DNA from: Burkholderiales bacterium
Lineage (GTDB): Bacteria > Pseudomonadota > Gammaproteobacteria > Burkholderiales > SG8-41
Direction of reading: 5' to 3'
NCBI GenBank assembly: GCA_035259205.1
Contig: DATFWO010000285.1
Location: 5,987-69,986, forward strand
DNA: 64,000 bases
Below, piece by piece: positions 1 through 64,000 of the stretch (the stretch's first letter is position 1; the number at the start of each line of letters is the position of its first letter). The position numbers were made by a program, and so were the translations under genes. The notes under the pieces are model-generated. The model did no database searches. It saw only the letters and a list, made by a program, of their open reading frames with translations, and was not told the origin of the DNA.

Positions 1-551
1 AATTCGCCGCTGAGATGCAGCGGGCTGGCGACACCGGCGGAGCTGTAGCTGAGCTTGCCCGGCGTCGATTTCGCGAGAGCGACGAGATCCGTCACCGTTT
101 TCGCGGGCGACGAGCGGGTCACCACGATCACGAAGGTGCCCGAGGCGACGAGCGTCACGTAGGAGAAGTCCTTCATGATGTCGTAGCCGAGGTGCGAGTA
201 AAGGCTGGGGCTCGCGGCGACCGCAGGCGTAAGGGCCATGAACAGGGTATAACCGTCGGGCGTGGCCTTCGCGGCAACGAGCGCACCGACGTTGCCGCCG
301 GCACCAGGGCGGTTGTCCACGACCACCGGCTGCCCGTGGCGTTGCGTGAGCTGGGCGCCGATGACGCGCGCGAGATAGTCGGTGCCACCGCCGGGCACGT
401 TGGCGTCGATGATCCGGATCGGCCGACTGGGATAGTCCTCTGCCGCCGAAAGCGATGCTGCGCCCTGCGCGGCTGCGACAAAGGCGGCAACGAGCACGAC
501 ACTGCTCGCAGGCGTGGAACCGCGCCGTGCCGGGCGAGGCGGCTCACTCAA
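1..551 (-). CDS. Bug/TctC-family periplasmic solute-binding protein, N-terminal ~183 codons only (3' end beyond window start)
   Basis: Manual minus-strand translation: ...AEDYPSRPIRIIDANVPGGGTDYLARVIGAQL..VVVDNRPGAGGNVG..TPDGYTLF..TPGKLSYSSAGVASPLHLSGE, colinear with the other Bug paralogues. The only in-frame start is TTG at 549-551, followed by an RR-containing signal-like segment. Absent from the ORF track because the ORF is open at the window edge. Confidence 0.7.
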   Translation of the reverse strand, partial: MSEPPRPARRGSTPASSVVLVAAFVAAAQGAASLSAAEDYPSRPIRIIDANVPGGGTDYLARVIGAQLTQRHGQPVVVDNRPGAGGNVGALVAAKATPDGYTLFMALTPAVAASPSLYSHLGYDIMKDFSYVTLVASGTFVIVVTRSSPAKTVTDLVALAKSTPGKLSYSSAGVASPLHLSGE

Positions 552-1554
552 GCTTCACCCCCGCTTCTTTCACGATGCGTGACCACAGCGTGAGCTCCGC
601 CTTGATATAAGACAGAAAGTCCGCTGGAGTGGTCGTCTTGATCTCAACGTCCTCCGCCGCCAGGCGCTTGCGCACCGCCGGCAGGTCGAATATCCGGGCC
701 GTTTCCTTGTTGAGCCTGGCGATGATGTCCGGGGGCGTCCCGGCCGGGGCGAGCAGTCCGAACCAGATCACCACGTCAAAGCCGGGAAAACCGCTTTCGA
801 TCATGGTCGGAACCTGCGGCACTCGCGGGGAGCGCTTGGCGCCCGTGAGCGCCAGCCCGCGCAGCCGCCCCGTGTTGATGTGCTCGGGGATGCCCGCCGA
901 CGGCAGGCTTGCGGAGCCCACGGCGATCTCTCCGCCCAGGAGCGCGTGAACGATGGGCGGCACGCCTTTGTAGGGCACGTGGACGAGATCGACTTTGGCC
1001 AGGCTCTTGAAAAGCTCCATTGCCAGATGCGGCGAGGTGCCCACGCCCGCCGAGCCGTAGGTAACCTGGCCCGGGCGTGCCTTCGCGAGCGCGATGAGCT
1101 CCTTCATCGTTCTTGCGGGCACCGACGGATGCGCGACGAAGACGTTCGTCACCGCCCCGATGTACGTGATGGGCGCGAAGTCGTTGAGCGTATCAAACGG
1201 CAGCTTCGGATACAGCGCCGGATTGATCGCAAGGGAGTTGCTGGCGAGAAACAGGGTATAGCCGTCGGCGGGCGCCTTGGCCACGATCTCCGCCCCGATA
1301 CTGCCGCTTGCGCCCGGGCGGTTGTCGACGATCACCGAGCGGCCCCAGCTCTCCTGGAGTCGCGCACCGAACTCGCGCGCGAGTATGTCCGTGGTGCCTC
1401 CAGGCGTGAATCCGACCACGATGCGGATCGGTTTCACCGGGTAGGCTTGCGCCGCGGCGCCCTGTCCGTAGGCGACGGACGGCGCCCCGGAGGTCCCGAC
1501 AACTGCCGCCAGGACGAAGAGCATCAAAATGTGCGAGCTTGCGTGCGTGTCCAT
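544..1554 (-). CDS. Bug/TctC-family periplasmic solute-binding protein
   Basis: 336 aa. Signal peptide, then AYPVKPIRIVVGFTPGGTTD, DNRPGASGSIG, PDGYT, YGSAGVGTSPHL, HVPYKG (TctC/Bug signature). Its 3' end overlaps the TTG start of the next paralogue by 8 nt. Confidence 0.9.
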   Translation of the reverse strand: MDTHASSHILMLFVLAAVVGTSGAPSVAYGQGAAAQAYPVKPIRIVVGFTPGGTTDILAREFGARLQESWGRSVIVDNRPGASGSIGAEIVAKAPADGYTLFLASNSLAINPALYPKLPFDTLNDFAPITYIGAVTNVFVAHPSVPARTMKELIALAKARPGQVTYGSAGVGTSPHLAMELFKSLAKVDLVHVPYKGVPPIVHALLGGEIAVGSASLPSAGIPEHINTGRLRGLALTGAKRSPRVPQVPTMIESGFPGFDVVIWFGLLAPAGTPPDIIARLNKETARIFDLPAVRKRLAAEDVEIKTTTPADFLSYIKAELTLWSRIVKEAGVKLE

Positions 1555-1589
1555 GTCGCGAGACGGTGCCGGGCGCGGCGCTCATAGAG

Positions 1590-1605
1590 GAAAAAATATT
1601 TTTTC
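1590..1605. promoter_or_regulatory. Perfect 16-nt AT-only palindrome GAAAAAATATTTTTTC in divergent promoter region (candidate operator or promoter element)
   Basis: Read directly. Lies in the 69-nt gap between divergent genes (Bug start 1554, hyuA start 1624). A 14-nt A/T run is very unusual in this GC-rich sequence. Confidence 0.4.
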
Positions 1606-1623
1606 TTAGTGTAGCATGCGAGC

Positions 1624-3717
1624 ATGAACGACTCGCGCTATCGCATGGGCGTGGACATCGGCGGAACTTTTACCGATATCGTGATGATGTCGGACGATGG
1701 CACGGTGTACAGCAAGAAGCTTCTGTCGACTCCGGCAGACTACAGCGCAGCGATCGAGGACGGCATCACGGCATTGCTCTCCGAGCTGTCCGTAGTCCCG
1801 GCGCGCGTGGAGGAGTTCGTGCACGCGACGACTGTCGCCACGAACACGATCATCGAGCGCAGGGGCGTGCAGGTCGCATTGGTGACTACGCAGGGATTTC
1901 GCGACGTGCTCGAGCTCGGGCGTTTCCGCGCGCCGCGCCCGTACGACGTGCGCTTCCGCAAGCCCGATCCACTGGTGCCGCGTAACCTCCGCTTCGAGGT
2001 CCCGGAGCGCATCGACGCCGACGGCTCCATCGTTCGCGAGCTGGATATTGCGGCGCTCGAAGATATTGCGCGCGCGGTGGAGCTCGCGCAGGTCCGCGCG
2101 ATCGCGATATGCTTCCTGAACGCCTGCTCCAACAGCGCCCACGAAAAGCAGGCGGAGCGATTCTTCCGTGCCCGATTGCCCGGCGTCTCGATAACCGCTT
2201 CGACCTCCCTGCTGCCGCAGGTAGGCGAATACGAGCGTACCAGCACGACGGTCATCAACGCCTACATCCGTCCGGTCGTCAACGGTTACGTGGAGGCCCT
2301 GGAGCGCCGCCTTCGGACGCTGGGTGTTCCGGCTCCGCTGATGATCATGCAGTCAAGCGGCGGGATCGCGCCAGGCGCCCTCGTTGCCGAAACACCCATC
2401 ACCATCATCGAGTCGGGGCCGGCTGCGGGGGTGCTCGGCGGCCAGCGCATGGGCGTGGATGCAGGCCTTAGCGACATGATCGTCTTCGACATGGGTGGCA
2501 CGACCGCCAAGTCCACGGTCATCGAGGATTTTCAGTTCGGCGTATGCCCGGAGATCGAGGTGGGCGGGAGCGCGAGCATCGGCCAGCGCATGATCAAGGG
2601 GGCGGGTTATCCGGTGCAGGCGCCGACGATCGATATCGCAGAAGTCGGTGCGGGAGGAGGAAGCATCGCGTCGGTGGACGAGGCGGGCGGGCTCAAGGTC
2701 GGCCCGCGCAGCGCCGGCGCGGATCCCGGCCCGGTGTGCTACGGCCGGGGCGGCAGCCTGCCGACCGTTACCGACGCCAATCTGGTGCTGGGTTATCTCA
2801 ATCCGGGCGCACTGGTTGGGGGCGAGCTGGTGCTCGACTACGGCAAGGCGCGGGCCGCGGTCGAGGCGCTCGGCAGGGCGCTGGATCTGGACGCTACCGA
2901 CGCCGCCTACGGCATCCACGAGATCGCCAACGCGACCATGTTGCGCGCGCTGCGCGGCATCTCGTCGGAGCGCGGCCGCGACCCGTCCCGGTATTCACTG
3001 CTGGCGATCGGGGGCAACGGTCCGGTGCATGCGGCAAGCCTCGCCGAGGCCGGGGGATTGACGCGTATCGTCGTGCCGCCGGTTGCCGGTCTCTTCAGCG
3101 CTCTCGGCATGCTCTTCGCCGATGTCGAGCATCACCTGGTGAAAGGTTTTTACCGCGCTTTCGAGCGCTGTCCTGTGGCAGATCTCAATGCCGCGGCGGC
3201 CGATCTGGTGGAATCGGGACGCAAGCTCCTGTCCGAGCAGGGCTACGCGAGCCCGGAACGCCAGCGGATCGCCGTTTGCGCCGACGTGAAATACGTCGGC
3301 CAGACTTCCCCCCTGACCGTCCGTCTCGCCCGCCTTCCCGTTACCGATGACGTCCTGAGGAAACTGGTCGGGATGTTCGAGGCCGAGCACTCCAGGACTT
3401 TCGGCTACATCTCGCCCGGGGACGCGCTCCAGTTCGTCGCAGTGAAGGCGATCTGCCAGGGCGTGCCCGAAAGGCCGCGCATGCCGGGGCGCATGGCGCG
3501 CGGGAACGAGCGCGCGACGCCGGCACGCGAGCGCCGCGCCTACTTCGGGGCGCGGCACGGCTGGCTCGCAACGCCGGTCATGGCGCGCGCCGATCTTCCC
3601 GGCAAGACCGTGCCGGGACCCGTCATCGTCGAGGAATACGACACGACCGTCGTGGTCCGGCCCGGATGGACGGCGCGCACCGATGGCTGGAACCGGATCC
3701 ATATGGAGCGAGGGTGA
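1624..3717 (+). CDS. hyuA: Hydantoinase A / N-methylhydantoinase A / oxoprolinase family (ATP-dependent, ASKHA fold)
   Basis: 697 aa. N-terminal MGVDIGGTFTDIV and later FDMGGTTAK nucleotide-binding motifs. Length and order match the hydantoinase A family. Confidence 0.9.
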   Translation: MNDSRYRMGVDIGGTFTDIVMMSDDGTVYSKKLLSTPADYSAAIEDGITALLSELSVVPARVEEFVHATTVATNTIIERRGVQVALVTTQGFRDVLELGRFRAPRPYDVRFRKPDPLVPRNLRFEVPERIDADGSIVRELDIAALEDIARAVELAQVRAIAICFLNACSNSAHEKQAERFFRARLPGVSITASTSLLPQVGEYERTSTTVINAYIRPVVNGYVEALERRLRTLGVPAPLMIMQSSGGIAPGALVAETPITIIESGPAAGVLGGQRMGVDAGLSDMIVFDMGGTTAKSTVIEDFQFGVCPEIEVGGSASIGQRMIKGAGYPVQAPTIDIAEVGAGGGSIASVDEAGGLKVGPRSAGADPGPVCYGRGGSLPTVTDANLVLGYLNPGALVGGELVLDYGKARAAVEALGRALDLDATDAAYGIHEIANATMLRALRGISSERGRDPSRYSLLAIGGNGPVHAASLAEAGGLTRIVVPPVAGLFSALGMLFADVEHHLVKGFYRAFERCPVADLNAAAADLVESGRKLLSEQGYASPERQRIAVCADVKYVGQTSPLTVRLARLPVTDDVLRKLVGMFEAEHSRTFGYISPGDALQFVAVKAICQGVPERPRMPGRMARGNERATPARERRAYFGARHGWLATPVMARADLPGKTVPGPVIVEEYDTTVVVRPGWTARTDGWNRIHMERG

Positions 3718-5453
3718 AAGTCGACCCGGTCAGACGCGAGCTGTTGATGAACGCCCTGGTGACGATCGCCGAGAACGTGCTCGTGATGATCGTACGCACG
3801 GCGCGCTCCGCCAACGTGAAGAACAGCCTGGATTTCTCCGCCGCGATCCTGGATGCCGATGGGCAGCTCGTGGCCCAGGGCCTCGCGGTCCCGGTGCACC
3901 TGGGCGCGATGATGCCCGCGATCAAGGGTTGCCGCGACTACTTTGGCGACGACGTCGCCGAGGGCGACATGCTGGTCTGCAACGATCCGTACTCGGGTTG
4001 CAGCCATCTCAACGACATTTTCATGTTCAAGCCGGTCTTCGCTGCCGGACGGCGGATCGCCTGGATCGGCATCATCCTGCACCACACCGATCTCGGCGGA
4101 CGCGTTGCGGGCGGCAACGCAGCCGACAGCAACGAGATCTTCGAGGAGGGCTTGCGGATCCCGCCGAGCAAGATCGTGGATGCGGGAAGAATCAACTCGA
4201 CCCTCATGCGGATCATCGAGTTCAACTCGCGTGTGCCGGCGCGGGTGCTCGCCGACGTGCGGGCCGAAATGGCGGCGGTCGAGCAGGCGGCGAAGGAGCT
4301 GGAAAGGCTCGTTTCCCAGTGGGACGCGGACGAGTTCTGCGCGTACCTGCGCGACCTGATCGACTACGCCGAGCGCCTCGCCCGCGCCCAGATCGCAGCG
4401 CTGCCCGACGGCGTGACCGAATTCACTGAATGGAACGACGACGACGGGATCGGCGGTGGCCCGGTGCGGATCCACGTGCGGCTGACCAAGCAGGGCGACG
4501 AGATCGCCGTCGATTTCAGCGGCACCGACCGCCGGCTGGGAGGAGCGGTGCACAGCTACTACGCATTCACCGCGTCGTGCGCTTATGCCGCGATACGCAC
4601 CATGCTGGACCTCGATATCCCGAGCAATGCCGGGCTCTATCGGCCGATCAGGGTGATCGCGCCCGAAGGGACGTTCGTCAATGCGCCGTTTCCGGCCGCA
4701 TTCGGCTCCCGTGGACAGAGTGGATACCGGATCCGCTCCGTCGTCCTCGGCGCGCTCGCCCTGCTGATGCCGGATCGCCTGACCGGCTGTCCCGGCGGCT
4801 CGGAGTTCGCGATCGCCGTGTCCGGGCACGATGGGAGCCGCCGGCGCTTCCTCCATCTCGAGTTCCACAACAACACCGGCCATGGCGGTGGCCCCGATCG
4901 CGATGGGCAGGACGCAGGACCGAACTGCATCGGCAACCTCGCGAACATGCCGGTCGAGCTGATCGAGGCGGAAAACCCGATCCGGGTGGAGGAATACGCT
5001 TTCCTGCCCGACACAGGCGGGCCCGGCAGGTATCGCGGCGCGCTGGGTATCGTGCGCGAATACCGCATCCTGGCCGAAGACGCCGTGGTGCAGGTACGCT
5101 CGGACCGCTTCGCGCACGAGCCATGGGGAATACTGGGCGGGGGGCCGGGCGCCCGTGCCCGCGCCTTCCTCAATCCCGGCTCGGCGCAGTCCGAGGTGTT
5201 GCCCTCGAAGTTCGTGCGCCGCCTGCAGTACGGCGACGTGCTGCGCGCGGAAATGGCGGCGGCCGGGGGCTATGGCGATCCGCTCGAGCGCGATCCTGCG
5301 GCGGTGGCGGCCGACGTGGCGCAGCAGAAAATTACGCGCGAGCATGCATATCAGGAGTACGCCGTGGTAGTCGACGGCGACGCCGGGGCGAAGCTCGACG
5401 CCGCAGCCACCGCCCTCGAGCGCAGGCGCCGGAGCGGAAGCCACAAACGATAG
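3714..5453 (+). CDS. hyuB: Hydantoinase B / oxoprolinase family
   Basis: Track ORF 3666-5453 trimmed to GTG 3714, which overlaps the hyuA stop (GTGA). 579 aa beginning VKVDPVRRELLMNALVTIAENV, with NDPYSGCSHLNDI, typical of hydantoinase B. Confidence 0.9.
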   Translation: MKVDPVRRELLMNALVTIAENVLVMIVRTARSANVKNSLDFSAAILDADGQLVAQGLAVPVHLGAMMPAIKGCRDYFGDDVAEGDMLVCNDPYSGCSHLNDIFMFKPVFAAGRRIAWIGIILHHTDLGGRVAGGNAADSNEIFEEGLRIPPSKIVDAGRINSTLMRIIEFNSRVPARVLADVRAEMAAVEQAAKELERLVSQWDADEFCAYLRDLIDYAERLARAQIAALPDGVTEFTEWNDDDGIGGGPVRIHVRLTKQGDEIAVDFSGTDRRLGGAVHSYYAFTASCAYAAIRTMLDLDIPSNAGLYRPIRVIAPEGTFVNAPFPAAFGSRGQSGYRIRSVVLGALALLMPDRLTGCPGGSEFAIAVSGHDGSRRRFLHLEFHNNTGHGGGPDRDGQDAGPNCIGNLANMPVELIEAENPIRVEEYAFLPDTGGPGRYRGALGIVREYRILAEDAVVQVRSDRFAHEPWGILGGGPGARARAFLNPGSAQSEVLPSKFVRRLQYGDVLRAEMAAAGGYGDPLERDPAAVAADVAQQKITREHAYQEYAVVVDGDAGAKLDAAATALERRRRSGSHKR

Positions 5454-5484
5454 ACGTAGAGCCCGCGAGGAAGATGACGCGATC

Positions 5485-6912
5485 ATGACCCATACGCCGA
5501 AAAAAGCCACGGTGCCGGACCAGGACGCTTCGCGCTATCTCGATGTGCTGTCCGATTACCTGTGCCATGCCAGGCTGGAGGATTTTCCGGCAGCTGTAAC
5601 CGAACGCGCACGCTGGATCATTGCCGACTGCCTGCCGCTGACCGCCGCCGGCATGCAGGCCCGGGAAATGCGCGACTTCGCGCAACGGCAGCTCGCGTGC
5701 AATCCCAGGGGCGAGGCGACGGTCATCGGCCTGGGCGTAAGAGCGGATCCCAAAACGGCTTCGCTGCTGAACGGGACCGCGGGGACGTGGCTGGAAATGG
5801 TGGAGGAGAACATCTACGCCAAGGGACTGCCGGCGATCCAGGTCGTACCTGCCGCGCTGGCGCTCGCCGAGCACCACAAGGCGTCGGGACGCGAGCTCAT
5901 GGCGGCGACCGTTCTCGGTTACGAGGCTGGCTGCCGGATCAGCAGGGCGACCAAGACCAAGATGGCACTGCATCCGAGCGGCACCTTCGGGGTGATCTGC
6001 GCGGCGGTCGCCGCCGCCAGGCTGGCGCGGCTGGGTGAGCACGCGATGCGCGAAGTGATCAACGTGAGCGCCACGCTCGGACTGGCCACCAGCCGCAAAG
6101 CGATCATCGACGGCGCGACCGTGGGCCGGGTATACAGCGGCGCCAGCGGCCTGCTCGGCATACTGGCGGTGGAAATGGTTCAGGCCGGGCTGACCGGCGA
6201 GGTCGACGGGGTGCGCTCCGTCTACGGCTCGATCTACGCCGATGCGCCGGAGGTCGTGAGCCGCATTCCGCAGATGGCGAAGGAGTCGTTCGAGCCGGAA
6301 TTGGTGCTCGCCGGACTGGGCTCGGAGTTCCTCATAACCGAGGGGTTCATCAAGATGCACGCCTGCGCCCGGTCGATTCATCCGGCGCTGGATCTCGTCG
6401 AGGATATCCTGGCGCGCAGGCGGCTCGACCCGGCCGAGATCGACCGCATCGATTTTCTCACTTACATCTCGCCCACGACATTGCACGGCAAGACCCCGAA
6501 AACGGCCTTCGGGTCCCGATTTTCGCTGCCGTTCGCCGTCGCATCGCTCATCTACCACGGACGCGGCGCACTCGCGAACTTCGAAGACGAGGCCTTCGCG
6601 AATCCCGTCATCCGCGACCTCGCGCTGCGCGTCAATGTCGCCGAGAAGCCTGAATACACGGCCTTGTTTCCCTTCAAGCAGCCGTGCGACGTGCAGGTTC
6701 GCCTCAAGGATGGCAGTATGATCGAGGCGAGAGCCGAGTACACGAGAGGCGATCCGAAAAACCCGCGCACGGCCGCGGAAATGACGTCCAAATTTTTCGA
6801 TGTTGCCCGACTGGTCTGGAACCGCGAGCACGCGCAGCGCGTGTTCGACGGCATGATGTCGCTCGAGGGCATCGACGACGTGCACGCTTTCTTTTCCAGA
6901 AACCCGATCTAG
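5485..6912 (+). CDS. MmgE/PrpD-family protein (2-methylcitrate dehydratase-like)
   Basis: 475 aa. N-terminus ...YLCHARLEDFPAAVTERARWIIADCL and overall length are typical of MmgE/PrpD. GAGGA lies 13 nt upstream of the ATG. Confidence 0.85.
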   Translation: MTHTPKKATVPDQDASRYLDVLSDYLCHARLEDFPAAVTERARWIIADCLPLTAAGMQAREMRDFAQRQLACNPRGEATVIGLGVRADPKTASLLNGTAGTWLEMVEENIYAKGLPAIQVVPAALALAEHHKASGRELMAATVLGYEAGCRISRATKTKMALHPSGTFGVICAAVAAARLARLGEHAMREVINVSATLGLATSRKAIIDGATVGRVYSGASGLLGILAVEMVQAGLTGEVDGVRSVYGSIYADAPEVVSRIPQMAKESFEPELVLAGLGSEFLITEGFIKMHACARSIHPALDLVEDILARRRLDPAEIDRIDFLTYISPTTLHGKTPKTAFGSRFSLPFAVASLIYHGRGALANFEDEAFANPVIRDLALRVNVAEKPEYTALFPFKQPCDVQVRLKDGSMIEARAEYTRGDPKNPRTAAEMTSKFFDVARLVWNREHAQRVFDGMMSLEGIDDVHAFFSRNPI

Positions 6913-6915
6913 CGT

Positions 6916-7809
6916 ATGTCGCTCGAGCGGGACTTTGTCGGCTATGGAATGACCCCGCCGGCGGTGGCGTGGCCCGGCGGCGCGCGCATCGCGGTGCAGG
7001 TGGCGGTGAACTACGAGGAGGGCGCCGAGTATTCGCTGCTGGACGGAGATGCCCATCGCGAGCCTACGGGTGACCTCGCATCGCCCGTGCCGCTCGATCA
7101 GCGCGACCTGATGAACGAATCCTTCTTCGAATACGGCAGCCGCGTCGGCGTGTGGCGGCTCCTCGATCTGCTCGACAAGCAACAGATCAAGGGCACCTTT
7201 CTTGCGTGCGGTCTCGCGCTCGAGCGCAATCCGCAGGTCGCGCGCGAGATCGTCCGCCGCGGCCACGAGCCTGCCGGTCACGGCTACCGGTGGGAGGAGC
7301 ATCACAAGATGAGCCGGGACGAGGAGCGCGAAGCGATACGCAAGGCGGTGGATTCCGTGAGCCGCACGACGGGGGAACGTCCGGTGGGCTGGATGCCCCG
7401 CTACGGACCCAGCGTGAATACCCGGGAGTTGCTGGTCGAGGAAGGCGGCTTCGTCTACGACAGTTGCCATGCCATCAACGACGATCTGCCCTATCGCGCG
7501 ACCGTCAACGGACGGCGCTGGCTGGTGGTCCCCTATGCCGGCGACGTCAACGACGGCCGCGCGTTTCGGGGCGGCGGGGGCGGACCGGACGACTTCTACA
7601 ACGTCATGCGCTACACCTTCGACGTACTCTATGCGGAAGGCGCCGCGCGTCCCAAGATGATGACCGTGGCTCTGCACTGTCGCATTTCGGGGCGGCCGGC
7701 CTTTGCGCATGTGGTCGGCCGGTTCCTGACTTACGCGAGGCAGTTTCCGGACGTATGGTTCGCGCGCCGCATCGATATCGCCCGCTGGTGGCTCGAGCGG
7801 GGCTATTGA
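6916..7809 (+). CDS. Polysaccharide-deacetylase-fold hydrolase, PuuE (metal-independent allantoinase)-like
   Basis: 297 aa. RDFVGYG..PP.V.WPGGARIAVQVAVNYEEGAEYS matches my recollection of the PuuE-type N-terminus. Starts 3 nt after the PrpD-like stop. Confidence 0.75.
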   Translation: MSLERDFVGYGMTPPAVAWPGGARIAVQVAVNYEEGAEYSLLDGDAHREPTGDLASPVPLDQRDLMNESFFEYGSRVGVWRLLDLLDKQQIKGTFLACGLALERNPQVAREIVRRGHEPAGHGYRWEEHHKMSRDEEREAIRKAVDSVSRTTGERPVGWMPRYGPSVNTRELLVEEGGFVYDSCHAINDDLPYRATVNGRRWLVVPYAGDVNDGRAFRGGGGGPDDFYNVMRYTFDVLYAEGAARPKMMTVALHCRISGRPAFAHVVGRFLTYARQFPDVWFARRIDIARWWLERGY

Positions 7810-7861
7810 GGCGACCTATGGATGCACAGGGCTCCGTGCAAGGCGCGGGAAGGGTGACCGC

Positions 7862-8881
7862 ATGAGATCGCGTATGGCCACAGGCATGGCAGAGCGTCTG
7901 GGATCGGCGGCCGTGATCGGCCTCGCTTGTTTCGCGCAGACGCTGGAAACGGCAGCCGCCGGACCGGCGCCCGAACCCGCGGCCGGAGATTTTCCGAGCC
8001 GGCCGATTCGATTCGTGGAGGCTTTCGGCGCCGGCGGCACCACCGACTATCTTTCCCGGGTGGTCGGGCAGAAACTTACCGCGCGTTTCGGGCAGCAGGT
8101 CGTCGTTGACAATAGGCCCGGCGCCGGCGGCAATATCGGTGCGGAAATGGCGGCGAAGGCTACTCCGGACGGCTACACGCTTTTCATGGGAGTAGTTCCC
8201 ATCCTGGCCGCCGCCGGCAGCCTTTATGGGCGGCTGGGCTACGACGTTCTGAAGGATTTCAGCGATATCGCCCTGGTCGTGTCCGGCAACTATGTCCTCG
8301 TGGCGGGGCCGTCGCTGCAGGCCCGCTCGGTCCAGGAACTGGTGGCGCTCGCCAAATCGAAGCCGCTGCGCTACGGCTCGGCGGGTATCGGGAGCACGCT
8401 TCATCTGGCGATGGCGATGCTGAACAGCATGGCGGGCCTGAACATGCTTCACGTGCCGTACAAAGGCGGCCCCCCGATGGTGACGGCCCTTGCTGCCGGG
8501 GAAGTGGACGCGGGCGCGCCCAGCCTCACCTTGGCGCTGCCCTTGATCAAGGCCGGCCGGTTGACTCCGCTCGCGGTTACCAGCGCGCAGCGCGCCAGGG
8601 AATTTCCCAACCTTCCGACCATCGCGGAAGCCGGGGTTCCCGGCTACGATCTCACGCCGTGGTATGCAGCCTACGCGCCAGCGGGTACGCCGGCCGCGAT
8701 CGTGAAGCTGCTGAACGCCGAGATCAACGCCATCTTGCGCATGCCCGACATCCAGACGGGTTTCGCGGTGCAGGGACTGGAAGCGGTCGGCGGTACGCCG
8801 GAGCAGGCGCGGCAGACCATGAGGGTGGAGGTCAAGAAATGGGCCAAAGTGATCAAGGAAGCAGGGATCAAGGCCGAGTAG
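7862..8881 (+). CDS. Bug/TctC-family periplasmic solute-binding protein
   Basis: 339 aa. Signal peptide, FPSRPIRFVEAFGAGGTTDY, DNRPGAGGNIG, PDGYT, YGSAGIGSTLHL, HVPYKG. Confidence 0.9.
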   Translation: MRSRMATGMAERLGSAAVIGLACFAQTLETAAAGPAPEPAAGDFPSRPIRFVEAFGAGGTTDYLSRVVGQKLTARFGQQVVVDNRPGAGGNIGAEMAAKATPDGYTLFMGVVPILAAAGSLYGRLGYDVLKDFSDIALVVSGNYVLVAGPSLQARSVQELVALAKSKPLRYGSAGIGSTLHLAMAMLNSMAGLNMLHVPYKGGPPMVTALAAGEVDAGAPSLTLALPLIKAGRLTPLAVTSAQRAREFPNLPTIAEAGVPGYDLTPWYAAYAPAGTPAAIVKLLNAEINAILRMPDIQTGFAVQGLEAVGGTPEQARQTMRVEVKKWAKVIKEAGIKAE

Positions 8882-8898
8882 GCCGATTGCAGTCCCTC

Positions 8899-9867
8899 GT
8901 GGTGTGCGCGTTGCGCAGCACACCGCTGGTTGTGCTGGCGTCGTGGATTGCGGGTGTTCAGGCGCAGGACTATCCCGGCAAGCCGATCCGCTGGGTGATC
9001 CCCTATGCATCGGGTGGAGCCGCCGACATCACGGCGCGCATCATGGCGCCCCGCATGACGGAGTCTCTCGGCCAGCAAATCGTGGTCGACAACCGGCCGG
9101 GCGGGGCGACGATACCTGCCGTCGACGCGGTCGCAAAGTCCGCCCCCGACGGCTACACGTGGCTTATCGCCAACATTGCATTTGGGGCCAACCCGAGTCT
9201 CTTCCGCAAGCTGCCCTACGATCCCATCCGGGATTTCGTGGAGGTCAGCCAGCTCGCGGTCGTGCCGATGGTGCTGGTGGTTCACCCATCGGTGCCGGTT
9301 CGCTCCCCCCAGGAATTGATCACGCTCGCCAAGGCGAAGCCCGGCGCGCTGAACTATGGTTCGGCGGGAAACGGCGGCGCCAACCACCTGGCGACGGAGG
9401 TGTTTCGCAGCATGAGCGGGATCGACATCGTGCATGTGCCGTACAAGGCGATCGGCCAGGCCCTGTCCGATCTGCTGGGCGGGCAAATCTCGATGCTGTT
9501 CGGGACCGTCACGTCCGTCCATCCGTACATCAAGTCGGGCCGCCTGAAGGCGCTCTGCATCAGCAATATCCGGCCGAATCCTGCGCTGCCCGAGGTTGCG
9601 CCGTGCTCGGAGCGCGGCGTCGCCGGCTACAACGTCAACGAATGGCAGGTGCTGGTGGTTCCGGGGCGCACGCCGCCGGGGGTCGTGGAGCGCCTGCACA
9701 AGGAAGTGGTGAAAGCGCTGGCCGATCCCGACGTGAAGAACCGGCTCGCCGGGCTGGGCGCGGAGCCCGTCGGCAGCAGCCCGAGGGAAGCGGCAGACTT
9801 CGTGCGATCGGAGCTGGCGCGATGGGCGAAAATCGTCAAGGAAGCAGGAATTCAGCCGGTCGATTGA
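8899..9867 (+). CDS. Bug/TctC-family periplasmic solute-binding protein
   Basis: Track ORF 8659-9867 overlaps the previous gene. Trimmed to GTG 8899 (alternatives TTG 8887, GTG 8902), giving signal peptide VVCALRSTPLVVLASWIAGVQA, then QDYPGKPIRWVIPYASGGAADI, DNRPGG, PDGYT, YGSAGNGGANHL, HVPYKA. Confidence 0.85.
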   Translation: MVCALRSTPLVVLASWIAGVQAQDYPGKPIRWVIPYASGGAADITARIMAPRMTESLGQQIVVDNRPGGATIPAVDAVAKSAPDGYTWLIANIAFGANPSLFRKLPYDPIRDFVEVSQLAVVPMVLVVHPSVPVRSPQELITLAKAKPGALNYGSAGNGGANHLATEVFRSMSGIDIVHVPYKAIGQALSDLLGGQISMLFGTVTSVHPYIKSGRLKALCISNIRPNPALPEVAPCSERGVAGYNVNEWQVLVVPGRTPPGVVERLHKEVVKALADPDVKNRLAGLGAEPVGSSPREAADFVRSELARWAKIVKEAGIQPVD

Positions 9868-9944
9868 AGCGCGCTCGTGCAGCCCATCCGTAATTTTGAG
9901 CAACGGGCAGGAATAGCGGCACCGCGCGATCTGCAGGACTGCAT

Positions 9945-10973
9945 ATGAGATTCGGTCTCTTTGGCAGCGCACAGACGACCACCGGCGAGGGCGCCATGGG
10001 GCCCGGCCAGGGGTTCAGGGATTACGTCGAGTTCACGATCGAGGCGGAAGCCCTCGGATATCACAGTGCGTTTCTCGTCGAGCATCACTTTACGGGCTGG
10101 AACCAGGTATCGGCGCCGCTCAATCTGCTCACGTGGGTTGCCGCGCGGACGACGACGTTGCGGGTCGGAACGGCGGTGATGGTGCTGCCCTGGCACAACC
10201 CCGTGCTCCTGGCCGAGCAGGCGGCAACCCTGGACCTGCTCTCGGGCGGGCGCCTGGACCTGGGAATAGGCAAGGGTTACCGCTACAACGAGTTCAACGG
10301 ATTTCGCATTCCCATGGAGGAAGCCGAGCCGCGCTTCGATGAGGCTCTCGACGTCATCATCAAGGCGTGGACCGCGACCGGCCGCTTCTCCCATCAGGGC
10401 CGGTACTGGCAGTTCGAAAATATCGCGGTGGAGCCGCCCCCGGCCCAGCAGCCGCATCCGCCGTTGTGGACGGCCGCCGGCAGTCCGGCGTCGATCCGGC
10501 GCGTCGCAGAGCGCCGCTGCAACCTCATGCTCGATCAGTTCGCGACGCCGCAGATCATCGGCGAGCGTATCGCCCTGTTCAGGAAGGAGCTCGAGGCGAG
10601 AGGGCGGCCGTTCGACCCGTTGACGGTCGCCGTCGCACGGGACGTCTACGTCGCCAAGGACCGGGCGGACAAGCTGGCGGCCCTGGAACGCAACGCGAAG
10701 TTTCGCCAGCGTACTGTCGAAGTGTCGCGAGTTCCGGGCCGGCTAGGCGGCTCGCACGTGCTCGCCTACGACCATACACCCGTGAGGAGCGAATCCGTCG
10801 CGTTGTATGGAACGCCCGACGAGATCATGGAGAAGCTCGAAGCACTGCGCGCCGTCGGAGTGAGCTACATCCTGGCCATCATCGGCGGCGGCTCGCGCGA
10901 AAGCCTGCGGCGCTTCGCCCGCGACGTCGCGCCGGCGTTCACGGGCGGCGAGCGTGCGACGGTGCGAAGCTGA
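9945..10973 (+). CDS. LLM-class (luciferase-like) flavin-dependent oxidoreductase
   Basis: 342 aa. MRFGLF...LGYHSAFLVEHHF...LGTAVMVLPWHNPVLLAEQAATLDLLSGGRLDLGIGKGY is typical of the bacterial luciferase-like monooxygenase family. Confidence 0.85.
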   Translation: MRFGLFGSAQTTTGEGAMGPGQGFRDYVEFTIEAEALGYHSAFLVEHHFTGWNQVSAPLNLLTWVAARTTTLRVGTAVMVLPWHNPVLLAEQAATLDLLSGGRLDLGIGKGYRYNEFNGFRIPMEEAEPRFDEALDVIIKAWTATGRFSHQGRYWQFENIAVEPPPAQQPHPPLWTAAGSPASIRRVAERRCNLMLDQFATPQIIGERIALFRKELEARGRPFDPLTVAVARDVYVAKDRADKLAALERNAKFRQRTVEVSRVPGRLGGSHVLAYDHTPVRSESVALYGTPDEIMEKLEALRAVGVSYILAIIGGGSRESLRRFARDVAPAFTGGERATVRS

Positions 10974-10987
10974 GAATTCAAGCTCAA

Positions 10988-11101
10988 TTTCCAGCTGCAG
11001 ATGAATGCGGATAAGCGCAGAGCTTAAAGTTCAGGTCAAGATCAATACGCAATTGGGTTCGACCTTATCTGCGTTTATCTGTGTGTATCTGCGGCTGGAA
11101 A
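10988..11101. repeat. Inverted pair of 10-nt-period tandem arrays (GCAGAT-type units, 3 per arm), long imperfect hairpin
   Basis: Left arm TTTCCAGCTGCAGATGAATGCGGATAAGCGCAGAG. The right arm reverse-complements to TTTCCAGCCGCAGATACACACAGATAAACGCAGATAAGG. GCAGAT-type units start at 10997/11007/11017 and ATCTG at 11067/11077/11087. Lies 3' of the LLM gene. Confidence 0.8.
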
Positions 11102-11179
11102 GCCGGTGGATTATTACCGGTGGCGCCTTTCGCGGCGACCGCATAAACTTTCAGCAGCCGCTACACCGGGAGCAAGCTA

Positions 11180-12493
11180 ATGGCTACCTTTCTGAAACGC
11201 CGCATCAATCAGGCGCAGTCTGACGCCGCCGACCTCGAAGTGCGCCAGACGGTCGAACGGATCATCGGCGATATCGGAAAGCGGGGCGATGCCGCCGTGC
11301 GCGAGTTGTCGGCGAAGTTCGATCGCTGGTCGCCGGTGAGCTTCCGCTTGACGCAGACGGAAATCGACAAGCTCGTGCGGGAAGTACCAGAAGGAACCCT
11401 GGCCGATATCCGCTTCGCACAGGAGCAGATCCGAACCTTCGCGCAGCATCAGAAGGACGCGCTGCGCGATCTGGAGGTGGAAATCCGGCCGGGGGTGAAG
11501 CTCGGGCACAGGAACATCCCCGTGGAGAGCGTCGGGTGCTACGTGCCGGGAGGCCGCTATCCGATGGTCGCTTCGGCGCACATGAGCATCGTCACGGCTA
11601 GGGTGGCTGGCGTAAAGCGCGTAGTTGCATGCACCCCGCCCAACGCCGGCACGCCGCACGCGGAGACGATCGCGGCCATGGCGCTCGGCGGCGCCGACGA
11701 GATATATGTGCTGGGCGGGGTTCAGGCGGTTGCCGCGATGGCGCTCGGCACGGAAAGCATGCCTGCAGTGGACATGTTGGTCGGGCCCGGCAATGCCTAC
11801 GTGGCGGAAGCCAAGCGGCAGCTCTTCGGCCGGGTGGGCATCGATCTTCTCGCCGGGCCGACGGAAATTCTGGTGATCGCAGACGAGGGTGCCGACGTCG
11901 AAATGGTGGCGGTCGACCTTCTCGGGCAAGCCGAGCACGGTCCCACCAGCCCGGCCACTCTCATCACCACGTCGCGGGCGCTGGGCGAAGGTCTGCCGGC
12001 CGAGATCGATCGCCAGCTGAAGGCGCTGCCCACGGCCGATGTCGCGGGCGTGGCGTGGCGCGACTACGGCGAGATCATCGTCGTAGACACGCCCGAGGAG
12101 GCGGTCCGCGAGGCCGATCGCGTGGCTGCCGAGCACGTCGAAGTACTGACCCGTGATCCGCGCTGGTTCCTCGATCGCATGAAGAACTACGGCGCGGCGT
12201 TCCTCGGCCCGGAGACCAACGTCGCCTACGGCGACAAGGTTATCGGTACGAACCACACGCTGCCCACGCGTGGCGCGGCGCGCTACACGGGAGGGCTGTG
12301 GGTCGGGAAGTTCATGAAGACCTGCACCTATCAGGAATGCACGCCGGAAGCGAGCGTGGAGATCGGTGACTACTGCTCGCGCCTGTGCGCGATCGAGCGT
12401 TTCTGGGGCCACAAGGAGCAGGCCGACCTGCGGCTGCGCCGCTACGGCGGCAGGGATGTCGGCCTGCACCGCACGAAGCCGGGACGGGCATGA
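11180..12493 (+). CDS. Histidinol dehydrogenase-family NAD-dependent 4-electron alcohol dehydrogenase (paralogue outside a his operon)
   Basis: 437 aa. ...[31 protein letters not shown]..., ...[14 protein letters not shown]... are typical of the HisD family. No other his genes are nearby. Confidence 0.85.
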
Positions 12494-13281
12494 GCGTTGC
12501 GGCTGCGCTGCCGGGCGTTTTGAGCGGCTGCCGACTGGATGGCCGCGTCGCACTGGTCACGGGAGCCGGACGCGGGCTGGGGCGGGCAGCGGCGGTCGGG
12601 CTGGCGCAGGCCGGAGCCGAGGTCTACCTCGTCAGCCGCACCTCGAGCGATCTCGAGCAGGCTGCCGATACGATACGCGCGGACGGAGGCGCCGCAACTC
12701 CGCTGGTGTGCGATGTCACCGACGGTCGCCAGGTGCGCGATGCGCTCGCGCGGATGCGGCAGCTCGATATCCTGGTCAACAACGCCGGGGGCAATATCCC
12801 GGAGCCGTTCGTCGAGGTCACGGAGGAACGCCTCGATCGCGTGCTCAACCTCAACGTGCGCGCGGCATTTCTCGTGGCGCAGGCGGCGGCGCGCAAGATG
12901 CTCGAGGCGGCCGACCGCAGGGAGAGCGGCGGCGCGATCGTCAACGTTTCATCGCAGATGGGGCACGTCGGCGCCGCGGGACGCACCGTCTACTGCATGA
13001 CCAAGCACGCGCTCGAGGGCTTCACCAAGGCGCTCGCGGTCGAGCTCGCGCCGCACAACATCCGGGTGAATTCGATCGCGCCGACGTTCATCGAAACGCC
13101 GATGACCGCGCCGTTCTTCGAGGAGCCGCGCTTTCGCGAGTGGGTGCTCAACCGCATCCCGCTCGGCAGGCTGGGCCGGCTGGATGAAGTATCGGCGGCG
13201 GTCGCATTCCTCGTGTCTCCTGCTGCCTCCCTCATCACCGGCGCAAGCCTGTTGGTAGACGGGGGATGGACGGCACAGTAG
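12490..13281 (+). CDS. Short-chain dehydrogenase/reductase (SDR)
   Basis: Track ORF 12385-13281 trimmed to ATG 12490, which overlaps the HisD-like stop (ATGA). 263 aa with [16 protein letters not shown] (TGxxxGxG), NNAG, and S...YxxxK (YCMTKHA). Confidence 0.85.
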
Positions 13282-13567
13282 GGGCTGCGGAAGCGCCAGG
13301 ACAGGTCCGGGCGACCACATTCTGAACCTGGACTGCCGCGCTGCCGGGCACACGTCGCAATTGCCGGCCGCAAGCTGGAAAATCCTGTTAAGCTCACTCC
13401 CCACACCGTCGCCCGTAGTTTCCACGAGGGAAACGCAATGTACCAGCCGCGGCGCAATACGAATGTGAGCAGTGTACTGGTTGGGTTGAAGGTAGTGGAC
13501 CGGACACAGTACGAAGCAGGGACATCGTGCCCCGAGTCACGGGCCGCTTAACGACAGGAGAGATCAG

Positions 13568-15217
13568 ATGGCAACCGTCACCGGTAACGACCTCATGGCC
13601 GATTCGCTCAAGCGCATCGGCATCGAGAACTTCTTTTTCCTCATGGGCGGCCCCATGAACGATGCGCTGCCGCGCATCATGAAGAAAGGCATACGCGGCA
13701 TCGACGTGCGCCACGAGCAGGCGGCGGCGATGGCGGCGCATGCCTACGCGCGCGTCAGGAACGTTCCAGGCTTGTGCATGGCGGCATCCGGCCCCGGCAC
13801 CATCAACCTCACCACGGGAATCGCGAACGCGATGATTGATTGTGCGCCGGTGGTGGCCTTCGGCGGGGCGAGCCCGATCATCGGTTACGGCACGGGCGCG
13901 TTCCAGGAAATCGACCAGGTCGCGATCATGAAGCCCGTCACCAAGTGGGCCGACCGCGCCTACGAGCCGCGCCGCATTCCCGAGCTGATCGACCTCGCAT
14001 TCCGGCAGTCGATATCCGGCAAGCCGGGGCCGGTCTATCTCGATTTTCCGCAGGACGTGCTCTACGGCGAGGTCGACGAGGAGAAGGTGCGGTGGCCCGA
14101 TTTCTCCAAGACCCTGCAGCGCAGCAAGGCGCAGGGCGATCCCCGGCTCATCGATGAGGCGCTCAAGCTGCTGGAGAAAGCGCAGAAGCCGGTCGTCATT
14201 TCAGGCAGCGGTATCCTGTGGTCCGACGGCACTGAGCCCCTGCGCAAGTTCGTCGAGAAGAGCGGCATCCCGATCTACACCACGCCTCAGGGACGCGGCG
14301 TGCTGCCGGAGGACCATCCGCACGCGTTCCTCAACGCGCGCTCGACCGCCATGCGCGATGCCGATCTCATTCTCGTCGTCGGCACCCGGTTGAACTACGT
14401 GTTTGGTCACCTGAAGCCGCCCCGCGTGTCCGCGACGGCGAAAGTCGTGCGCATCGATATCGACCCAGGCGAGATCAGCGGAAGCCAGCGCCTGGACGTC
14501 GGCATCGTCGGCGACGCAGGGACCGTCATGCAGCAGTTCATCGACGCGGCCGACGGCCGCATCAAGGATTCCCAGTTCGCCGAGTGGCGCAAGCACCTCG
14601 CCGAGGTCGAGGCGGCCAAGAAGCCCGAGTCGGAAAAGGCGATGTTCACCGAGAAGCTGCCGATCCACCCGCTGCGCCTGTGCAAGGAAGTCCGCGATTT
14701 CATGGACCGTGACGCGATCCTGTGCGTGGACGGCCAGGAAATCCTGAATTTCGGCCGCCAGTCGATCCCGACGTTCGTTCCCCGGCACCGCTTGAATTCC
14801 GGGCCGTTCGGCTGCATGGGCGTAGGCATGCCGTTTGGCGTCGGCGCCAAGGTGGCCAAGCCCGACAAGCAGGTGGTCGTGCTGCACGGCGACGGCTCGT
14901 TCGGCCTCAATGCGCTCGAGTTCGACACTGCTACGCGCCACAACATCCCGGTGATCGTCGTCATCAGCCTGAACGGCGGCTGGACCGCAGATCCCAAGAA
15001 GGAGAAGCCCGGGCGTGACCTGGGCTACACGCGCTTCGACCTCATGGCGAAAGATTTCGGCGCCCACGGCGAGTACGTCGAGAACCCGGACGACGTACGT
15101 CCGGCGCTCGACCGTGCAAAGAGCGCGATCAGGAATGGCAAGCCGGCGCTGGTCAACGTGGTGACCGACTGGACGGCAAGGGCGACCACCGTCGCGTTCT
15201 CGAAGAGCATGACATAG
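13568..15217 (+). CDS. Thiamine-diphosphate enzyme, oxalyl-CoA decarboxylase / 2-hydroxyacyl-CoA lyase / acetolactate synthase-like
   Basis: 549 aa. N-terminal Pyr domain (RHEQAAAMAAHAYARV..GPGTINLTTGIANAMID) and C-terminal PP domain (LHGDGSFGLNALEFDTATRHNIPVIVVISLNGGW). RBS GGAGAG upstream. Confidence 0.85.
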   Translation: MATVTGNDLMADSLKRIGIENFFFLMGGPMNDALPRIMKKGIRGIDVRHEQAAAMAAHAYARVRNVPGLCMAASGPGTINLTTGIANAMIDCAPVVAFGGASPIIGYGTGAFQEIDQVAIMKPVTKWADRAYEPRRIPELIDLAFRQSISGKPGPVYLDFPQDVLYGEVDEEKVRWPDFSKTLQRSKAQGDPRLIDEALKLLEKAQKPVVISGSGILWSDGTEPLRKFVEKSGIPIYTTPQGRGVLPEDHPHAFLNARSTAMRDADLILVVGTRLNYVFGHLKPPRVSATAKVVRIDIDPGEISGSQRLDVGIVGDAGTVMQQFIDAADGRIKDSQFAEWRKHLAEVEAAKKPESEKAMFTEKLPIHPLRLCKEVRDFMDRDAILCVDGQEILNFGRQSIPTFVPRHRLNSGPFGCMGVGMPFGVGAKVAKPDKQVVVLHGDGSFGLNALEFDTATRHNIPVIVVISLNGGWTADPKKEKPGRDLGYTRFDLMAKDFGAHGEYVENPDDVRPALDRAKSAIRNGKPALVNVVTDWTARATTVAFSKSMT

Positions 15218-15223
15218 CTAACG

Positions 15224-15257
15224 CGGTAAGCAGTAACCGGCGAGCGTGAGCGGTTGG
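15224..15257. repeat. Degenerate heptamer tandem array (CGGTAAG CAGTAAC CGGCGAG ...)
   Basis: Read directly, immediately 3' of the ThDP gene stop (15215-15217), between convergent genes. Confidence 0.55.
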
Positions 15258-15307
15258 TCCGCCCACTGCCGAGCGCTTGTTCGCGTTTGAGTGCCTTCAA
15301 GGCTGAT

Positions 15308-16072
15308 TTAGAGGCCGACGCGGCGTATCGTATTGCCCAGTATTTCGTAGAGCGCGTAATAGCTGCTCAGCAGGGAACGCGCATCCGGAACCAGATCGCC
15401 CGATCCGCTGAAGCCATGCGACACCATCATGGTCGGCGCGGGTATGACTTCGAAGCCGGCTGCTTCGAACTCCGCCCTGGCACGCGACATGTCCACCTCG
15501 TGCGCGACGAGCGCGACGCGTCTGATCCCCTGCGGCAGCAGAATTTCCGCCGAAAGCCGGGCGTTCTCGCGGGTATTGCGTGAACGCTGTTCGGTCCACG
15601 CTGCGGTAACGCCGAACTCCTCGAGCAGCACCTGCTGCATGACCTGGGCTTCGGTGATGCTGTCGTTCTTGATGCCGCCCGACACCAGTACCGGCACGCC
15701 GGTCTTGCGGGCGACCCGCGCGCCGTAGCGTACGCGATCCAGCGTCAGTCGCCCGACTGTAGGACCGCCGTATTCCGGCGCGTATCCTCGAATGCCACCG
15801 CCCAGTATGACCACAGCCTGGGCGTCGCGCGCCTTGGCGATGTCCAGCGCCGGGCCTTGGTCGAAGTGGCGGAGCAACGCCTGGGATACCGCCGGCGTCG
15901 CGAGCGCCAGGAGCAAAGCAAGTCCGAACCAGGCGAGCGCGCGACCGAGCCGCGGCCGCCGGTTCAGCAACAACAAGCCGGCGAACGCAAGGATGAAAGG
16001 GCCGTTCGGCGGCAGCACGACCGTGGCGAGCAGGTGTCTCAGGGGGAACAGTTCCATCGAGGGAAGCTCCAT
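15308..16072 (-). CDS. DUF218 / YdcF-ElyC-SanA family membrane-anchored protein
   Basis: 254 aa. N-terminal hydrophobic segments, AVVILGGGIR, VLVSGG, NTRENA are typical of the DUF218 family. The start could alternatively be the second MEL (16057). Confidence 0.75.
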   Translation of the reverse strand: MELPSMELFPLRHLLATVVLPPNGPFILAFAGLLLLNRRPRLGRALAWFGLALLLALATPAVSQALLRHFDQGPALDIAKARDAQAVVILGGGIRGYAPEYGGPTVGRLTLDRVRYGARVARKTGVPVLVSGGIKNDSITEAQVMQQVLLEEFGVTAAWTEQRSRNTRENARLSAEILLPQGIRRVALVAHEVDMSRARAEFEAAGFEVIPAPTMMVSHGFSGSGDLVPDARSLLSSYYALYEILGNTIRRVGL

Positions 16073-16173
16073 GGTTGCACTTCGATTACCCTCCCGTCAT
16101 TGCGTTGGTCGGAAAATCATCCACGATATCCACAAGCCCGGGGCGCTCTTCGCTTGGTCCACGCATGATGCGA

Positions 16174-17451
16174 CTATCGACTCAGCGGCAGCGTGAGCAG
16201 CGGCCGATCGCCGGGCTTGGCCAGCAGGTCGAGCCGCGTGAGCTCCATCAGGAGTGAGAACGTTGCCTTCGTCTCGTGGTCTGCGGCATCGACGTAGAAC
16301 CAGTATCCCTGGTAGAAGACCGCTACGTGCGCGCCCGCGGGCGGCGCATCGCCCTTCATCGAGCGTGCACGGAACACCCCGCTCATTACCTGCTGCCAGT
16401 CAAACGGCCTGCCGTCTTCGGCGAGCGTCGTGCGGGCGATGCCGCTTGTGCTGTGCTCGGCCGGAATGTCGATCCCGTGCGACACGAAGTACATCGCCTG
16501 CAAAAGCGAGCGGGTTTCGAGGTCGATCACCGTGTATCCTTCCGGCGACTCGCGCTGGGCGAACGGAGGCAGTGCGTCCACCGTGACGTCGTACTTCGCC
16601 AGTCCCGGCTTGAGGCGGAATGCGCGCACGAACTCCCGCGCCGTAGCGCCGTCCAGCGCGGCCGGATCGAGATAGAGCAACGGCTGCCGTATTTTTTTCC
16701 CGAGCGTCCAGGTCTTGCCGTCCGGGTCCGGCCGCAGCTCGTATCCGTTCTTCGCCGCCTCGATCACGGCCGCCGCATTCACCTGGGCCGCCGGAATCGG
16801 GCCGCCTGCAGATTCAAACCGCTCCTCGGTGGAGAACACCGCCTGGCCGAGGGTCTGAAGCTCCTGCAAGGCAAGCACGCCCGCCACGAAATTGGAAAAG
16901 GGCGGAGCTTTCTTCGGGGTCGGCCCGCTCGCCAACTCGGCGTTGGGCACCCAGTTGAGATTCTCGAGATAGAGCCGGAAGACGGTGCCGATGGGCCAGG
17001 TGGTCTTGGCGAGGTAGAGGACGCCGTCCAGGGTCAACGGCGTGAACAACCTGCGCGTGAACTCCGCATCGTCGATGGGCACGAGGCTGATGGTCGGGCG
17101 GTCGGCGTAGGAGACGCTGGCCCCGGGAACGATCGCGGTGTAGCTGCGGTTGGGCTCCGCGCCGGAAGACACGAAGAATGGAGTGAGCTGCAGCTGCCGC
17201 ACCAGCTCGAACTGGGCCGCGATATTGGCGACCGAGAGGCTGCTCGGGGTGTCCGTGTAGCGCAGGCGGACGATGTTGAGGAGAAGCTGTTGTTCCGTGG
17301 TCGTTTTCACGACCTCGTTGTAATGCAGCCGCGTCTCCTGCAGCTTGAGCGGACCGCTGCCGCAACCCGCGAGCAGTGTGGCGACAAGGAGCGCGCCGGC
17401 AACCGGCGAGCGGGAAAAGGCGCGCGCGGTGTCGGTCGCGCAGCTCGGCAT
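16174..17451 (-). CDS. Lipoprotein of unknown function
   Basis: 425 aa. Signal peptide with lipobox LLAGC. Composition is not shadow-ORF-like. I recognise no family. Confidence 0.7.
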   Translation of the reverse strand: MPSCATDTARAFSRSPVAGALLVATLLAGCGSGPLKLQETRLHYNEVVKTTTEQQLLLNIVRLRYTDTPSSLSVANIAAQFELVRQLQLTPFFVSSGAEPNRSYTAIVPGASVSYADRPTISLVPIDDAEFTRRLFTPLTLDGVLYLAKTTWPIGTVFRLYLENLNWVPNAELASGPTPKKAPPFSNFVAGVLALQELQTLGQAVFSTEERFESAGGPIPAAQVNAAAVIEAAKNGYELRPDPDGKTWTLGKKIRQPLLYLDPAALDGATAREFVRAFRLKPGLAKYDVTVDALPPFAQRESPEGYTVIDLETRSLLQAMYFVSHGIDIPAEHSTSGIARTTLAEDGRPFDWQQVMSGVFRARSMKGDAPPAGAHVAVFYQGYWFYVDAADHETKATFSLLMELTRLDLLAKPGDRPLLTLPLSR

Positions 17452-17464
17452 TGCCGGCCCGGGA

Positions 17465-18595
17465 TCAGCCGCCGTTGAACTTGAAGCCGTACAGCCTGGC
17501 GGCGTTGGTGCAGGTCATCTTGTAGCGGTCCGACTCGGATACGCCGGCGAAGTCGTGCTCTATGCTTTCGCGCGAGCGCGGCCAGGTCGAGTCGGTGTGC
17601 GGGTAGTCCGATGACCACATCAGGTTGTCCACACCGGTGAACTCGCGCGTGAACACTCCCACGCGATCCATGATGAACGAGGCCGAGAAGTTGCGGTGGA
17701 AATATTCGCTCGGCTTCAGTTCCAGGTGTATGCCGTTCTGGCGCGAGTAGCGCGCGTCGCCGCGGTCGAGGCGGGCGAGCAACCAGGGCAGCCACCCGGT
17801 GTCGGCCTCGGCGATTACGAGCTTCAGGCGCGGATGGCGGTCGAGCAGGGGGCTGGTGATGATCTCGCCCATCGTCAGCATCACCTCCATGGGGTTCTCG
17901 GGATACCGCGCGGCGCCCCTCTTTTCCCGGGTGAAGCGGAAGTTCGAATTGCGGCTGCTGGTGAGGGTGTGGATGCTGATCGGCAGGCCGATGTCCTCGG
18001 CAGCCGCCCATAGTGGCTCGTAGAGCGGCTCGCTGTACTCGGCGCCCTCGGGCGGCACCGCGGCGACCATGGCGCCTCGCATGCCCCGTTTCGCCCAGTG
18101 CTGGAGATTCTTCGCAGCGCGATCGACGTCGTGCACCGAAATGAGCGCGAGACCCACCAGGCGCTCCGGCGCATGGCTGCACATTTCCACGAGCCAGTCG
18201 TTGTAGGCGTTGAACGACGCTTCCTGCAGCTCGCCGTTCGGCATCGCGTAGAGATTCATCGCGTAGGTGGGGTATAGAACCTCGGCCGAGACGCCATCGA
18301 TCTCCTGGTCCTTCAATCGCGCCACGGGATCGTATCCGCCGGGGCGCAAGTCCTTATGGTGAATATCCTTGAACTTGACGAGGTCCTCCTTGGGTACGCC
18401 GGTTGCCGCGATGCTCTCGATCGATCGCGGATTGATGCCCTCGGCAACGAACCAGGTGCCCGGCTTGCCCTGGTAGTCGGCCACAAAGCGCGGCCCGTTT
18501 GCGCGGAATTTCCGGTCGAGCCGCGCCTCCCACAGATCCACCGGCTCGAAAACGTGTGAATCCGCAGAAATGACTGTGTTTCCATTCGTCGCCAT
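17465..18595 (-). CDS. Amidohydrolase-2 family (ACMSD / aromatic-acid decarboxylase / hydrolase type)
   Basis: 376 aa. VISADSHVFEP near the N-terminus, ...MWSSDYPH near the C-terminus (metal-binding motifs of the family). GGAGGA RBS upstream. Confidence 0.85.
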   Translation of the reverse strand: MATNGNTVISADSHVFEPVDLWEARLDRKFRANGPRFVADYQGKPGTWFVAEGINPRSIESIAATGVPKEDLVKFKDIHHKDLRPGGYDPVARLKDQEIDGVSAEVLYPTYAMNLYAMPNGELQEASFNAYNDWLVEMCSHAPERLVGLALISVHDVDRAAKNLQHWAKRGMRGAMVAAVPPEGAEYSEPLYEPLWAAAEDIGLPISIHTLTSSRNSNFRFTREKRGAARYPENPMEVMLTMGEIITSPLLDRHPRLKLVIAEADTGWLPWLLARLDRGDARYSRQNGIHLELKPSEYFHRNFSASFIMDRVGVFTREFTGVDNLMWSSDYPHTDSTWPRSRESIEHDFAGVSESDRYKMTCTNAARLYGFKFNGG

Positions 18596-18897
18596 GGCTC
18601 CTCCGCCGGTTCAGGAATCGGTGTGCAGCATCGCTCTGCCGGTGCAGAGCGCGCAACGTGCCGGCCATTGTAGCGCCGGCGGCGAAGCCCGAGCGGCCCA
18701 GTCCAGCATAGGGAACGCTCCGGCCACCTGCCGGCCGGACACGGTTGCCATGCGGCTCGCATGATAGGCAGCGGTTGTCCAATAAGCTGTTGAAACCATT
18801 CAGCAACGACCCAGCTTGCGTAGTGCGTTACGGCCGTCGGCGGCGAGGGGGCGTCGCTATCCGTTTCTGGAGTTTGGCGGGGAGCAGGACAGCAATT

Positions 18898-18986
18898 GCG
18901 CAGAACTGCTGGCTGATGCGCGCTGAACGGTGGACCGTGAGCAGTGAACAGTAAACAGTAAACACTAAACAGTGAGCAGTTCTGCG
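18898..18986. repeat. Eight tandem heptamers (GAACGGT GGACCGT GAGCAGT GAACAGT AAACAGT AAACACT AAACAGT GAGCAGT) bracketed by an 11-bp perfect inverted repeat
   Basis: Heptamers at 18925-18980 read directly. CGCAGAACTGC (18899-18909) is the exact reverse complement of GCAGTTCTGCG (18976-18986). Lies just 3' of the Bug gene stop (18999). Confidence 0.85.
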
Positions 18987-18998
18987 ACTCGTCGCCCC

Positions 18999-19979
18999 CT
19001 ACTCGAGCCTGATCCCTGCAGCTTTGATCACTTTGCCCATGCGCGCCATCTCCGATTTCATCGTTGCGGTCAGTTCCTCTGGTGAGCTGGCGACTATCTC
19101 CACGCTGGCAAGGAGAAACTTTTCCCTGACGTCGGGCCGGGTGAGCACGCCGACGATTTCCTGATTCAATCGCTTGACGAGCGCACCGGGCGTCCGGGCT
19201 GGAACGAGCACGGCGTACATGGCAACGCACTCGTAGCCGGGCAGGCCGGCTGCCGCCATGGTCGGAAATCCGGCCGCCAGCCCGGACGGCTTGGCGCTGG
19301 TAACCGCCAGGCCTCGCAGTCTGCCGCTCCGGATATGAGGAAGCGCGGCGTTGGCGTTCGGAAACATCATCTGCACGCGTCCTCCCATCACGTCGGTGAC
19401 TGCCAGTCCCACTCCTTTGTATGCGATGTGCACGATATCGATGCCGGACATGGCCTTGAACAGCTCCGCCGAGAGATGCGGTATGGCGCCAGACGGCCCG
19501 GTGGCGAAGTTGAGCTCTCCCGGTCTGGCCTTGGCGAGGGAGATCAAATCCCGGACGGTAGTCGCGGTTACGGAGGGATGAACGACGAGGATCATGGGAG
19601 AACTGCCCACCAAGGTGATCGGAGCAAAATCCTTCAGCGGGTCGTAGGACGTCCGGGAGCGCATGAGTGGAATGAGCCAGAGCGTGTTGCTGTACGTGAA
19701 AAGGGTATAGCCATCGGGCGCGGCCTTGGCTGCGATGTCGGCGATGATGATGCCCCCCACGCGGTTATCCACTATCACCTGCTGGCCCAGGCTGGTGGAG
19801 AGCCCCTGCGCGATCAGCCGGGCCGAGAGATCGCTGCCGCCGCCGAGCTCCGCTGTCAGCATGCGCACGGTTTTCGCGGGATAGGCCTGGTCGGCGGCGC
19901 CGCTAGCGCCGCAAACAGCCAGCGCGGCCACCACCACGAGCGCGCGCACCGCACCGCCGATTGGACATGCGTACTTCAC
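18999..19979 (-). CDS. Bug/TctC-family periplasmic solute-binding protein
   Basis: Track ORF 18999-20102 trimmed to GTG 19979, giving signal peptide VKYACPIGGAVRALVVVAALAVCGASGAA, then DQAYPAKTVRML..., DNRVGG, PDGYT, FATGPSGAIPHL, HIAYKG. The start is uncertain. Confidence 0.8.
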   Translation of the reverse strand: MKYACPIGGAVRALVVVAALAVCGASGAADQAYPAKTVRMLTAELGGGSDLSARLIAQGLSTSLGQQVIVDNRVGGIIIADIAAKAAPDGYTLFTYSNTLWLIPLMRSRTSYDPLKDFAPITLVGSSPMILVVHPSVTATTVRDLISLAKARPGELNFATGPSGAIPHLSAELFKAMSGIDIVHIAYKGVGLAVTDVMGGRVQMMFPNANAALPHIRSGRLRGLAVTSAKPSGLAAGFPTMAAAGLPGYECVAMYAVLVPARTPGALVKRLNQEIVGVLTRPDVREKFLLASVEIVASSPEELTATMKSEMARMGKVIKAAGIRLE

Positions 19980-20411
19980 CGGGTATGTGGCAACAGCGTG
20001 GCCGGGGCTGAACTCATGTGTGCCTTCCGAGAGACTTGACCTCAAGTGGAATAGTGCCCGCTTCCCCGGAAGAGTGAAAGCAAGATGGCCTGCGCGTCGC
20101 ACTTCGCGAGATTCGGGCGCGGCGGCACCTGCTCTGTCGTGCGATGCAAAGCTGGCTCGCGGACGGCGCGGTGGACAGCGCGGGAAGCCGAGCGTTCTTC
20201 GCCGATGCGCAGGGCCGGCTGACGCCCTCGCTGGCCTGAACCGGCGGCCGTCTGGCGCTCGATACCGATGGCATTTGGTCGTCCCCCGGCCTTGGGGAAC
20301 TTCACCGGCGGCCTCCTATCTATTGGTGCATGGGCGGCGTGGCGGTGCGCCTTGGGAACGTGTGCGCCCGCACGAGAAGGGATACCACTCACGTCCACGA
20401 GAGGAATCGTC

Positions 20412-20717
20412 ATGCGATATTCGATTGTATTGACGGCAGTTCTGATGACGCTGGTTTTGAGCGCATGCGAGCAGAGAAAGGACACCGTCGTCCAGCCCGT
20501 GCCGGTGCCGAGCCCGCAAAAGGATGCGGCTCCCGCGCCATCCAAGGAGATAGTCCCGGTTCCGGGCCCCAAGGGCCCACCGGGTCCAGAGGGCGCACCA
20601 GGTCGGCAGGGCGCGCCCGGGCCGGAAGGCTCCAAAGGCGAAAAGGGTGAGAAGGGCGAGCCCGGCAAATCGGGTGGAACCACTATCGTCGTACCACCGC
20701 CGTCCGAAAATAAATAG
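20412..20717 (+). CDS. Small lipoprotein with collagen-like Gly-X-Y repeat
   Basis: Track ORF 20268-20717 trimmed to ATG 20412 (RBS GAGAGGAA 5-6 nt upstream). 101 aa: signal peptide with lipobox LSAC, a Pro-rich linker, then 12 uninterrupted triplets GPK GPP GPE GAP GRQ GAP GPE GSK GEK GEK GEP GKS (nt 20565-20672). Confidence 0.6.
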   Translation: MRYSIVLTAVLMTLVLSACEQRKDTVVQPVPVPSPQKDAAPAPSKEIVPVPGPKGPPGPEGAPGRQGAPGPEGSKGEKGEKGEPGKSGGTTIVVPPPSENK

Positions 20718-21098
20718 CGGCAACGCACTGCTGCGAGAGCAGTCGATTGCAGCGGCGCGCAGCGGCACTGCGCGTGCCCCGCCCGGGATGCCTGACCCGC
20801 GTCCCGGCCGTACGCCCGAGGCAAGTGTTCGAAACGGCCGGCTCACGGCGGCCTCTTCGCGATCGGCGGCTACCGACATCAAGCGCGGTCAGCACGAGGA
20901 GAGCAGCGCGCTGCTCACGCGCAGCACTATCTCGGGATGGCCGCGCTTATTCGAAGGTGCGCTCGCGCAGGCCCGGTTCGACTGGGTAACTGGCTTGGTT
21001 TGCCGCTGACCAATCGGCATAATTGCGGCTGCGATGCCGCCGGTATAAGCGCCGGTTCGAGCCGGATATCCGCGGCGGCGACCAAGAGGCGAACCGAT

Positions 21099-21335
21099 AT
21101 GATGATCAGCGATTCGACCACCCGCGCGCTCAACGCGATCAACGATCTGGCGGATCTGCTGCGTCTCGCTCACGGCGCGGCAGAACGCGTCCAACGGGAA
21201 GTGCACGGTTCCGTCGCATTCGACCGCGCCAACCAGATGTCGCAAAGCATCCGGGAAATCCGCGTGGCTGCCGAAGACCTCCACTTCGAGGTGGAGCGCT
21301 TCGTCAAGGAGCAGGCCGCTGCCAGCCTCGAGTAG
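21099..21335 (+). CDS. Hypothetical small helical protein
   Basis: 78 aa (MMISDSTTRALNAINDLADLLRLAHGAAERVQREV...). Composition is unlike shadow ORFs. AGAGG lies upstream. No family recognised. Confidence 0.4.
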   Translation: MMISDSTTRALNAINDLADLLRLAHGAAERVQREVHGSVAFDRANQMSQSIREIRVAAEDLHFEVERFVKEQAAASLE

Positions 21336-21348
21336 CCGCGAGCGTGCC

Positions 21349-22113
21349 GTGAGCTCTCAGAAGCGGGCGGGACTGGTCACTGGCGCGGCCAGCGGCATCG
21401 GGCGGGCCGTGGTGCTGGCGCTGGCGCGCTCCGGTTTCGATGTTGGCATCAACTACAGCTCGAGCGAGACCGCAGCGCGCAAGACGGCTGCCGAAGCCGA
21501 GAAGCTGGGCGCGAAAGCGCTGCTCCTGAAATGCGACGTGAGCGATGAAGCCGGCGTGCGAGGCATGATGGAAAAGGTGGAGGAGACGTTCGGCCGCCTC
21601 GATGTTCTGATCAACAACGCCGGAACGACGGCGAGCTGGAAGCCGAAGGATCTGGAGAGCCTGTCGCTCGATGAGTGGGACCGCGTGTTCGCGGTAAACG
21701 TCCGCGGGCTGTTCCAGGTGACCCGCGCCGCGCTTCCGCTGCTCGGGAAGGGGGAGCACCCCTGCATCGTAAACACCGCGAGCATCGTGGGTCTGAGACC
21801 CGGACCCCAGCCGATCCCCTACGCGGCCAGCAAGGCGGCAGTGATCAACCTCACGAAGACGCTGGCCTGGAACCTCGGTCCCGGCATACGAGTGAACGCA
21901 GTCGCGCCGGGATGGATGGAAGGCGACTGGATGCAGCGGATGCTGAGGGACAAGTATGACGACTTGATGGGCAAGCGCGCCAAGGCGACGCCGCTCAAAC
22001 GCTGCGTCACGGCCGACGATGTGGCGGAAACCATGATGAGCCTGGTGTCCGGCAATCGGTTCGTGACCGGCGAGGTGGTGGTCATCGACGGCGGTTTCAG
22101 CAGCTCTACGTGA
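21349..22113 (+). CDS. Short-chain dehydrogenase/reductase (FabG-like)
   Basis: 254 aa, GTG start. LVTGAASGIGRA, NNAG, S...YAASKAA catalytic motif. Confidence 0.85.
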   Translation: MSSQKRAGLVTGAASGIGRAVVLALARSGFDVGINYSSSETAARKTAAEAEKLGAKALLLKCDVSDEAGVRGMMEKVEETFGRLDVLINNAGTTASWKPKDLESLSLDEWDRVFAVNVRGLFQVTRAALPLLGKGEHPCIVNTASIVGLRPGPQPIPYAASKAAVINLTKTLAWNLGPGIRVNAVAPGWMEGDWMQRMLRDKYDDLMGKRAKATPLKRCVTADDVAETMMSLVSGNRFVTGEVVVIDGGFSSST

Positions 22114-22121
22114 ATGAAACC

Positions 22122-22216
22122 CGGGAGTGCGTCAGAGCGGGAGAACGGGAGAGCGAGAAGCTCGTTTGTGCTCTCCATCTTCCGATTTCCCGATCTCCCG
22201 ACCTCGCGATCTTCCG
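22122..22216. repeat. Inverted pair of heptamer-type arrays (CGGGAGA-type left arm, TCTCCCG/GATCTCC-type right arm)
   Basis: Left GGGAGTGCGTCAGAGCGGGAGAACGGGAGAGCGAGAAG. Right CTCTCCATCTTCCGATTTCCCGATCTCCCGACCTCGCGATCTTCC. The arms are mutually complementary in unit sequence. Fills the SDR to ligase intergenic gap. Confidence 0.7.
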
Positions 22217-22219
22217 GCC

Positions 22220-23869
22220 ATGCTTGAAGGCGTCGTCCCGTTTCCGCCTGAGTTCGCTCGCCGCTATCGCGAACGCGGCTATTGGGCGGGCCGTTCGCTC
22301 GCCCAGGAATTCGCAGTCGCCCTCGGAAGATTCGCCGACCGGGTGGCATTGATCGACCGCGACCGGGAATACACCTACCGCGACGTCGATCGGATGAGCG
22401 ATCGGCTGGCGCTCAACCTGCTGGAGCTGGGGCTGCGGCCGCTGGACCGGGTAGTCGTGCAGCTGCCCAATGTCGCGGAATTCGTGACGCTCTACGTGGC
22501 GCTGCAGAAGGCCGGCGCGATACCGGTCGCAGCGCTGGCGACGCACCGCTACAACGAGGTGAGCCAGTTCGTGCGCATCGCGTCGGCCGTTGCGTGCGCC
22601 TATCCCGAGGCGCAGGGGGATTTCCGGTTCGGGAGCATGATCCAGCGCATACAGGCGGAATCCGCCTCCTTGAGGTGGCGGTTCGTCCTCGGCAATGCCG
22701 GCGCGGGGGAGCGTTCGCTGGCGGAGTTGATCGAGCGCGAGCCTGCGCTGCCGCGCTCGATGCTCGAGAAGATCGTCATCGATCCGTCCGATCCCGCCGT
22801 GTTCCAGTTGTCGGGAGGAACGACGGGCATCCCCAAGCTCATACCGCGCACGCACAACGACTATGCCTACAACTCCAGGACCGCTGCGCCGGTCTGCGGC
22901 GTGACGGGGGATTCGATATTGCTGCTCGTGCTCCCCATCGCTCACAACCTCCCGCTCGCTTGTCCTGGCATCCAGGGCTATTTCTTCAGCGGTGGGAAGA
23001 TCGTGCTCAGCACGCACGCGCGCCCGGAGGAGATGCTCGGCCTGATCGAGAAGCACCGGGTCACGCACATCAAGCTGGTGCCGGCGCTGCTCATCCGGCT
23101 GATCGACAGTCCGGGCATCCGCAAGTTTGATCTGTCCAGCCTGAAGGTCATCCAATGCGGCGGGCAGCGCCTGCAGCCGGAAGTGCGCATGCGCGCGAAG
23201 CAGCTCATCCCGGGGGCCACGGTCCAGGAAAATTTCGGCATGGCCGAGGGCATGCTGTTTTTCGTCCGCCTGGACGATCCCGAGGACGTGCGGCTGGAGA
23301 CCTGCGGGCGACCGATCTCGCCCGACGACGAAGCAAGGCTCGTCGACGAGGAGGGCAGAGACGTAGCGGAGGGCGATGTAGGCGAGCTCGCGTGCCGGGG
23401 TCCGTACACGCTGCGCGGCTACTTCAACGCGCCCGAGCACAACGCCCGCGGGTTCACGCCGGATGGCTACTACCTCACCGGCGACCTGATGCGCCGGCAC
23501 CCTTCGGGCAACTACGTCGTGGAAGGGCGCAAGAAAGACCTGATCAACCGCGGTGGCGAGAAAATCAGCGCGGAAGAGATCGAGAACCTGATCCTCTCGC
23601 ATCCGGGCGTGCAGAACGTCGCCTGCGTGGCGCTGCCCGATGCGGTGCTGGGAGAGCGGATGTGCGCGTGCGTCATCCCGCGCATGGGCCATGCGCTGGA
23701 AATGAAGGAGCTTACCGAATTCCTCATGACCAAGGAGATCGCCAAGTTCAAGCTTCCCGAGCGGCTCGAGATCATGGATGATTTTCCGCTGTCGACTTTC
23801 GGCAAGGTCTCCAAGAAGGCTCTGGTGGCGATGGTAAGCGAACGGTCAACGGTGAACAGTAAACAGTGA
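22220..23869 (+). CDS. Aryl-acid adenylating enzyme, (2,3-dihydroxybenzoate/salicylate)-AMP ligase EntE/DhbE-like (ANL superfamily)
   Basis: Track ORF 22127-23869 trimmed to ATG 22220. 549 aa starting MLEGVVPFPPEFARRYRERGYWAG (the classic EntE-type N-terminus), with FQLSGGTTGIPKLIPRTHNDY (A3 core), GEKISAEEIE and a C-terminal K. Confidence 0.85.
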   Translation: MLEGVVPFPPEFARRYRERGYWAGRSLAQEFAVALGRFADRVALIDRDREYTYRDVDRMSDRLALNLLELGLRPLDRVVVQLPNVAEFVTLYVALQKAGAIPVAALATHRYNEVSQFVRIASAVACAYPEAQGDFRFGSMIQRIQAESASLRWRFVLGNAGAGERSLAELIEREPALPRSMLEKIVIDPSDPAVFQLSGGTTGIPKLIPRTHNDYAYNSRTAAPVCGVTGDSILLLVLPIAHNLPLACPGIQGYFFSGGKIVLSTHARPEEMLGLIEKHRVTHIKLVPALLIRLIDSPGIRKFDLSSLKVIQCGGQRLQPEVRMRAKQLIPGATVQENFGMAEGMLFFVRLDDPEDVRLETCGRPISPDDEARLVDEEGRDVAEGDVGELACRGPYTLRGYFNAPEHNARGFTPDGYYLTGDLMRRHPSGNYVVEGRKKDLINRGGEKISAEEIENLILSHPGVQNVACVALPDAVLGERMCACVIPRMGHALEMKELTEFLMTKEIAKFKLPERLEIMDDFPLSTFGKVSKKALVAMVSERSTVNSKQ

Positions 23870-23922
23870 ATTGTGGATTTGCTACCGTTCACCGCTCGCT
23901 AGGTTCTAATCACCGTTCACTC
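23833..23922. repeat. Heptamer array (GAACGGT CAACGGT GAACAGT AAACAGT GAATTGT) plus complementary arm (CCGTTCACC ... CACCGTTCACT)
   Basis: Read directly. The array encodes the last residues (...STVNSKQ) and the TGA stop (23867-23869) of the ligase. The right arm lies at 23881-23922. Confidence 0.8.
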
Positions 23923-23933
23923 CATAAACGCGT

Positions 23934-24776
23934 ATGCGGATCATTGACCTTCACTGCTATCCCGGCACCAGGGAGTGGATCGCGTGCCAGGGCCCGTACG
24001 TCGAGGCGCTGGCGAAGTACTGGAACCGCAGCTGGTCCGCCAAGACCGAGGATGAAGTCGTCAAGGATTTCACCGACGCCGGCGTAGAGGCGGTCCTCGT
24101 CGCGCTCGACCTGGAGACGACCATCGCCACGCCACCTTGCACCAACGAGTACGTGCACGGGCTCTGGCAGCGCCACCCGCAGCGCATCATACAGGCGTGG
24201 GGCGCGGTTGAGCCGGCGAAAGGCGACGTTGCGATACGCCAGGCGCGCAAGGCCGTCGAGGAGCTGGGCATGATCGGGTTCCATTTTCACCCGATCATGC
24301 AGCACTTTGCGGTCAACGACCGGCGCTACTACCCCCTGTTCGAGGTCATCAACGAGCTGAAGGCGGGGGTGATGATAGACGTCGGAACGACGGGCATGGG
24401 CGCCGGGATGCCGGGCGGGATGGGCGCGCGCATCCGCCATGCGCACCCTGCGAGCGTGGACGACCTCGCGGCTGACTTTCCGAATCTCAGGATCGTCATG
24501 GCGCATCCCGGCTGGCCGTGGGTGGACGAGACGACCGCCGTGGCGTTGCACAAGGGCAACGTGTACTGGGAAATGTCGGGCTGGGCTCCGAAATATTTCC
24601 CGGCGCAGCTCAAGGTGGACATGCGCGCGCGGCTGCAAGACAAGATCATGTTCGGCAGCGATTATCCCAGCATGCCCTATGCCCGCATCCTCAAGGAATG
24701 GCAGGAGCTCGGCTACAGCGACGCGGTGATGGAGAAGATCTTTCACCAGAATGCGGAGCACATCCTGGGCCTATGA
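23934..24776 (+). CDS. Amidohydrolase-2 family protein
   Basis: 280 aa. MRIIDLHCYPG near the N-terminus, ...IMFGSDYPSMP near the C-terminus. Confidence 0.85.
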   Translation: MRIIDLHCYPGTREWIACQGPYVEALAKYWNRSWSAKTEDEVVKDFTDAGVEAVLVALDLETTIATPPCTNEYVHGLWQRHPQRIIQAWGAVEPAKGDVAIRQARKAVEELGMIGFHFHPIMQHFAVNDRRYYPLFEVINELKAGVMIDVGTTGMGAGMPGGMGARIRHAHPASVDDLAADFPNLRIVMAHPGWPWVDETTAVALHKGNVYWEMSGWAPKYFPAQLKVDMRARLQDKIMFGSDYPSMPYARILKEWQELGYSDAVMEKIFHQNAEHILGL

Positions 24777-24784
24777 AGCCGGAA

Positions 24785-24822
24785 AAGCGGGAGCGCGGGA
24801 GGTCGGGCGATCGGGCGAACAG
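24785..24822. repeat. Degenerate heptamer-type array (GCGGGAG CGCGGGA GGTCGGG CGATCGG GCGAACA)
   Basis: Read directly, 3' of the amidohydrolase stop, between convergent genes. The weakest member of the set. Confidence 0.45.
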
Positions 24823-24910
24823 CAAAACGTAAAAGGGGAAGGAAGCCTTTCGCCTACGTGCTCTGACGCTCTCGCGATTTGCGGATCACGGGGCAGGCAG
24901 TCAGGTGTCG

Positions 24911-25870
24911 CTAGTCAGCGGTTGCGCCGGACTCTCTGACTGCGATCGCCCAGCGCGTGATTTCCGCGTCGAGAAACCGCGCGAAATCCCGGGCACCGGC
25001 GAAGGTCACGGTCATGCCCGGCTTTTCGAAAGCCTCGACCACGTCCGGTTGCGACAGTATTTTCCTCAATTCGCCTTCGAGCCGCGCAATGACCGCGGAG
25101 GCCGTCCCTCCTGTGGTCACGATGCCCGTCCAGCCGCTTACTTCGAAATCGGGAAAACCTGACTCGATCATGGTCGGCGCTTCGGGCAGCGCCGGATTGC
25201 GCGTCCGCGAGGTGATGGCGAGGGCGCGCGTGCGGCCTGCGCGTATATACGGCAGCGCCGTGGACAGTGAGTCGAACATGAAGTCGACTTCACCGGCGAG
25301 CAGCGCCGTCACGGCGGCCGGCAGCCCCCGGTAAGGGATGTGGACGGCAGGAAATGTTCCGTAGTGCTTCAACAGCTCGGCCGACAAGTGAAGGCTGGTA
25401 CCTATGGAGTTCGATGCGAAACTGGCTTTTCCTGGATTGCGACGCGCATAGTCGATCAGCTCGGCGACCGTGCGTGCCGGTGTCTTCGACCCCACGACCA
25501 GTACGTTCGGCACGCTGCCGACCAGGGCCACCGGCGCCAGGTCGCGTCTGGTGTCGAAAGGGAGAGACCTGTACAAGGTGACGTTGATCGCCGTCGGCGG
25601 CGCCACGATCAGCAAGGTGTGGCCGTCCGGTCGCGCCTTCGCGACGAGCTCGCTCGCGATGTTGCCTCCCGCGCCGGGGCGGTTGTCGACTACCACGGGC
25701 TGACCGAGCACCTCCGCGAGCCTGGGCCCCACGATCCGCGCCGTGAAGTCGCTGATGCCGCCGGGCGGCACGGTGACGACGAGCCGCAGCGGGCGGGCGG
25801 GATAGGACTGCGCGGACGCCGCGATGCAGAGACACAAAGCGACGAAGGCAGCGGGCGCGCAGCGCTTCAT
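24911..25870 (-). CDS. Bug/TctC-family periplasmic solute-binding protein
   Basis: 319 aa. Signal peptide, SYPARPLRLVVTVPPGGISD, DNRPGAGGNIA, PDGHT, FASNSIGTSLHL, HIPYRG. Confidence 0.9.
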   Translation of the reverse strand: MKRCAPAAFVALCLCIAASAQSYPARPLRLVVTVPPGGISDFTARIVGPRLAEVLGQPVVVDNRPGAGGNIASELVAKARPDGHTLLIVAPPTAINVTLYRSLPFDTRRDLAPVALVGSVPNVLVVGSKTPARTVAELIDYARRNPGKASFASNSIGTSLHLSAELLKHYGTFPAVHIPYRGLPAAVTALLAGEVDFMFDSLSTALPYIRAGRTRALAITSRTRNPALPEAPTMIESGFPDFEVSGWTGIVTTGGTASAVIARLEGELRKILSQPDVVEAFEKPGMTVTFAGARDFARFLDAEITRWAIAVRESGATAD

Positions 25871-25882
25871 CGGCGGCGATCC

Positions 25883-27055
25883 TCAGGCCCAGCCCCAGAG
25901 CTGCTTCGTAGCGATGCGCGCGCCCTCGACGAGCGCGCTGAACTTCGCCCAGACGACGCTTTCGTGAATCTCCTCGCTGCCCGCGAAGGTGCCGAATCCG
26001 CAATCGGCGCCGGCGATTACGTTCTCGCGCCCGACGATCCCCGCAAAGCGCACGATGCGCTCGGCCACCAGCTCCGGATGCTCGACCAGCACGCTCGACT
26101 GGGTGATGGTGCCCGGGATGAGGATCGTGCCGTCGGGAAGAGCGACGTTTTTCCATACGCCCCACTCGTGCTCGTGGCGCGGATTCGCGGCTTCGAACGA
26201 GATTGCGCCGGCGCGGACCTTGAGCATGATGTCGATGAAGTGCCTGAGCTCCAGGTCGTGAACGCGCGGGCCGATATTGATGCCGTAGCAGGTATGCCAG
26301 CGCACGCGGTCGCGCGGGATCCCGCGCAGGGCATGGTTCAGGGCTTCGACCCTGACTTCGGCCCACCGGCGAACCTGCTCGATGCTCAGGTCGGAGCGGA
26401 TGACGTAGCAGGTAGCGATGTGCGGATCGTCGACCTGGAGGATGAAGCCGGCATCCACGATCGCCCGGTACTCCTCGCGCATGGCATCGGCGATCGCGAA
26501 GAGGTATTCCTCCTGTGTCCGGTAATAGCGATTCCGCTGCCAGTCCTCGACGCTGGTGGGTGAAATGGCCGGCATGAAGGCGTCCGTTACCTCCTTGCCC
26601 GCCAGTGCGCTCTTGAGATTGGCGATGTCGGCCTGCACGTGCGCGTGGCCCTTGTACGAAATGGGCCCCGTGCACACCATGTGGCGGGCCGCTGCCGCGG
26701 GGCTGGGCAAGGTGCGGCCGAACCATTCGTAGAACTCGGGGAACGCCCTCGCTTCCCGCGAGTTCTTCCAGGGGCTGCCGCCCGAGGCTTCCCCGCCCGG
26801 CTCGAACCCGGCGAGCCGCTCGTTGACGTAGTGGATGAACCCCGGCTTGCCCATCTCTCCGTCGTCGACGATGTCCACGCCGAGGTCGACCTGCTTGCGT
26901 ACTATCTCGGCGACCGCGCCGCGGACCCTGGCCTCGTGCCCCTGCCGGTCCGCGGGCTCGCCACGCTCGCGGGCGCGGATCATCACAAGCAGATCGGCAG
27001 GCCGCGGCAGGCTGCCGACGTGGGTCGTGAGGATCCGGTCGACGCTGCGTTTCAT
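25883..27055 (-). CDS. Single-domain MetE-like protein (cobalamin-independent methionine synthase C-terminal-domain family; Zn-dependent alkyltransferase fold)
   Basis: Track ORF 25883-27199 trimmed to ATG 27055. 390 aa starting MKRSVDRILTTHVGSLPRP. Putative Zn ligands WHTCYG and ADCGFG, plus NPRHEHEW. Paralogue of 50702-51889. Confidence 0.85.
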   Translation of the reverse strand: MKRSVDRILTTHVGSLPRPADLLVMIRARERGEPADRQGHEARVRGAVAEIVRKQVDLGVDIVDDGEMGKPGFIHYVNERLAGFEPGGEASGGSPWKNSREARAFPEFYEWFGRTLPSPAAAARHMVCTGPISYKGHAHVQADIANLKSALAGKEVTDAFMPAISPTSVEDWQRNRYYRTQEEYLFAIADAMREEYRAIVDAGFILQVDDPHIATCYVIRSDLSIEQVRRWAEVRVEALNHALRGIPRDRVRWHTCYGINIGPRVHDLELRHFIDIMLKVRAGAISFEAANPRHEHEWGVWKNVALPDGTILIPGTITQSSVLVEHPELVAERIVRFAGIVGRENVIAGADCGFGTFAGSEEIHESVVWAKFSALVEGARIATKQLWGWA

Positions 27056-27231
27056 GGGATCAGCATATACAGTAGATATCGAGCATCCAGGGATATAGTC
27101 GTTCTGGAGGAGGACGATCTTCCTCGCGATCTGCCAGCGCCCGTCCTGCAGCAATCGGCAGACAGACACGGTTGCCGCTGGAGCAGTAATATTGCCCATC
27201 GCCTTTCATTCTGGCAACCGCGCAAGCAGCC

Positions 27232-28272
27232 ATGAACCCCCACAAGATCGACATCTTCAATCACGTGATGCCTGCGCGCTATCTCGAGCTGGTGCGGCAG
27301 CACTCCAAGGAACCCGGCATGGTGAGGCGCATGTCGAGCCTGCGCATGCTCTGGGATATCGAGGCGCGCGTCGCCATGCTGCGCGAGAAATTCGCCGACG
27401 TGCGGCAGGTGCTCACCCTGGCGTTGCCGCCGCCGGAGCTGTTGGGCGGCGCGGACGTGTCGCCCGAGTTTGCCCAGGTCGCTAACGACGGGATGGCGGA
27501 GATGTGCGCGAAATGGCCGCAGGAGTTCCCGGCGTTCGTCGCTTCGCTGCCGATGAACAATGTGCCGGCCGCGCTCGACGAGATGGACCGGGCGATCGGA
27601 AAACTGGGCGCGCGCGGGATCCAGATCTGCACCAGCGTCGGCGGGCGGCCCCTCGACGACCCCGAGTTCCTGCCGGTGCTGGAGCGCGTAACCAACTTCC
27701 ACGACCTTCCGCTCTGGATGCATCCGGTGCGGCCGGGGGCGCGGCCGGACTACCCGAACGAGCCGAGGTCGAAGTACGAGATCTGGCAGGTGCTCGGCTG
27801 GCCGTTCGAGACCAGCGTCGCGATGGCGCGCATCGTCTTCTCCGGGCTCTTCGACCGGCTGCCGCGGATGCGGATCATCACGCACCACTGCGGCGGCATG
27901 ATTCCCTATTTCGCCGGACGCGCAGAAACGCTGTGGGCGCAGCTTGGCTCGCGCAGCGCCGACGCGGAGGAGGCGGAAGTCCTCAAGCGCCTGACGAAGC
28001 CGCCGATCGAGTTTTTCAGGATGTTCTACGGGGACACGGTGCTCGGCGGGGCGGCTGCGCCGCTCGCATGCGGCCTCGCTTTTTTCGGCGCGGAGCACGT
28101 CGTATTCGCGAGCGACTGCCCGTTCGATCCGGAAGGCGGGCCCATGTTCATCCGCGAGGGGATACGCTCGATAGAGGACTTGAAGCTCTCCGAGCGGGAA
28201 AAGCGGAAGATCTATTTCGAGAACGCGCTGAAGCTGATGCGGCTCAAGAGCCCAGTGACCAGCGACCAGTGA
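27232..28272 (+). CDS. Amidohydrolase-2 family protein
   Basis: 346 aa. KIDIFNHVMP near the N-terminus, ...VVFASDCPFD near the C-terminus. Confidence 0.85.
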   Translation: MNPHKIDIFNHVMPARYLELVRQHSKEPGMVRRMSSLRMLWDIEARVAMLREKFADVRQVLTLALPPPELLGGADVSPEFAQVANDGMAEMCAKWPQEFPAFVASLPMNNVPAALDEMDRAIGKLGARGIQICTSVGGRPLDDPEFLPVLERVTNFHDLPLWMHPVRPGARPDYPNEPRSKYEIWQVLGWPFETSVAMARIVFSGLFDRLPRMRIITHHCGGMIPYFAGRAETLWAQLGSRSADAEEAEVLKRLTKPPIEFFRMFYGDTVLGGAAAPLACGLAFFGAEHVVFASDCPFDPEGGPMFIREGIRSIEDLKLSEREKRKIYFENALKLMRLKSPVTSDQ

Positions 28273-28287
28273 CCAAAGACCGGTGAG
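28253..28287. repeat. Five tandem heptamers CAGTGAC CAGCGAC CAGTGAC CAAAGAC CGGTGAG
   Basis: Read directly. Encodes the last residues (...PVTSDQ) and TGA stop (28270-28272) of the amidohydrolase. Its last unit provides the GAGG RBS of the next gene. Confidence 0.8.
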
Positions 28288-28297
28288 GCAACGCACG

Positions 28298-29785
28298 ATG
28301 GCTGCCCCAAACAGCGACAAATACCGCGATGAAGTAGGCGAGCTGATCGCCAATTATGTGGTGCGGGTTTCCGACAAGCTGGAGCCGCGCGCCGAACGCG
28401 GGGCGAAAGCCGTACTCATCGATTCGATTGCCGTTGCTGTAGCCGCGTTACGGCATCCTGCCGCGCAGAATGCGCGGCGGCATGCTTACCGCTTTCCGGC
28501 CAATGGACCCGGCTGCGTGATCTGGGGCACGCAGAAGCGCACGGAGCCCGAGTTGGCCGCTCTGACCAACGGCGTCCTGCTGAGATGCCACGACTACAAC
28601 GATTTCTTCGTCGGCCAGCGCAACAGCGGCCATTCGAGCGATATCATGGCCGGCGTGATAGCCGCCGCCGAATGGACCGATGCGCCCGGGAAGAAACTGC
28701 TGTCGGCGATCGCGATTGGCTACGAAATGGTGGGCGCGGCGTTCGATTCTTTCTCGACCGCGCCGGGCGGCTGGGACTATACCAACCTCTCGGCTCTGGG
28801 GGCGACTGCAGCCATCGCGAGGCTGCTGAAGCTCAATGCCGACCAGACCCGTGAGGCGATGGGGATGACGGTGGTTCCCCACTTCGCGAGCGACGAGATC
28901 GAATCGGGCGAGCTCAACCAGCGCGGCGACCTCTCGATGTGGAAGCGCTTCAACGGCGCGGACGCCGTGAGAAATTCACTCCAGGCCTGTCTCCTCGCGC
29001 AGGTGGGTGTGGAGGCGGCTGTCAGGCCGTTTGTCGGAAAGAACGGCTTCATTCAAAAGCTCGCCAACAAGGAAGATCCCGTCCCGGTGCTGCGCGAGCG
29101 GCTGAATCCGCGTATTCCCCTCGGCCGGGTGAACGACGCTTTCCTGAAGCGATGGCCGGTCGGCTCCCTCGCGCAAAGCGCGATCCAGGCCGCACTGGAG
29201 GCGCGGTCGCAGATCAAGGATCTTTCGCGGATCAAGCAGATACGCGTTTTCGCCGAAGAAGGAGCCTACGACCATCTGGTCAAGATCCGTCAGGATCCGT
29301 GGAATCCCATTTCGCGGGAGACCGCGGATCATTCGCTGCCTTATATCATCGCGGCGGCGGTGCTGGATGGATACATCCGGGTCGGGAGCTTCAATCCGAA
29401 GGTGGTCCTCGACCCGGCCCGTCAGGCGTTCATCAAAAAGGTAGTAGCGGAGCCTTCGCTCGAGCTCGGCTCGCACGCCATCGGCAAGCACAAGCGCGTG
29501 GAGATGGGCTACCTGTCTCGTGTCGAGATCGAGCTCGCGGACGGTGCAGTCGTGCGCGGCGAGGCGCGACCGTTCCCCGGGCACCACAGGAATCGTTTCT
29601 CCGATGCCGACCTCGAAGAGAAGCTGCGCGAAAACGTCGAGCCGATCGCCGGCGCGCAGCGTACGGCAAAATTAAAGTCGCTCTTGTGGTCGCTGGAAAA
29701 GGTCAAGGGCGCGCGTGAATTGACCAGGCTCCTGGCATTCGGCGGGAAGATCGATATCGACAGCGCCCGAGCTCGCGAGCGCTGA
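28298..29785 (+). CDS. MmgE/PrpD-family protein
   Basis: Track ORF 28283 (GTG) trimmed to ATG 28298. 495 aa. ...AKAVLIDSIAVAVAALRHP... and overall length are typical of the MmgE/PrpD family. Confidence 0.85.
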   Translation: MAAPNSDKYRDEVGELIANYVVRVSDKLEPRAERGAKAVLIDSIAVAVAALRHPAAQNARRHAYRFPANGPGCVIWGTQKRTEPELAALTNGVLLRCHDYNDFFVGQRNSGHSSDIMAGVIAAAEWTDAPGKKLLSAIAIGYEMVGAAFDSFSTAPGGWDYTNLSALGATAAIARLLKLNADQTREAMGMTVVPHFASDEIESGELNQRGDLSMWKRFNGADAVRNSLQACLLAQVGVEAAVRPFVGKNGFIQKLANKEDPVPVLRERLNPRIPLGRVNDAFLKRWPVGSLAQSAIQAALEARSQIKDLSRIKQIRVFAEEGAYDHLVKIRQDPWNPISRETADHSLPYIIAAAVLDGYIRVGSFNPKVVLDPARQAFIKKVVAEPSLELGSHAIGKHKRVEMGYLSRVEIELADGAVVRGEARPFPGHHRNRFSDADLEEKLRENVEPIAGAQRTAKLKSLLWSLEKVKGARELTRLLAFGGKIDIDSARARER

Positions 29786-29800
29786 ATGAAATCATTTTGA

Positions 29801-29853
29801 CCGCAGATACACGCAGATCAACGCGAGGGATGGTAAGCGGTAAACTGATCAGG
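29801..29853. repeat. Hybrid short-period array: CCGCAGATACACGCAGATCAACGCGA followed by GGTAAGC GGTAAAC TGATCAG GTGAACC
   Basis: Read directly, between the PrpD-like stop and the Rieske gene start. The first part matches one arm of the 10988-11101 element. Confidence 0.6.
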
Positions 29854-29860
29854 TGAACCC

Positions 29861-31141
29861 ATGATGAATGAGGAAACCAACACACTGCTCACCCGCACCG
29901 GCCCCGGCACGCCGATGGGTGAATTGTTCAGGCGCTACTGGATACCGGCGCTGCTCGACTGGGAACTGCCCGAGCGGGATTGCGCTCCCGTGCGCGTGAA
30001 GCTCCTGGGAGAACGGCTGATCGCCTTTCGCGATTCGGAGGGCCGGATCGGGTTGATCGACGAGTTCTGCGCCCATCGCGGCGTCTCGCTGTGGTTCGGG
30101 CGCAACGAGGAATGCGGACTGCGTTGTCCGTACCACGGTTGGAAGTATGACGTGACCGGGCAATGCGTGGACCTGCCTTCGGAGGCCGAAGAAACGGGCA
30201 TGCGTGCGCGCATCAAGCTCAAGTCCTACGCTTGCGCGGAGGTGGGCGGCGTCATCTGGGCCTACATGGGCCCGCCGGCGGAGAAGCCGCCACTGCCGGG
30301 ATTCGAGTGGGTTCAACTGCCCCCGTCGCACCGCGTCGTCACCAAGCGCTGGCAGGAAAGCAATTACTTGCAGGCGGTCGAAGGCGGCATCGATTCGAGT
30401 CATGTGTCTTTCCTGCACCGGGGCGACATGGCCAGCGATCCGTTTCACAAGAACACCGGCGGCGCGAGGATGGTGAAAGCCACCAAGACCACATTCGACA
30501 TCGTCGACTCTCCCGGCGGCATGTTGATCGGCGCGCGGCGCGACGCGGAACCCGGCAAGCACTACTGGCGCATCACGCAATTCATCATGCCCTGGTATAC
30601 GCTGATCCCGCCCTATGCAAACAACGCCCTCAACGGCCATGCGTGGGTGCCCATGGACGACGAGAACTGCGTGGCATGGTCCATGACGTTCCATCCCACG
30701 GCGCCCATATCCGAGAAGGACGTCGAGCTGCTCAAGGACGGCAACGGGGTTCACGCCACCCTGATACCCGGCACCTTCCGTCCTCTGGCGAACCGCACCA
30801 ACGACTACCTGATCGACCGCGCCAAGCAGAAGAGCGGGCGCCATTACAACGGGGTCAGGGGCCTTGCCATGCAGGATGCATCGGTGCAGGAGAGCATCGG
30901 GCCCATCGCGGATCGGCGCACGGAGAACCTCGTCTCGACCGATAACGCGATCATCATGGCGCGCCAGCGGCTGATCAAGGCCGCGCAGGCGGTGCAGGAC
31001 GGCGGCCGCGCCCCGGGACTGGAGCCGGGCGACCAGCTCATACGGTCGGCCTCTCTTGTCCTGCCGGCGGACGCCGACTTCAGGCGACATGCGCTGGACG
31101 CGGTGAAGTACCGCAAGGGCGAGCCGCACGTGGCCGTCTGA
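29861..31141 (+). CDS. Rieske [2Fe-2S] non-haem-iron oxygenase, alpha subunit (phthalate/vanillate-type, no beta subunit)
   Basis: 426 aa. Rieske motif CAHRGVSLWFG...CPYHGWKYD. The catalytic domain carries H..SH / D motifs (DSSHVSFLH). Confidence 0.85.
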   Translation: MMNEETNTLLTRTGPGTPMGELFRRYWIPALLDWELPERDCAPVRVKLLGERLIAFRDSEGRIGLIDEFCAHRGVSLWFGRNEECGLRCPYHGWKYDVTGQCVDLPSEAEETGMRARIKLKSYACAEVGGVIWAYMGPPAEKPPLPGFEWVQLPPSHRVVTKRWQESNYLQAVEGGIDSSHVSFLHRGDMASDPFHKNTGGARMVKATKTTFDIVDSPGGMLIGARRDAEPGKHYWRITQFIMPWYTLIPPYANNALNGHAWVPMDDENCVAWSMTFHPTAPISEKDVELLKDGNGVHATLIPGTFRPLANRTNDYLIDRAKQKSGRHYNGVRGLAMQDASVQESIGPIADRRTENLVSTDNAIIMARQRLIKAAQAVQDGGRAPGLEPGDQLIRSASLVLPADADFRRHALDAVKYRKGEPHVAV

Positions 31142-31146
31142 CGACG

Positions 31147-31292
31147 GCAAATCCCAAATCCCAAACTCCGAATCCCAAACCCCAAATCCCAAATTTCAAA
31201 CGCGGGCGCTTGCCATTTGATGCTTGGAATTTGTCTGCTATGTGGTGCTTGGAATTTGTTTGTTATTTGGTTTTTGTTGCTTGTAGCTTGCT
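31147..31292. repeat. Eight tandem heptamers (GCAAATC CCAAATC CCAAACT CCGAATC CCAAACC CCAAATC CCAAATT TCAAACG) followed by a complementary T/G-rich 7-nt-period arm (..TTGGAATTTGT..TTATTTGGTTTTTGTTGCTTG)
   Basis: Read directly. A markedly AT-richer island starting 6 nt after the Rieske gene stop and ending 17 nt before the Bug gene start. Confidence 0.85.
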
Positions 31293-31308
31293 TTAACGAG
31301 GGTGGAAA

Positions 31309-32280
31309 ATGAAGGTACGCGTCATTGCCTCCGCGGCGGTTCTGCTGCTCGCTGCCGCGCTGCCGGCGATATCCCCGGCTCAAGACTATCCTTCACGCCC
31401 CATCCGGTTCATCGTGCCGTTCACCCCCGGCACGACCGCAGATTCGCTCGCGCGGCTGCTCGGCCCGCAGATATCGCAGGGCTGGAGCGTTCCCGTCGTC
31501 GTGGACAATCGAAGCGGCGCCTCAGGGATGATCGGCATCGAGCTGGTCGCCGCGGCCAATCCCGACGGCTATACCTTCCTCTTTGCCTCGACGGCGTTCG
31601 GCACGCTGGCGGCGACGCACCCGAAGCCGTCCTACGATCCATTCAAGAGTTTCGCGCCGGTGCTGCTGATCGGGACGAGCCCGCTTACACTGGTAGTCGC
31701 CGTCAAGTTTCCTGCCACGACCGTGCGCGAGTTCATCGATCAGGTCAGGAAGCAGCCTGGCGTCTACAACTACGGGACGTCGGGGGCGGGCAGTGTGTTT
31801 CACCTGTCCATGGAGCTGTTCAAGCAGGAGAACAATCTCAGCCTGGTCCACGTACCCTACAAGGGGACGACGGGCGTGCTCGCCGATCTCGCCGCCGGTC
31901 AGGTTCAGGCGAGCATGCTGGTATTCCAGACGGTCGCGCCGCTCGCGCAGGGGGGGAAAGTGCGCATGCTTGCCGTGATGGGGCGCGAGCGGATGCCGCA
32001 GTTTCCGCAAGTGCCGACGCTGGTCGAATCCGGCATGCCCAATATGGTGGTCGAGAACTGGACCGGCGTGATGGCGCCTGCCAAAACATCGCGGGCCGTG
32101 ATCGCCAAGCTCAATGCTGAGATCAACCGCCTGCTCGCCCTTCCCGAGACGAAGGACGTGCTGGCGAAGATCGGCGTGAGCGTCGTTGGCGGCACGCCCG
32201 AAACCTTGGACGCGCTGGTGCGCAAAGAGATCAAGACGTGGACCGAGGTGTCAAAGCGGGGGAATATCGTCCTGGAGTGA
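31309..32280 (+). CDS. Bug/TctC-family periplasmic solute-binding protein
   Basis: 323 aa. Signal peptide, QDYPSRPIRFIVPFTPGTTAD, DNRSGASGMIG, PDGYT, YGTSGAGSVFHL, HVPYKG. Confidence 0.9.
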   Translation: MKVRVIASAAVLLLAAALPAISPAQDYPSRPIRFIVPFTPGTTADSLARLLGPQISQGWSVPVVVDNRSGASGMIGIELVAAANPDGYTFLFASTAFGTLAATHPKPSYDPFKSFAPVLLIGTSPLTLVVAVKFPATTVREFIDQVRKQPGVYNYGTSGAGSVFHLSMELFKQENNLSLVHVPYKGTTGVLADLAAGQVQASMLVFQTVAPLAQGGKVRMLAVMGRERMPQFPQVPTLVESGMPNMVVENWTGVMAPAKTSRAVIAKLNAEINRLLALPETKDVLAKIGVSVVGGTPETLDALVRKEIKTWTEVSKRGNIVLE

Positions 32281-32351
32281 TCCCGGGCTGACCGGACGGC
32301 AAGCAGGGAGCCTCCTCGCTGAACCCGGGCGTGGCGACCGGTCAAAAGAAG

Positions 32352-33356
32352 ATGACACAAGACGGTCATCTGCCAATTCCCGTCATCGACGTGAGCGCGC
32401 TCGTCTCGGCAGGGGAAGGCCGTCACGAGGTCGCGGCCAGGATAGGCGCAGCGTGTCGTGAATCTGGGTTTTTTTACATCGTCGGCCATGGCGTAGACGA
32501 AGGCCTTCAGCAGCAGCTGGAAGAGGTCAGCAGACGGTTTTTCGCGCATGATGTCGGGACCAAGCTTCAGACAGCGATGTCGCGCGGAGGCAGGGCGTGG
32601 CGGGGATACTTCCCGGTGGGGGGCGAGCTGACCTCCGGCAAGCCCGACCTGAAGGAGGGAATCTATTTTGGCGCCGAGCTCGGGGAAGATCACCCGCTCG
32701 TGAAGGCGGGCACTCCGCTGCATGGCCCCAACCTCTTCCCGCCCACCGTGCCGAAGATGAGAGAGGTGGTTCTGGAATACATGGAAGCAATGACGCGCCT
32801 CGGTCACTCCCTGATGGCGGGTGTCTCCTTGAGCCTAGGTTTGGAGGAATCCTATTTTGCGGACCGTTACACGGCGGATCCCCTGATCCTGTTTCGCATC
32901 TTCAACTATCCCGCGCCTTCACGCAGCCCCGGCGCAGAATCGCTTCTGGGCGTGGGAGAGCATACCGACTACGGATTGCTTACCATCCTCAAGCAGGACA
33001 TGTCGGGAGGCCTGCAGGTCAAGATAAAGTCTCGGTGGGAGCCAGCTCCTCCGATACCCAACTCGTTCGTGTGCAACATAGGGGACATGCTCGATCGGAT
33101 GACCGGGGGACGCTATCTATCTACGCCTCATCGTGTCCGGAATCCGGCCGATCACGATCGAATGTCTTTTGCATTCTTTTTTGATCCGAGCTTCAATGCG
33201 GAAGTCAGGCCGATCGATATCACCACAGGAGTGATCGACAACAAGGAGGAGCGTTGGGACCGCGCCAGCGTTCACGAGTTTCGCGGCACATATGGCGATT
33301 ATCTGTTGAGCAAGGTCTCGAAGGTTTTTCCAAACTTGCGTCGCAAAGTGCTCTAG
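32352..33356 (+). CDS. 2-oxoglutarate/Fe(II)-dependent oxygenase (isopenicillin N synthase-like family)
   Basis: 334 aa from ATG 32352 (GTG 32331 is possible). LPIPVIDVSAL...ACRESGFFYIVGHGV N-terminal domain. HTDYGLLTIL (HxD) and STPHRV (distal His, Arg). Confidence 0.85.
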   Translation: MTQDGHLPIPVIDVSALVSAGEGRHEVAARIGAACRESGFFYIVGHGVDEGLQQQLEEVSRRFFAHDVGTKLQTAMSRGGRAWRGYFPVGGELTSGKPDLKEGIYFGAELGEDHPLVKAGTPLHGPNLFPPTVPKMREVVLEYMEAMTRLGHSLMAGVSLSLGLEESYFADRYTADPLILFRIFNYPAPSRSPGAESLLGVGEHTDYGLLTILKQDMSGGLQVKIKSRWEPAPPIPNSFVCNIGDMLDRMTGGRYLSTPHRVRNPADHDRMSFAFFFDPSFNAEVRPIDITTGVIDNKEERWDRASVHEFRGTYGDYLLSKVSKVFPNLRRKVL

Positions 33357-33452
33357 TTCCTCCTTCCATAATGCTTCGCGTGCCGGCCCTGCATTTCCAT
33401 GACGTGGGCGACAGCATGCACGGCCCACAGATCCGCAAGGTTACGTTCGATG

Positions 33453-34496
33453 TCAGGCCGGCAGGCGTGGCATCAGCCGGAGCGCGTTGTCCCGGTTGAT
33501 GGCCCGCAGCTCCGCCGCGCTGAAACCATATGCGGCAAGCCCTCCATTGACTTCCGCACCGTCTCGGAACGGAAAATCGGTCCCGTAGAGCACCTGGGAT
33601 ACTGGAACGATCTTCATCAGCGCTGCAAGGGCTCCGGCGTGGTTGCCCTGCGCGGTGTCGTAGTAGAACTTCTGCAACTCGTACATCAGGCCGTTGGGCA
33701 GCTTGCGGTCGATGTCCTTGGTCTCCACAACCACGCGCTCGAAGCGGGACAGCAGGAACGGGGTGACGCCGCCGCTGTGCGAGAAAATCCACCGGATATC
33801 GGGAAAGCGCGCCGCCGCGCCGCTGAACATCAGGCTCGCCATGGTGCGCGTGGTATCCACCGCGAACTCGATAGCGGAGTCCGGCACGCCCGTGCCCGGC
33901 AGAAGCCCGCCGCAGCACTGGGCCGTGAGCGGATGGGTATAGATCACGACTTTGCGTCGATTCAGCTCCTCGAGCACCGGCCAGAACGCGGTGTCGCCCA
34001 GGTACTTGCCGCCGTAGTTCGTCATCAGCACGAAGCCGTCCACCTTGAGGGTATCCAGCGCATACTCGATTTCCTTCAGGCTGCCCTCGGTGTCGGGGTA
34101 GGGTATCGTGGCAAAGGCGCCGAAGCGTCCCGGGTGGTCCCGCATGAGCCTTGCGCCGAATTCGTTGGCGTCCCGCGCGATCTTGCGGGCCAGCGCGGGG
34201 TCGCCGAACCATGCGCCGGGGTTGATCAATGAAGTGACCGCGGTCGCGATGCCGCTCCTGTCCATGTCCTCGAGCGACTGCTGCAGCGACCACGGCGCGT
34301 GACTGCGCATGATCGACTTGAGCGCAGTGGTGTACGTCGGCGGCGCGACGTGATGGTGCACGTCGATGCGCCGTGCGGCGGAGCCGGCCTGTTGCGACGC
34401 GCATCCCGGCAGCAGTGTGCCTGCCCCCAGCGCGGCGCAGCCGGCCAGGAAAGCGCGGCGGGCGGGACTTACCCGATCAGGATTCATGGTCGCCAT
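33453..34496 (-). CDS. Amidohydrolase-2 family protein with twin-arginine signal and lipobox-like cysteine
   Basis: 347 aa. SPARRAFLAGCAALGAGTLLPGCAS (Tat motif RRxFL), then RIDVHHHVAPP, ...VLYGTDFPF. Confidence 0.85.
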   Translation of the reverse strand: MATMNPDRVSPARRAFLAGCAALGAGTLLPGCASQQAGSAARRIDVHHHVAPPTYTTALKSIMRSHAPWSLQQSLEDMDRSGIATAVTSLINPGAWFGDPALARKIARDANEFGARLMRDHPGRFGAFATIPYPDTEGSLKEIEYALDTLKVDGFVLMTNYGGKYLGDTAFWPVLEELNRRKVVIYTHPLTAQCCGGLLPGTGVPDSAIEFAVDTTRTMASLMFSGAAARFPDIRWIFSHSGGVTPFLLSRFERVVVETKDIDRKLPNGLMYELQKFYYDTAQGNHAGALAALMKIVPVSQVLYGTDFPFRDGAEVNGGLAAYGFSAAELRAINRDNALRLMPRLPA

Positions 34497-34499
34497 CCG

Positions 34500-35549
34500 C
34501 TACGCGGCGAGTCGCGGCAGCAACCGCAGCGCGTTGTCGCGGTTGATCGACTGCAACTCGCTGCCGGAAAAACCATAGGCAGCGAGTCCGGCCGTTTCAG
34601 CGGCGCCGTCCAGGAACGGATAATCGGTACCGTAGAGCACCTGCGACACGGGCGCGATCTTCATGAGCGCCGCGAGCGCGCCCGGGTGGTTGCCCTGCGC
34701 GGTGTCGTAGTAGAACTTCCGCAGCTCGTGCATGAGACCGTTCGGCATCTTCTCCTTGCTGTCCTTCGCCTCCGCTTCATGGCGCTGAAAGCGGGAGAGG
34801 AGGAACGGCATCACCCCGCCGCTGTGCGAGAAGATCCAGCGGATGTCGGGGTAGCGCGCCGCTGCACCGAGGAACATGACGCTCGCCATCGTGCGCGTCG
34901 TGTCCACCGGACCCTCGACGGTGTTGATCGATGTGAAGGGCGTGACCTTCGCGCAGCACGCCGGGGTGGTCGGGTGGGTATAGACGACCGCCTTGCGGCG
35001 GTTCAACTCCTCCAGTATCGGCCAGAACGACGGGTCGCCCAGCAGCTTCCCGCCGTAGCTCGTCATGAGGCCAATGCCCTGGGCCTTGAGCGTGTCGAAC
35101 GCGTAAGCGATCTCGGCCAGGCTGCCTTCGACATCGGCATAGGGCAGTGCGGCAAAGGAGCCGAAGCGTCCCTTGTGGTCGGCGACGAGGCGTGCAGCAG
35201 TCTCGTTGGCGTCGCGCGCGATCTTGCGACCGAAGGGCACGTCGCCGAAAGTGATTCCCGGTGGCGGCAGGGAAATGAGGGCGGTCGCAATGCCGCTCTT
35301 GTCCATCTCCGCCAGCGTGCCTTCGACTGTCCAGGAGACAGGACGGATCGAGTATTGCTTGAGCGCTGCGGTGTAAGCGGGCGACATGAAATGATGGTGG
35401 ACGTCGATGCGAAAGGGCTTCCCGGTCGTCTCCATCGTCTGGCAGCCCGGCAGCAGCAGGCCGGCGCTCAGTGTGGCGAACTTGCCGATGAAAGCGCGGC
35501 GCGGCAGCAGGTGGCGGTCACCGAAGTGCGTATCGTTCGAATTATTCAT
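34500..35549 (-). CDS. Amidohydrolase-2 family protein with twin-arginine signal and lipobox-like cysteine (tandem paralogue)
   Basis: 349 aa. LLPRRAFIGKFATLSAGLLLPGCQT, then RIDVHHHFMSP, ...VLYGTDYPF. Colinear with 33453-34496, 3-nt gap. Confidence 0.85.
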   Translation of the reverse strand: MNNSNDTHFGDRHLLPRRAFIGKFATLSAGLLLPGCQTMETTGKPFRIDVHHHFMSPAYTAALKQYSIRPVSWTVEGTLAEMDKSGIATALISLPPPGITFGDVPFGRKIARDANETAARLVADHKGRFGSFAALPYADVEGSLAEIAYAFDTLKAQGIGLMTSYGGKLLGDPSFWPILEELNRRKAVVYTHPTTPACCAKVTPFTSINTVEGPVDTTRTMASVMFLGAAARYPDIRWIFSHSGGVMPFLLSRFQRHEAEAKDSKEKMPNGLMHELRKFYYDTAQGNHPGALAALMKIAPVSQVLYGTDYPFLDGAAETAGLAAYGFSGSELQSINRDNALRLLPRLAA

Positions 35550-35567
35550 AATCCCCCGTTTGGAATG

Positions 35568-35582
35568 TAGAACTAGGTTCTA
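35568..35582. promoter_or_regulatory. Inverted repeat TAGAAC-N3-GTTCTA in divergent promoter region (candidate operator)
   Basis: Read directly in the 101-nt gap between amidohydrolase (start 35549, minus) and dehydrogenase (start 35651, plus). An AT-rich GGTATATTTTACC follows at 35595-35607. Confidence 0.3.
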
Positions 35583-35650
35583 ACCATGGTGCGAGGGTAT
35601 ATTTTACCGTGCGAAATCACGCAATCCTGAACCCGGGTTGGAGTATCCCC

Positions 35651-36604
35651 ATGAACGAGGTCCTGCTCATCCTGACACTGCCCGAGAAGGTCAGGATGGA
35701 ATATCTCGGCTATCTGCGCGCGAAATTCCCCCAGGTCACCGTGAACCTCGTCGATCACTACAGCAAGGTCGGTCCGCACATCGAGACCGCCGACGTGCTC
35801 GTCACCTTCGGCCCGATGATGCACGACGACGTCCTGACGGCGGCACGCAATCTCAAGTGGATACAGGCGCTCGGCACGGGCGTGGACGGGATCGCGGACC
35901 AGCCAGCCCTGCGCAAGGACGTCCTGGTCACCAAGATGCACGGTTTCCACGGCGCGCCGGTGGCGGAAGCGGCGATCATGCTGATGCTCGCGCTGGGCCG
36001 CGACCTCCCGCGCGCCCTGCGCAACCAGGCTGCACGGAGATGGGAGCGGTTTCCGGCGACGACGCTGAAGGGCAAAACGGTGGGGATCTTCGGGATAGGC
36101 GTGATCGCGGAGGCGCTTGCGCCAATGTGCAAGGCGCTGGGCATGACGGTCATCGGCGTTACGTCCGCCCCGCGCGCGGTCGCCGGGTTCGATCGCATGC
36201 ACGATCGCGGCGAGCTTGCTGAAGCGGTCCAGGAGGCCGATTACCTGGTGCTGCTCACGCCCTATACGCCCGCCACGCACGGCATCGTCGATGCCAGGGT
36301 GCTGGGCGGGATGAAAGCGTCGGGCTATCTCGTCAATCTGGCGCGCGGCGGAGTGGTGGACGAGGCCGCGTTGCTTACTGCACTCCGGGAAGGGAAGCTG
36401 GCGGGGGCGGCGCTGGACGTCTTCAGTCAGGAACCGCTGCCCGGTGACCATCCCTTCTGGAGCATGCCGAACGTCATCGTCACGCCGCACCTCGGCGGGT
36501 TTTTCGACGAGTATCCGCGCCATGCGCTGCCGGTTGTGGAAGAGAACCTGCGCAAGTTCCTCGCAGGCGATACGAAGAACATGGTCAACATAGTCAGGCG
36601 CTGA
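35651..36604 (+). CDS. D-isomer-specific 2-hydroxyacid dehydrogenase family (NAD-binding)
   Basis: Track ORF 35609 (GTG) trimmed to ATG 35651 (GGAG 7 nt upstream). 317 aa. GKTVGIFGIGVIAEA (GxGxxG), NLARGGVVDE, TPHLGG. Confidence 0.85.
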   Translation: MNEVLLILTLPEKVRMEYLGYLRAKFPQVTVNLVDHYSKVGPHIETADVLVTFGPMMHDDVLTAARNLKWIQALGTGVDGIADQPALRKDVLVTKMHGFHGAPVAEAAIMLMLALGRDLPRALRNQAARRWERFPATTLKGKTVGIFGIGVIAEALAPMCKALGMTVIGVTSAPRAVAGFDRMHDRGELAEAVQEADYLVLLTPYTPATHGIVDARVLGGMKASGYLVNLARGGVVDEAALLTALREGKLAGAALDVFSQEPLPGDHPFWSMPNVIVTPHLGGFFDEYPRHALPVVEENLRKFLAGDTKNMVNIVRR

Positions 36605-36633
36605 GGACACGCGCCGCAACAACGGAGCAGCCG

Positions 36634-37830
36634 ATGGCAGAGGCACTGGAACGGATCAACCACCCGATCTCCGACCGGGAGCTCGAGCGGCGCTGGATCG
36701 CCGTCCGTGCCGCGATGGCCGAGCGCGGCATCGACGTACTGCTGATGCAGGCCAACAACGATTTCATGGGCGGCTACGTCAAGTACTTCACCGATCTGCC
36801 CGCCACCAACGGCTACCCGGTGACGGTGGTCTTCCCGCGCGACGAGCGGATGTCGGTCATCGGCATGGGCGCACTCGGACTAGTGCGCGAGCTCCCGCCG
36901 CCCGGCGACGCCCTGCGGCGCGGCGTTGGCCGCTTCATGGGCACGCCGAGCTTTGCTTCGGCAAGTTACACGGCCGACTACGACGCCAGGCTCGCCGAAA
37001 GAGCGCTCGTTCCCTATGCCGGGGCGGCCATAGGTCTGCTGGGGACTGCGGCAATGTCCTTCGCGCTGGTCGACCACCTCAAACGCGCGTTGACCAGAGC
37101 GAGGTTCGTGGATGCTTCGGAACTGGTGGACCGGATCAAGGCAGTGAAGAGCGCGGAGGAAATCGGCTGCATGCGCCGCGTCGCCGCGATGCAGGACGCG
37201 GCCATGCAGGCCGTGTTCGCCGCGATCAAGCCCGGGATGCGCGACCTCGAGGTCGCGGCGGTCGCCGAGCAGTATGGCCACAGCCATGGCAGCGAGCAGG
37301 GGTTGTTCCTGTGCGCTTCCGGGCCGGTCGGGACCGCCGCCGTTTTCGGCAACCGCCACGTGCAGAACCGCGTCATCCGGGAAGGCGACCAGTTCACGCT
37401 GCTCATCGAAAACAACGGCCCGGGCGGCTACTACACCGAGATCGGCAGGACCTGCGTGCTCGGCCGAGCTTCGGAGGAGATGCAGGAAGAGTTCGCTTTC
37501 GTCGTGGAGGCCCAGAAGTTCACGACGAGCCTGCTCAAGCCGGGAGCGTCGTGCAAGGAGATCTGGAATACGTACAACGAGTTCATGCGCGAGCACGGCA
37601 AGCCCGAGGAGCAGCGTCTGCACTGTCACAGCCAGGGCTACGACATGGTGGAGCGGCCGCTTGCCCGGTTCGACGAAACCATGGACATCGGCAAGGACAT
37701 GGTGGTTGCGTGCCATCCCACGTACGTGACCGAGCGCACTTACAGCTGGGTGTGCGACAACTTCCTGATCGGCGAGAATGGCGCCGTCGAGCGGCTGCAC
37801 CGGTTGCCGCAGAAGATCTTCGAGCTTTAG
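36634..37830 (+). CDS. M24-family metallopeptidase fold (Xaa-Pro peptidase / creatinase-like)
   Basis: 398 aa. Creatinase-type N-domain (..RGIDVLLMQANNDF..) and a pita-bread C-domain (..SHGSEQGLF.., ..HSQGYDMVERP..). Confidence 0.8.
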   Translation: MAEALERINHPISDRELERRWIAVRAAMAERGIDVLLMQANNDFMGGYVKYFTDLPATNGYPVTVVFPRDERMSVIGMGALGLVRELPPPGDALRRGVGRFMGTPSFASASYTADYDARLAERALVPYAGAAIGLLGTAAMSFALVDHLKRALTRARFVDASELVDRIKAVKSAEEIGCMRRVAAMQDAAMQAVFAAIKPGMRDLEVAAVAEQYGHSHGSEQGLFLCASGPVGTAAVFGNRHVQNRVIREGDQFTLLIENNGPGGYYTEIGRTCVLGRASEEMQEEFAFVVEAQKFTTSLLKPGASCKEIWNTYNEFMREHGKPEEQRLHCHSQGYDMVERPLARFDETMDIGKDMVVACHPTYVTERTYSWVCDNFLIGENGAVERLHRLPQKIFEL

Positions 37831-37900
37831 AGATCAGGGACTGCACCAGAGACACTGGCGACCTTCGCGTTGATGGTTTCAGCTTGACGTCAAAGGGGTT

Positions 37901-38893
37901 CTATTCCGCCACGATGTTGTTGCGGCGGATGATTTCCGCGAACCTCGCCCGTTCTTTCTTCAAGCTGGCGGCGAATTCCTCGGGGGTGTCGAAAATCGGA
38001 ATCAATGCCAGAGCGTCGAGCTTTTCCCTGATCGCGGGCGATTTCATCACCTGCATGATCTCGGCGCTCAGGCGGCGAACGATAGCGGGAGAAGTGCCCG
38101 CCGGCGCAGCGACCATGAAGGACGCGTGAGCCTCGATGCCTGGATAGCCGGCATCGGCGAGCGTGGGCGTTCCGGGAAGAAGGGGCGTGCGCAGCGTGAC
38201 GGCGAGCGCCACCACTCTTCCCGACGGAATGTGCGGCAGCGCCGTCACGATATCGGACGCCATGAACGCCAGGTCGCCGCGCAGCAAGCCTTGGATCGCC
38301 TGGCCGAGGCCCTTGTACGGGACGTGCACGAACCGCGCGCCCGCGGTCTCCTCGATCATCTTCACCCCGAGATTGGTCGTGCTGCCCGAGCCGGCCGAAC
38401 CGTATGCGAGCTTGCCCGGCACCCGCCTGGCCAATGCCACGAGAGCAGGGACGCTGGTCACCGGCACCGAAGGGTGGCTGACGAAGACAAGCGGATTGAT
38501 GACGCCGCGCGCGACCGGAGCAAAGTCGCGCTCCGCGTTGTATGGCAGATTCCTGTACAGGCTCGGATTGACGACGAGCGCCGGGGTCGCGGAGACGAGA
38601 AAAGTGTAGCCGTCAGGCGCGGACTTCGCCGCCATCTCGGCGCCGATGTTGCCGCTCGCCCCGGGACGGTTCTCCACGATGAACTGTTGCTTCAGGGCGT
38701 CGCCCAGCCCCTGGGCCAGCAGGCGCGCGTAGATGTCGGTGCCGCCGCCGGGCGAAGAAGGCACGACGAGCCGGACCGCTCGTGCGGGCCACGCCGGAGG
38801 TTGCACTGGATCCTGAGCTTGCAGCGGCGCCGCCGGCATTGCGAACGCAAGGGCGAGCACAACGGCGTATCCATGCTTCATGGCGTACAGCAT
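37901..38893 (-). CDS. Bug/TctC-family periplasmic solute-binding protein
   Basis: 330 aa (the start may be the internal ATG at 38881). Signal peptide, WPARAVRLVVPSSPGGGTD, ENRPGASGNIG, PDGYT, YGSAGSGSTTNL, HVPYKG. Confidence 0.9.
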   Translation of the reverse strand: MLYAMKHGYAVVLALAFAMPAAPLQAQDPVQPPAWPARAVRLVVPSSPGGGTDIYARLLAQGLGDALKQQFIVENRPGASGNIGAEMAAKSAPDGYTFLVSATPALVVNPSLYRNLPYNAERDFAPVARGVINPLVFVSHPSVPVTSVPALVALARRVPGKLAYGSAGSGSTTNLGVKMIEETAGARFVHVPYKGLGQAIQGLLRGDLAFMASDIVTALPHIPSGRVVALAVTLRTPLLPGTPTLADAGYPGIEAHASFMVAAPAGTSPAIVRRLSAEIMQVMKSPAIREKLDALALIPIFDTPEEFAASLKKERARFAEIIRRNNIVAE

Positions 38894-38943
38894 ACGCCAG
38901 CGTTGCCACTCCGTAGCTCTCCGGCATACAGTGGGATCTCATC

Positions 38944-39921
38944 ATGATTTCGAACCGGAGGGCCGTCTGCGGACTGTCGTTGGCCGGCGCGCTCGTGGTT
39001 TTCGCCCACGCTGCCGCGCAGGACTGGCCCGCCCGCCCGCTGCGGTGGATCGCGGCGCAACCGCCGGGATCGGCGCTCGACATCACCGCCCGCCTGCTGG
39101 CCGAGCGGCTCGTTCGCTCTTGGGGCCAGCAGGTCGTGGTGGACAACCGCGCGGGCGGACAGAGCGTGATCGGGGCGTTGGCCGCAGCCCGAGCCGCACC
39201 CGATGGCTACAGTTATTTTGTGGCGACGCCCGCAGCGGTCGCCAGCAACGTCTACACGTTCAAGTCCCTGCCGTACGACCCGGTGAGGGATTTCATGCCG
39301 GTCGCCATGATCGGAGAGTCGCCCTTCGTCGTCGCGGCGCAGCCGAAACTGCCGGCGACGACGATCGGCGAGCTGGTCGCCCTGGAGAGAGCGCAGCCCG
39401 GGAAGCTCGCCATGGCGAATCAGGGTGCGAGGACTTTCGGCGGGATGGTCGGCGCGATGTTGAACCAGGCGTCCGGAATGAGGCTGCTGCAGGTTCCCTA
39501 CAACTCCCCGGGGCTGGCGATACAGGACACGCTCGGAGGTAGGGCGCAGGTCGTCCTGCTCAGTTCCGGTGCGCTGGCCGCATTCCTGAAGCGCGGAGAC
39601 CTGCGGGCTCTTGCCGTTACATCGGCCCGGCGCGTGCCCGGACTGGAACACGTTCCGACGCTGTCCGAGTCCTTTCCCGGATTTGAATACAGCGGGTGGT
39701 TTGCATTGCTCGCTCCGTCGGGCACGCCGCCTGCTATCGTTCAACGCGTAAACCGCGACCTGCAGCGTCTTCTGGCCGATCCCGACGTCGTGCAAAAGCT
39801 GGGGGATCTTGGCGTCATGACGGAAGGAGCCGGGACGCCGGAAATGCTCGGCAAATTCCTGGCCGCCGAGCGGGTACGCTGGGCGAAGCTCGTGCGCGAG
39901 ATCGGGCTCGAGCCGGAGTAG
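38944..39921 (+). CDS. Bug/TctC-family periplasmic solute-binding protein
   Basis: 325 aa. Signal peptide, QDWPARPLRWIAAQPPGSALD, DNRAGGQSVIG, PDGYS. A more divergent member (MANQGARTFGGM replaces the YGSAG motif). Confidence 0.85.
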   Translation: MISNRRAVCGLSLAGALVVFAHAAAQDWPARPLRWIAAQPPGSALDITARLLAERLVRSWGQQVVVDNRAGGQSVIGALAAARAAPDGYSYFVATPAAVASNVYTFKSLPYDPVRDFMPVAMIGESPFVVAAQPKLPATTIGELVALERAQPGKLAMANQGARTFGGMVGAMLNQASGMRLLQVPYNSPGLAIQDTLGGRAQVVLLSSGALAAFLKRGDLRALAVTSARRVPGLEHVPTLSESFPGFEYSGWFALLAPSGTPPAIVQRVNRDLQRLLADPDVVQKLGDLGVMTEGAGTPEMLGKFLAAERVRWAKLVREIGLEPE

Positions 39922-39971
39922 GACGATACCGTCGCCGAGATCCGGTTGCGCCGACCGCGGTGAGCGATCTC

Positions 39972-40553
39972 TCAGGCCGGAAAAAGCAGGAGGCAGCCTC
40001 CGAACACGCTGATCGCAGCGCCGCCAACGCGAACGAGGGGCTGGCGTTCCTTGAGTGCGGCCCCCGCGCCTATTCCGAGGGCGTGGAGCGTGGCGGTGGC
40101 GGCGAGTACGCCGGCAAGAAAGTGCCAGCCGAGCGCGAAAGCAGGCATTTCAGCGCCGTGGGCGTAGCCGTGAGCCAAGGCGAAAGCGGCAACGAGCGGG
40201 ATCGCCCAGTAGCGCGCCGCACGCATGGAAAACGCCACCAGGAGTCCCAGCGCCAGGACTGACAGGGCGATACCGCTTTCGACGCCGGGAATGGTGCCGC
40301 CCGACACGGCCACGGCGGCACCAGCTGCCACGGCCGTGACGAAGAGCAGCGGCACGGCCAGCACGTAACGCCCGCCGAGCTGCACGGCCCAGATTCCTAC
40401 TGCGACCATCGCGAGGAGATGATCCAGTCCCAGGAATGGATGCGTGAACCCCGCGGCGAAATCGCCGGCTGAATGAACGCCCACATGCGCTGACGCGGCG
40501 CCGCTCCCCAGCAACGCCGCAATCCCTGGGAGGAAACGAACTACACGGTGCAT
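39972..40553 (-). CDS. hupE: HupE/UreJ-family metal (Ni/Co-type) permease
   Basis: Track ORF trimmed to ATG 40553 (GAAGGAAG RBS upstream). 193 aa. Signal peptide ending ASAH, signature THPFLGLDHLL, multiple TM segments, AHGYAHG. Confidence 0.8.
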   Translation of the reverse strand: MHRVVRFLPGIAALLGSGAASAHVGVHSAGDFAAGFTHPFLGLDHLLAMVAVGIWAVQLGGRYVLAVPLLFVTAVAAGAAVAVSGGTIPGVESGIALSVLALGLLVAFSMRAARYWAIPLVAAFALAHGYAHGAEMPAFALGWHFLAGVLAATATLHALGIGAGAALKERQPLVRVGGAAISVFGGCLLLFPA

Positions 40554-40608
40554 TGCTGTTCTTCCTTCTGTCTTATGGGGCGCATTTGAAGCGCCGAGCA
40601 AAGCTGGT

Positions 40609-40655
40609 GTGACCCATCACTCATCACTGGCCCATTACTCATGACCCATCACCGA
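40609..40655. repeat. Short-period array of CCCATCAC/TCATCAC-type units (7/14-nt period)
   Basis: TGACCCATCACTCATCACTGGCCCATTACTCATGACCCATCACCGATC read directly, immediately 3' of the cupin gene stop (40658). Confidence 0.6.
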
Positions 40656-40657
40656 TC

Positions 40658-41272
40658 TCAAGCGGGTTCCTTGACCCTGCGCTCCAGATAGCGCCTGACG
40701 AGCTCCCCGGTGAGCACGACCTTGGCATCGTATTCGGGCGCGTCCTCGATCTGCTCGAGGTCATTCAGCCCGCTGAGGCGGTAGATGCGATTGATCGCGG
40801 AAATCAACCGTACCGGGCGCTCCGGATCGGCGTTGAAGTGCTGATGGATGGTGTTGGGGGGGATGTAGATCAGGTCGCCGGCTTCCCATTCGTAGCGCTT
40901 GATCTCGTCCTGCGCCTTCCAGTGATAGGTGTCGGTGATCTCGACGTCGCAATCCTGGTGCAGGTCGTAGCCGCGGCCCTCCAGCACGTAGAGGCACTCC
41001 TCGGCCAGATGCCGGTGCTTGCCGGAGCGGCTGCCGGGAGGGATGGCCTGCATGTAGGCATCCACGGTATCCATGCGCGTATTCATCTGCTCGTTCAGCA
41101 GATGCTTGAGCAGCCCCTGCCGGGACATTTCCCACGGCATTTCTTCGGGGTGCACGATCTTCTTGCGCTTGGCGTTCCGCATGGGGGCGCCGCTGGCGTC
41201 GTCGAGGAGATCCTGATAGAGCTTGCCACTCAACTTGCCGCGCATCCATGCCCTTGATTCATCCCAGGCCAT
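40658..41272 (-). CDS. Monocupin metalloprotein (cupin-2 type)
   Basis: 204 aa. Cupin motif 1 GSRSGKHRHLAEECLYVLEG and motif 2 GDLIYIPPNTIHQHFN. Confidence 0.8.
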   Translation of the reverse strand: MAWDESRAWMRGKLSGKLYQDLLDDASGAPMRNAKRKKIVHPEEMPWEMSRQGLLKHLLNEQMNTRMDTVDAYMQAIPPGSRSGKHRHLAEECLYVLEGRGYDLHQDCDVEITDTYHWKAQDEIKRYEWEAGDLIYIPPNTIHQHFNADPERPVRLISAINRIYRLSGLNDLEQIEDAPEYDAKVVLTGELVRRYLERRVKEPA

Positions 41273-41287
41273 CTGAGTTCTCCTTCA

Positions 41288-41375
41288 GCGTAAGCGATAA
41301 ACGGTGAGCCGTGAGCAGTCTACAGACAGCGGCGCTCCTGCTCTCACCATACACTGTCCACTATTAACTGTTTGT
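41288..41375. repeat. Heptamer-type inverted element (..TAAACGGTGAGCCGTGAGCAG.. / ..CTGCTCTCACCATACACTGTCCACTATTAACTGTTTG)
   Basis: Read directly. The right arm overlaps the stop (41364-41366) and last codons (...HSTNS) of the 186-aa cupin gene. Confidence 0.65.
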
Positions 41376-41924
41376 CGAGTGGTTGTAGTCGTCCTCGGCC
41401 TCTCTTGCCCGGAAGCCTTCGGCGCCGGGCGCAGGCTCCGTGGGACGGGCCTCGACCAGCTTCTGGAAAAGCATGTTCATGAACAGGTACATCGGCTTGC
41501 TCTTGAGCACCAGCGCTCGCGCGGGTTTGGCAGGATCGGCGTTGAAATGCTGGTGGACGCAGTTGCTGTGGACGACCGCAACGTCGCCGGCCTGCCAGTC
41601 GTAGCGTATCCCGTCGTGGATCTCGTAACCGCGGCCGTCGAGTATATAGAATGCGGCCTCGTTAACGTGCCCGTGTTTTTGCGACTTGCCGCCGGGACCG
41701 TATTCTTCAAGGTGTATATGCAACGTCTGGCCGAGTCCATCCTTGGGCTCGACGTAGTGGCGGCTGTAGCACTGGGGACCGTCGACGAACTTGATCTCCG
41801 TGCCCTTCCTCACCCGGGGTAGCGAGCGCAGTCGCTTCAGCTCCTCCCTGAGATTGTAGTGACCGGCGATCGCCCGTACGAATATCCGGTCCTTCTTGCT
41901 GTGATAGTGCGATTCGTTGCTCAT
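41364..41924 (-). CDS. Monocupin metalloprotein (cupin-2 type)
   Basis: 186 aa. GGKSQKHGHVNEAAFYILDG and GDVAVVHSNCVHQHFN. Shares the W-x-AGD...HQHFNADP signature with 40658-41272. Confidence 0.8.
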   Translation of the reverse strand: MSNESHYHSKKDRIFVRAIAGHYNLREELKRLRSLPRVRKGTEIKFVDGPQCYSRHYVEPKDGLGQTLHIHLEEYGPGGKSQKHGHVNEAAFYILDGRGYEIHDGIRYDWQAGDVAVVHSNCVHQHFNADPAKPARALVLKSKPMYLFMNMLFQKLVEARPTEPAPGAEGFRAREAEDDYNHSTNS

Positions 41925-41943
41925 AACGCCCTTTCCGGCTGGC

Positions 41944-43014
41944 CTACCTGGCCTGCTTGGTAATGATCTCAGAATATAGTTTATTCCATTTATCGTTCTC
42001 GTCGAGTACCAGCCTGGGGTCGACGAGCTTGAGCGGCATTTTGTGCACCGGGGTGCTGATCTTCCTGTTGGCGGGGGTGAAATCGCGCTTGAGGAGCAGC
42101 TCCTGCGCGTCGGTCAGCATGAAATCGTAGAACAGAATGGCCGCGTGCGGATGAGGCGCGTTGCGCGCGAGGCCTATGCCCTGAAAGCGTGCAATGATCG
42201 GCGGCAGGGCGAACCAGTCTATGGGCGCACCGTGGTTCTTCAGCTGCTCGGCCTTGTATTGATAGACCGTCAGCGCCAACGGTACCTCGCCCGACACCAC
42301 CAGATTGGTGAGCAGGGTATGGCCCTTGCGCACCGAGATGCCGTTGGTGCCGACGATATCGCGAAAGAGCTTCAGGCCTTTTGCTTCGCCCAGGTCGCTG
42401 ATGACTCCCGCAAACCAGTCGAGGTCGCTCGCCTCGATCCCGAGCCTGCCCTTCCACCTGGGATTCAGCAGGTCTTCGTAGCTCTTGGGAACCTCTTCCT
42501 TCTTGACGAGCTTGGTGTTGTAGGCGGCCACGAAAACGTTGAGCCGCGTGCCCACCCATTCCCGGTGCTGGGGTATGGCCTGCGGAATCAGATCGGCCAA
42601 GTGGGGCGACTTGACCTCCTGGAGGAGTTTCTCCCGGTACAGGGATTCCATTTCGGGCGTGTTGGTTTCGAAGATATCGGCTTCGTAGCGTCGGGCACGC
42701 TCCTCGGACACGCCCCGGCGCACGATGTTCTCGGAGCTCGCGCGCCAGACCTGGATCTTGAGGCCGTATTTCTTCTCGAACGCAGACGTCAGCACGAGCA
42801 TGTCGTCGGGCGGTGCAGACGAGTAGACGGTGAGCGTCGCTTCCTTGCGTGCCGCTTCGATCAGCCGCGGGGTCCGGTCGGGGCCCGTATAGGTTGCGAT
42901 ATCGGCGACGGTGGCTGCGGCCAGGGCCGGTGCGCTGAGCAACGTCCCCACCAATCCGAGCAGCGCGCATGCGCCGATTCCCAAACGGTCTGCGAAGGAA
43001 AGCGTACAGGGCAT
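41944..43014 (-). CDS. ABC transporter periplasmic substrate-binding protein (family-1, Fe(III)/polyamine/phosphonate-type)
   Basis: Track ORF trimmed to ATG 43014. 356 aa. Signal peptide ...LLSAPALAAA, LTVYSSAPPDDMLVLTSAFEKKYGLKIQVWR is typical of AfuA/PotD-like binding proteins. Confidence 0.8.
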   Translation of the reverse strand: MPCTLSFADRLGIGACALLGLVGTLLSAPALAAATVADIATYTGPDRTPRLIEAARKEATLTVYSSAPPDDMLVLTSAFEKKYGLKIQVWRASSENIVRRGVSEERARRYEADIFETNTPEMESLYREKLLQEVKSPHLADLIPQAIPQHREWVGTRLNVFVAAYNTKLVKKEEVPKSYEDLLNPRWKGRLGIEASDLDWFAGVISDLGEAKGLKLFRDIVGTNGISVRKGHTLLTNLVVSGEVPLALTVYQYKAEQLKNHGAPIDWFALPPIIARFQGIGLARNAPHPHAAILFYDFMLTDAQELLLKRDFTPANRKISTPVHKMPLKLVDPRLVLDENDKWNKLYSEIITKQAR

Positions 43015-43101
43015 CGTCGGGTCAGTCGTCGATCGTGGGCATCGAGCATGATAGCCGGAAAGCGATCGCACCCGGCGCGATCCAGGAAATGGCGGGGCGT
43101 T

Positions 43102-44199
43102 TCATGCGAGCTCCGCTTCGTATGCCGCGTCCATCCGCGATTTGAGTCCGTGCTTTGCGAGCGCCTCGGAGAACGTCTGGCGGATCACCGGCTTCTCGTC
43201 GGTGTAGTCGATCTGGTCGCCGCCGAGCCGGCGGCTGATCCAGGCCTTGGGCACGCCCTGTGCGTTGCGGATGGCTACCGATTCGTACTTGAACGCGAGG
43301 TAGCGCGCCGGCGTGGTCCCGGTGTTGAAGTGCTGGTGAAACCACATGTTGGGCGGAACGATCATGGTCCCGACCTGCCAGTCGTAGCGCCGCGGCTCGT
43401 CCCCCTCCGGCCACATGAGGGTGTAGCCCTCGCCCGAGAGCACGATCACGTGAGCGCCCGGACCGTGCGCGTGGGCCTTCTTGTACGTGCCGACCGGAAA
43501 CTGGGAGATGTGGCTGTTCATCGATCCCTTCGCCATGTTGAACCGGATGTGCCCGCCGCCGGCACCGCGTTCCTTGGCGCTGATCAGCGGCAGGTTGACC
43601 GCGTCCGCGACGAAATTCGTGTCGAGCAGCAGGCCCTTCTGCTCGCCCTTGCTGCTGAAGTACTCGGGCTCGCCGGAAAACCGGTTCTTGAAGTCGTAGC
43701 GCGTGTTGAACACGAACTCGATGTCGTCGAACTGGTTCATCACCACCGGCCCGTTGGTGACGGCTACGTAGCGCGCGGGCTCCCGTCCGGAGCCGTTGAA
43801 ATGCTGGTGCCAGGTGTTGAGCGGGATCGCAAACAGCGCGCCCGCCTTCCACTCGAAGGTAACGCGGTTCCCGGCATCGTTCCATACGGTCGTCGAGCCG
43901 CGCCCGGAAAGGATCAGGATCATTTCCTCGAACAGCTGGCGCTGCGGCGCGAGCTGGCCCCCGGCCGGAATTTCGCAGATATAACAATCGTTGGACGTGC
44001 GTGACGCCTCGTGATTGATGTATACGCCGCGCCCGCCGCGCCGCGCCCATGGCCGCAGCTCCACCGCATGCAGGTTCGGCACGTGGTGCGCGCCGATGAT
44101 CTCGAGGCCTTCGCTGCGCACCCAGCGGGTGTATGGCGTGTCCTTTTCGGTGGCGAACTTCTTGGCAAACTCCTCTGAAACGATTGCGCTTTGGCTCAT
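43102..44199 (-). CDS. Bicupin protein (two cupin-2-like barrels)
   Basis: Track ORF 43102-44307 trimmed to ATG 44199 (the upstream part translates the heptamer array). 365 aa. N-module ...PQRQLFEEMILILSGRG...GALFAIPLNTWHQHFN and C-module ...KAHAHGPGAHVIVLSGEG...GTMIVPPNMWFHQHFN. Confidence 0.8.
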   Translation of the reverse strand: MSQSAIVSEEFAKKFATEKDTPYTRWVRSEGLEIIGAHHVPNLHAVELRPWARRGGRGVYINHEASRTSNDCYICEIPAGGQLAPQRQLFEEMILILSGRGSTTVWNDAGNRVTFEWKAGALFAIPLNTWHQHFNGSGREPARYVAVTNGPVVMNQFDDIEFVFNTRYDFKNRFSGEPEYFSSKGEQKGLLLDTNFVADAVNLPLISAKERGAGGGHIRFNMAKGSMNSHISQFPVGTYKKAHAHGPGAHVIVLSGEGYTLMWPEGDEPRRYDWQVGTMIVPPNMWFHQHFNTGTTPARYLAFKYESVAIRNAQGVPKAWISRRLGGDQIDYTDEKPVIRQTFSEALAKHGLKSRMDAAYEAELA

Positions 44200-44214
44200 A
44201 GCCTGCTCCGCTGA

Positions 44215-44330
44215 ATAAACAGTGAACGGTGAACAGTGAACGGTAGCGAGTAAACAGTAAATAGTGAACAGTAGATAGAAGTTGAACTGCTGGTCTTTCC
44301 CGTTCATCGTTCACTGTTCACGATTCACTG
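44215..44330. repeat. Ten tandem heptamers (ATAAACA GTGAACG GTGAACA GTGAACG GTAGCGA GTAAACA GTAAATA GTGAACA GTAGATA GAAGTTG) plus complementary arm CCGTTCA TCGTTCA CTGTTCA CGATTCA CTG, a long hairpin
   Basis: Read directly. The reverse complement of 44300-44330 (CAGTGAATCGTGAACAGTGAACGATGAACGG) matches 44220-44243 (CAGTGAACGGTGAACAGTGAACGG) apart from a 1-nt indel and mismatch. The right arm contains the ABC ATPase stop codon (44325-44327). Confidence 0.85.
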
Positions 44331-45428
44331 CCTCAGGGCCACGCACTTCTCCGGGTTCATGCGAGCGTAGATCTTCTCACCAACGGGGGTCCTGAGCGAG
44401 GGGTGGGCGCGCGCAAGCAGGACGCGCTCCCCGAGGCCGACCTGAAAATCGACGTGCTCGCCGAGGAATACCTTGGCACGGACGACGCCCGTGCGGACGT
44501 TGTCGGCATTGCGACTGTCAGGGACCTGCTCGGATAGCTCGATGTCCTCCGGTCGAACCGACAGGACGACGGTGTCGCCCGCATTCAGGATTTCCGCCGA
44601 ATTCGCCTCGAGCTCGCCGAGCTCCGTGACCACGCGGCACGCGCCATCCCGCCCCTCGACGGAAACGACCTGCGCATCGATGAAATTCGTGGAGCCGACG
44701 AAGTCGGCCACGAAGCGGTTGCGCGGCTGCTCGTAGATCTCGCGCGGCGTGCCGACCTGGATCAGCTCGCCCTCGCTCATCACGGCAATCTGGTGCGAGA
44801 GCGCCAGCGCCTCGCTCTGGTCGTGGGTGACGTACACGGTGGTATGCCCGAACTCCTGCTGCAGGCGCTTCAGCTCGAAGCGCATGCGCTCGCGCAGCTT
44901 CGCATCGAGGTTGGACAGCGGCTCGTCGAGCAGGAGCAGCCGCGGCTCCCGCACCAGCGCCCGCGCGAGCGCGAGGCGCTGCTGCTGGCCGCCGGAGAGC
45001 TTCGTTGCGTCGCGCTCCGCCAGATCATCGAGGCCGACGGCGGCGAGAACGCGCATGACCTTGTCCCGGATCTCTTTCCTGTCGTGCCCGCCTGCGACCT
45101 CGAGCGGGAACGCTGCATTTTCGAAGACGTTCATGTGCGGCCAGATCGCATACGACTGGAAGACCATGCCGAAGTTGCGCTTGTTTGGAGCGATGAACGT
45201 ATTGGTCGCGGACGAGTAGACGACGGCGCCGTGGACCGAAATTTCTCCGGAGGTCGGGCGTTCGAGGCCGGCGATGGAGCGCAGGGTGGTCGTCTTGCCG
45301 CAGCCGCTGGGACCGAGCAGGGTAAACCACTTGCCCGTCGGCACCTCGAAGGTAACATCGCGTGCGGCTCGGACGGTTGCGCCGTGCACACCCGGATACT
45401 CCGTGCAGAGCGCAGTTACCTTCAGCAT
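44325..45428 (-). CDS. ABC transporter ATP-binding protein (PotA/FbpC/MalK-like with C-terminal TOBE-type domain)
   Basis: Track ORF trimmed to ATG 45428. 367 aa. Walker A GPSGCGKTT, signature LSGGQQQR, Walker B LLLLDEP, H-loop VTHD. Confidence 0.9.
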   Translation of the reverse strand: MLKVTALCTEYPGVHGATVRAARDVTFEVPTGKWFTLLGPSGCGKTTTLRSIAGLERPTSGEISVHGAVVYSSATNTFIAPNKRNFGMVFQSYAIWPHMNVFENAAFPLEVAGGHDRKEIRDKVMRVLAAVGLDDLAERDATKLSGGQQQRLALARALVREPRLLLLDEPLSNLDAKLRERMRFELKRLQQEFGHTTVYVTHDQSEALALSHQIAVMSEGELIQVGTPREIYEQPRNRFVADFVGSTNFIDAQVVSVEGRDGACRVVTELGELEANSAEILNAGDTVVLSVRPEDIELSEQVPDSRNADNVRTGVVRAKVFLGEHVDFQVGLGERVLLARAHPSLRTPVGEKIYARMNPEKCVALRQ

Positions 45429-45527
45429 GTGCACGCCCCCGGAATGCTGCGGGTCCAAGAAGCGCCGCGGTGCAATACGCCGACGCTCCGGAACGAACGC
45501 CGCAGCGCTTGTCCATATTTGCTGAAG

Positions 45528-47282
45528 TCAGCTTCGCCCGTTGCGAGTTTTCTCATGATCGTGATGATAATGGCCATGCTCGTGATTCTGATCATGGTCG
45601 TGATGATGGGGATGATCGTGAGAATGCCCATGAGGATGATGGTGAGCATGACCATCGTGCGGATGCTCGTGCGGCAGTCGCGGGTCCGCCTTGAATACCA
45701 GGGATTTCACCGTGACCGGCACCGTTTGCGACGGCATCCGGATGCGGCCGAGGTCGACGTAGTCGAAATCCCAGAGCGTCACCCCGTCGATCACCAGGAT
45801 GTCGCTTTCGACTTTCATTTCTTCGCGCAGGATGGCGCCCAGGTTCTGGGCGATGTCGCCGTCGAGCACGATGAAGAGCGGCTTGCGCTGGGCGATCGTG
45901 TGCGCGAATCCCCGCGCAATGCCTGCGGCGAAGGCCGCGATCCTCTCGTAGGAGGGGGATCCGCGCCAGCGCAGCGCGATCGCCACCTCGGTTTCGCCTT
46001 CGACCAAATCGAAGGCGGTGTGATGGTCGCGGATCGCGCCCGCGAGCTGGTCCACGTCGATCCGGTCCGTGCAGTGGTAGGCCGGCTGCAGCACCTGGAG
46101 ATTCCTGCGTGGCAGCAGGATGCCCGGGTCGGAGATATAGATGGTGTTGCCCGAGAGCTGCACGCTGTACTCCGATGCGCCCAGCGCGGTCGCGCGTATG
46201 CACTCGCCGGGTGGGAGGAGTGGCCAGGGCAGGGCGCCGCCGTCGAGCTTGCGCCGCAGCGCTAGGCCGAGGAGGCGTCCCATGTCGCCGAAATCGCGCG
46301 TCTCCCGCTGATACAGGTATTCGGCGACGCCCCCCGAAAACATGACGCCGGCTATGCCCTCCAGATCCGGAAGGGGATCGGTCAGGTACAGACGTTCCAG
46401 AACCGGGGGCAGCGGCCGGGCAGTGATGCAGCCGAGCAAGGCGTCCGCCATGCCGTCCGCGACACGCGCCATTGCTTCCGGCGGCGCGACATCGCCGCGG
46501 CTCCAACGGTAACCGGCTTGCGCCGCAAGGTGGCGTCCGGCGGGGTCGAGCCGCACGATGCGCTGATTCGCGTTTACTACCTGCAAGCGCCCTCCGATGT
46601 GTATCGCAGCCGTTGCGGTTACCCGCCCGTTCTCGATCACTGCGAGCTTCGTGGTGCCGCCTCCGATGTCGATATTGAGCAGGCGTTGCCCCGCCTCGTG
46701 GGATGCCGCCGCGGCGCCGGAGCCGTAGGCGGCGAGCGTGGCCTCCATATGATGCCCCGCGGTCGCGCACACGAACTCCCCGCCCTGATCGGCCAGCAGG
46801 CCGGCGATGGTTTCTGCGTTCTCGCGCCGCAGTGCCTCGCCCGTCAGGATCACCACGCCCGCGTCGACATTGTCCGGATGCAGTCCGGCCTGCTCGTACG
46901 CGGTGTCGATGATGGCGCCCAGTCCCGCCTCGTCGATGCGCTCCTCGCTCTGGTACGGCGTAAGAGAGACCGGCGACTCGAACAACGTTTCCCGCGAGAC
47001 CACGAAATAGCGGCTGGAAAGGTCTTCCGCGAGCCGCCGCAGATTCAACCTCGAGAAGATGACCTGCGTGCCGGCGGATCCGATATCGATGCCTACGCTG
47101 ACCAGGGTAACGTGATCCTGCAGCCACAGCGGGTCCTCTTCGGCGGAGCCTGCGCCGTCGAAGTGATCGTGGTCGTGATCCGCGGCTTCGTCGCCGTCGT
47201 GCGTATGGTCGTAGTCTTCCCCGTAGCGGTGGTCCTCGAGCGTATGAGGCCGCCGCCGGGTCGCGTCGTTATTGTCTTCCAT
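45528..47282 (-). CDS. EutA-family (ethanolamine ammonia-lyase reactivase-like) ASKHA ATPase with His-rich N- and C-terminal extensions
   Basis: 584 aa. The core is colinear with my recollection of E. coli EutA (SVGIDIGSAGTQVIFSRL, LLNIDIGGGTTKLAV, terminal VPVTVKSLVF). Extra residues 1-56 and the last 52 are His/Asp-rich. Confidence 0.8.
   Translation of the reverse strand: MEDNNDATRRRPHTLEDHRYGEDYDHTHDGDEAADHDHDHFDGAGSAEEDPLWLQDHVTLVSVGIDIGSAGTQVIFSRLNLRRLAEDLSSRYFVVSRETLFESPVSLTPYQSEERIDEAGLGAIIDTAYEQAGLHPDNVDAGVVILTGEALRRENAETIAGLLADQGGEFVCATAGHHMEATLAAYGSGAAAASHEAGQRLLNIDIGGGTTKLAVIENGRVTATAAIHIGGRLQVVNANQRIVRLDPAGRHLAAQAGYRWSRGDVAPPEAMARVADGMADALLGCITARPLPPVLERLYLTDPLPDLEGIAGVMFSGGVAEYLYQRETRDFGDMGRLLGLALRRKLDGGALPWPLLPPGECIRATALGASEYSVQLSGNTIYISDPGILLPRRNLQVLQPAYHCTDRIDVDQLAGAIRDHHTAFDLVEGETEVAIALRWRGSPSYERIAAFAAGIARGFAHTIAQRKPLFIVLDGDIAQNLGAILREEMKVESDILVIDGVTLWDFDYVDLGRIRMPSQTVPVTVKSLVFKADPRLPHEHPHDGHAHHHPHGHSHDHPHHHDHDQNHEHGHYHHDHEKTRNGRS
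45531..45686 (-). other. His-rich C-terminal tail of the EutA-like protein (21 His in 52 residues)
   Basis: DPRLPHEHPHDGHAHHHPHGHSHDHPHHHDHDQNHEHGHYHHDHEKTRNGRS, counted by hand. Begins where canonical EutA ends. Confidence 0.85.
47133..47282 (-). other. Acidic, His-rich N-terminal extension of the EutA-like protein
   Basis: MEDNNDATRRRPHTLEDHRYGEDYDHTHDGDEAADHDHDHFDGAGSAEED: 7 His and 18 Asp/Glu in the first 50 residues (hand count). Confidence 0.85.
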
Positions 47283-47337
47283 CGGTGGCAGCCTCGGGGA
47301 GCGCCGGAAACCCGTTATCGTAATGCAAGCGGTTCTC

Positions 47338-49245
47338 CTAGATATCGCCGCACCCGCAGCCCAGCGACCAGGTGCCGGTTGCGCCGAACACCAGCGGCTG
47401 GGAGTGTCCCTGGGTAACCGGGGTCATGGCGGCAGCCGAGGCGAGCTTGTAGTACCCGCCGTATTGCCGCACCGGCAGCCAGTCCTGCACGACGGGCGGC
47501 AAACCCGGATCGAGCTTCGAATACGGGCCGGCGGCGTAGACGACTTTTCCACCGACCATCGTGAGCACGGATTCGAGGTCCTTGATTGCGTCCACCGGGA
47601 CAGAGAAGTAATCGGCCGAGAGTATCGCCAGGTCGGCGAGCTTGCCGGCCTCGAGCGTGCCTTTCTTGTGCTCTTCTGAAGACACCCAGGCCCCGCCTGC
47701 GGTGTAGAGGCGCAGCGCCTCCGTGCGGTCGAGCAGGTTGCGCTCGCCCTGCAGCTTCTCGCCCCCCAGCGTGCGGCCGGTGACCAGCCAGTGCACCCCT
47801 ATCCACGGGTTGTAGCTGGTAGCCCGGTTGGCGTCGGTGCCGCAGGCGAGCGGTATGCCCATCTCGCGCACTCGCGCGATCGGGGGCGCATCGGCCGCCG
47901 CCTGCGGGCCGTATTTCCTGACAAATGCCTCGCCATCGAGCGACATGCGGTTCTGGATATTGATGCTGCCGCCCAGCGCGGCGACGCGCTCGAGCGTTTT
48001 CGCCGAGAGTGTCTCGCAGTGATCGAGCCCCCACCGCAGGTTCTTGAGCGGCACTTCGCGGTTCACTCCCTCGAGCACGTCGACGATGCGGGTTGCCGAC
48101 GCGTCGAAGCTCGTGTGCTGGCGGAATGGCCAGCCCTGTCCCGCAAGATATTTGACCACTGCCGCCAGATTTTTCTCCATCACGCCGGGGGGTGGCACCG
48201 GATAGTCCTTGGCGAAATTCGCAACGTCGCCCGCGGCATACAGTATGTATTCACCCGCCCCGACCATACGATAGTAGTCGTTGCCTTCGCCGTATTTCAC
48301 CAGCTTGGACCACGCCGTGTAGTTCTCGATCTCCTTCCCCGGCGCCTGGGCGAAGAGCTGATAACCGATGCGCAACGTCATGTGCCCGTCGGCCGCCAGC
48401 TTTGCGATCGCCTGGTAGTTGTCCGGGTAGTTCTGGCCGCCGCCTCCGGCGTCGATCACGCTGGTCACGCCGAGCCGGTTGTGCTCGCGCATGAAGTGGC
48501 GGGTCGAAAGTATCTGATCCTCGGGGGGGAGGCGTGGAATGCGCAACCAGACTCCGACGAGGCTCGCGAGGCTGGTGGTCGATAGCACGAGGCCGGTCGG
48601 GTTGCCGCCGGCGTCGCGGTCGATCGTGCCGCCGAACATGTCTTTGGTCTCGTTGCTCCAGCCGAGCACCCTCAATGCCGCGCGGTTGAGCCACGCCCGA
48701 TCGTAGAGGTGCATTACCATGCACGGCGTATCGCCGGATGCCGCGTTGATCTCATCGAGGGTCGGAAAACGCTTTTCGGCGAATTGCGCCCAGGTCCATC
48801 CGCCGATCACCTGCACCCAATGCGGCGGCGGCGTGCGGCGTGCCTGCTCGCGCACGCGGCGCAGGCCTTCCGCGAGCGTAGGCACGCCGTCCCAGCGCAC
48901 TTCGTTGGTATAAGTGAGACCCCCGCGGATGAAATGAGTATGCGCATCGTTCAGTCCCGGGATGACCGTGCGGCCGGCTGCGTCGATCACCTTGGTCGCC
49001 GGACCGCGCAGTTGAGCGAGGTCCGTCTCGCTGCCGACGCCGATGATGGCCTCGCCCTTGACCGCAAGGGTCGTTGCGGTCGGCTGCCTGCGATTGAGCG
49101 TCGCAATGCGGGCGTTCACGATCATGGTGTCGGCCGGCCCCGCAGACCCGGCGACGGATGCGCACCCGCCGAGCATCGACCACGCCAGGAGGCTGCCGCC
49201 GCCGGCGAGCGAGTCGCGGATGAACTCGCGCCGCCGCGGGTCCAT
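47338..49245 (-). CDS. Amidohydrolase-3 (YtcJ-like) metal-dependent hydrolase with Tat signal and lipobox
   Basis: Only the C-terminal 635 codons of the 1105-aa track ORF are used. ATG 49245 gives MDPRRREFIRDSLAGGGSLLAWSMLGGCAS (RRxFI, LGGC), then GLNDAHTHFIRGG, ...ACGTDA.... Ends ...WSLGCGCGDI. Confidence 0.8.
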   Translation of the reverse strand: MDPRRREFIRDSLAGGGSLLAWSMLGGCASVAGSAGPADTMIVNARIATLNRRQPTATTLAVKGEAIIGVGSETDLAQLRGPATKVIDAAGRTVIPGLNDAHTHFIRGGLTYTNEVRWDGVPTLAEGLRRVREQARRTPPPHWVQVIGGWTWAQFAEKRFPTLDEINAASGDTPCMVMHLYDRAWLNRAALRVLGWSNETKDMFGGTIDRDAGGNPTGLVLSTTSLASLVGVWLRIPRLPPEDQILSTRHFMREHNRLGVTSVIDAGGGGQNYPDNYQAIAKLAADGHMTLRIGYQLFAQAPGKEIENYTAWSKLVKYGEGNDYYRMVGAGEYILYAAGDVANFAKDYPVPPPGVMEKNLAAVVKYLAGQGWPFRQHTSFDASATRIVDVLEGVNREVPLKNLRWGLDHCETLSAKTLERVAALGGSINIQNRMSLDGEAFVRKYGPQAAADAPPIARVREMGIPLACGTDANRATSYNPWIGVHWLVTGRTLGGEKLQGERNLLDRTEALRLYTAGGAWVSSEEHKKGTLEAGKLADLAILSADYFSVPVDAIKDLESVLTMVGGKVVYAAGPYSKLDPGLPPVVQDWLPVRQYGGYYKLASAAAMTPVTQGHSQPLVFGATGTWSLGCGCGDI

Positions 49246-49464
49246 CTCGACGCGCGATGGTTCGCCGCCAGCGCAGGAGTTGCGGTACGGTCCGATATCC
49301 CTGAGCACCTTGGTTTCTCCCTGGTTCCGTCGCGCCGGCCCACACGACGTGGGATTGTGTTCGTTCGTCCCGGGGGCGATGGTCCCGGGGCAATATACGA
49401 TACGCGCGGCAAAGCCGTAAACCGCTGCTTGTATGCGCCGGCGCCGGAAGCGATAATCGGTTCC

Positions 49465-50580
49465 ATGAGCCAGGCCCGCAAACAGCCGCCGTTTCGCGCG
49501 GATCACGTCGGCAGCCTGTTGCGTCCGCCGGAGCTGCATGCGACGCGCGCCAGGGCGGCGAAGGGTGAGATCGACCGCGCGGCGCTGCGGTTGAAAGAGG
49601 ACGAGTGCATACGCAACGTCGTGGCGCTCCAGGAATCGGTCGGGCTGCAGAGCATTACCGACGGGGAGTTTCGGCGCGACTGGTGGCACATCGATTTTCT
49701 GCACGGATTCGACGGCGTGGACCTGGCGCAGGGCGATGCGTACGGCAACGCCAGGTTCCAGGGCGCCGACGAGCAACCGCCGTTCATGCAGGTCACTCGC
49801 AGGATCCGGCGCGTGAAGCCGAGCATGCTCGACCACTTCAAGTATCTGAAGTCGGTCACCAGGCGCACGCCCAAGTTCACGATGCCTTCGCCTGCGATGC
49901 TGCATGCCCGCGGCGATCGCGAAGCGATGCGCAGGACCTATCCCGACCAGAAGGAATTCTGGGCCGACCTTACCCAGGCCTACCGGGAGGAAATCCGCGA
50001 TCTTTACGACGCGGGATGCCGCTACCTCCAGATCGACGACACGACGATCGCCATGATGGGCGACCCGAAAGTGCAGGAGCAGTTTCGCAAGCTGGGAGAC
50101 GACCCGAAGAGCGACATGGCGGTGTATGCCGACGCGGTCAATGCCGCGATACGGGACGTCCCCGATGACATGACCGTCGCCATCCACACCTGCCGCGGCA
50201 ACTTCAAGAGCACCTGGCTGGCAAGCGGCAGCTACGATTTCGTGGCCGACACGTCGTTCGCGCGGCTCGACGTCGATGCGTTCTTCCTCGAGTACGACAC
50301 CGAGCGCGCCGGCGGTTTCGAGCCGTTGCGGTTCGTGCCGAAGGGAAAGACGGTGGTGCTGGGGCTCGTCAGCACCAAGGTGGCGGAGCTCGAGAAGAAA
50401 GACGACCTGAAGCGCCGCATCGACGCTGCGGGGAAATTCGTGCCGCTCGAGAACCTTTGTCTCTCCCCTCAGTGCGGCTTTTCGAGCACGCATCACGGCA
50501 ACAAGATCACCGAGGACGACGAGCGGCGCAAGCTCGCGCTCGTGCTGGAAGTCGCTCAGGAGGTCTGGGGCTCGAGCTAG
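49465..50580 (+). CDS. Single-domain MetE-like protein (cobalamin-independent methionine synthase family, second subtype)
   Basis: Track ORF 48709-50580 trimmed to ATG 49465. 371 aa starting MSQARKQPPFRADHVGSLLRP. Putative Zn ligands IHTCRGN and SPQCGFSS. Confidence 0.85.
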   Translation: MSQARKQPPFRADHVGSLLRPPELHATRARAAKGEIDRAALRLKEDECIRNVVALQESVGLQSITDGEFRRDWWHIDFLHGFDGVDLAQGDAYGNARFQGADEQPPFMQVTRRIRRVKPSMLDHFKYLKSVTRRTPKFTMPSPAMLHARGDREAMRRTYPDQKEFWADLTQAYREEIRDLYDAGCRYLQIDDTTIAMMGDPKVQEQFRKLGDDPKSDMAVYADAVNAAIRDVPDDMTVAIHTCRGNFKSTWLASGSYDFVADTSFARLDVDAFFLEYDTERAGGFEPLRFVPKGKTVVLGLVSTKVAELEKKDDLKRRIDAAGKFVPLENLCLSPQCGFSSTHHGNKITEDDERRKLALVLEVAQEVWGSS

Positions 50581-50584
50581 AACG

Positions 50585-50714
50585 GCGTCGCAGATAAAAC
50601 GTCGCAGATGCGGCGTCGCAAAAAAGGGGTGTCGCAGACACGGCGCCTTCAACAACGCCTTATCTGGGACGTTCTATCTGAGACGCATCACCCGAGACGC
50701 TTCATTTGCGACGC
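50585..50714. repeat. Inverted pair of 14-nt-period arrays: 4 x (G)CGTCGCAGAT-type units, then 4 x ATCTGAGACG-type units
   Basis: GTCGC units start at 50587/50601/50615/50631. CTGGGAC/CTGAGAC/CCGAGAC/TTGCGAC start at 50664/50678/50692/50706. Lies between convergent MetE-like genes. The last unit encodes the C-terminus and stop of 50702-51889. Confidence 0.85.
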
Positions 50715-51889
50715 TTTTGTCGCCAGAGCTGCTTGGTGGCGATGCGCGCGCCCTCTGCGAGTGACTGGAGCTTCGCCCAGGCGATCTTCGCGTGTCCAAC
50801 CCGGGGACCTAGCCCGCAATCGGTGCCGCCCATCACGTTTTCCCGGCCGACGAGATTCGCGTAGCGGATCAGGCGCTCCGCCACCAGCTCCGGGTGCTCG
50901 ATGAGGTCGGTGCAGTGGCCGACGACGCCCGGAATGAGGACTGCGTCCTCCGGGGGCTTTACCTCCTCGAACACCCGCCATTCGTGCTCGTGACGGGGAT
51001 TCGAGGCTTCGATCGAGTAGCTGCCGGCGCGGACTTTGAAGATGATGTCCACGATGTCCCGCAACGGAATGTCGGCCTGGTGCGGGCCGTGGAAGCTGCC
51101 CCAGCACACGTGAAGGCGGACCTTCTCCGTCGGTATGTCGCGCAACGCGTGATTCAGCGCTTCCACGCGGAGGGTGGCGTACTTGCGGTACTCGGGGAGG
51201 CTCATATCGGGATACATCTGCCAGCCGTCGGGCAGATCGGGGTCGTCGATCTGGAGCAGGAGCCCGGCGTCGACAATGCCCTTGTATTCCTCGCGCATGG
51301 CCTCGGCGATGGCGTAGACGAAAGCCTCCTCGCTCGGATAGTGCTCGTTGCGCAACCAGTGCTCGATCGTGCCGGGCGTGTTGGCGGGGAGAAACGCTTC
51401 TTCGACTTTTGTCTGCTGGAGCGCAGCCTTGAAGTTCTCCAGGTCTTCCTTGAGCGCGGACTGGCCCACGTATTTGAGCGGCGCGACGCAGTAGACCTGC
51501 GACTGGCTGGGCCCGGAGCCGGCAAAAGCGCCGAAGCCGCGGCCGCCTGCCGCGAAGTACTCGGGAAAGCTCCGGACATCCCGGGCCGCGATGCTGAGGG
51601 GCTGCGGACCTTCACCCGGGCGGTGCTGCCGGGTCTCGAAGCCAGAGAGCCGCTCGCGCACGTAGTTCGTGAAATTGGTCTTGCCGAGCTCGCCGTCATT
51701 AACGCTGTCGATCCCGCAGTCGACCTGTCTACGCACGGTCTCCGCGACGGCGCTGCGCAGTCGTGCGGCGAGGCGACGCTGGTCGTACGGCTCGCCGGCG
51801 GCGCGGGCAAAGATCATTTTCTTCAGCTCGTCGTCGCGCGGAAGGCTACCGGCATGAGTCGTGAGGATTCGTTCCGTGCTGCGCTTCAT
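50702..51889 (-). CDS. Single-domain MetE-like protein (paralogue of 25883-27055)
   Basis: Track ORF trimmed to ATG 51889. 395 aa starting MKRSTERILTTHAGSLPRD, with HVCWG, TDCGLG, NPRHEHEW. Confidence 0.85.
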   Translation of the reverse strand: MKRSTERILTTHAGSLPRDDELKKMIFARAAGEPYDQRRLAARLRSAVAETVRRQVDCGIDSVNDGELGKTNFTNYVRERLSGFETRQHRPGEGPQPLSIAARDVRSFPEYFAAGGRGFGAFAGSGPSQSQVYCVAPLKYVGQSALKEDLENFKAALQQTKVEEAFLPANTPGTIEHWLRNEHYPSEEAFVYAIAEAMREEYKGIVDAGLLLQIDDPDLPDGWQMYPDMSLPEYRKYATLRVEALNHALRDIPTEKVRLHVCWGSFHGPHQADIPLRDIVDIIFKVRAGSYSIEASNPRHEHEWRVFEEVKPPEDAVLIPGVVGHCTDLIEHPELVAERLIRYANLVGRENVMGGTDCGLGPRVGHAKIAWAKLQSLAEGARIATKQLWRQKRRK

Positions 51890-51969
51890 GATAATCTGGC
51901 GCTCTCGGTCGTATGCCGCCATTCTACGTGTCCATTCGCTCCTATTGCGACCGGTCAGGGAGGCGCCTC

Positions 51970-52953
51970 ATGCAGTCCAGGTTTCCCGCCCGATGGGCCG
52001 GCGTTGGGCTTGCGCTGTCCTTCGCCTTCGCGGCAAACGCGCAGCAGGATGCCGCGAAGGATTTTCCGAACAAGCCGGTCCGCATCATCGTCGGTTTCGC
52101 TGCGGGCGGCGGCAACGACATTATCGTGCGGGTGCTTGCGCCGCGCCTGACCGAAGCGCTGGGGCAATCCGTGATCATAGACAACCGGCCCGGCGCGGCC
52201 GGCATGATTGCCGCAGAGCTGGGGGCGAAGGCCACGCCCGACGGCTACACGCTGTTCATGGGGCCGATCGGGACCATGGCGATGAATCCGGCGATCTATT
52301 CGAAGCTGCCGTACTCGCCGCTGCAGGATTTTGCCCAGATCACCATGATAGGGTCGTTTCCGCTGCTGCTGGTCGTGCATCCGTCGCTGGGGGCCAAGTC
52401 GGTGAAGGAACTGGTCGCGTTTTCGAAGACGAGTCCGGAGAAGAGCAACTACGCCTCGAGCGCGGCGCCATTCCAGCTCTCGTCCGAGCTCTTCAACCAG
52501 AAGACCGGCGCCCGGTTCACGCACATTCCGTACAAGAGCAGCGGGGAATCGGTGAGCGCCGTGATCGGCGGGCAGGTCACTTTCACGATCGCCGACCCGC
52601 CGCCGGTCGTCGGGCAGCTGAAGGCAGGCCGGGTACGCGCGCTGGCGGTGACCTCGGCGGCGCGCCATCCGTCGTGGCCCGATCTGCCGACGATGGCCGA
52701 AGCGGGCATCCCGGGCATCGAGGTTACCCTGTGGACCGGCTTTCACGCGCCTGCCCGGACGCCGACAGCGGTCGTGAAAAGGTTGCATGCCGTCATGGCC
52801 CGCGTCATTCACCTGCCCGACAGCGTCGAGCGGCTGGCGGGGATGGCCATAGATCCGGTCGGCAATACACCGGAGGAGTTCCGTCGCATCATTGCCGCGG
52901 ACATCGCGAAGTGGACCGCTGTCGCGAAAGCGGCGAACATCAAGGCTGATTGA
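51970..52953 (+). CDS. Bug/TctC-family periplasmic solute-binding protein
   Basis: Track ORF trimmed to ATG 51970 (GGGAGG 7 nt upstream). 327 aa. Signal peptide, DFPNKPVRIIVGFAAGGGND, DNRPGAAGMIA, PDGYT, HIPYKS. Confidence 0.9.
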   Translation: MQSRFPARWAGVGLALSFAFAANAQQDAAKDFPNKPVRIIVGFAAGGGNDIIVRVLAPRLTEALGQSVIIDNRPGAAGMIAAELGAKATPDGYTLFMGPIGTMAMNPAIYSKLPYSPLQDFAQITMIGSFPLLLVVHPSLGAKSVKELVAFSKTSPEKSNYASSAAPFQLSSELFNQKTGARFTHIPYKSSGESVSAVIGGQVTFTIADPPPVVGQLKAGRVRALAVTSAARHPSWPDLPTMAEAGIPGIEVTLWTGFHAPARTPTAVVKRLHAVMARVIHLPDSVERLAGMAIDPVGNTPEEFRRIIAADIAKWTAVAKAANIKAD

Positions 52954-52962
52954 GGAGCGCCA

Positions 52963-53103
52963 CGCGTCGCGGATACTGCGTCCCAGATATAGCGTCCCAG
53001 ATGAAGCGTGCCAAGCACGTAGAATCTGAGACGACCCATCTGAGACGTAGTATCTGAGACGCTTCACCTGAGACGCCTACCTGGGACGTATTACCGCAGA
53101 CGA
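52963..53103. repeat. Inverted pair of 14-nt-period arrays: 4 x GCGTCCCAGAT-type units, then 6 x ATCTGAGACG-type units
   Basis: GCGTC/GCGTG start at 52964/52978/52992/53006. CTGAGAC-type units start at 53026/53040/53054/53068/53081/53095 (indexed by hand). Lies 3' of the Bug gene. Confidence 0.85.
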
Positions 53104-53125
53104 TCTACCAAGAGGAGAAGCAAGG

Positions 53126-53512
53126 ATGGACAAACAGATCGCATGGGTAGCCGCTGCCGCGTTGGTGGTCATAGCCGCGGCGCTGAGCATTACAGCCTAT
53201 CAAAGCTGGCGCACAAATGCCGGGCCCGCGCTCACGGCGCCCTATCACGCAGTGCTGCTCGCCAACGGCGGCGCATTTTTCGGCCGCGTCGAGAACCTTC
53301 AGTCCGAATATCCCGTGCTGCGCGACGTCTTCTACATTCAATCCCGGACCAATCCGGAAACCAAGCAGGTCACCAACATACTCGTGAAGCGCGGCCAGGA
53401 GTGGCACATGCCGGACCGCATGATACTCAACAAGCGCCAGATCGTGCTGATCGAGCCGGTTGCGGAAGGCTCCCAGGTGGCGAAGCTGATCGCTGAGCAG
53501 GGCAAGAAGTAG
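53126..53512 (+). CDS. Small membrane-anchored protein of unknown function
   Basis: 128 aa. One N-terminal TM helix (IAWVAAAALVVIAAALSITAY). Strong RBS AAGAGGAGAAG. Its stop lies 1 nt before the ATG of the following Bug gene. Confidence 0.6.
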   Translation: MDKQIAWVAAAALVVIAAALSITAYQSWRTNAGPALTAPYHAVLLANGGAFFGRVENLQSEYPVLRDVFYIQSRTNPETKQVTNILVKRGQEWHMPDRMILNKRQIVLIEPVAEGSQVAKLIAEQGKK

Positions 53513-53513
53513 C

Positions 53514-54506
53514 ATGAAAGCGACTCCCTCCGGCGCTGCGGCCGGCGCTTTGAGCGTCGCGCTCGCCCTGTTTCCGGCCGCCGCGGCGCTGGCGCAGACC
53601 GCGGCGTCCTATCCCGAGCGGCCGATCACGCTCGTCGTTCCGTTCTCGCCGGGTACCGGTATCGATATCATCGCCCGCGCGATCGGGCCCAAGCTCAACC
53701 AGAAATGGGGTCAGCCGGTGATCGTGGACAATCGGCCGGGGGCAAGCGGCAATATCGGGGCGGAAATCGTGGCCAAGAGCGCGCCGAACGGCTATACCCT
53801 GATGGTCACGGTGAACACCATCACGATCACGCCCTCGCTCTACCGGAGCATGCCCTACGATGTGCTGACCGACTTCACGCCGATCTCGAAAACGGCGGTA
53901 GCGAGCTACGCCTTTTCAGTTCACCCGGCGGTTCCGGCGAAGAATTTCGGAGAGTTCGTGAAGCTGGTTAGAGCCAAGCCGGGCGAGCTTCTCTACAGCT
54001 CGCCGGGAAACGGCACGCCGCACCACCTGGCGATGGAGCTCATGAAATTGCGTCTGGGTCTCAAGATCACGCATGTCCCGTACAAGGGTCTCGCGGAGGC
54101 CCTGAGAGACCTCGTCGGAGGGCACGTGCAGATGATATTCATGCCGGTGCATACGACGTTGCCGCAATCCCGGGCCGGCAAGATCCGGATACTCGCAGTG
54201 ACCGGCCCCAAGCGCACCGAGCTCGCACCCGATGCGCCGACCTTTCGCGAGCAGGGGATAGACTTCATGGACGACGTCGATGCGTGGTATGCGGTCATGG
54301 GACCGGCGAAGCTGCCCGCCGACATCGTCAGCAAGCTCAATCAGGAGATCAAGGCAACTCTGGCTCTGCCTGACGTGCGCGAGTTTCTCCTCAAGCAGGG
54401 TCTCGTGCCGGTGGCGAGCACACCGGAGGAGTTGCACGCGCTGATGAAGACGGACTTCGCACGCTGGGCCAAGGTGGTGGCGGACGCGGGCATCAAGGCC
54501 GACTGA
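53514..54506 (+). CDS. Bug/TctC-family periplasmic solute-binding protein
   Basis: 330 aa. Signal peptide, SYPERPITLVVPFSPGTGID, DNRPGASGNIG, PNGYT, YSSPGNGTPHHL, HVPYKG. Confidence 0.9.
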   Translation: MKATPSGAAAGALSVALALFPAAAALAQTAASYPERPITLVVPFSPGTGIDIIARAIGPKLNQKWGQPVIVDNRPGASGNIGAEIVAKSAPNGYTLMVTVNTITITPSLYRSMPYDVLTDFTPISKTAVASYAFSVHPAVPAKNFGEFVKLVRAKPGELLYSSPGNGTPHHLAMELMKLRLGLKITHVPYKGLAEALRDLVGGHVQMIFMPVHTTLPQSRAGKIRILAVTGPKRTELAPDAPTFREQGIDFMDDVDAWYAVMGPAKLPADIVSKLNQEIKATLALPDVREFLLKQGLVPVASTPEELHALMKTDFARWAKVVADAGIKAD

Positions 54507-54597
54507 GCGCGTGATTGATGCAACGTGACTGAACCCGCGCGACTGTCACGCCGCGACTCGTGCCGCTTGACCGACGAAACGTCACGCGTCGCCGAAG

Positions 54598-55059
54598 TTA
54601 TCCAGCGACGACCAGCTCGTTCCTCACCGTACGCACGCCTTCGACGCGAGCCGCCAGTTGCTCGGCCTTGATGCGGTTTTCCTGGTTGTCCGCCTTGCCC
54701 TTCAGTGTCACCACGCCCGCCGTGGTATCGACATTGATGGAGAGTGCTTTCAGATCGGGCTCGGCGATCAGGGCCGACTTGACCCTGGCGCTGATGGTCG
54801 CATCGTCCATGGCCTTGCCGGCCTCGTGGGCGGCATTCTCGAGCTTGCGTTCCGCCACATCTGCGGCGCGGTTGATTCTGGAATTAACCTCATCGGCGGC
54901 GCGATCGGCTTTCGAGCTGGCCGTGTCGCCTGTTCGGGATTTCTGGCCGAACTTGTCCTGCGATGACCGTTCTTCGCATGCGGCTATGGTCAACGTCAGT
55001 GCACCTACAATCACGACCACGCAAGCGCGCTCGAAATGGGGGGCTCGGATCAGATTCAT
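54598..55059 (-). CDS. BON-domain lipoprotein (OsmY-like)
   Basis: 153 aa. Lipobox LTIAAC. The C-terminal ISARVKSALIAEPDLKALSINVDTTAGVVTLKGKADNQENRIKAEQLAARVEGVRTVRNEL matches the BON domain pattern. Confidence 0.75.
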   Translation of the reverse strand: MNLIRAPHFERACVVVIVGALTLTIAACEERSSQDKFGQKSRTGDTASSKADRAADEVNSRINRAADVAERKLENAAHEAGKAMDDATISARVKSALIAEPDLKALSINVDTTAGVVTLKGKADNQENRIKAEQLAARVEGVRTVRNELVVAG

Positions 55060-55291
55060 AGCGACCTCCGTACGGTTTTGGCGCGGCCCTCCCCGCGGCG
55101 TAAGCGCCCATCCCTATTCACGAGCGACTACTGTGCCAGCGATGATAAACTACCAAAAATCAATTTGTTACTCGATTCGCTCGGCTGGCAGTTGTCGCCG
55201 TGTTGCGACGCCGGTCCGAGCGGCAAGCGCCAGCGAAATGATTTGCCGATTGTTTTCCTTTCGTTGATTGGCAACAGACCGGATTCGGACC

Positions 55292-57016
55292 ATGGCTCGC
55301 AAGCTCTCAGCAGCCAGCCGCAAAGCACGGGCTGCGCCGCTCAAGGTTTCTTCAACCGTCCGTCGCGCGACGAAGCGTGCCGCGCGCGGTTATGCGGATT
55401 TGCACGAGCACCTCGAGGCGCTGCGCCGGCGCGGGCTGCTGTTTACCGTAGAGCGTCCCATAGACAAGGACGCGGAGCTCCATCCGCTGGTACGCTGGCA
55501 ATTCGTAGGCGGTATCGAGGAACACGAGCGCAAGGCCTTCCTCTTCACCAACGTTACCGATGGCCGTGGCCGCCGGTACCGCTTTCCCGTCGCGGTCGGG
55601 GCGTTCGCGGGCAACCGCGCGATCTACGGTGTCGGCATGCGTGCGCCGCTCGGCGAAATACAGGAGCGGTGGGATCGCGCGATAGCCAATCCGATTCCGC
55701 CCCGCGTCGTCAGGAAAGCACGCTGCCAGGAGGTCGTGATCGAAGGCGCGGCGCTCAAAGGGGAAGGCAATGGCCTCGACATGCTGCCGATTCCGATCTC
55801 GACGCCCGGATTCGACGGCGCGCCTACCCTCACCGCGACCAACGTCATCACCAGAGATCCGGAATCCGGCGTGCAGAACCACGGCACCTACCGCGCCGGG
55901 CTCAAGGCACCGGACCGGCTGGTCGTCCGCATGTCCACGCGCACCGGCGGTGCGGGTGGCTATCGTCACTACCTGAAGCACCAGCGGCGCGGGGACAAGA
56001 CGATGCCGTGCGCGATTGCGCTCGGCTGTCCACCCTGTGTCGCCTTCGTCGCGCCGATGAGGCTGCCGCTCGACCTCGACGAGGTGACGGTCGCGGGAAG
56101 CATCGCGGGAGCGCCGATCAATGTCGTGCGCGCCCGGACGGTCGACCTGCTGGTGCCGGCCGAGGCCGAGATCGTGATCGAGGGCTTGATCGATACCGAA
56201 TACCTGGAACCCGAAGGGCCGTTCGGGGAATCGCACGGGCACGTTGCGCTCGAGGAATTCAACATGCCGATGCGGGTGACGGCGATTACGCACCGGCGCG
56301 ATGCCATCGTCGCCTCCTACATCAGCCAGGTGACGCCGAGCGAGTCGAGCGCGATCAAGCGCGTCGCGTACGAGCCGTTGTTTCTGTCCCACCTTAGAAC
56401 AGTGCTCGGCATACGCGGCGTGCGCCGCGTCACGTTGCACGAGCGCCTGACTAACCTGCGCCGCGTCGTGCTGGTAACGATCGAGAAGGGTACCCCGCGT
56501 ACCGAAATCTGGCGCGCGCTCTACGGCGCGACCTCGTTCATGGCCGATATCGGCAAGATCTGCATCGCGGTAAACGACGACATCGATCCCGAGAGCGCCG
56601 ACGCGATTCTCTGGGCTCTCGCTCTGCGCATGAATCCCGCGCGAGACCTTCAGGTGCTGCCCTATCGCAGCCTGGGCCACGGGCCGGAACGCGAGCACGG
56701 AGCGAGCAGTGACCGAACTGACGCCACGCTGCTTATGGACGCGACCATGAAGGAAGAGCTGCCCCCGCTCGCGTTACCGAAGCGAGAGTACATGGAGCGT
56801 GCGCGGAAGTTGTGGGAGGAGCTGGGGCTGCCGAAGCTGCGGCCGCAGTCCCCCTGGTACGGCGAGCCCGTGGGCGACTGGCTGCCGCAGTGGGACGAGG
56901 GTGCGAAGCGCGCTGTCGAAGGCGGCTACCTCGAGAACGGCCGCATCAGCGAGAAACTGAGGCGCAAGGGCCTCAAGCCTGAAACGCGCTTCAGGCCCAA
57001 AACCAGTGACCGGTGA
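55292..57016 (+). CDS. ubiD: UbiD-family (prFMN-dependent) reversible decarboxylase
   Basis: 574 aa from ATG 55292 (the track start is TTG 55268). YADLHEHLEALRRRGLLFTVERPIDKDAELHPLVRWQF is the typical UbiD N-terminus, preceded by a ~33-aa basic extension. No SD seen. Confidence 0.8.
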   Translation: MARKLSAASRKARAAPLKVSSTVRRATKRAARGYADLHEHLEALRRRGLLFTVERPIDKDAELHPLVRWQFVGGIEEHERKAFLFTNVTDGRGRRYRFPVAVGAFAGNRAIYGVGMRAPLGEIQERWDRAIANPIPPRVVRKARCQEVVIEGAALKGEGNGLDMLPIPISTPGFDGAPTLTATNVITRDPESGVQNHGTYRAGLKAPDRLVVRMSTRTGGAGGYRHYLKHQRRGDKTMPCAIALGCPPCVAFVAPMRLPLDLDEVTVAGSIAGAPINVVRARTVDLLVPAEAEIVIEGLIDTEYLEPEGPFGESHGHVALEEFNMPMRVTAITHRRDAIVASYISQVTPSESSAIKRVAYEPLFLSHLRTVLGIRGVRRVTLHERLTNLRRVVLVTIEKGTPRTEIWRALYGATSFMADIGKICIAVNDDIDPESADAILWALALRMNPARDLQVLPYRSLGHGPEREHGASSDRTDATLLMDATMKEELPPLALPKREYMERARKLWEELGLPKLRPQSPWYGEPVGDWLPQWDEGAKRAVEGGYLENGRISEKLRRKGLKPETRFRPKTSDR

Positions 57017-57045
57017 GCAGTCAGCAGCAACCGGCGAGCAGTAAC
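57004..57045. repeat. Six tandem heptamers CAGTGAC CGGTGAG CAGTCAG CAGCAAC CGGCGAG CAGTAAC
   Basis: Read directly. Encodes the last UbiD codons and the TGA stop (57014-57016). Confidence 0.8.
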
Positions 57046-57067
57046 GGAGGCGGAAGAAGGAGGGGCA

Positions 57068-57115
57068 ATGACCAGAGACCGTAAGCGGCGGGCCCGTCGA
57101 GCTACGACGCCTTGA
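57068..57115 (+). CDS. Candidate 15-codon upstream ORF (MTRDRKRRARRATTP) with consensus Shine-Dalgarno
   Basis: GAAGGAGGGG ends 2 nt before ATG 57068 (AAGGAGG core 4 nt before). Its TGA at 57113-57115 lies 18 nt before the dctQ ATG, which has no SD of its own. Confidence 0.3.
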   Translation: MTRDRKRRARRATTP

Positions 57116-57133
57116 GCTCGTGCGCGCATCACG

Positions 57134-57673
57134 ATGAAAATCCTTATCACCTTGTCACGCCTGATCGACGCGCTGAACGAGCGCTGCGCCACGATCGCCA
57201 ACTGGCTGGTCCTCCTGTCGTGCCTGATCAGCGCCGGGAATGCTTTTTCGCGCTACGCGTTCAGCCTGAGCTCCAACGCGTGGCTGGAAATCCAGTGGTA
57301 CATGTTTGGTGCCTTGGTCATGCTCGGGACCTCCTATACGCTGAACCGGAACGAGCATGTGCGCGTGGACGTCGTATATACCAACCTGTCCACGCGCCGC
57401 CAGATCGCCATTGACATTTTCGGCGGCATCCTGTTCCTGCTGCCCGCCACGCTCATCCTGTGCTACCTGTCGTGGCCGGTGTTCTACAACGCATGGGTCA
57501 CGGGCGAGATCTCCGGGAATGCCGGCGGGCTCATCCGCTGGCCGATCAAGATATTCCTCCCGCTCGGTTTCGGGCTGCTGAGTCTCCAGGGAGTCTCCGA
57601 GCTCATCAAGCGCGTCGCGATGCTCACCGGGCACATGAAAGCCGACTTGCACTACGAAAGACCGCTGCAATGA
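57134..57673 (+). CDS. dctQ: TRAP transporter small permease (DctQ family)
   Basis: 179 aa with four hydrophobic segments. Its stop overlaps the dctM start (ATGA). Confidence 0.85.
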   Translation: MKILITLSRLIDALNERCATIANWLVLLSCLISAGNAFSRYAFSLSSNAWLEIQWYMFGALVMLGTSYTLNRNEHVRVDVVYTNLSTRRQIAIDIFGGILFLLPATLILCYLSWPVFYNAWVTGEISGNAGGLIRWPIKIFLPLGFGLLSLQGVSELIKRVAMLTGHMKADLHYERPLQ

Positions 57674-59352
57674 TCTCGCACGAGATGATGGCGCCCCTGA
57701 TGTTCGCCGGGCTCATCATCTTCATGCTGATCGGCTACCCGGTGGCGTTCTCGCTCGCGGCGGTCGGCCTGTTCTTCGGCTTCGTCAGCATCAGGGAGGG
57801 CTTCTTCGACTTCAGCCTGATGCAGGCGCTCCCGGAACGCGTGTTCGGCATCATGGCGAACGACACCCTGCTCGCGATCCCGTTCTTCACGCTTATGGGT
57901 GCGGTCCTCGAGCGCTGCGGCCTTGCCGAGGACCTGCTGGACGGGCTCGGCCAGCTCTTCGGGCCGGTGCGCGGGGGGCTGGGTTATGCCGTGATCGTCG
58001 TCGGGGCGATCCTCGGCGCGATTACCGGTACCGTCGCTGCCTCGGTGATCGCGATGGGCCTCATTTCGCTTCCGGTGATGGCGCGCTACGGCTACGACAT
58101 GAAGTTCGCCACCGGCGTCATCGCGGCCTCAGGCACCATCACGCAGCTCATCCCGCCCTCGCTCGTGCTCATCGTGCTCGCGGACCAGCTGGGCCGGTCC
58201 GTCGGCGACATGTACCTCGGCGCCTGGGGGCCGAGCCTGGTCCAGGTGCTGCTGTTCTGCCTGTACACGCTGGGCGTGAGCATCGTCAAGCCCGAGTGGG
58301 TCCCCGGAATCCCGGCCGCCTCCCGCACCATGACGGGATGGCCGCTCATCAAGCGCTGCCTTTGGGGCATCATCCCTTCACTGGTGCTGATTTTCCTGGT
58401 GCTCGGCACGATCTTCATGGGGCTCGCGACACCCACCGAAGGCGGCGCCATGGGAATGGTGGGAGCGATCGTGCTTGCAGTCCTGCATCGCCCCGAATTC
58501 TCGAAGCAGGCCAGGGCCGCCGCATGGATCGCGGCTGCAGCGCTCGTCGTGCTGAGCGTCCCGGAGCTGGTCGTCTGGCAGGCGGACTGGATGCCCGCGG
58601 CGCTCGTGTCCCGGGCGCGAGAACTTCTCGCGTTCATCCACGTTCCGGCCTTCCTGGTGTTCTATGCCGGGCTCATAGTCGTCCTGTGGGAAGCCGTGCG
58701 GATCGCCGAGTTGCGGAGCCTCATCCGCCAGGCTTCGCAGTCCACCATGCGTCTCACCGCCATGGTGATCTTCATCCTGATCGGCTCTACCATCTTTACG
58801 CTCGTCTTCCGCGGCGTGGACGGCGACCTGTGGATCGAGCGGATGCTGCTGAACCTGCCGGGCGGCAAGGTGGGATTCCTGGTGTTCGTCAACCTGTTTG
58901 TGTTCTTCCTTGCGTTCTTCCTCGATTTCTTCGAGATCGCGTTCATCGTCATCCCGCTGCTCGCGCCGGTGGCCGCAAAGCTGGACATCGATCTCATCTG
59001 GTTCGGTGTGCTGCTCTGCGTGAACATGCAGACCTCGTTCATGCATCCGCCGTTCGGATTTGCGCTTTTCTATCTGCGGGGCATCGCGCCGAAAGAAGTG
59101 AGGAGCTCGCAGATCTACTGGGGCGCCATTCCGTGGGTGGCGCTGCAACTCATCATGGTCGCGATCGTGATCGCTTGGCCCGGCCTGGTGACGGCGCTGC
59201 TCGATACCGGGCCGAAGACCGATCCGAGCAAAGTGGAGATCATCCTGCCCCAGGAAGAAAGCGCTCCGGGGACCCAGCAGTCCGACAAGGCGGAGCCCGA
59301 AAAGGAGCAGCCTGCGGACGACCTGGAGAAGCAGTTCAAGCAATCACGCTAG
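57670..59352 (+). CDS. dctM: TRAP transporter large permease (DctM family), enlarged
   Basis: Track ORF 57460-59352 trimmed to ATG 57670. 560 aa, polytopic (..IPFFTLMGAVLERCG.., ..ASGTITQLIPPS.., ..FGVLLCVNMQTSFMHPPFG..), with a charged C-terminal tail. Confidence 0.85.
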   Translation: MISHEMMAPLMFAGLIIFMLIGYPVAFSLAAVGLFFGFVSIREGFFDFSLMQALPERVFGIMANDTLLAIPFFTLMGAVLERCGLAEDLLDGLGQLFGPVRGGLGYAVIVVGAILGAITGTVAASVIAMGLISLPVMARYGYDMKFATGVIAASGTITQLIPPSLVLIVLADQLGRSVGDMYLGAWGPSLVQVLLFCLYTLGVSIVKPEWVPGIPAASRTMTGWPLIKRCLWGIIPSLVLIFLVLGTIFMGLATPTEGGAMGMVGAIVLAVLHRPEFSKQARAAAWIAAAALVVLSVPELVVWQADWMPAALVSRARELLAFIHVPAFLVFYAGLIVVLWEAVRIAELRSLIRQASQSTMRLTAMVIFILIGSTIFTLVFRGVDGDLWIERMLLNLPGGKVGFLVFVNLFVFFLAFFLDFFEIAFIVIPLLAPVAAKLDIDLIWFGVLLCVNMQTSFMHPPFGFALFYLRGIAPKEVRSSQIYWGAIPWVALQLIMVAIVIAWPGLVTALLDTGPKTDPSKVEIILPQEESAPGTQQSDKAEPEKEQPADDLEKQFKQSR

Positions 59353-59418
59353 GGAACCTCTGCACAAGCGATCCAGTTCGCGAGGGTGGTTGCGAGGTCC
59401 CCCCTGAAGTCGGGGATC

Positions 59419-59443
59419 ACAAGGGGGCTCGGCCCCCTTGTTT
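59419..59443 (+). terminator. Candidate intrinsic terminator after dctM
   Basis: CAAGGGGGC-TCG-GCCCCCTTG: 9-bp GC-rich stem (59420-59428 / 59432-59440), 3-nt loop, then TTT. Confidence 0.5.
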
Positions 59444-59472
59444 CAGCGCCTGCCTAGCCGTCCTGAGCGTCC

Positions 59473-59498
59473 AAAAAACCCGCGGCAGCGGGGTTTTT
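59473..59498. terminator. Candidate bidirectional intrinsic terminator between convergent dctM and dctP
   Basis: AAAAAACCCGC-GGCA-GCGGGGTTTTT. On the minus strand the hairpin is followed by TTTTTT, 18 nt after the dctP stop. Confidence 0.6.
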
Positions 59499-59515
59499 CA
59501 TGGTTGCGTGACTTG

Positions 59516-60622
59516 CTAATTGTGCTTGACCTTCGAGCCAAGCACGTAGCTGTCATAGGTGGACTCTGCGACGCGGAACCACTGGAACTGCTCGTCGCGG
59601 AACTTGAGCCACTCCGGGTAGATCCGTGCCCAGTGCTTGCTCTTGCCTTTGAGCTCCTCGTAGAGCTCGTACGATGCCTTCTCCGCGGCTTCGAGCACCG
59701 AGTTGGGAAACCGGCGCAGCTTGGTGCCGCTCGCGATCAGGCGTTTCATCGCTTCCGGATTCTGCGCGTCGTATTTCGCGGGCATCCACGCATTGGCCTC
59801 GCCGCTGGCGGCCAGTAGCGCCGACTGATAGGCCTTCGGCAATTCGCTCCACTTCTTCTCGTTCACCAGCGTCATGAGGGTCGGGCCACCCTCCCAATAA
59901 CCGGGGGTGTAATAGTACTGCGCGATCTTGTGGAAGCCGAGCTTCTCGTCGTCGTATGGACCGACCCACTCGGCGGCGTCGATCGTGCCCTTTTCCAGGG
60001 CGGGGTAGATGTCGGGACCGCCAATCAGCTGCGGCACCACGCCGAGCTTGGCGAGAATCAATCCCGCCATGCCGCCGATGCGCATCTTCATGCCCTTCAG
60101 GTCGGCGACCGACTTGATCTCCTTGCGATACCAGCCGCCCATCTGGCATCCGGTGTTGCCCGCGGGGATGGCGATGCAGCCGTAGTCCTTGAACAGCGGT
60201 TCCATCGCTTCGCGGCCGCCGCCGAAATAGAACCAGGCATTGTTCTGGCGCGTGTTCATGCCGAAGCACACCGAGGTGCCGAGAGCGAAGGCCGGGTCCT
60301 TGCCGAAGTAGTAGTACGTCGCCGTGTGGCCGAGTTCCACCGTGCCTGCCTGCACCGCATCGAGCACCTGCAGCGCCGGGACGATCTCGCCCGCCGCGAA
60401 CGGTCGGATGGTGAACTTGCCGTCGGTGATTTCGCCCACGCGCCGGGCAACCAGTTCTGCGCCGCCAAAAATCGTGTCGAGGCTCTTGGGCCAGCTTGTC
60501 GCCATGCGCCACTGGATGCTCGGCAGTCCCGACGCCTGCTGCGCCTTCGCCTGCGCGGTTAGCAGCGCCGCACTTCCCGCGGCGCCGATTCCGGCTGTCT
60601 TCAGGAACTGCCGTCTTTTCAT
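59516..60622 (-). CDS. dctP: TRAP transporter substrate-binding protein (DctP family, Tat-signal subtype)
   Basis: Track ORF (TTG 60634) trimmed to ATG 60622 with GGAGGGG directly upstream. 368 aa. MKRRQFLKTAGIGAAGSAALLTAQAKA is a Tat signal. Confidence 0.85.
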   Translation of the reverse strand: MKRRQFLKTAGIGAAGSAALLTAQAKAQQASGLPSIQWRMATSWPKSLDTIFGGAELVARRVGEITDGKFTIRPFAAGEIVPALQVLDAVQAGTVELGHTATYYYFGKDPAFALGTSVCFGMNTRQNNAWFYFGGGREAMEPLFKDYGCIAIPAGNTGCQMGGWYRKEIKSVADLKGMKMRIGGMAGLILAKLGVVPQLIGGPDIYPALEKGTIDAAEWVGPYDDEKLGFHKIAQYYYTPGYWEGGPTLMTLVNEKKWSELPKAYQSALLAASGEANAWMPAKYDAQNPEAMKRLIASGTKLRRFPNSVLEAAEKASYELYEELKGKSKHWARIYPEWLKFRDEQFQWFRVAESTYDSYVLGSKVKHN

Positions 60623-60670
60623 GTTCCCCTCCAAGATGACGTTTGAATGCGAAAGGATGCCAAGCCGGAA

Positions 60671-60750
60671 ACGTCGCAGATAAGACGTATCAGATGAAGC
60701 GTCTTAACTACGCCGTTCTGGGACGAGGTAGCTGAGACGAATTTCCGCAG
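60671..60750. repeat. Inverted pair of 14-nt-period arrays (ACGTCGCAGAT / ACGTATCAGAT / GCGTCTTAAC, then CTGGGACG / CTGAGACG / CCGCAGG)
   Basis: Unit starts at 60673/60687/60701 and 60718/60732/60746, indexed by hand. Lies immediately 3' of the TPR gene stop (60752). Confidence 0.75.
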
Positions 60751-60751
60751 G

Positions 60752-61216
60752 TTACTTCGCTCCGGCGGTGCGCTGGCGGTATTGGGCGATCGCCTTCGCC
60801 AGGTCGTCGCGCTCTTCGCATACCCTAGCGCACAGCTTCTTCAGGGTCGCGAGATGCTCTTCCGCCTTGGCGACGTTGTTCGCCATCAGGTACGCCTCGC
60901 CGATGTATTCGTGCGCGCCGAGATGCTTGGGATTGAGCTGCAGCGCGCGCTCGTAGTGCTTGAAAGCGAGGTCGAGCTTTCCGGAGTTGCGGTACGCGTA
61001 GCCGAGCAGATTCTGGACATCGGCGTTGCGCGGATCGCCGCGTTCCGCCGCCGACAGCGACTTGAGAGCGGCATTCCAGTCCTTCGCGTCGATCGCCTTC
61101 TTCCCGGCCTGGTGGTCCGGGCTCATCGCAGGGGGCGAGTCGTCCATCGCCGGCGCGGGAGCCGGCGCGAGGGCAAGGGCTGCGAGTATAGCCAGTAAAG
61201 ACGTGGGCTTGCACAT
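60752..61216 (-). CDS. Secreted tetratricopeptide-repeat protein
   Basis: 154 aa. Signal peptide LLAILAALALAPAPAPA. TPR-like ...NLLGYAYRNSGKLDLAFKHYERALQLNPKHLGAHEYIGEAYL.... Confidence 0.7.
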   Translation of the reverse strand: MCKPTSLLAILAALALAPAPAPAMDDSPPAMSPDHQAGKKAIDAKDWNAALKSLSAAERGDPRNADVQNLLGYAYRNSGKLDLAFKHYERALQLNPKHLGAHEYIGEAYLMANNVAKAEEHLATLKKLCARVCEERDDLAKAIAQYRQRTAGAK

Positions 61217-61375
61217 GGTGTCTCCCTGAGATAACGAGCGGTATCACCGCGGTCTGCCGGACCAGTATACACGCCCGCGCGGCCGTCTATTCCCGGTTCC
61301 GGCGGCTCTTGTTGACAAGCATGCTCGGCGATGCAAGCCTTCCGCATCTCACGATAAATACGAAAGAAACCGGCC

Positions 61376-63094
61376 ATGGCAACCCGCACTGCCGCGCATT
61401 TCCTGCTGGAAGGCCTCGTCGAGATGGGCATGGAGTATCTCTTCGCAAATCTCGGCACGGACCATGTTTCGATAGTCGAAGAATTGGCGCGGTGGCGCCG
61501 GGAAGGCCGCGCGGACCTGCAGGTCGTGCTGTGCCCGCACGAGAACGTCGCGGTTCACATGGCTGGCGGTTACGCGGCGATAACCGGCCGCGGTCAGCCC
61601 GTCCTGGTGCACGTGGACGTCGGCACGGCCAACTCGGGCAACGCCATGCACAATCTGTTCCGCTCCCGCTTGCCGGTATTCCTGATGGCGGGAAGGTCAC
61701 CCTATACCGTGCGCGGCGAGCTGCCCGCGTCGCGTGACAATTATGTGCAGTTCGTTCAGGACCCGTACGACATCGCAAGCCTCGCGCGGCCCTACGTGAA
61801 ATGGGAGTACACGCTCAATTCCGGAGTCGTGACCAAGGAAGTTCTACGACGCGGACAGGCCGTCATGGATAGCGATCCACCGGGCCCGGTCTACCTGACG
61901 CTGCCGCGGGAGACCCTCGCCGAGACGCTGGACGGCAATGCGGTGCGGTCGTTTCCCGAGTCGCGTTACGGCCCCGTCGCTGCCCGCGGCTGCGATGCCG
62001 CGATGGCGCGCAGCATCGCCGATCGCCTGCTTTCGGCCGCGCACCCGATCGCTATCACGAGCTACCTGGGCCGCAGGCCGGAAGCGCCTGCCGTTCTGGA
62101 CGCGCTCGCGCGCGAGTGCGGAATCGCGATCTACGAATCCCACGCGTTCCACGTCAACATACCCCGCGATTCCCCGTGCCTCGCCGGATTCGAGCCGGGG
62201 CACGCCCTGCAAGAGGCGGACGTCGGGATGCTGCTCGATGTGGACGTGCCGTGGCTGCCGCAGTTCGCGCGGGAGAATCCGCGCACCTACTGGATGCAGG
62301 TCGACGTGGACGCCGTCAAGAAGGATTTCCCCATGTGGGGCTTCGCGGCGGACTTGCGCGTCCAGGGCGATTGCGCGACGGTGCTCGGGCAGGTGCTGGA
62401 GATCGTGCGCGCCAACGCGGACCCTGCATTTCGGGCGCGCGTGGCTCAGCGCATGAAGTGCCTGGAGGCCGACCGGCAGAAGCGCCAGGACGGCATCGCC
62501 GCAGCGGCGTCGCGGCCCGGCAAGCACGGCGCGATTTCCCCCGATTACCTGTGCGCGGCACTAAACAAGGCGATCGGGCCCGACGATATCGTCATCAACG
62601 AGGCAATCCGCAATTCGCTCGCAGTCATGAACCAGATCCCGCGCACCCGCCCGCAGACCATGCTGGGAAACGGCGGCAGCGGCCTCGGCTTCAGCGGTGG
62701 CATGGCGCTCGGCGTGAAGCTCGCGCGTCCAAACCGACGCGTCGTGCAGATCGTCGGTGATGGCAGCTTCCATTTTTCCACGCCGGATTCGGTCTATTCG
62801 GTCGCTCAGGAATATCACCTGCCCATTTTCACGGTGGTGCTCGACAACGGCGGCTGGGGTGCGGTCAAGGCTTCGACACTGCGCGTGTATCCGGACGGCG
62901 TGGCCAAGGAGACCGATAACTTTCAGGCCCGGCTTGGGGTGGAACGCCGATTTGAGCGGGTCGCACAAGCTTTCGGCGCCTTCGGCGCGTCGGTCGACGA
63001 CCCTGCCCAGCTCGACGACGCGATCCAGCGCTGCCTCGCCGCCGTCGACAGCGGCCAGTCTGCGGTGCTGGCAGCGCGCGTCACGCCTCTCTAG
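61376..63094 (+). CDS. Thiamine-diphosphate enzyme (acetolactate synthase large-subunit-like)
   Basis: 572 aa. N-terminal Pyr domain (..HENVAVHMAGGYAAITG..) and C-terminal GDGSFHFSTPDSVYSVAQEYHLPIFTVVLDNGGW (ThDP motif GDG...N). Confidence 0.85.
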   Translation: MATRTAAHFLLEGLVEMGMEYLFANLGTDHVSIVEELARWRREGRADLQVVLCPHENVAVHMAGGYAAITGRGQPVLVHVDVGTANSGNAMHNLFRSRLPVFLMAGRSPYTVRGELPASRDNYVQFVQDPYDIASLARPYVKWEYTLNSGVVTKEVLRRGQAVMDSDPPGPVYLTLPRETLAETLDGNAVRSFPESRYGPVAARGCDAAMARSIADRLLSAAHPIAITSYLGRRPEAPAVLDALARECGIAIYESHAFHVNIPRDSPCLAGFEPGHALQEADVGMLLDVDVPWLPQFARENPRTYWMQVDVDAVKKDFPMWGFAADLRVQGDCATVLGQVLEIVRANADPAFRARVAQRMKCLEADRQKRQDGIAAAASRPGKHGAISPDYLCAALNKAIGPDDIVINEAIRNSLAVMNQIPRTRPQTMLGNGGSGLGFSGGMALGVKLARPNRRVVQIVGDGSFHFSTPDSVYSVAQEYHLPIFTVVLDNGGWGAVKASTLRVYPDGVAKETDNFQARLGVERRFERVAQAFGAFGASVDDPAQLDDAIQRCLAAVDSGQSAVLAARVTPL

Positions 63095-63142
63095 GTTCTG
63101 AAGGCGTGATGAGTGGCGTTCATAACTAAACGAGGGGAAAGC

Positions 63143-64000
63143 ATGCCTATGGCTCCTGGCCGCGCCGCCGTGCTGCTCTTGTTATACGCGGCGGCGCCGC
63201 CACTGCTCGCCCAGCAGTATCCGTCGAAACCGATCCGCTACGTCGTGCCGTTTCCGCCCGCAGGGGCTACGGACATACTCGCGCGCTTCGTTGCCGAAAA
63301 GCTGGTACCGGTCCTCGGGCAGCAGGTCGTGGTCGAGAACCGCCCCGGCGTCTCCGGGAACCTCGGCATGGAGCACGTAGCAAAGAGCGCGCCGGACGGC
63401 TATACGATCGTCATGTGCACCGCGGCGCAGTTCATCAACGAGACTCTCTACCCCAAGATTGCCTTCTCTCTCCCGCGCGATTTCGTCGCGATCGGACTGG
63501 TCGCGCACGTGCCCAACATCATGGAGGTGCACCCGTCGGTACCGGCGCGGACCGTTAAGGAATTCATCGCGCTCGCAAAACAGAAACCGGGCCAGATGAA
63601 CTACGCTTCTTCGGGCAGCGGCACATCCATACACATGTCCGCGGAGCTGTTCCAGATGATGACGGGCACCAAGATGCTGCACGTGCCGTACAAGGGCAGC
63701 GCCCCGGCCTTGATCGACCTGATGGCGGGACAGACTCAGGTGATGTTCGATAACCTGCCTCCGTCCATGCCGTATATCAAGACCGGCAGGCTGCGTCCCA
63801 TCGCAGTCACCACCGCAAAGCGCTATCCCGGGATGCCCGATATACCCACGATCGCCGAGTCGGGCGTGCCAGGCTATGAGGCAGTCGCGGCGTTCGGGGT
63901 CCTGGCTCCAGCGGGCACGCCGCGCGACATCGTAGTGAGGCTGAACAGCGAGATCAACCGCGCCATCAGACTGCCCGACATGCAGGAGCGCTTCGCCCAG
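63143..64000 (+). CDS. Bug/TctC-family periplasmic solute-binding protein, C-terminally truncated by window end
   Basis: Manual translation from ATG 63143 (GAGGGG upstream): MPMAPGRAAVLLLLYAAAPPLLAQQYPSKPIRYVVPFPPAGATDI, ENRPGVSGNLG, PDGYT, YASSGSGTSIHM, HVPYKG. Open to the window end (286 codons). Confidence 0.85.
   Translation, partial: MPMAPGRAAVLLLLYAAAPPLLAQQYPSKPIRYVVPFPPAGATDILARFVAEKLVPVLGQQVVVENRPGVSGNLGMEHVAKSAPDGYTIVMCTAAQFINETLYPKIAFSLPRDFVAIGLVAHVPNIMEVHPSVPARTVKEFIALAKQKPGQMNYASSGSGTSIHMSAELFQMMTGTKMLHVPYKGSAPALIDLMAGQTQVMFDNLPPSMPYIKTGRLRPIAVTTAKRYPGMPDIPTIAESGVPGYEAVAAFGVLAPAGTPRDIVVRLNSEINRAIRLPDMQERFAQ

Follow-up and report, generated by a model that had tools for sequence, protein, structure and literature searches.

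A candidate two-part module of a His-rich EutA-like ATPase and gentisate-dioxygenase-like cupin enzymes in a Burkholderiales bacterium and other Proteobacteria

Introduction

The actin/Hsp70-like ATPases of the DdrAB/GdrAB type open inactivated diol/glycerol dehydratase and swap its cofactor. XylT, a small [2Fe-2S] ferredoxin, reactivates catechol 2,3-dioxygenase by reducing Fe(III), and oxygen-inactivated extradiol dioxygenases are likewise rescued by dedicated XylT-type ferredoxins. His-rich tails are typical of the Ni chaperones UreE, HypB, SlyD and CooJ, and some members of the HupE/UreJ family are predicted cobalt transporters. Among cupin enzymes, gentisate-type dioxygenases as a rule depend on Fe(II) and work unaided; to our knowledge the described gentisate 1,2-dioxygenases (GDOs) are Fe(II) enzymes with no accessory ATPase, and we know of no dedicated chaperone for QueD or Ni-acireductone dioxygenase (ARD). 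Many kinases and phosphatases, as well as many ATP-dependent hydrolases and carboxylases, have the ASKHA fold, but we know of no member of the EutA family that is a small-molecule enzyme.

EutA reactivates EutBC using ATP (PMC12487888). What sets the metal choice of cupin dioxygenases in vivo has been posed as a question still to be answered in work on Ni-quercetinase (PMC4416304).

Here we analyze a cluster in which a His-rich EutA-family ATPase is encoded beside several cupins, within a 64,000-nucleotide stretch of Burkholderiales DNA (the window). On an evenly balanced judgment, the cluster is one instance of a widespread, uncharacterized two-part module made of the His-rich ATPase and gentisate-dioxygenase-like cupin enzymes. 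No account of an EutA-like/cupin module was found in the literature.

Results

The first-pass annotation of the window had described eight co-oriented minus-strand genes. Their open reading frames, coordinates and intergenic gaps (55, 99, 125, 87, 19, 91 and 104 nt) were all reproduced, and the family assignments of the eight proteins stand, every Pfam match lying above the gathering score (Table 1). The N-terminus of the amidohydrolase reads as a Tat motif (RRREFI) followed by a lipobox (LGGC), and no PDB relative of this protein was found at E < 1e-10. Its proposed membership in the system was not borne out: it lies beside the module in this window only and in 0/80 species loci, and is therefore probably a co-oriented neighbor outside the conserved module. 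This gene and an absent permease are the sole oddities of what is otherwise a typical copy of the module.

Table 1 Features of the cluster in window coordinates.
Feature	Position	Strand	Evidence or description
Amidohydro_3	47338-49245	minus	Pfam 361 bits; Tat and lipobox
EutA-family ASKHA ATPase, type 1, 584 aa	45528-47282	minus	Pfam EutA 396.5 bits
N-terminal His/Asp motif of ATPase, residues 13-39	47166-47246	minus	H-x3-DH-x2-G-x4-H-x-H-x6-DHDHD
C-terminal His-rich tail of ATPase, residues 531-584	45531-45692	minus	21 His in 54 residues past KSLVF
ABC ATPase (PotA/PhnT2/FbpC-like)	44325-45428	minus	ABC_tran and TOBE_2 (Pfam)
Inverted heptamer-repeat array GTGAAC(N), long hairpin	44200-44324	minus	fold z = -3.4
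Type-1 bicupin, 365 aa	43102-44199	minus	two Cupin_2 stretches (Pfam)
Bicupin C-terminal metal-ligand motifs	43330-43473	minus	H243-x-H245-GPGA-H250...H288-Q-H290, putative ligands
SBP, FbpA/AEP/PLP (cluster D) type, periplasmic	41944-43014	minus	SBP_bac_1/6/8/11 (Pfam)
cupin186, 186 aa	41364-41924	minus	Cupin_2 46.9 bits
cupin204, 204 aa	40658-41272	minus	Cupin_2 50.7 bits; Cupin_7 and Auxin_BP matches
HupE/UreJ-family permease (Ni/Co type), 193 aa	39972-40553	minus	Pfam HupE_UreJ 172 bits

The match of the ATPase to the EutA profile (PF06277; cutoff 27 bits) extends over residues 59-531 and profile positions 2-475 of 475. Besides this family membership, the protein shares with EutA of E. coli (b2451) and Salmonella 35% identity to the E. 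coli sequence over the whole core and identical ASKHA nucleotide-binding motifs, as VGIDIGS (DIGS/T), DIGGGT and SGGVAE (SGGVxE) are invariant in the alignment with E. coli EutA. Both are presumably ATP-driven chaperones that act on proteins. However, the window ATPase scores below the cutoffs of all four NCBIfam EutA equivalogs, NF007991-4 (score/cutoff 314/598, 265/769, 212/952 and 199/799 bits), it has no eutBC partner, and its conserved partner is a cupin rather than a B12 enzyme. The reported absence of eutB and eutC was confirmed by tblastn with E. coli EutB and EutC, which gave 0 matches in the window and 94 related loci (1.6 Mb). An Rfam search of the window returned no match of any family and thus no B12 (cobalamin) riboswitch. 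The AF2 model of the ATPase has an overall pLDDT of 66.5, with values of 80-90 across most of residues 100-360 and disordered tails; with this model Foldseek retrieved generic ASKHA neighbors only (Ppx/GppA, MreB, PilM and HgdC). Profile and fold searches found no P-loop family match for the ATPase, P-loop GTPases such as UreG, HypB and CobW included; its likeness to these chaperones is confined to the His-rich tail.

The ATPase further departs from EutA in an invariant N-terminal H/D motif, a His-rich C-terminal tail, and Cys and His residues conserved specifically in its own type (C172, H177, H178, H228, C361 and H420). In the N-terminal motif, H13, D17, H18, G21, H26, H28, D35, H36, D37, H38 and D39 do not vary among 41 homologs (69-78% identical) and are at least 99% conserved in 72 sequences of this type, referred to as type 1; alignments show the motif to be absent from the type-2 paralogs and from E. 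coli EutA. At the other end, nearly all of 86 type-1 sequences carry 'EDPR..P' followed by an HD/HG-rich tail of 15-70 residues, with few exceptions (among them L004-6, L014 and L026), and the window protein's tail weakly matches the His-rich tail of SlyD. The His-rich tails first noted in this single protein are therefore present at both termini and kept in its orthologs. As judged from these alignments, they are conserved motifs rather than drifting low-complexity sequence. No Cys conserved family-wide, as a candidate Fe-S cluster ligand, was found in the EutA-like alignments.

The bicupin consists of two barrels, each with a motif 1 and a motif 2 (QRQLFEE...WHQHFN and HAHGPGAH...FHQHFN). 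It resembles GDO and other ring-cleaving bicupins in its two-barrel architecture, its HxH...H pattern, its 'HQHFN' motif 2 and its aromatic-catabolism context. The nearest PDB entry is the S. pomeroyi GDO 3bu7, although this similarity is marginal (E 1.6e-6 with a profile) and the cutoffs of the NCBIfam dioxygenase equivalogs are not reached (gentisate, 34/650 bits; 5-aminosalicylate, 17/442 bits). Unlike in GDO, it is the C-terminal barrel that holds the conserved His triad, HxH being replaced by [QH]RQ in the N-terminal one. More than 7000 homologs were found, the best 120 of which are 80-89% identical and named generically as cupin superfamily proteins. In 20 type-1 sequences the residues of the C-terminal ligand motifs show no variation. 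When intermediate and type-2 bicupins are included, H243 and H288 still never vary and H245 and H290 reach at least 90% conservation, and residue 250, a His or Tyr in the type-1 proteins, is replaced by Val or Ile in type 2. The AF2 model of the bicupin, at pLDDT 38, is too low in confidence for ligand geometry to be read.

The two smaller cupins align with different parts of the bicupin. Cupin186 aligns with residues 226-304, its H84, H86, H124 and H126 being at least 95% conserved in 34 homologs, and cupin204 aligns with residues 47-177 at 30% identity, with H86, E91 and H145 conserved. By these alignments they probably represent the C-domain-like (cupin186) and N-domain-like (cupin204) halves of a split bicupin, and their orthologs adjoin each other in at least 24 loci. 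His-based metal motifs are kept in all four cupin barrels.

Conservation of the ATPase-cupin pairing was assessed in 80 species-level loci, 58 of which have 6 kb or more of sequence downstream. Among these 58, a cupin homolog is present in 53 and an ortholog of the type-1 bicupin (73-84% identical) in 46. An ortholog was located in 52 of the full set of 80; in 48 of these it lies no farther than 5.5 kb from the ATPase gene, and in 20 the distance is under 600 bp. The pairing spans Alpha- and Betaproteobacteria in at least five gene orders, and its retention in two proteobacterial classes puts the adjacency far outside chance expectation. The hosts include many soil and freshwater proteobacteria. 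In a reverse test starting from six bicupin orthologs picked solely for long contigs, an EutA-family gene was found within 5 kb of all six, and it was of the His-rich type in five. The proposed EutA-like/cupin partnership is thus conserved in both directions. Of the genomic findings that the first-pass annotation had named as refuting its proposal, among them a lack of conserved EutA-like/cupin/HupE adjacency in related genomes and orthologs without His-rich tails, none was observed. No cupin was found within 10 kb in five fully flanked loci (L039, L058, L077, L086 and L090), and in L001 the only neighbor of the ATPase gene is an MFS gene.

Sequence types of the two partners correspond. Type-1 bicupins (YKK[AG]HxHGPGA[HY]; [QH]RQL[FY]EE) go with the His-rich ATPase, and type-2 bicupins (YSKAHAHTSAAV; EKHMYEE) go with a His-less ATPase paralog, the type-2 genes lying 12-80 bp apart in seven loci. 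Intermediate ATPase/bicupin pairs are also adjacent (L017 and L083). On the basis of these gene pairs, the pairing is paralog-specific, and the type-1 bicupin can be proposed as the conserved partner and client of the type-1 ATPase. Since the His-less paralog also pairs with a bicupin, metal storage or delivery is not the whole or universal role of the family.

Transporter genes near the module are varied. The window's HupE/UreJ protein carries the family signature (HPxxGxDH) as FTHPFLGLDHLLAMVAVG. Including the window, HupE occurs in six loci: it follows cupin204 in L010, as in the window, and in L043, L069, L071 and L073 it lies upstream, in divergent orientation to the EutA-like gene. A NicO/NiCoT-like permease (HX4DH signature), unrelated to HupE, occurs in 11 Burkholderiales loci and in L096. 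Ni/Co-type permeases of two unrelated families thus recur near the module (HupE in 6 loci with the window counted, NiCoT-like in 11-12 others), although in just ~20% of loci, and a COG0523 gene is present in L098. The remaining neighboring transporters are heterogeneous, namely FbpABC-like ABC systems, MFS proteins and short CHR pairs.

Orthologs of the ABC ATPase (59-80% identical) are present in 40/80 species loci, and a fused 580-aa ABC permease is present in 37/80, lying between the EutA-like gene and the ABC ATPase gene where both occur. In the 64-kb window no homolog of an ABC permease or of an MFS protein was found, and so no complete set of SBP, permease and ATPase. The description of the ABC genes as a permease-less pair therefore applies to the window and to L066, L067 and L078, where the permease is also missing, but not to the 37 loci with the fused permease. 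The suggestion that this ABC system imports an organic substrate is unsupported. The nearest PDB entries to the SBP are the ferric-ion-binding HitA, YfuA and SfuA (E 2e-18 to 2e-14), followed by the PLP-binding P5PA (8e-11), yet the iron ligands of FbpA are not conserved. At the HitA motifs 'YNGQH', 'TEE' and the first Tyr of 'YYWY', which we take to hold the FbpA iron ligands His9, Glu57 and Tyr195, the SBP has Pro, Thr/Asn and Val, with one Tyr kept, in a mapping that is approximate at ~28% identity.

The module sits in an aromatic-acid catabolic island and is neighbored by Rieske oxygenases. Decarboxylase-type genes are abundant in the clusters, including UbiD/UbiX, a homolog of 4,5-dihydroxyphthalate decarboxylase, and a PhtC-like class II aldolase. 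In 17 loci a BenC-like Fer2-FAD-NAD reductase is encoded close upstream of the type-1 ATPase gene.

Hairpin-forming repeat arrays had been described in three of the intergenic gaps. This holds for the gap between the bicupin and ABC ATPase genes only, which folds at -37.8 kcal/mol, a value equalled by 0/200 shuffles, and whose hairpin arms (44220-44242 and 44308-44330) are 91% complementary; the other two gaps (41273-41363 and 40554-40657) hold short arrays that fold no better than shuffles. The GTGAAC(N) heptamers recur at 18937-18956 and 23845-23864 in the same window, which indicates that the array is probably a dispersed intergenic repeat rather than an element specific to this system.

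Discussion

We propose that the EutA-like ATPase serves cupin oxygenases as a factor for ATP-dependent maturation or reactivation, loading or repairing their metal centre, a proposal we regard as evenly poised between right and wrong. The metal handed over would probably be Ni or Co. By analogy with EutA and DdrAB, the ATPase would bind the cupin enzyme directly, and ATP hydrolysis would drive insertion or exchange of the active-site metal. The N-terminal H/D motif and the C-terminal HD/HG tail would capture a divalent cation, most likely Ni(II) or Co(II), and pass it to the cupin. HupE/UreJ would be the source of the cation here, and a NiCoT-like permease its source in other lineages. Once matured, the cupins may oxygenate hydroxylated aromatic carboxylates that the neighboring Rieske oxygenases and decarboxylases generate. 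Physical interaction, ATP dependence, metal identity and substrate are all inferred from genomics. More tentatively, type-1 EutA-like proteins could form a new ASKHA-fold class of metallochaperones or reactivases for the ATP-driven loading or swapping of Ni(II)/Co(II) in cytoplasmic cupin oxygenases; we consider this possible but doubtful.

DdrAB/GdrAB provide a mechanistic template for the ATPase proposal, but they have no detectable sequence match or top-ranking fold match to the ATPase, their small beta subunit was not found, and the cofactor proposed here is a metal ion rather than a corrinoid. With UreE, HypB, SlyD, CooJ and the COG0523 GTPases the ATPase shares HD/HG-rich tails, an association with Ni/Co permeases and, as proposed, nucleotide-dependent delivery. 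Unlike these, it is an ASKHA ATPase rather than a G3E P-loop GTPase or a PPIase, and its proposed clients are cupin oxygenases rather than urease, hydrogenase or CODH. Streptomyces QueD, a Ni/Co quercetinase, and Ni-ARD show that a cupin dioxygenase can operate with Ni or Co, but they have no significant sequence relation to the present cupins past the cupin fold (ARD matches at E ~0.06). XylT-type ferredoxins are similar in being accessory proteins encoded beside an aromatic ring-cleaving dioxygenase, whose inactivated metal centre they restore; the accessory protein here, however, is an ATPase of 540-600 aa without conserved cluster ligands.

Reactivation is also the canonical function of the EutA family, and the ATPase could act as a conformational reactivase that frees a dead-end cupin site (e.g. 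one holding Fe(III) or bound product) instead of donating metal, the type-1 His tails being an accessory metal buffer. The close linkage of the tailless type-2 proteins to type-2 bicupins fits this, as does the precedent of ferredoxin rescue of extradiol dioxygenases, and the BenC-like reductases upstream could supply electrons. However, these reductases more plausibly serve the neighboring Rieske oxygenases, the EutA-like proteins lack a family-wide conserved Cys for an Fe-S cluster, and both the invariant N-terminal H/D motif and the recurring Ni/Co permeases would be left unexplained; we consider this reading unlikely. Alternatively, the protein might be a catalytic pathway enzyme, like a kinase, ligase or carboxylase, working on a small aromatic intermediate ahead of its conversion by the cupin, with incidental His tails. 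The ASKHA fold holds many enzymes of such kinds, the Foldseek neighbors are generic, and the decarboxylases and PhtC-like aldolase so frequent in the clusters would suit such a step. Its 35% full-length identity, though, is to a protein-acting reactivase in a family with no small-molecule enzyme known to us, conserved His tails of 20-70 residues are hard to account for in a kinase, and the pairing tracks the bicupin paralog and no particular decarboxylase or oxygenase, so that we rate a catalytic role as quite improbable.

The link to the cupins might instead be indirect, the His-rich ATPase belonging functionally with the transporter: in the cytoplasm it would accept or gate a metal or metal chelate brought in through the FbpABC-like system (or through MFS, CHR or HupE proteins). 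EutA-like gene, permease and ABC ATPase is indeed the commonest order (37/80 loci), the gene right after the ATPase gene in L001, L083, L088 and L089 encodes an MFS or CHR protein, and the closest proteins of known structure to the SBP bind ferric ions. This is very improbable, given that the bicupin is more frequent and more tightly retained than the permease (62 loci versus 37), that most of the 20 loci with a bicupin less than 600 bp from the ATPase gene have no intervening transporter, that the window, L066, L067 and L078 lost the permease and kept ATPase, SBP and cupins, and that the FbpA iron ligands are not conserved. Finally, EutA family membership and the predicted cobalt transport by some HupE/UreJ proteins would suit a genuine reactivase of an unrecognized adenosylcobalamin enzyme, for whose B12 HupE imports cobalt. 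Neither EutB/EutC nor any other recognizable B12 enzyme occurs among the recurrent neighbors, the window has no cobalamin riboswitch in Rfam searches, and the scores lie well below the EutA equivalog cutoffs; we consider this explanation extremely unlikely.

If the metal-loading proposal is true, the gentisate-dioxygenase-like cupins would be the first accessory-factor-dependent cupin enzymes, and they would mark a previously unrecognized Ni/Co-dependent step in bacterial aromatic-acid degradation. It would also be a common one, with wide and abundant occurrence among Alpha- and Betaproteobacteria of soil and fresh water.

The eight-gene cluster

Eight minus-strand ORFs with the same orientation and high third-position GC were observed in the cluster, and the coordinates and gene spacings of the first-pass annotation were reproduced exactly. 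Its family calls were likewise all borne out by Pfam: an Amidohydro_3 protein (361 bits) in which a Tat motif and a lipobox can be seen, an EutA-family ATPase (396 bits, residues 59-531 of 584), an ABC ATPase (ABC_tran and TOBE_2), a bicupin with two Cupin_2 stretches, a solute-binding protein (SBP, family 1/6/8/11), two single cupins (cupin186 and cupin204, of 186 and 204 aa) and a HupE_UreJ permease (172 bits). Homologues of the ABC permease and of MFS transporters were sought in the window and none were found. The earlier description of a permease-less ABC pair holds for the window and for L066, L067 and L078, which share the permease loss, and does not hold elsewhere, a fused ABC permease being present in 37 loci. 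The Tat-lipoprotein amidohydrolase had been proposed as a substrate-processing component; it was rejected as a member of the system, since no counterpart lies beside the module in any of 80 other loci (tblastn). The module in the window is a typical one, set apart by the lost ABC permease, the presence of HupE and the unrelated amidohydrolase upstream. A search of plasmid DNA matched only the generic ABC ATPase.

Three gaps had been described as hairpin-forming. One is significantly structured (z = -3.4), while the other two are not. GTGAAC(N) heptamers from the structured gap recur at two further intergenic sites, and dispersed arrays of the heptamer give 9 matches in the window against 0.13 expected. 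Given this recurrence, and the lack of significant structure in the other two gaps, the repeat arrays were rejected as system-specific regulators.

Coordinates of features in the window and in related loci (L-numbers: loci from other genomes carrying EutA-like and/or bicupin genes)
Feature	Location	Strand	Remark
Eight-gene cluster	39972-49245	-	
Amidohydro_2 genes	17465-18595, 23934-24776, 27232-28272, 33453-34496, 34500-35549		LigW/ACMSD-type decarboxylase-like
LigXa-type Rieske oxygenase	29861-31141		
UbiD decarboxylase	55268-57016		
TPP enzyme	61376-63094		
MetE-like gene	25883-27199	-	Meth_synt_2
MetE-like gene	about 49460-50580	+	Meth_synt_2
MetE-like gene	50702-51922	-	Meth_synt_2
TctC/Bug receptor genes	18999-20102, 24911-25870, 31309-32280, 37901-38893, 38944-39921, 51913-52953, 53514-54506		
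TRAP DctPQM system	57134-60634		
Structured gap	44200-44324		
Long inverted repeat	44220-44330		GTGAAC(N) copy, between ABC ATPase and bicupin genes
GTGAAC(N) heptamers	18937-18956, 23845-23864		intergenic
Short array TGACCCATCACTCATC	40610-40657		three copies
9jp7 homologue	L015:7868-8857		330 aa
Second module	L055:2745-5571		example
CHR gene pair	L001:20515-21611		
CHR gene pair	L098:11203-12355		
Toxin-antitoxin pair	L094:12728-13335		Gp49/HI1420-type
Apparent EutA-bicupin fusion ORF	L074:9995-12961		
Run of N/X in ATPase gene	L089:9743-12139		

Linkage of EutA-like and cupin genes across genomes

The EutA-like ATPase and the bicupin each have more than 7000 homologues; thousands of those of the EutA-like protein are close, and among the matches listed all are Burkholderiales-like or alphaproteobacterial. 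Cupins adjoin the EutA-like gene in the contexts of the five homologues inspected first. A species scan with one genome per species yielded 80 loci, which were compared with the window proteins by tblastn. These loci span Xanthobacteraceae, other Hyphomicrobiales, Rhodospirillales, Caulobacter, Devosia, Massilia, Herbaspirillum, Noviherbaspirillum, Polaromonas, Rubrivivax, Sulfuritalea and others. In 58 loci the sequence extends 6 kb or more downstream; 53 of these contain a cupin homologue and 46 a bicupin orthologue (73-84% identity). Across all 80 loci the orthologue is present in 52; its distance from the ATPase gene is under 600 bp in 20 of them and does not exceed 5.5 kb in 48. Conversely, an EutA-family gene lies at most 5 kb from the bicupin in all six orthologues picked only for long contigs, and is of the His-rich type in five. 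The adjacency is thus conserved in related genomes when approached from either gene.

Gene orders vary (EutA-permease-ATPase-bicupin-SBP; EutA-bicupin; EutA-cupin-cupin-SBP-MFS-bicupin; cupin-cupin-bicupin...EutA; bicupin-HupE(divergent)-EutA), indicating that the linkage has outlasted repeated rearrangement. The points at which the operons begin also vary from lineage to lineage. L010 has the exact gene order of the window, with a 581-aa fused ABC permease added between the EutA-like gene and the ATPase. In L094, an inserted toxin-antitoxin pair separates the bicupins from the EutA-like gene. No description of an EutA-like/cupin pairing was found in the main texts of openly available papers.

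The EutA-like ATPase

The ATPase is 35% identical to E. coli EutA across the whole core, and the phosphate-1, phosphate-2 and adenosine motifs are invariant in this alignment. Although it belongs to the EutA Pfam family, it fails tests of EutA function, both in its eutBC context and in its scores, which fall far below all four NCBIfam EutA equivalog cutoffs (314 bits vs 598). In its AF2 model (pLDDT 66.5) the ASKHA core is ordered and the tails are disordered. Foldseek with this model returned generic ASKHA proteins and no reactivase-specific match, and a PDB sequence search detected no EutA-family structure.

The His-rich tails are kept in orthologues. H13, D17, H18, G21, H26, H28, D35, H36, D37, H38 and D39 are invariant in 41 homologues (69-78% identity), and in nearly all of 86 sequences the C-terminus consists of 'EDPR..P' and then a stretch of HD/HG repeats 15-70 residues long. 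Assembly or frameshift artefacts seem to arise where the 3' end of the gene encodes the HD repeats; the apparent fusion ORF in L074 and the run of N/X in L089 are taken to be of this kind. Core residues C172, H177, H178, H228, C361 and H420 are conserved specifically in type 1 (the window-like His-rich ATPase and its bicupin), C172 being invariant in 41 type-1 homologues. No family-wide conserved Cys was found in the EutA-like alignments, which argues against an HgdC/BcrAD-type Fe-S activator, and this 'archerase' role was rejected.

The cupins and their two module types

All four cupin barrels share the motif 2 'HQHFN', a likeness detectable even in DNA. Across all bicupin types, H243 and H288 of the 365-aa bicupin are invariant and H245 and H290 nearly so; thus, the conserved His triad sits in the C-terminal barrel. 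In alignments, cupin204 corresponds to the N-terminal half of the bicupin and cupin186 to its C-terminal half, and their genes adjoin wherever both occur, so that the two are read as probably a split bicupin. Among solved structures, S. pomeroyi gentisate 1,2-dioxygenase comes nearest to the bicupin, though a profile search gives no better than E 1.6e-6, and the cupins gave only marginal NCBIfam matches, to gentisate-type and 5-aminosalicylate-type dioxygenases. The cupins are a distinct clade close to the gentisate dioxygenases. Between two bacterial classes the bicupin keeps ~80% identity, an unusual degree of conservation; its AF2 model reached only pLDDT 38 with a shallow alignment in which all sequences are at least 80% identical.

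Many loci contain a second module, in which a bicupin 31-34% identical to that of the window is followed directly by a gene for a His-less EutA-like protein (39-43% identical) and often an SBP. It lies near the first, with bicupin identities of 31-38%, in L015, L018, L020, L032, L035, L040, L048, L052, L055, L070, L080, L081, L083, L096 and L097; its SBP, where present, is FbpA-like, and in several Burkholderiales loci a NiCoT-like permease lies between the two modules. In type-1 bicupins the C-terminal barrel has the motif YKK[AG]HxHGPGA[HY] and the N-terminal barrel the motif [QH]RQL[FY]EE; their partner ATPases show 7-10 His within the last 70 N-terminal residues, with a His-rich C-tail in nearly every case. 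Type-2 bicupins carry YSKAHAHTSAAV and EKHMYEE, and lie 12-80 bp from ATPases without His-rich tails. Intermediate bicupins and ATPases adjoin in L017 and L083. This type-by-type co-diversification is the strongest sequence evidence for what would be a specific protein-to-protein functional relationship.

Genomic neighbourhood and pathway

Neighbouring genes were clustered over the loci and representatives annotated by Pfam, NCBIfam and PDB. Besides the fused permease, the recurrent neighbours are the ABC ATPase (33 loci), SBPs (32), a TPP enzyme (24), a PhtC-like class II aldolase/decarboxylase (21), an IclR regulator (20), a BenC-like reductase (17), a 4,5-dihydroxyphthalate decarboxylase homologue (16; PDB 9jp7, E 2e-89), UbiD (11, some with UbiX), a LigXa-type Rieske oxygenase (10) and TctC/TctAB transporters. 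The homology to 9jp7 indicates phthalate-like substrates. This neighbour, found in L015 and 15 other loci, has no Pfam or NCBIfam match and often lies directly upstream of the type-1 ATPase gene.

The window itself holds a LigXa-type Rieske oxygenase, UbiD, a TPP enzyme, five Amidohydro_2 decarboxylase-like genes and eight TctC genes. These accessory families are those recurring beside the module elsewhere, so that the window in its entirety resembles an aromatic-acid catabolic island. Together, the recurrent neighbours and window genes place the module in aromatic (poly)carboxylate catabolism, in which the cupins are most plausibly oxygenases. The density of TctC/Bug receptor genes is unusually high, as is typical of Burkholderiales, with no TctA or TctB among the annotated ORFs. 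Three MetE-like genes, with the catalytic domain of cobalamin-independent methyltransferases, are scattered in the island, two of them immediately upstream of the cluster.

Possible metal supply and transport

The HupE/UreJ gene follows cupin204 in the window and L010, whereas in L043, L069, L071 and L073 it is upstream of the ATPase gene and divergent from it. A 270-aa NicO-family permease with the NiCoT signature KHGMDPDH and a GHG motif occurs in the clusters of 11 Burkholderiales loci and L096, and in L098 a COG0523 gene lies 4 kb off. That different lineages have unrelated permeases, both of Ni/Co type, and that the His tails resemble those of UreE, HypB and SlyD, points to Ni or Co, although such permeases, whether HupE/UreJ or NicO-family, occur in only about a fifth of the loci.

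The ABC system belongs to the FbpABC/AEP/PLP type, with HitA, YfuA and SfuA as the closest SBP structures (E 2e-18 to 2e-14). The iron ligands of FbpA are not conserved in the SBP alignment, and a classical ferric importer was rejected on this ground. In some loci, MFS and short CHR transporters replace the FbpABC-like system. Short CHR-family (Chromate_transp) genes recur in pairs beside the ATPase or bicupin gene (L001, L083, L088, L089 (directly after the ATPase gene) and L098), adding a fifth transporter type to the neighbourhood.

Discussion

In the best-supported model, the EutA-like ATPase would mature or reactivate the cupin enzymes in an ATP-dependent manner. Since type-2 pairs do without His-rich tails, the core function that is conserved would be to act on the bicupin in the way of a chaperone. 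Metal sequestration would be a type-1 addition, in which the His tails may capture a divalent metal, probably Ni or Co, and then deliver it.

Four other explanations were weighed. The likeliest is a pure conformational or redox reactivase, followed by an enzyme that itself catalyses an ATP-dependent small-molecule reaction. Third comes a metal acceptor associated with a transporter. A B12 reactivase serving an unrecognised B12 enzyme is essentially excluded: EutB and EutC were sought in the window and neither was found, as the first-pass annotation had claimed, and an Rfam scan of the window returned no riboswitch (B12 or NiCo) and no other RNA family.

Under the maturation model, the pairing is a case of accessory-NTPase-assisted maintenance of a metalloenzyme, an already known kind of system. 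The window ATPase resembles G3E proteins and His-rich Ni chaperones in its tails only, and there is a substantial chance, though one below even, that the type-1 ATPase is a new class of metallochaperone.

How cytoplasmic cupin enzymes acquire the correct metal is a long-standing problem, and the general view is that the metals available during folding, rather than chaperones, determine their occupancy. A dedicated cupin ATPase, if true, would carry the reactivase concept beyond B12 enzymes to simple metal centers. Such an ATPase would also join the G3E GTPases and the MinD/CooC-type ATPases as a third structural class among the factors that insert metals by means of nucleotides. Where genes of Burkholderiales and Hyphomicrobiales are annotated as 'ethanolamine ammonia-lyase reactivating factor EutA', the function so assigned is likely wrong in many cases. 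The bicupin family is abundant and bears only the generic name 'oxalate decarboxylase/phosphoglucose isomerase-like cupin'; it would therefore represent an abundant enzyme of aromatic-carbon turnover without an assigned function.

Follow-up and report, generated by a model that had tools for sequence, protein, structure and literature searches.

What is the hairpin of tandem heptamers that separates an ABC-transporter ATPase gene from the bicupin gene downstream of it in an uncultured soil Burkholderiales bacterium, and what produced it? The hairpin lies in a window of 64,000 nucleotides, the whole stretch of DNA analyzed here. An earlier note on this DNA described it as about ten tandem 7-mers followed by four complementary ones, treated it as the exemplar of a pervasive intergenic repeat class at gene 3' ends, and knew of no described repeat family with this organization.

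Anatomy and Folding of the Hairpin

The hairpin of heptamers at 44215-44330 is real. It consists of two opposed arms, and the features of the locus are collected in Table 1. The count of four complementary units was correct, while about nine units, rather than about ten, make up the longer arm; the near-perfect pairing claimed for the outer 23-24 nt is borne out by the best inverted repeat. TRF detected period 7/14 at 44216-44278 and 44309-44330. When folded as RNA, the transcribed minus strand gave -51.8 kcal/mol, compared with -34.6 +/- 3.5 kcal/mol for 200 dinucleotide shuffles (z = -4.99), none of which folded as well; the plus strand gave z = -3.9. With a TGA in each of its four units, the sense arm provides stops in all three frames. 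The antisense arm (44215-44278) ends 6 nt from the GGAG Shine-Dalgarno sequence of the bicupin gene, which the MFE structure places at the foot of the predicted helix, within an internal loop of 7 nt.

The non-repeat center (44279-44299) contains no ORF and shows no similarity to other loci. Rfam 15 gave no match at gathering score in the window, and none even at E <= 1 in the interval 44100-44450, and a promoter and terminator scan of 43000-46000 returned nothing at the hairpin. On reading the sequence, no direct duplication of the MITE type was seen flanking the arms. The exemplar unit, GTGAACA, has no G tract. Like an intervening-sequence (IVS) cassette, the exemplar has a long stem made of inverted tandem heptamers, but no PF05635 ORF is found in its center (~21-65 nt) or elsewhere on the window's contig. 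We also observed that arrays push ORF calls upstream of the true start: the bicupin gene was called at 402 aa, compared with 365 aa.

Table 1. Features of the hairpin locus and of the other heptamer arrays in the window
Feature	Position	Strand	Remarks
ABC-transporter ATPase gene (ABC_tran + TOBE_2)	44325..45434	-	Stop codon TGA (44325-44327) forms part of the first heptamer unit, AGTGAAT
Sense arm, 4 units: AGTGAAT CGTGAAC AGTGAAC GATGAAC	44300..44330	-	TGA in every unit
Hairpin center, non-repeat	44279..44299	-	Sequence reading and similarity comparison with other loci
Antisense arm, ~9 CTGTTCA/CTGTTTA-type units on the transcribed strand	44215..44278	-	Stop-free in all frames
Stem halves, outer 23 nt each	44220..44242 / 44308..44330		91% complementary, 65 nt apart; inverted-repeat search and MFE structure
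GGAG Shine-Dalgarno of the bicupin gene	44206..44209	-	6 nt before ATG
Bicupin gene (Cupin_2 twice), downstream cistron	43102..44199	-	ATG 44197-44199
GTGAGCN/GTAAACN array and degenerate complementary arm, exemplar's unit family	41288..41375	-	Between two cupin genes
Sense array and complementary arm	23833..23922	+	Over the stop of gene 22220-23869; fold z = -2.2
Single eight-unit array	18925..18980	+	Antisense to gene 18999-19979 (-), 19 nt beyond its stop
Degenerate GGTAAGC/AGTAACC sense array	15224..15257	+	Convergent spacer; gene 13568-15217 stops 7 nt before it
(CAGTGAC/CAGCGAC) x5 sense array	28253..28287	+	Holds the stop of gene 27232-28272, fills a 25-nt spacer
Short sense array GGTAAGC GGTAAAC TGATCAG GTGAACC	29827..29853	+	Between genes 28298-29785 and 29861-31141
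Degenerate sense array CAGTGAC CGGTGAG CAGTCAG ...	57004..57045	+	One arm only, across the stop of gene 55400-57016
14-mer (GCGTCCCAGATNNN) array and inverted array	52964..53088	+	-64.3 kcal/mol, z = -7.4
(CAAATCC)n array and complementary GGAATTTG-type arm	31148..31271	+	After the stop of gene 29861-31141; z = -2.1

All seven further loci that the earlier note listed are genuine period-7 arrays, those at 15224, 29827, 41288, and 57004 being degenerate and under the TRF threshold. Each adjoins a gene 3' end, as had been stated, but the array at 18925-18980 lies antisense to its gene and is an exception to the polarity rule described below. The architecture is kept in part: some arrays fold as hairpins, but those at 41288-41375, 18925-18980, and 57004-57045 fold no better than shuffled sequence, so that the proposed comparison with dinucleotide shuffles came out strongly for the exemplar and negatively for these three. 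The strongest hairpin of the window, at 52964-53088, belongs to a unit family that also flanks a PF05635 gene on contig C391. The units at 31148-31271 carry no stop codon. The arrays had further been described as AT-richer than their surroundings; compared with coding flanks this holds for about six of the eight (two of them marginally), while one is no lower in GC, and it does not extend to the genome, where arrays (59.3% GC) resemble other intergenic DNA (59.7% GC).

A Genome-wide Class of Arrays Placed after Stop Codons

The exemplar belongs to a genome-wide class with several hundred arrays located right after stop codons. There are about 600 array loci in the genome (G000). Over 6.55 Mb, TRF returned 1014 period-7 and 526 period-14 arrays, compared with 136-437 for periods 8, 10, 11, and 13, and the period-7/14 class is far beyond chance. 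Autocorrelation, which does not depend on TRF, revealed a lag-7/14 signal past stop codons and, less strongly, ahead of starts; the interior of genes gave no such signal. Non-coding DNA holds 78%, 88%, and 96% of the arrays of period 7, 14, and 28, respectively, against 12.5% expected, and array-bearing spacers occur at 1.22 (co-directional), 1.42 (convergent), and 0.43 (divergent) per kb of spacer. Divergent spacers have arrays about three times more rarely. The genome-wide tandem-repeat scan with a positional test that had been proposed thus found enrichment at 3' ends and not an equal presence in genes. With coding and divergent regions depleted and the signal strongest after stops, the description of a pervasive intergenic class enriched at gene 3' ends was correct.

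The modal copy number of period-7 arrays is four units. As many as 743 of the 1014 (73%) have no GGG/CCC, and the mode of four units is unchanged among them. The commonest unit is GGGATGA (96 arrays); dozens of unit families exist with a TGA core common to them, and a few families dominate the genome. Neighboring arrays share units more often than permuted ones (19.7% versus 12.0%, permutation p < 0.001); this local clustering, though significant, is modest, and some of it could stem from a heterogeneous metagenome bin. When spacers were masked for arrays and compared by all-against-all BLAST, 554 of the 652 array-bearing spacers (85%) shared no non-array sequence with any other. The same search recovered only a few unrelated repeat families. 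The idea that units drift between loci without a mobile element of fixed sequence agrees with this result and with the absence of a Y1/RAYT transposase from the genome.

Array Polarity and Register with the Stop Codon

The arrays are strongly polar. Stop-proximal units carry the stop codon in sense in 244 of 294 cases (83%), versus 27 in antisense, and 142 of 219 start-proximal units are antisense. On the coding strand the stop-proximal consensus is TGA-N-S-R-G, so that every frame is closed within three such units; ahead of the following start come complementary units of TCA type. Whichever replication strand a gene is on, polarity goes with its coding strand (86:6 and 56:4), which rules out a replication-strand origin. 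Unpaired arrays are also polar (178:18 and 94:15), and the polarity of unpaired TCA-type arrays before starts hints at a constraint acting on RNA or translation, which would not be expected under a wholly neutral model.

In 144 of the 244 sense cases the stop codon of the gene is in register with a unit TGA. It falls in the first unit in 80 of 110 cases, in the second in 16, and in the third in 14, and since this ratio is not 1:1:1 we rejected an ORF-calling artefact as the source of polarity. Called genes, moreover, hold only 105 of 763 arrays, with few antisense at C termini. Inverted pairs with stops have the stop arm first in 63 cases and second in 5 (n = 68), an order that gives the same reading from either strand.

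Hairpin Geometry and Base Pairing

In array hairpins, the median distance is 6 nt from the stop codon to the beginning of the helix and 19 nt from its end to the following start; start-codon distances are approximate because gene models come from our own ORF caller. The median loop is 25 nt, and a median of 29 nt of spacer remains once the array hairpin is taken out. Array spacers reach a fold z < -3 in 35% of cases, versus 6% otherwise. About half of the class, however, consists of arrays with no partner arm, and a duplex-based effect cannot therefore account for the whole class.

Comparison of the two arms of each hairpin showed that unit order is not mirrored and that arm lengths are uncorrelated. 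Mirrored order would have pointed to whole-arm inverted duplication or to compensatory maintenance. Mismatches on the transcribed strand showed no excess of G-U over A-C (98 versus 112, p = 0.37). There is no sign of purifying selection on base pairing, and the suggestion of selection on structure made in the earlier note is unsupported by these data.

Turnover and Distribution among Relatives

Contigs of seven relatives are syntenic with the window only across the 40.6-47.3 kb cupin/ABC/EutA cluster, in which five orthologous spacers were compared. In the ABC-to-bicupin spacer the array is absent from G003 and G013; G006 has GTGATTC x3, G009 a GGCAAAA hairpin, and G012 a GTGAATC hairpin that is followed by TTTTTT. 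The cupin-to-cupin spacer (41288-41375) contains a 91-nt array in our genome, while in four relatives it measures 0-2 nt, with the genes abutting or overlapping. Species thus differ at one spacer in array gain, loss, and unit, and each genome re-uses few unit families. Since orthologous spacers within the genus have no array or one of other units, turnover between species is fast. Generation by slippage, as had been proposed, fits such rapid gain, loss, and change of units. Every one of the 24 further genomes of the genus has hits to (TGAN4)x4, 3-978 per genome and at least tens in 22 of them, compared with 0-30 in 16 other families of the order; judged by this pattern, the repeat population is lineage-specific.

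Association with PF05635 Genes

Six of the seven PF05635 genes of the genome lie in the loop between inverted arrays, and the unit families of these arrays are those of gene-less ones. Within the genus, PF05635 copy number correlates with array hits (rho 0.74, n = 25). Across 299 genomes from ~220 families, with array richness scored by TGA/AGT patterns, a PF05635 gene was present in 20 of 22 array-rich genomes versus 30 of 277 others (p = 1e-15). The control mobile-element family PF01797 was too common (67%) to be a neutral control and is itself tied to array richness (OR 12), and was hence used for stratification: among genomes positive for it, the association persists (p = 3e-14).

Comparison with Known Heptamer Repeats

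Contrary to the statement that no such family had been described, repeats of this kind are already known from other bacteria: heptamer simple sequence repeats (SSRs), with stop-proximal and coding-strand bias and convergent pairs, have been published (PMC4692102, PMC4679880, PMC2700814, PMC4990558). Among the closest are the heptameric SSR arrays of Xanthomonas (GGGAATC) and Nostoc PCC 7120 (GGGGAYT) (Rehm et al., 2015; PMC4692102), a paper that also cites a 2007 report of a heptamer excess among long bacterial SSRs and the tandem heptanucleotides of Calothrix PCC 7601. As in our genome, these are 7-nt tandem repeats in excess in non-coding DNA, fewer between divergent ORFs, with a modal four units; around stops (overlapping the codon or no more than 50 bp away) they occupy the coding strand, and before start codons the non-coding one; they form convergent pairs (70-75 per Xanthomonas genome, capable of stem-loops), and their length and sequence vary widely between close species (PMC4692102). 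Our arrays share this iteration, non-coding and divergent bias, strand polarity, and convergent pairing, but not the G-tract unit: Xanthomonas has one G-tract family, read as a G-quadruplex former, whereas here there are dozens of families with a TGA core and 73% of arrays are without a G tract. Anchoring of the stop in the first unit and the link to PF05635 are found here and are not reported in PMC4692102.

Direct repeats of TAACTGA in marine Beggiatoaceae, cyanobacteria, and Bacteroidetes (MacGregor, 2015; PMC4679880) are likewise intergenic heptamers with a patchy, lineage-specific distribution, and their forward units stop all three frames, so that they overlap only the last bases of ORFs. 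They differ in having a single unit, mostly direct and forward just upstream of starts, with one inverted set, whereas our sense arrays follow stops, antisense ones precede starts, and inverted pairs are common. Geobacter metallireducens has paired hepta- and octanucleotide sites (MTYCTGA x5, GTTGCTYN x4, GGACCGG x4; Aklujkar et al., 2009; PMC2700814) that resemble ours in comprising several unit families, one with CTGA, in four to five tandem units paired on opposite strands at variable distance; they were, however, read as binding sites of the global regulators IHF/HU, and stop anchoring was not analyzed there. The 23S rRNA IVS of Coxiella burnetii, known also from Leptospira and Salmonella, has a near-perfect 28-bp stem with tandem GACAGAT, whose copy number differs between strains and which is cut by RNase III in vitro (Warrier et al., 2016; PMC4990558). 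A PF05635 (S23p) ORF occupies its loop (PMC4990558), an arrangement found in six of the seven cassettes of our genome. The Coxiella element is located in rRNA helix 45, while the exemplar lies between protein genes and has no loop ORF.

Alternative Explanations

The hairpins might be U-tract-less intrinsic terminators or attenuators at gene 3' ends, as suggested in the earlier note. Stable hairpins directly after stops, their enrichment in convergent spacers, and the T run that follows the orthologous hairpin of G012 are compatible with this role, which we nevertheless consider improbable: at least 5 T among the 8 nt that follow the stem were seen in only 3% of array hairpins, most lie within co-directional gene pairs with the next start so close behind the stem, loops of ~25-65 nt are atypical, and the exemplar has no terminator-like site. 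We give very little credence to G-quadruplex formation, the explanation put forward for the Xanthomonas GGGAATC arrays. It would suit GGGATGA, our commonest unit, and the modal copy number of four, but the exemplar unit could not be read in this way, and the persistence of the four-unit preference in arrays without G tracts weakens the argument. A similarly slight chance attaches to a mobile element of fixed sequence, a REP/REPIN or MITE with heptamer arrays as its terminal repeats. REP/BIME (REPIN) elements of enterobacteria and pseudomonads are extragenic palindromes at gene 3' ends or between cistrons by which the mRNA upstream can be protected against exonucleases working from the 3' end; REP copies are conserved in sequence and owe their mobility to RAYT (Y1) transposases. 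Our arrays are likewise dispersed, palindromic, and intergenic, and a few unit families dominate. Yet array spacers share no conserved core, arm lengths vary independently, and no Y1/RAYT transposase (PF01797) was found in the 94%-complete genome, while 6 of 14 control genomes were positive. Identity with a REP/REPIN or MITE was rejected, as the copies lack a conserved palindrome or core and the cognate Y1 transposase was not found.

A selected regulatory RNA hairpin, similar to REP/BIME or to an RNase III site, is a possibility to be taken more seriously, although we hold it to be rather unlikely. Such a hairpin would act as an intercistronic stabilizer, a processing site, or a translational-coupling device, with the stop codon and the ribosome-binding site drawn together at the base of the helix. 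Consistent with this, the helix spans the interval from the stop codon to just before the Shine-Dalgarno sequence, a typical operon spacer remains without the array, folding is far beyond that of shuffles, and the modal arm measures four units, ~28 nt, also without G tracts; at the cupin-cupin junction the hairpin has replaced overlapping genes, and a new Shine-Dalgarno sequence was gained alongside. Against it stand G-U pairs no commoner than A-C mismatches, unmirrored arms of uncorrelated length, the frequent absence of the array from orthologous spacers, and the single-armed half of the class. Somewhat more doubtful still is the proposal that the arrays are binding sites for, or products of, PF05635 (23S-rRNA-IVS/Avd-like) proteins, which would recognize, protect, or help to generate them, the gene-less hairpin being an "empty" relative of IVS-like cassettes. 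The position of PF05635 genes between inverted arrays and the association across genomes speak for such a link. The evidence is, however, correlational; the enrichment of PF01797 shows that a general wealth of accessory DNA contributes to the signal, the gene could simply lodge in pre-existing hairpins, and G001, G003, G005, and G011 carry 27-171 array hits with no PF05635 gene.

A Probable Origin by Slippage and Copying

On balance, we think that the exemplar, which contains no gene, probably belongs to a lineage-specific population of heptamer simple sequence repeats, made by slippage and copied within the genome, whose transcript would form an RNase III-type duplex. Replication slippage of 7-nt units would lengthen and shorten the arrays. 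Slippage alone does not explain the dominance of a few unit families or starts placed exactly on the stop codon; existing arrays may, through copying or gene conversion, serve as templates for new loci at TGA stop codons, with no fixed-sequence transposon involved. Persistence would then be filtered by what genes tolerate, with arrays accepted after a stop but not between divergent promoters or in coding sequence.

In the transcript of the ABC-ATPase/bicupin operon, the arms are predicted to pair as a duplex of at least 23 bp reaching from the stop codon to the ribosome-binding site. By the precedent of the heptamer stem in the Coxiella 23S IVS, the most likely consequence would be RNase III-type cleavage or 3'-end protection, which would uncouple the mRNA fates of the two cistrons. 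The genome encodes RNase III (rnc). Because pairing shows no sign of purifying selection, we regard such an RNA effect as a side effect or a weakly selected function and not as the raison d'etre of the arrays.

Heptamer repeats have been recorded since 1990 in cyanobacteria, Xanthomonas, Geobacter, and Beggiatoa with no accepted origin or function. The present genome is unusually rich in unit families and in loci, which number in the hundreds, and quantitative statements become possible; the four-unit preference in the absence of G tracts, for example, weakens the G-quadruplex explanation offered for Xanthomonas. As arrays extend ORF calls and break metagenome assemblies, annotators should recognize them. 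The genome-level association makes PF05635 a concrete, testable candidate partner. We tentatively suggest that heptamer-array hairpins and PF05635 four-helix-bundle genes could be two parts of one widespread genetic system, in which arrays would be copied onto TGA stops and then persist as register-free stems; the abundant "empty" form would be represented by gene-less hairpins, and the protein would bind, protect, or propagate them. If this is true, the heptamer repeats of bacteria (STRR, Xanthomonas, Beggiatoa) and the orphan IVS protein family would share one explanation.

The hairpin between the ATPase and bicupin genes

The element at 44215-44330 separates an ABC-transporter ATPase gene from a bicupin gene. 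On the transcribed strand the ATPase open reading frame ends in ...CAG TGA, and this stop codon is the TGA inside the first heptamer, AGTGAAT. Three more sense units follow (CGTGAAC AGTGAAC GATGAAC), then about 21 nt without repeat and a complementary arm of about nine units of CTGTTCA/CTGTTTA type, which ends 6 nt before the GGAG-N6-ATG of the bicupin gene. The transcribed strand folds at -51.8 kcal/mol, compared with -34.6 +/- 3.5 for shuffled sequences (z = -5.0), a value reached by 0 of 200 shuffles; for the opposite strand z = -3.9. The outer arms are 91% complementary. The earlier note had described this hairpin correctly. At the element, an Rfam search of the window and locus gave no match, and a scan detected no promoter-like or terminator-like site.

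With no stop codon in the antisense arms to close it, the bicupin reading frame stays open for 36 codons ahead of the true ATG (402 versus 365 aa). Open frames in relatives are likewise inflated (373-423 aa), an annotation pitfall. A conserved motif of ~16 nt, TTGGAGTAAATTTTCG (variants TTAGAGTAGATTCTGCG), lies ~35-45 nt upstream of the bicupin start in six relatives (loci L002, L003, L004, L006, L008, and L009) and is a candidate operator, promoter or leader element. It is absent from the genome studied here (window 44200-44215), where the antisense heptamer arm reaches the ribosome-binding site.

Features of the window (positions in window coordinates)
Feature	Position	Strand	Remarks
ABC-transporter ATPase gene	44325-45434	minus	ABC_tran + TOBE_2; upstream in transcription
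ATPase stop codon (TGA)	44325-44327	minus	
Bicupin gene	43102-44199	minus	downstream in transcription
Bicupin open frame, inflated	43102-44307	minus	
Outer hairpin arms	44220-44242, 44308-44330		23 nt each
Inverted 14-mer (GCGTCCCAGATNNN) arrays	52964-53088		strongest hairpin of the window, -64.3 kcal/mol; z -7.4
(CAAATCC)n array, then its complement	31148-31271		after stop of gene 29861-31141; z -2.1
Array	23833-23922		z -2.2
Arrays	41288-41375, 18925-18980, 57004-57045		fold no better than shuffles
Stretch without gene call	18596-18998		400 nt
Two cupin genes	40658-41924		91 nt apart (array spacer), with own GAAGGAG ribosome-binding site
12/24-nt coding repeat	45601-45655		His-rich tail of EutA-like gene 45528-47282

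Besides the ATPase-bicupin hairpin, three arrays of the window fold better than shuffles (see the z values in the table). The (CAAATCC)n units are free of stop codons on both strands, a departure from the TGA-core rule. The array at 18925-18980 lies antisense to the gene closest to it, and its first unit provides the end of a plus-strand ORF of 36 aa; the gene-less stretch around it may be the remnant of a lost gene.

Genomic position, polarity, and anchoring of the arrays

The window corresponds to C285:5987-69986. The genome is metagenome-assembled (6.55 Mb, 414 contigs, 64% GC), from a fragmented bin with 4.9% estimated contamination; its relatives are uncultured soil or groundwater Burkholderiales/Betaproteobacteria. 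TRF detected 1014 period-7 and 526 period-14 arrays, far above neighboring periods, with 227 canonical units. Judged by our own ORF-based and approximate gene calls (6208 genes, 87.5% coding), 78% of array bases are non-coding for period 7, 88% for period 14, and 96% for period 28. Array-bearing spacers number 1.22 per kb of co-directional spacer and 1.42 of convergent, but only 0.43 of divergent spacer. A TRF-independent test revealed lag-7 and lag-14 self-similarity in the 42 nt downstream of stop codons, a weaker signal before starts, and none in mid-gene. Since arrays are mostly non-coding, scarcer in divergent spacers and marked by a signal after stops, they are 3'-biased and not equally common in genes or 5' regions. 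The earlier note had placed every one at a 3' end, a position that is strongly favored but not without exception.

Among 294 arrays starting at most 10 nt from a stop codon, each unit has a stop on the coding strand in 244 and on the opposite one in only 27. Of 219 arrays ending at most 25 nt from a start, 142 are of complementary type. The stop-proximal consensus is TGA-N-S-R-G (66% purine); 91% of units use TGA as their stop, compared with only 57% of genes. An ORF-calling artifact was rejected as the source of this polarity. On either replication strand, polarity goes with the direction of the gene (86:6 and 56:4), and it persists in arrays without a detected partner (178:18 near stops, 94:15 near starts). 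Inverted pairs run from stop arm to complementary arm in 63 cases versus 5; the order is identical on both strands, so that a gene arriving from either side meets a stop-bearing arm. Since 7 is not divisible by 3, a run of three units gives a stop in every frame, a point previously made for TAACTGA arrays (MacGregor 2015, PMC4679880). In 144 of 244 arrays the TGA of the units shares its register with the stop codon of the gene, against an expectation of 1/7. For the 110 genes whose stop lies inside an in-register array of at least three units, it coincides with unit 1 in 80, unit 2 in 16, and unit 3 in 14, against a random expectation of 1:1:1.

Intercistronic hairpins and the test for selection on pairing

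Co-directional spacers with arrays fold at z < -3 in 35% of cases versus 6% without arrays, and form helices of at least 22 pairs in 37% versus 15%. A helix of at least 18 pairs is present in 245 array spacers. Its median starting point lies 6 nt past the first base of the stop codon, and the median gap from its end to the next start is 19 nt; with the hairpin subtracted, the median spacer is 29 nt. Five or more T in the 8 nt following the helix occur in only 3% of them. Array hairpins are therefore stop-to-start intercistronic stem-loops and not canonical terminators.

The earlier note had suggested selection on structure, of which we found no sign. Arm complementarity in 53 informative inverted pairs was 13.5 with the real unit order and 13.1 after permuting the units of one arm (p = 0.17), and arm lengths were uncorrelated (r = -0.06). 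On the transcribed strand of 70 strong array hairpins in co-directional spacers, mismatch columns comprised 98 G-U and 112 A-C (p = 0.37); non-array hairpins, in comparison, lean to G-U (37 versus 23 A-C). Base-by-base maintenance of pairing is not evident; because both arms are arrays of complementary units, any register pairs.

Turnover between relatives

The syntenic part of the window in the relatives' fetched contigs is the cupin/ABC/EutA cluster (40.6-47.3 kb), and the orthologous comparison comprises five spacers. Between the ABC-ATPase and bicupin genes, an array is lacking in relatives G003 and G013, G006 carries GTGATTC x3 as a single arm, the hairpin of G012 is built of GTGAATC/GTGATTC and followed by T6, and G009 has a TAAGGCA/AAAGGCA hairpin beginning on a TAA stop. 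The ATPase ORF of G012 (locus L008 2790-2850) and of G006 (locus L009 1395-1425) continues across two units and terminates in the third, with the ancestral TGA position one base out of frame. This illustrates how three-frame array stops rescue termination, here five extra residues later.

At the cupin-cupin junction, the genes overlap or abut (GTGAgccATG) in four relatives; the spacer is 33 nt in G018 and a 91-nt array in the genome studied here, and in G012 it holds GGGGGAGGGGG-type palindromes, the junction being 0-2 nt elsewhere. Relatives thus also have palindromic repeats of other families, as does the G018 locus (L007 1270-1410), with two direct repeats of ~55 nt each holding CCCCTCCTC...GAGGAGGGG. 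The spacer between the bicupin and solute-binding protein genes carries GGGATGA x4 in G003, an 8-mer array (GTGATGAA)x5 in G018, again GGCAAAA in G009, again GATTCAC-type units in G012, and no array in the genome studied here. TTTGCCT-type heptamers on the G003, G018, and G009 contigs extend into the region aligned as the N terminus of the solute-binding protein; they would be hydrophobic if translated, and may represent signal-peptide coding or a mis-set start.

Arrays are thus gained, lost, and replaced at fixed sites. Adjacent spacers of one genome have a unit family in common, while orthologous spacers of different genomes differ. Genome-wide, neighboring loci have a unit in common (at most one mismatch) in 19.7% of cases versus 12.0% of random pairs (permutation p < 0.001), and TGAGGGA, the commonest unit, occurs 36 times versus ~5 expected from position-wise frequencies. 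In-situ slippage cannot account for this sharing of unit families, so some copying or homogenization between arrays is needed.

Distribution and association with PF05635

By pattern counts, which cover only TGA- or AGT-bearing units, each of the genus's 24 other genomes has 3-978 matches to (TGA-N4)x4, with tens or more in 22 of them, against 0-30 in 16 genomes from other families of the order. In an even class-wide sample of 300 genomes, ~20 scattered lineages are rich in them and most have none. The genome studied here encodes seven PF05635 (23S-rRNA-IVS/Avd-like four-helix-bundle) proteins, and six of these genes lie between inverted tandem arrays whose unit families also occur in gene-less arrays. 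One such family is the 14-mer of 52964-53088, which builds the arms around a PF05635 gene on contig C391. Within the genus, array matches correlate with PF05635 copy number (rho 0.74, n = 25). In the class-wide sample, 22 genomes reach 50 period-7 matches and 20 of these have a PF05635 gene, versus 30 of 277 others (OR 82, p = 1e-15). The control family PF01797 (Y1/RAYT transposase) is enriched too, but far less (OR 12, p = 0.002), and among PF01797-positive genomes the PF05635 association stands at OR 126 (p = 3e-14). Four genomes of the genus have arrays without the gene, which is therefore not needed to keep them.

Discussion

The analysis establishes the anatomy, class statistics, polarity, anchoring, turnover, and lineage specificity of these arrays. 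The earlier note's view that no such repeat family had been described was mistaken. Apart from the TAACTGA arrays, precedents include GGGAATC/GGGGAYT heptamer arrays read as G-quadruplex formers (Rehm et al. 2015, PMC4692102), paired heptanucleotide and octanucleotide arrays of Geobacter metallireducens (Aklujkar et al. 2009, PMC2700814), and the Coxiella IVS, an RNase III-cut 28-bp stem with tandem heptamers of variable copy number (Warrier et al. 2016, PMC4990558). The arrays of Rehm et al. resemble ours in being biased to non-coding DNA and, near stops, to the coding strand, in being depleted from divergent spacers, and in having a mode of four units, convergent pairs, and variability between species. 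Ours differ in their many unit families around a TGA core and in that 743 of 1014 have no G tracts, with the mode of four units unchanged. A third difference is that anchoring on the first unit has now been measured.

Features of terminators, REP elements, MITEs, and G-quadruplexes were looked for and found absent. A role as terminators is improbable with so few T tracts after the helix, and G-quadruplex formation is very hard to reconcile with a mode of four units that persists without G tracts. We would be just as surprised by a fixed-sequence mobile element: 85% of array spacers have no non-array sequence in common, and no Y1/RAYT transposase was found. A selected regulatory hairpin would account for the strong folds, but is unlikely given pairing that bears no sign of selection. 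To a PF05635-linked system we give slightly less credence; the gene's concentration in array-rich genomes speaks for it and the four array-bearing genomes without the gene against it, and it is compatible with an origin by slippage and copying.

Such an origin, combining slippage, copying onto TGA stops, a positional filter, and duplexes that RNase III cuts or that shield 3' ends, strikes us as somewhat better than an even prospect. Arrays would be born and change length by slippage of 7-nt units, and copies of existing arrays would seed them at TGA stop codons. Selection would act only as a filter on where arrays may sit. Transcribed pairs would form long duplexes, expected to be cut by RNase III, which the genome encodes, or to shield the upstream 3' end.

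Follow-up and report, generated by a model that had tools for sequence, protein, structure and literature searches.

A EutA-family ATPase paralogue with His-rich termini, linked to cupins and to nickel/cobalt transporters

Within the window, which is the whole 64,000-nucleotide stretch of Burkholderiales DNA analysed here, the minus-strand gene at 45528-47282 encodes a 584-residue EutA-like ATPase, recognised as an open reading frame with a Pfam EutA match. We propose, with a probability of roughly 0.55, that this protein is an ATP-dependent nickel (or cobalt) insertion or reactivation factor for cupins, in which an N-terminal His/Asp motif would serve as the transfer site and a C-terminal His-rich tail as a reservoir. 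The proposal is built on observed sequence features and their conservation, ATPase motifs, synteny with cupins, the presence of Ni/Co transporter genes and NikR nearby, and a lack of eutBC. The initial annotation had pointed to a EutA homologue with tails typical of metal storage and delivery proteins; that such a protein handles metal, and that it may work with cupins and Ni/Co, is now backed by the synteny, with metal binding itself remaining an inference.

The EutA-like core and its distance from EutA

The reading frame begins with an ATG that has a GAGG Shine-Dalgarno sequence 9 nt 5' of it. Residues 57-532 (45687-47114, minus strand) form a EutA/ASKHA ATPase core, as judged by Pfam, BLASTP and Foldseek. 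The Pfam EutA model (PF06277) matches with 396.5 bits against a cut-off of 27, pairing residues 59-531 with model positions 2-475 of 475, and BLASTP aligns residues 60-532 end to end with residues 6-467 of E. coli K-12 EutA at 33% identity, from LxSVGIDIG to VPVTVKSL(V/A)F; the complete EutA-family domain previously aligned by eye is thus confirmed. The ASKHA phosphate-1 (DxGxxxT/S), phosphate-2 (DxGGGT) and adenosine (GG) motifs are intact, and D66, G68, D205, G207-T210 and G317-G318 are kept in at least 124 of 128 representatives, with D66, D205-G-G-G-T, G317-G318 and E180 kept in at least 126 of them. Only 11 of the 476 core residues are His (2.3%). A C172-x4-H177-H178 element is typical of the clade. 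Of the 128 diverse representatives, 91 have C172 and 79 have H177; the corresponding residues of E. coli EutA are V and P. There is no co-variation between core C172/H177 and the His richness of the N-terminal extension (Fisher p = 0.59).

The AF2 model of the protein is of low confidence (mean pLDDT 63.7; shallow alignment), and searching the PDB by sequence gave no EutA-family entry. With this model Foldseek returned generic ASKHA matches to Ppx/GppA, HgdC, MreB and PilM at E about 1e-9, as well as sugar kinases, with HgdC and HadI near the top. The last two matches would fit an ATP-driven electron-transfer activator ('archerase') of the HgdC or BcrA/D type, in which a bridging Fe-S cluster would keep the cupin metal reduced using electrons from a Fer2-FAD-NAD reductase. 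In 19 loci a reductase gene is the immediate upstream neighbour, neither C172 nor C361 varies within the close clade, and there is a weak, sub-threshold match to Pfam BcrAD_BadFG (PF01869; 24.3 bits, cut-off 31.5). However, just 15 of the 128 diverse representatives have C361 and both cysteines are missing from clade B, so there is no family-wide pair of cluster ligands, and the reductase is more readily accounted for as serving a co-encoded Rieske oxygenase. With the cysteine pair not conserved the idea is weakened, and we leave it only a slim chance.

The protein reaches none of the NCBIfam EutA equivalogs (NF007991-NF007994), scoring 314, 265, 212 and 199 bits against cut-offs of 598, 769, 952 and 799. 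Searches by tblastn with E. coli EutB, EutC, EutL and EutH found none of them in the window (best E = 0.07), in agreement with the earlier statement that no B12-dependent lyase is encoded there, and nothing at E ≤ 1e-3 in 80 related loci, which came from a genome scan and represent two proteobacterial classes. With none of these four genes linked and the equivalog cut-offs missed, a canonical ethanolamine ammonia-lyase reactivase was rejected. The full-length Pfam domain and the public annotation as EutA could still accommodate an ordinary reactivase of ethanolamine ammonia-lyase, or of another B12 enzyme, whose client is encoded elsewhere in the genome. We find this hardly credible in view of the gap to even the best equivalog (314 versus 598 bits), the modest identity to E. 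coli EutA, the lack of eutBC, shell-protein or eutH genes in the window or the 80 loci, and a synteny that is conserved with cupins instead.

The family to which the protein belongs is large. At 50% identity, 2,831 clusters match the query at E ≤ 0.001 and 890 at E ≤ 1e-30. The best 150 matches include 128 full-length clusters, every one of which is closer to the EutA-like protein than to E. coli EutA. Public databases label clade members uniformly as 'ethanolamine ammonia-lyase reactivating factor', apparently a systematic mis-annotation of EutA paralogues, the correction of which holds whatever their function; cultured carriers include Massilia niastensis DSM 21313, Noviherbaspirillum humi U15, Caulobacter sp. 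S45 and Phyllobacterium zundukense A18/3m. In the plasmid collection only a clade at 40% identity was found, and no member of the tailed clade. Literature searches gave no publication that links EutA paralogues to cupins, to nickel or to His tails; papers on 'EutA' other than the reactivase ones mostly concern ectoine utilisation.

The N-terminal motif and the C-terminal tail

The core is flanked by two segments that E. coli EutA lacks, as the initial annotation had supposed of EutA. The N-terminal extension (residues 1-56; 47115-47282, minus strand) is made up of an acidic motif rich in His and an NPLWxQD linker that comes after it, and its first 50 residues contain exactly the 7 His and 18 Asp/Glu counted before. 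It proves to be a conserved motif, however, and not merely a segment of biased composition. H13, D17-H18, H26, H28 and D35-H36-D37-H38-D39, together with W53 and D56 of the linker, are invariant in 47 homologues, giving six invariant His and five invariant Asp. The pattern HxLxDH...HxH...DHDHD stands at the N-terminus in all 120 of the closest protein clusters (69-81% identity) and is kept residue by residue across the 80 genomic loci too. Extensions rich in His and Asp are found throughout the wider non-canonical clade: among 128 diverse clusters His makes up 9.8% of the N-extension versus 1.9% of the core, and 20 of these begin with MH(D/E), an N-terminal Ni motif of the HypA type.

The C-terminal tail (residues 533-584; 45531-45686, minus strand), delimited by composition and by comparison of orthologues, opens with a conserved DPRLPH, after which comes a poly-His/Asp run. 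Its 52 residues include 21 His, the number first reported, with 6 Asp and 3 Glu. All 120 closest clusters have the opening DP(R/H), followed by a variable run of 0 to 36 His; the tail ranges from 12 to 72 residues, and at least 5 His are present in 93 of these clusters and none in 4. Beyond the close clade a poly-His tail was seen in only 3 of the 128 diverse clusters. The poly-His tail is therefore lineage-specific and variable, which refines the initial annotation. A comparison with the Ni-binding tail of SlyD gave a weak match driven by composition.

Could the tails be non-functional low complexity, or an artefact of assembly or annotation such as a wrong start or a read-through? Both segments are predicted by AF2 to be disordered (pLDDT <50), and in one related locus from a MAG (L080) a run of N lies inside the tail, where the His-coding repeats have caused an assembly gap. 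Against this, the N-terminal motif and the DP(R/H) opening are present in every one of the closest clusters, the motif recurs in the 80 loci, and the start codon has its Shine-Dalgarno sequence. Moreover, the tail-coding DNA in the window has a clean reading frame, zero N bases and only an imperfect 12/24-nt periodicity, and thus gives no sign of an assembly artefact. We give an artefact or meaningless low complexity virtually no credence: the concern that the tails might be spurious or missing from close orthologues can be set aside.

The tails of UreE and SlyD are likewise variable, disordered and absent from some orthologues (PMC7055735). By analogy, and in the absence of any metal-binding data, the C-terminal tail appears to behave like those of known Ni chaperones. 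Candidate metal sites, judged from sequence alone, are the invariant N-terminal motif, the poly-His tail and C172-x4-H177 of the core.

The bicupin partner and its operon

The most consistent neighbour of the EutA-like gene is a bicupin of 365 residues (43102-44199, minus strand; two Pfam Cupin_2 domains), which is the likely client enzyme. This role is inferred, and the reaction that the bicupin catalyses is unidentified. It is present in 58 of the 80 related loci at 73-84% identity, on the same strand as the EutA-like gene and downstream of it, with a median gap of 78 bp; gaps between genes are only -25 to +16 bp in many loci. Where at least 4 kb is available on both sides, a cupin of the set is found in 53 of 58 loci. 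Many loci carry two EutA-like genes, each beside its own bicupin, and the partnership recurs in three EutA-like clades. Environmental homologues of the bicupin are 80-89% identical and carry a generic name only.

The nearest characterised relatives of the bicupin are remote, comprising gentisate and 5-aminosalicylate dioxygenases, oxalate decarboxylase and MncA. Among PDB entries the profile search matched 3bu7, a gentisate 1,2-dioxygenase, best, over some 40 residues (E = 0.002 with the single sequence and 1.5e-6 with the profile), and the NCBIfam model for 5-aminosalicylate dioxygenase scores 34 bits without reaching its cut-off of 650. In neither the PDB nor NCBIfam did the bicupin have family-level similarity to gentisate 1,2-dioxygenases across both cupin domains. 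It shares with the gentisate/salicylate 1,2-dioxygenases the bicupin architecture and an HxH...H site in the C-terminal domain, but differs from them in the shortness of the match and in the degenerate ligands of its N-terminal domain (QxQ). We know of no member of that dioxygenase family that needs an ATPase partner, and to our knowledge the Ni- and Fe-cupins characterised so far (acireductone dioxygenase, quercetinase, gentisate dioxygenase) work without a chaperone. Cupins are known to be prone to mis-metalation, as with MncA. The AF2 model of the bicupin is poor (pLDDT 56.5; shallow alignment) and its Foldseek matches are generic bicupins, MncA among them; it is because the models are poor that only generic matches were obtained for both proteins. 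At 64 and 56 pLDDT for the EutA-like protein and the bicupin, confidence is too low for docking or for site geometry.

Further minus-strand genes of the window complete the apparent operon. An ABC transporter ATPase (44325-45458; ABC_tran and TOBE_2) has counterparts in 38 related loci, and an ABC periplasmic binding protein of the Fe3+/2-aminoethylphosphonate/polyamine type (41944-43071), which probably serves substrate uptake, in 33. Two monocupins follow: monocupin A, of 186 residues with an HGHxxxE...H motif (41364-41924), is found in 30 related loci, and monocupin B, of 204 residues with an HRHxxxE...H motif (40658-41272), in 26. The last gene of the apparent operon encodes a HupE/UreJ-family Ni/Co permease (39972-40553; Pfam HupE_UreJ, 172 bits), which has the ribosome binding site GAAGGAAG upstream and a terminator-like hairpin at 40001-39989. 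Directly upstream of the EutA-like gene lies a gene for an Amidohydro_3 protein with a Tat signal (47338-49245, minus strand). This neighbour is lineage-local and outside the conserved core, a gap of matching size at its position being seen in the closest relative (L057) only, where the size and not the gene content was observed.

The related neighbourhoods are catabolic in character, with genes for a LigXa-like Rieske oxygenase, a reductase, IclR, a UbiD-like decarboxylase, a TPP enzyme, a class II aldolase and an ABC importer. This setting would suit a catalytic, ATP-using subunit of aromatic-acid catabolism (a kinase, a carboxylase-like enzyme or an ATP-dependent isomerase) that acts on a small-molecule substrate together with the cupins and whose tails are incidental; many ASKHA proteins are kinases or phosphatases, and the fold matches include Ppx/GppA and sugar kinases. 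We consider it improbable, however, since the full-length family match is to EutA, a protein-directed reactivase, no substrate-binding family signature was found in the EutA-like protein, and such a role would account neither for the conserved His/Asp motif nor for the Ni/Co transporters.

Nickel and cobalt linkage and the proposed mechanism

A survey of neighbours showed, beyond the conserved synteny with the bicupin and two monocupins, that the EutA-like gene lies repeatedly near Ni/Co genes. Importers of three unrelated families (HupE, NicO and HoxN) are near it in about 21 of 82 loci. Within 10 kb, NicO/HoxN-type transporters occur in 15 loci, HupE in 5 (the operon of the window included) and NikR in 2; in four loci (L034, L060, L062 and L064) HupE and the EutA-like gene are divergent neighbours. 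A Phyllobacterium plasmid has the order cupin, EutA-like gene, then a convergent HoxN gene and NikR, with a NikR-box-like site, GTATGA-N16-TCTTAC, between hoxN and nikR. In a scan of the window and 84 loci (1.54 Mb) for the operator GTATGA-N16-TCATAC with at most one mismatch, this hoxN-nikR site was the only one found, against 0.9 expected by chance; the scan therefore neither extends Ni-responsive regulation to other loci nor shows it for the window. The linkage itself has limits, in that only about a quarter of the loci have a Ni/Co transporter within 10 kb and many of these are phylogenetically related. Asp/His repeats also occur in Zn and Co proteins, and the metal of the EutA-like protein is thus not settled.

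Two sister clades of EutA-like proteins are His-poor and are paired with bicupins as well. The sister clade that adjoins HoxN and NikR has no His tails, and tails are therefore not required for the cupin partnership; with the pairing present in tail-less clades, they elaborate the function rather than underlie it. These observations lend some support to a reactivase without metal delivery, an ATP-dependent partner that would only re-open or repair the inactivated bicupin, for instance by expelling a metal that is oxidised or wrong, or a product that is bound tightly, with the His segments buffering or sensing metal or acting in docking. The precedent of the EutA family, drawn in part from general knowledge, is likewise one of cofactor release and exchange and not of delivery, and the C-terminal tail is dispensable in some orthologues. 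However, the 11 invariant His and Asp residues of the N-terminal motif point to metal supply and not to removal alone, as do Ni/Co importers within the same operons. Repair alone thus seems unlikely to us, although it deserves to be kept in mind.

Under the preferred reading, insertion or reactivation with a supplied metal, the protein would be a paralogue of EutA-family reactivases that no longer serves a B12 enzyme and has become a dedicated ATP-dependent accessory factor of the conserved bicupin, probably also of the two monocupins of the operon. The His/Asp motif would take up a divalent metal, most likely Ni(II) or alternatively Co(II), supplied by the co-encoded HupE, NicO or HoxN permease, and the variable poly-His tail may act as a local reservoir or buffer, as in UreE, SlyD and HypB. 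The actin-fold core would dock onto an apo or inactivated cupin, and ATP binding and hydrolysis would open the buried site so that the correct metal could be inserted or a wrong or oxidised one exchanged, in parallel with the ATP-driven swap of damaged cobalamin in ethanolamine ammonia-lyase by EutA. That the protein binds metal, which metal this is, that ATP drives its insertion or exchange and that the bicupin is the client are all inferred, with no experiment on any family member. If the reading is true, the cofactor-swapping logic of B12 reactivases has been reused for bare metal ions, cupins form a new class of client, and there is a new metal-dependent step in the catabolism of aromatic compounds in soil.

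A wider claim is more tentative, and we would not yet wager on it: that these proteins are the first ASKHA-fold nucleotide-dependent metal-ion insertases and a sixth kind of Ni/Co maturation beside UreDEFG, HypAB, CooCJT, LarBCE and COG0523, and that the bicupins and monocupins they serve form a new Ni- or Co-dependent enzyme family, abundant in the environment, of soil Alpha- and Betaproteobacteria, possibly aromatic-acid oxygenases. We know of only a handful of nickel enzymes and nickel-insertion systems, and of no nucleotide-driven metal-ion chaperone that is not a P-loop NTPase. What can be stated without this claim is that a large clade of EutA paralogues is coupled to an uncharacterised, very abundant bicupin and to Ni/Co importers.

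The protein can be compared with several known systems. It resembles EutA in its full-length homologous ATPase domain with conserved ASKHA nucleotide-binding motifs and, likely, in its logic, that of an accessory protein that uses ATP to maintain the cofactor site of another enzyme; it differs in falling below all equivalog cut-offs, in lacking an eutBC or microcompartment context and in its two extra tails, and its partner would be a bicupin and its inferred cofactor a metal ion rather than adenosylcobalamin. With the Ni metallochaperones UreE, HypB, SlyD and HypA (N-terminal MHE) it shares variable His/Asp tails, here predicted to be disordered, that some orthologues can do without, as well as a conserved His motif at the N-terminus and a gene position near Ni importers, NikR and a candidate metalloenzyme, but its fold and sequence are unrelated to theirs and its putative client is a cupin, not urease, hydrogenase or CODH. 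The COG0523/CobW-type GTPases, too, hydrolyse nucleotides and have (D/H)n stretches, and a role in supplying Co, Zn or Fe to particular client proteins has been proposed for them; unlike them, the EutA-like protein has another fold, no P-loop and no CxCC motif. The known nucleotide-dependent Ni chaperones are P-loop G3E GTPases or MinD-type ATPases, and the Hsp70-type HscA/Ssq1, which acts in Fe-S transfer, is the only ASKHA entry in a review of NTPase metallochaperones (PMC9164220). Pfam and NCBIfam detected neither a G3E GTPase nor a MinD-type domain in the EutA-like protein, whose fold is ASKHA. HscA/Ssq1 would resemble it as actin-fold ATPases that assist the transfer of a cofactor to clients, a role that is inferred for the EutA-like protein; the latter differs in having no Hsp70 substrate-binding domain and no relation to Isc, and it carries its putative metal-binding segments on the ATPase itself.

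A EutA-family core with two added tails

The EutA-like gene (45528-47282, minus strand) starts with an ATG that has a GAGG ribosome-binding site 9 nt upstream, and it encodes 584 residues. Residues 59-531 span the entire Pfam EutA model (PF06277; 396 bits), and residues 60-532 align by BLASTP with residues 6-467 of E. coli K-12 EutA at 33% identity, so that the full EutA-family domain claimed in the initial annotation holds. E. coli EutA has only five residues ahead of the aligned block and two beyond it, and thus contains neither tail, as that annotation had also stated. Our recount reproduces its figures of 7 His and 18 Asp/Glu in the first 50 residues and 21 His in the last 52. The 476-residue core has 11 His.

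The tail-coding DNA has a 12/24-nt periodicity that is only imperfect, and contains no ambiguous bases or frame problem. A search of 5.8 billion proteins recovered 7,200 relatives at E <= 1e-10, and the best 120 clusters of these have 69-81% identity and lengths of 538-608 aa. All 120 have DHDHD in the N-extension (HxLxDH is present in 119) and a C-tail opening with xxDP(R/H); the C-tail is otherwise variable, 12-72 aa in length, with at least five His in 93 clusters, at least 20 in 21, and none in four. Both tails occur in close orthologues. An alignment of 47 homologues shows H13, D17, H18, G21, H26, H28, D35-H36-D37-H38-D39, W53 and D56 of the N-extension to be invariant; both tails are disordered in the AF2 prediction.

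HMMER, run exhaustively against 1.84 billion cluster representatives, gave 2,831 clusters at E <= 1e-3. Among the best 150, 128 representatives are full-length (36-70% identity), and every one of them resembles the window protein more closely than it does E. coli EutA. Their N-extensions contain at least three His in 70 cases and at least six in 34, His makes up 9.8% of the N-extension versus 1.9% of the core, Asp plus Glu account for 22% of the N-extension, and 20 proteins begin with MH(D/E). C-terminal poly-His is present in only three. The poly-His C-tail is therefore a lineage-specific addition, whereas an acidic, His-rich N-segment characterises a large non-canonical EutA clade. Both tails are conserved features, yet of different kinds, and the view that they are non-functional or artefactual is contradicted. 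In a Rubrivivax MAG (L080:9743-12139) the C-tail is a His/Asp-coding repeat of more than 100 aa, broken by a run of N after which the frame is lost; such repeats can thus break assemblies, and the window copy is clean.

The ASKHA motifs (D66, G68, E180, D205, G207-T210, R232 and G317-G318) are near-invariant among the 128 representatives, and the protein should therefore be able to bind and hydrolyse ATP. Foldseek searches with its AF2 model returned generic ASKHA proteins only (Ppx/GppA, the HgdC and HadI activators, MreB and PilM), and no solved structure of any EutA-family protein was found. A role as an Fe-S electron 'archerase' was considered, and the core does contain a clade-typical C-x4-H(H) motif (C172 in 91 and H177 in 79 of 128 representatives). 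This motif is missing from E. coli EutA and from the related clade B, and C361 is present in only 15 representatives, which argues against a bridging Fe-S cluster; our tests contradict this role. Presence of the C172/H177 motif is not correlated with how His-rich the N-extension is.

A bicupin as the conserved partner

An ethanolamine ammonia-lyase reactivase with a distant client would fit the family assignment, but none of the four NCBIfam EutA equivalog models comes near its cut-off (best 314 bits versus 598). tblastn with E. coli EutB, EutC, EutL and EutH found no match in the window or in any of 80 related loci with flanks of up to 10 kb, in line with the earlier statement that the window encodes no B12-dependent lyase. 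The canonical role was rejected on these grounds, and the protein is very probably a EutA paralogue dedicated to a bicupin. Clade members (P0005, P0045, P0114, P0120 and other homologues) are publicly named 'ethanolamine utilization protein EutA' or 'ethanolamine ammonia-lyase reactivating factor EutA', which looks like systematic over-annotation because the eutBC context is missing.

The 80 loci come from Betaproteobacteria (Massilia, Noviherbaspirillum, Herminiimonas, Polaromonas, Sulfuritalea and Rubrivivax) and Alphaproteobacteria (Xanthobacteraceae, Hyphomicrobiales, Beijerinckiaceae, Caulobacter, Devosia and Acetobacteraceae), and were surveyed by targeted tblastn and an unbiased census of ORF families. 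The bicupin is present in 58, on the same strand, 73-84% identical and at a median of 78 bp 3' of the EutA-like gene; for many loci the gene maps show a gap of no more than -25 to +16 bp. A cupin from this group occurs in 53 of the 58 loci having at least 4 kb on each side. Other partners are an ABC ATPase (38 loci), a two-domain ABC permease (36), an ABC binding protein (33), cupin A (30), an IclR regulator (27), cupin B (26), a TPP enzyme (25), a class II aldolase (22), a Fer2-FAD-NAD reductase (19, directly upstream), a UbiD-like decarboxylase (14), a LigXa-type Rieske oxygenase (13) and a NicO Ni/Co transporter (13).

The bicupin (43102-44199, minus strand, 365 aa) is the putative client. 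Across bicupins of clades A, B and C, H243 and H288 of the C-terminal cupin are invariant and H245 and H290 mostly so, with H250 in clade A; the N-terminal cupin has invariant E76, E91, E92, N128 and N135, and QxQ in place of the usual HxH. The relatives found by sequence and profile searches are all remote: gentisate 1,2-dioxygenase (3bu7, E = 1.5e-6), auxin-binding protein, oxalate decarboxylase and cupin phosphoglucose isomerases, with acireductone dioxygenase as a marginal match. With the weak AF2 model as query, Foldseek matched generic bicupins, MncA among them. Environmental homologues (80-89% identity, some in clusters with hundreds of members) are named only by a generic COG label. 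The neighbourhood suggests a pathway of aromatic-acid catabolism, with the reaction unidentified. In an alphaproteobacterial MAG (L020:11768-12847) the bicupin adjoining the EutA-like gene contains an internal stop codon, which makes it a pseudogene unless the stop is a sequencing error.

Many loci carry two EutA-like genes, each adjoining its own bicupin. Clade A, that of the window, has the DHDHD N-motif, the poly-His tail and the order EutA-like to bicupin. Clade B is ~41% identical, with an N-terminus (GGRIFFSN...EEEDEIRL) without His and the order bicupin to EutA-like, and clade C, ~40% identical, has an N-terminus of the form MHDxEFDHEHE. The EutA-like/bicupin partnership predates the tails. 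The clade-B protein encoded on a Phyllobacterium zundukense plasmid also lacks His tails; its RefSeq-annotated gene order is Rieske oxygenase alpha subunit, ferredoxin, class II aldolase, cupin -> EutA-like <- HoxN/HupN/NixA (a nickel/cobalt transporter), NikR ->; genes for IclR and a 2Fe-2S reductase are close by. Bicupins paired with clade B have a conserved His motif of their own at the N-terminus, (M)H...(T/S)HWHEP (L084:7693-8931, L009, L045, L046, L060, L061, L071 and L085; alignment A2), which clade-A bicupins lack, so the His-rich segment seems, as far as the alignments go, to sit on either the ATPase or the client. Two paralogues are found in L006, L008, L009, L023, L026, L031, L039, L043, L046, L061, L071, L072 and L074, and in Oxalobacteraceae they share a single long operon (bicupin2 - EutA-like(B) - SBP - NicO - IclR - reductase - EutA-like(A) - aldolase II - permease - ATPase - cupin A - cupin B - bicupin1).

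Nickel/cobalt genes and a proposed maturation role

Fifteen loci encode a NicO/HoxN-type permease within 10 kb of the EutA-like gene. Over the same distance HupE occurs in five (inside the window operon, and divergently adjacent at less than 200 bp in four Alphaproteobacterial loci), and NikR in two, one of them Pfam-confirmed. The Ni/Co importers represent three unrelated families, and at least five arrangements of the genes occur. On the Phyllobacterium plasmid, the stretch separating hoxN from nikR contains GTATGA-N16-TCTTAC, a single mismatch away from the E. coli NikR operator. Scanning the full 1.54 Mb gave no additional site (0.9 expected by chance), and nickel-responsive regulation is thus not shown for the window. 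At L072:16838-20664 NikR is divergent from a 346-aa ORF without a Pfam match, followed by a fused TctA/TctB transporter, which may be a nickel-regulated tripartite system.

EutA exchanges damaged cobalamin in its client at the cost of ATP, and we found no literature role for the family beyond this reactivase. By analogy, the EutA-like protein would mature or reactivate the bicupin in an ATP-dependent manner, similarly servicing a client enzyme: the N-motif would take up Ni(II) (or Co) and pass it on, the C-tail would store metal, and the ATPase cycle would open the buried cupin site. We put a metal-maturation role at slightly better than even (about 0.55), with metal binding, metal choice, ATP coupling and client identity all inferred; a reactivase without metal delivery and a catalytic ATP-using enzyme of the pathway were also considered. 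The initial observation of a His-tailed EutA-family ATPase is confirmed, and its metal-handling interpretation is supported with these refinements. The N-motif is comparable to the conserved N-terminal MHE nickel site of HypA, and the C-tail to the variable His-rich tails of UreE and SlyD, of which that of UreE is dispensable (PMC7055735). One review of NTPase metallochaperones covers only P-loop GTPases/ATPases, plus Hsp70 proteins for Fe-S transfer (PMC9164220), so an actin-fold metal-ion insertase would be new. The system would combine a EutA-type reactivase with a His-rich metallochaperone, and a full-text literature search found no published description of it.

The window operon and its surroundings

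The minus-strand order is Meth_synt_2-like protein, Tat-signal Amidohydro_3, EutA-like protein, ABC ATPase, bicupin, ABC binding protein, cupin A (41364-41924), cupin B (40658-41272) and HupE/UreJ, with a terminator-like hairpin at the HupE end. The ABC ATPase and binding protein are kept and the two-domain permease gene is missing (44325-45527; compare L010:11779-13527), with no tblastn match over the whole 64 kb. This gene lies directly 3' of the EutA-like gene in 36-37 related loci, and is likewise lost in the closest relative (L057) and in L058 and L069. Between cupin B and HupE (40600-40650) a direct repeat, GATGGGTCA, occurs twice ~31 bp apart, and is a possible operator ahead of the Ni/Co permease gene.

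Elsewhere the window encodes a LigXa-type Rieske oxygenase (29861-31141, plus strand; 57% identical to that of the Phyllobacterium cluster), a UbiD-like decarboxylase (55268-57016, plus strand) that recurs in 14 related loci, an Amidohydro_2 protein (34500-35549, minus strand) and at least four Bug/TctC binding proteins, a set suggestive of an island for aromatic-acid catabolism in a Burkholderiales-like genome. The ABC ATPase-bicupin intergenic region (44200-44325) contains about eight tandem copies of the heptamer GTTCAC(T/C) with about four inverted copies ahead, folding as a long hairpin (-44.7 kcal/mol, z = -4.3). The repeat also occurs at 18937-18963 and 23845-23871 (12 matches versus 0.15 expected) and in none of 85 fetched loci, and the array looks like a strain-specific REP-like element.
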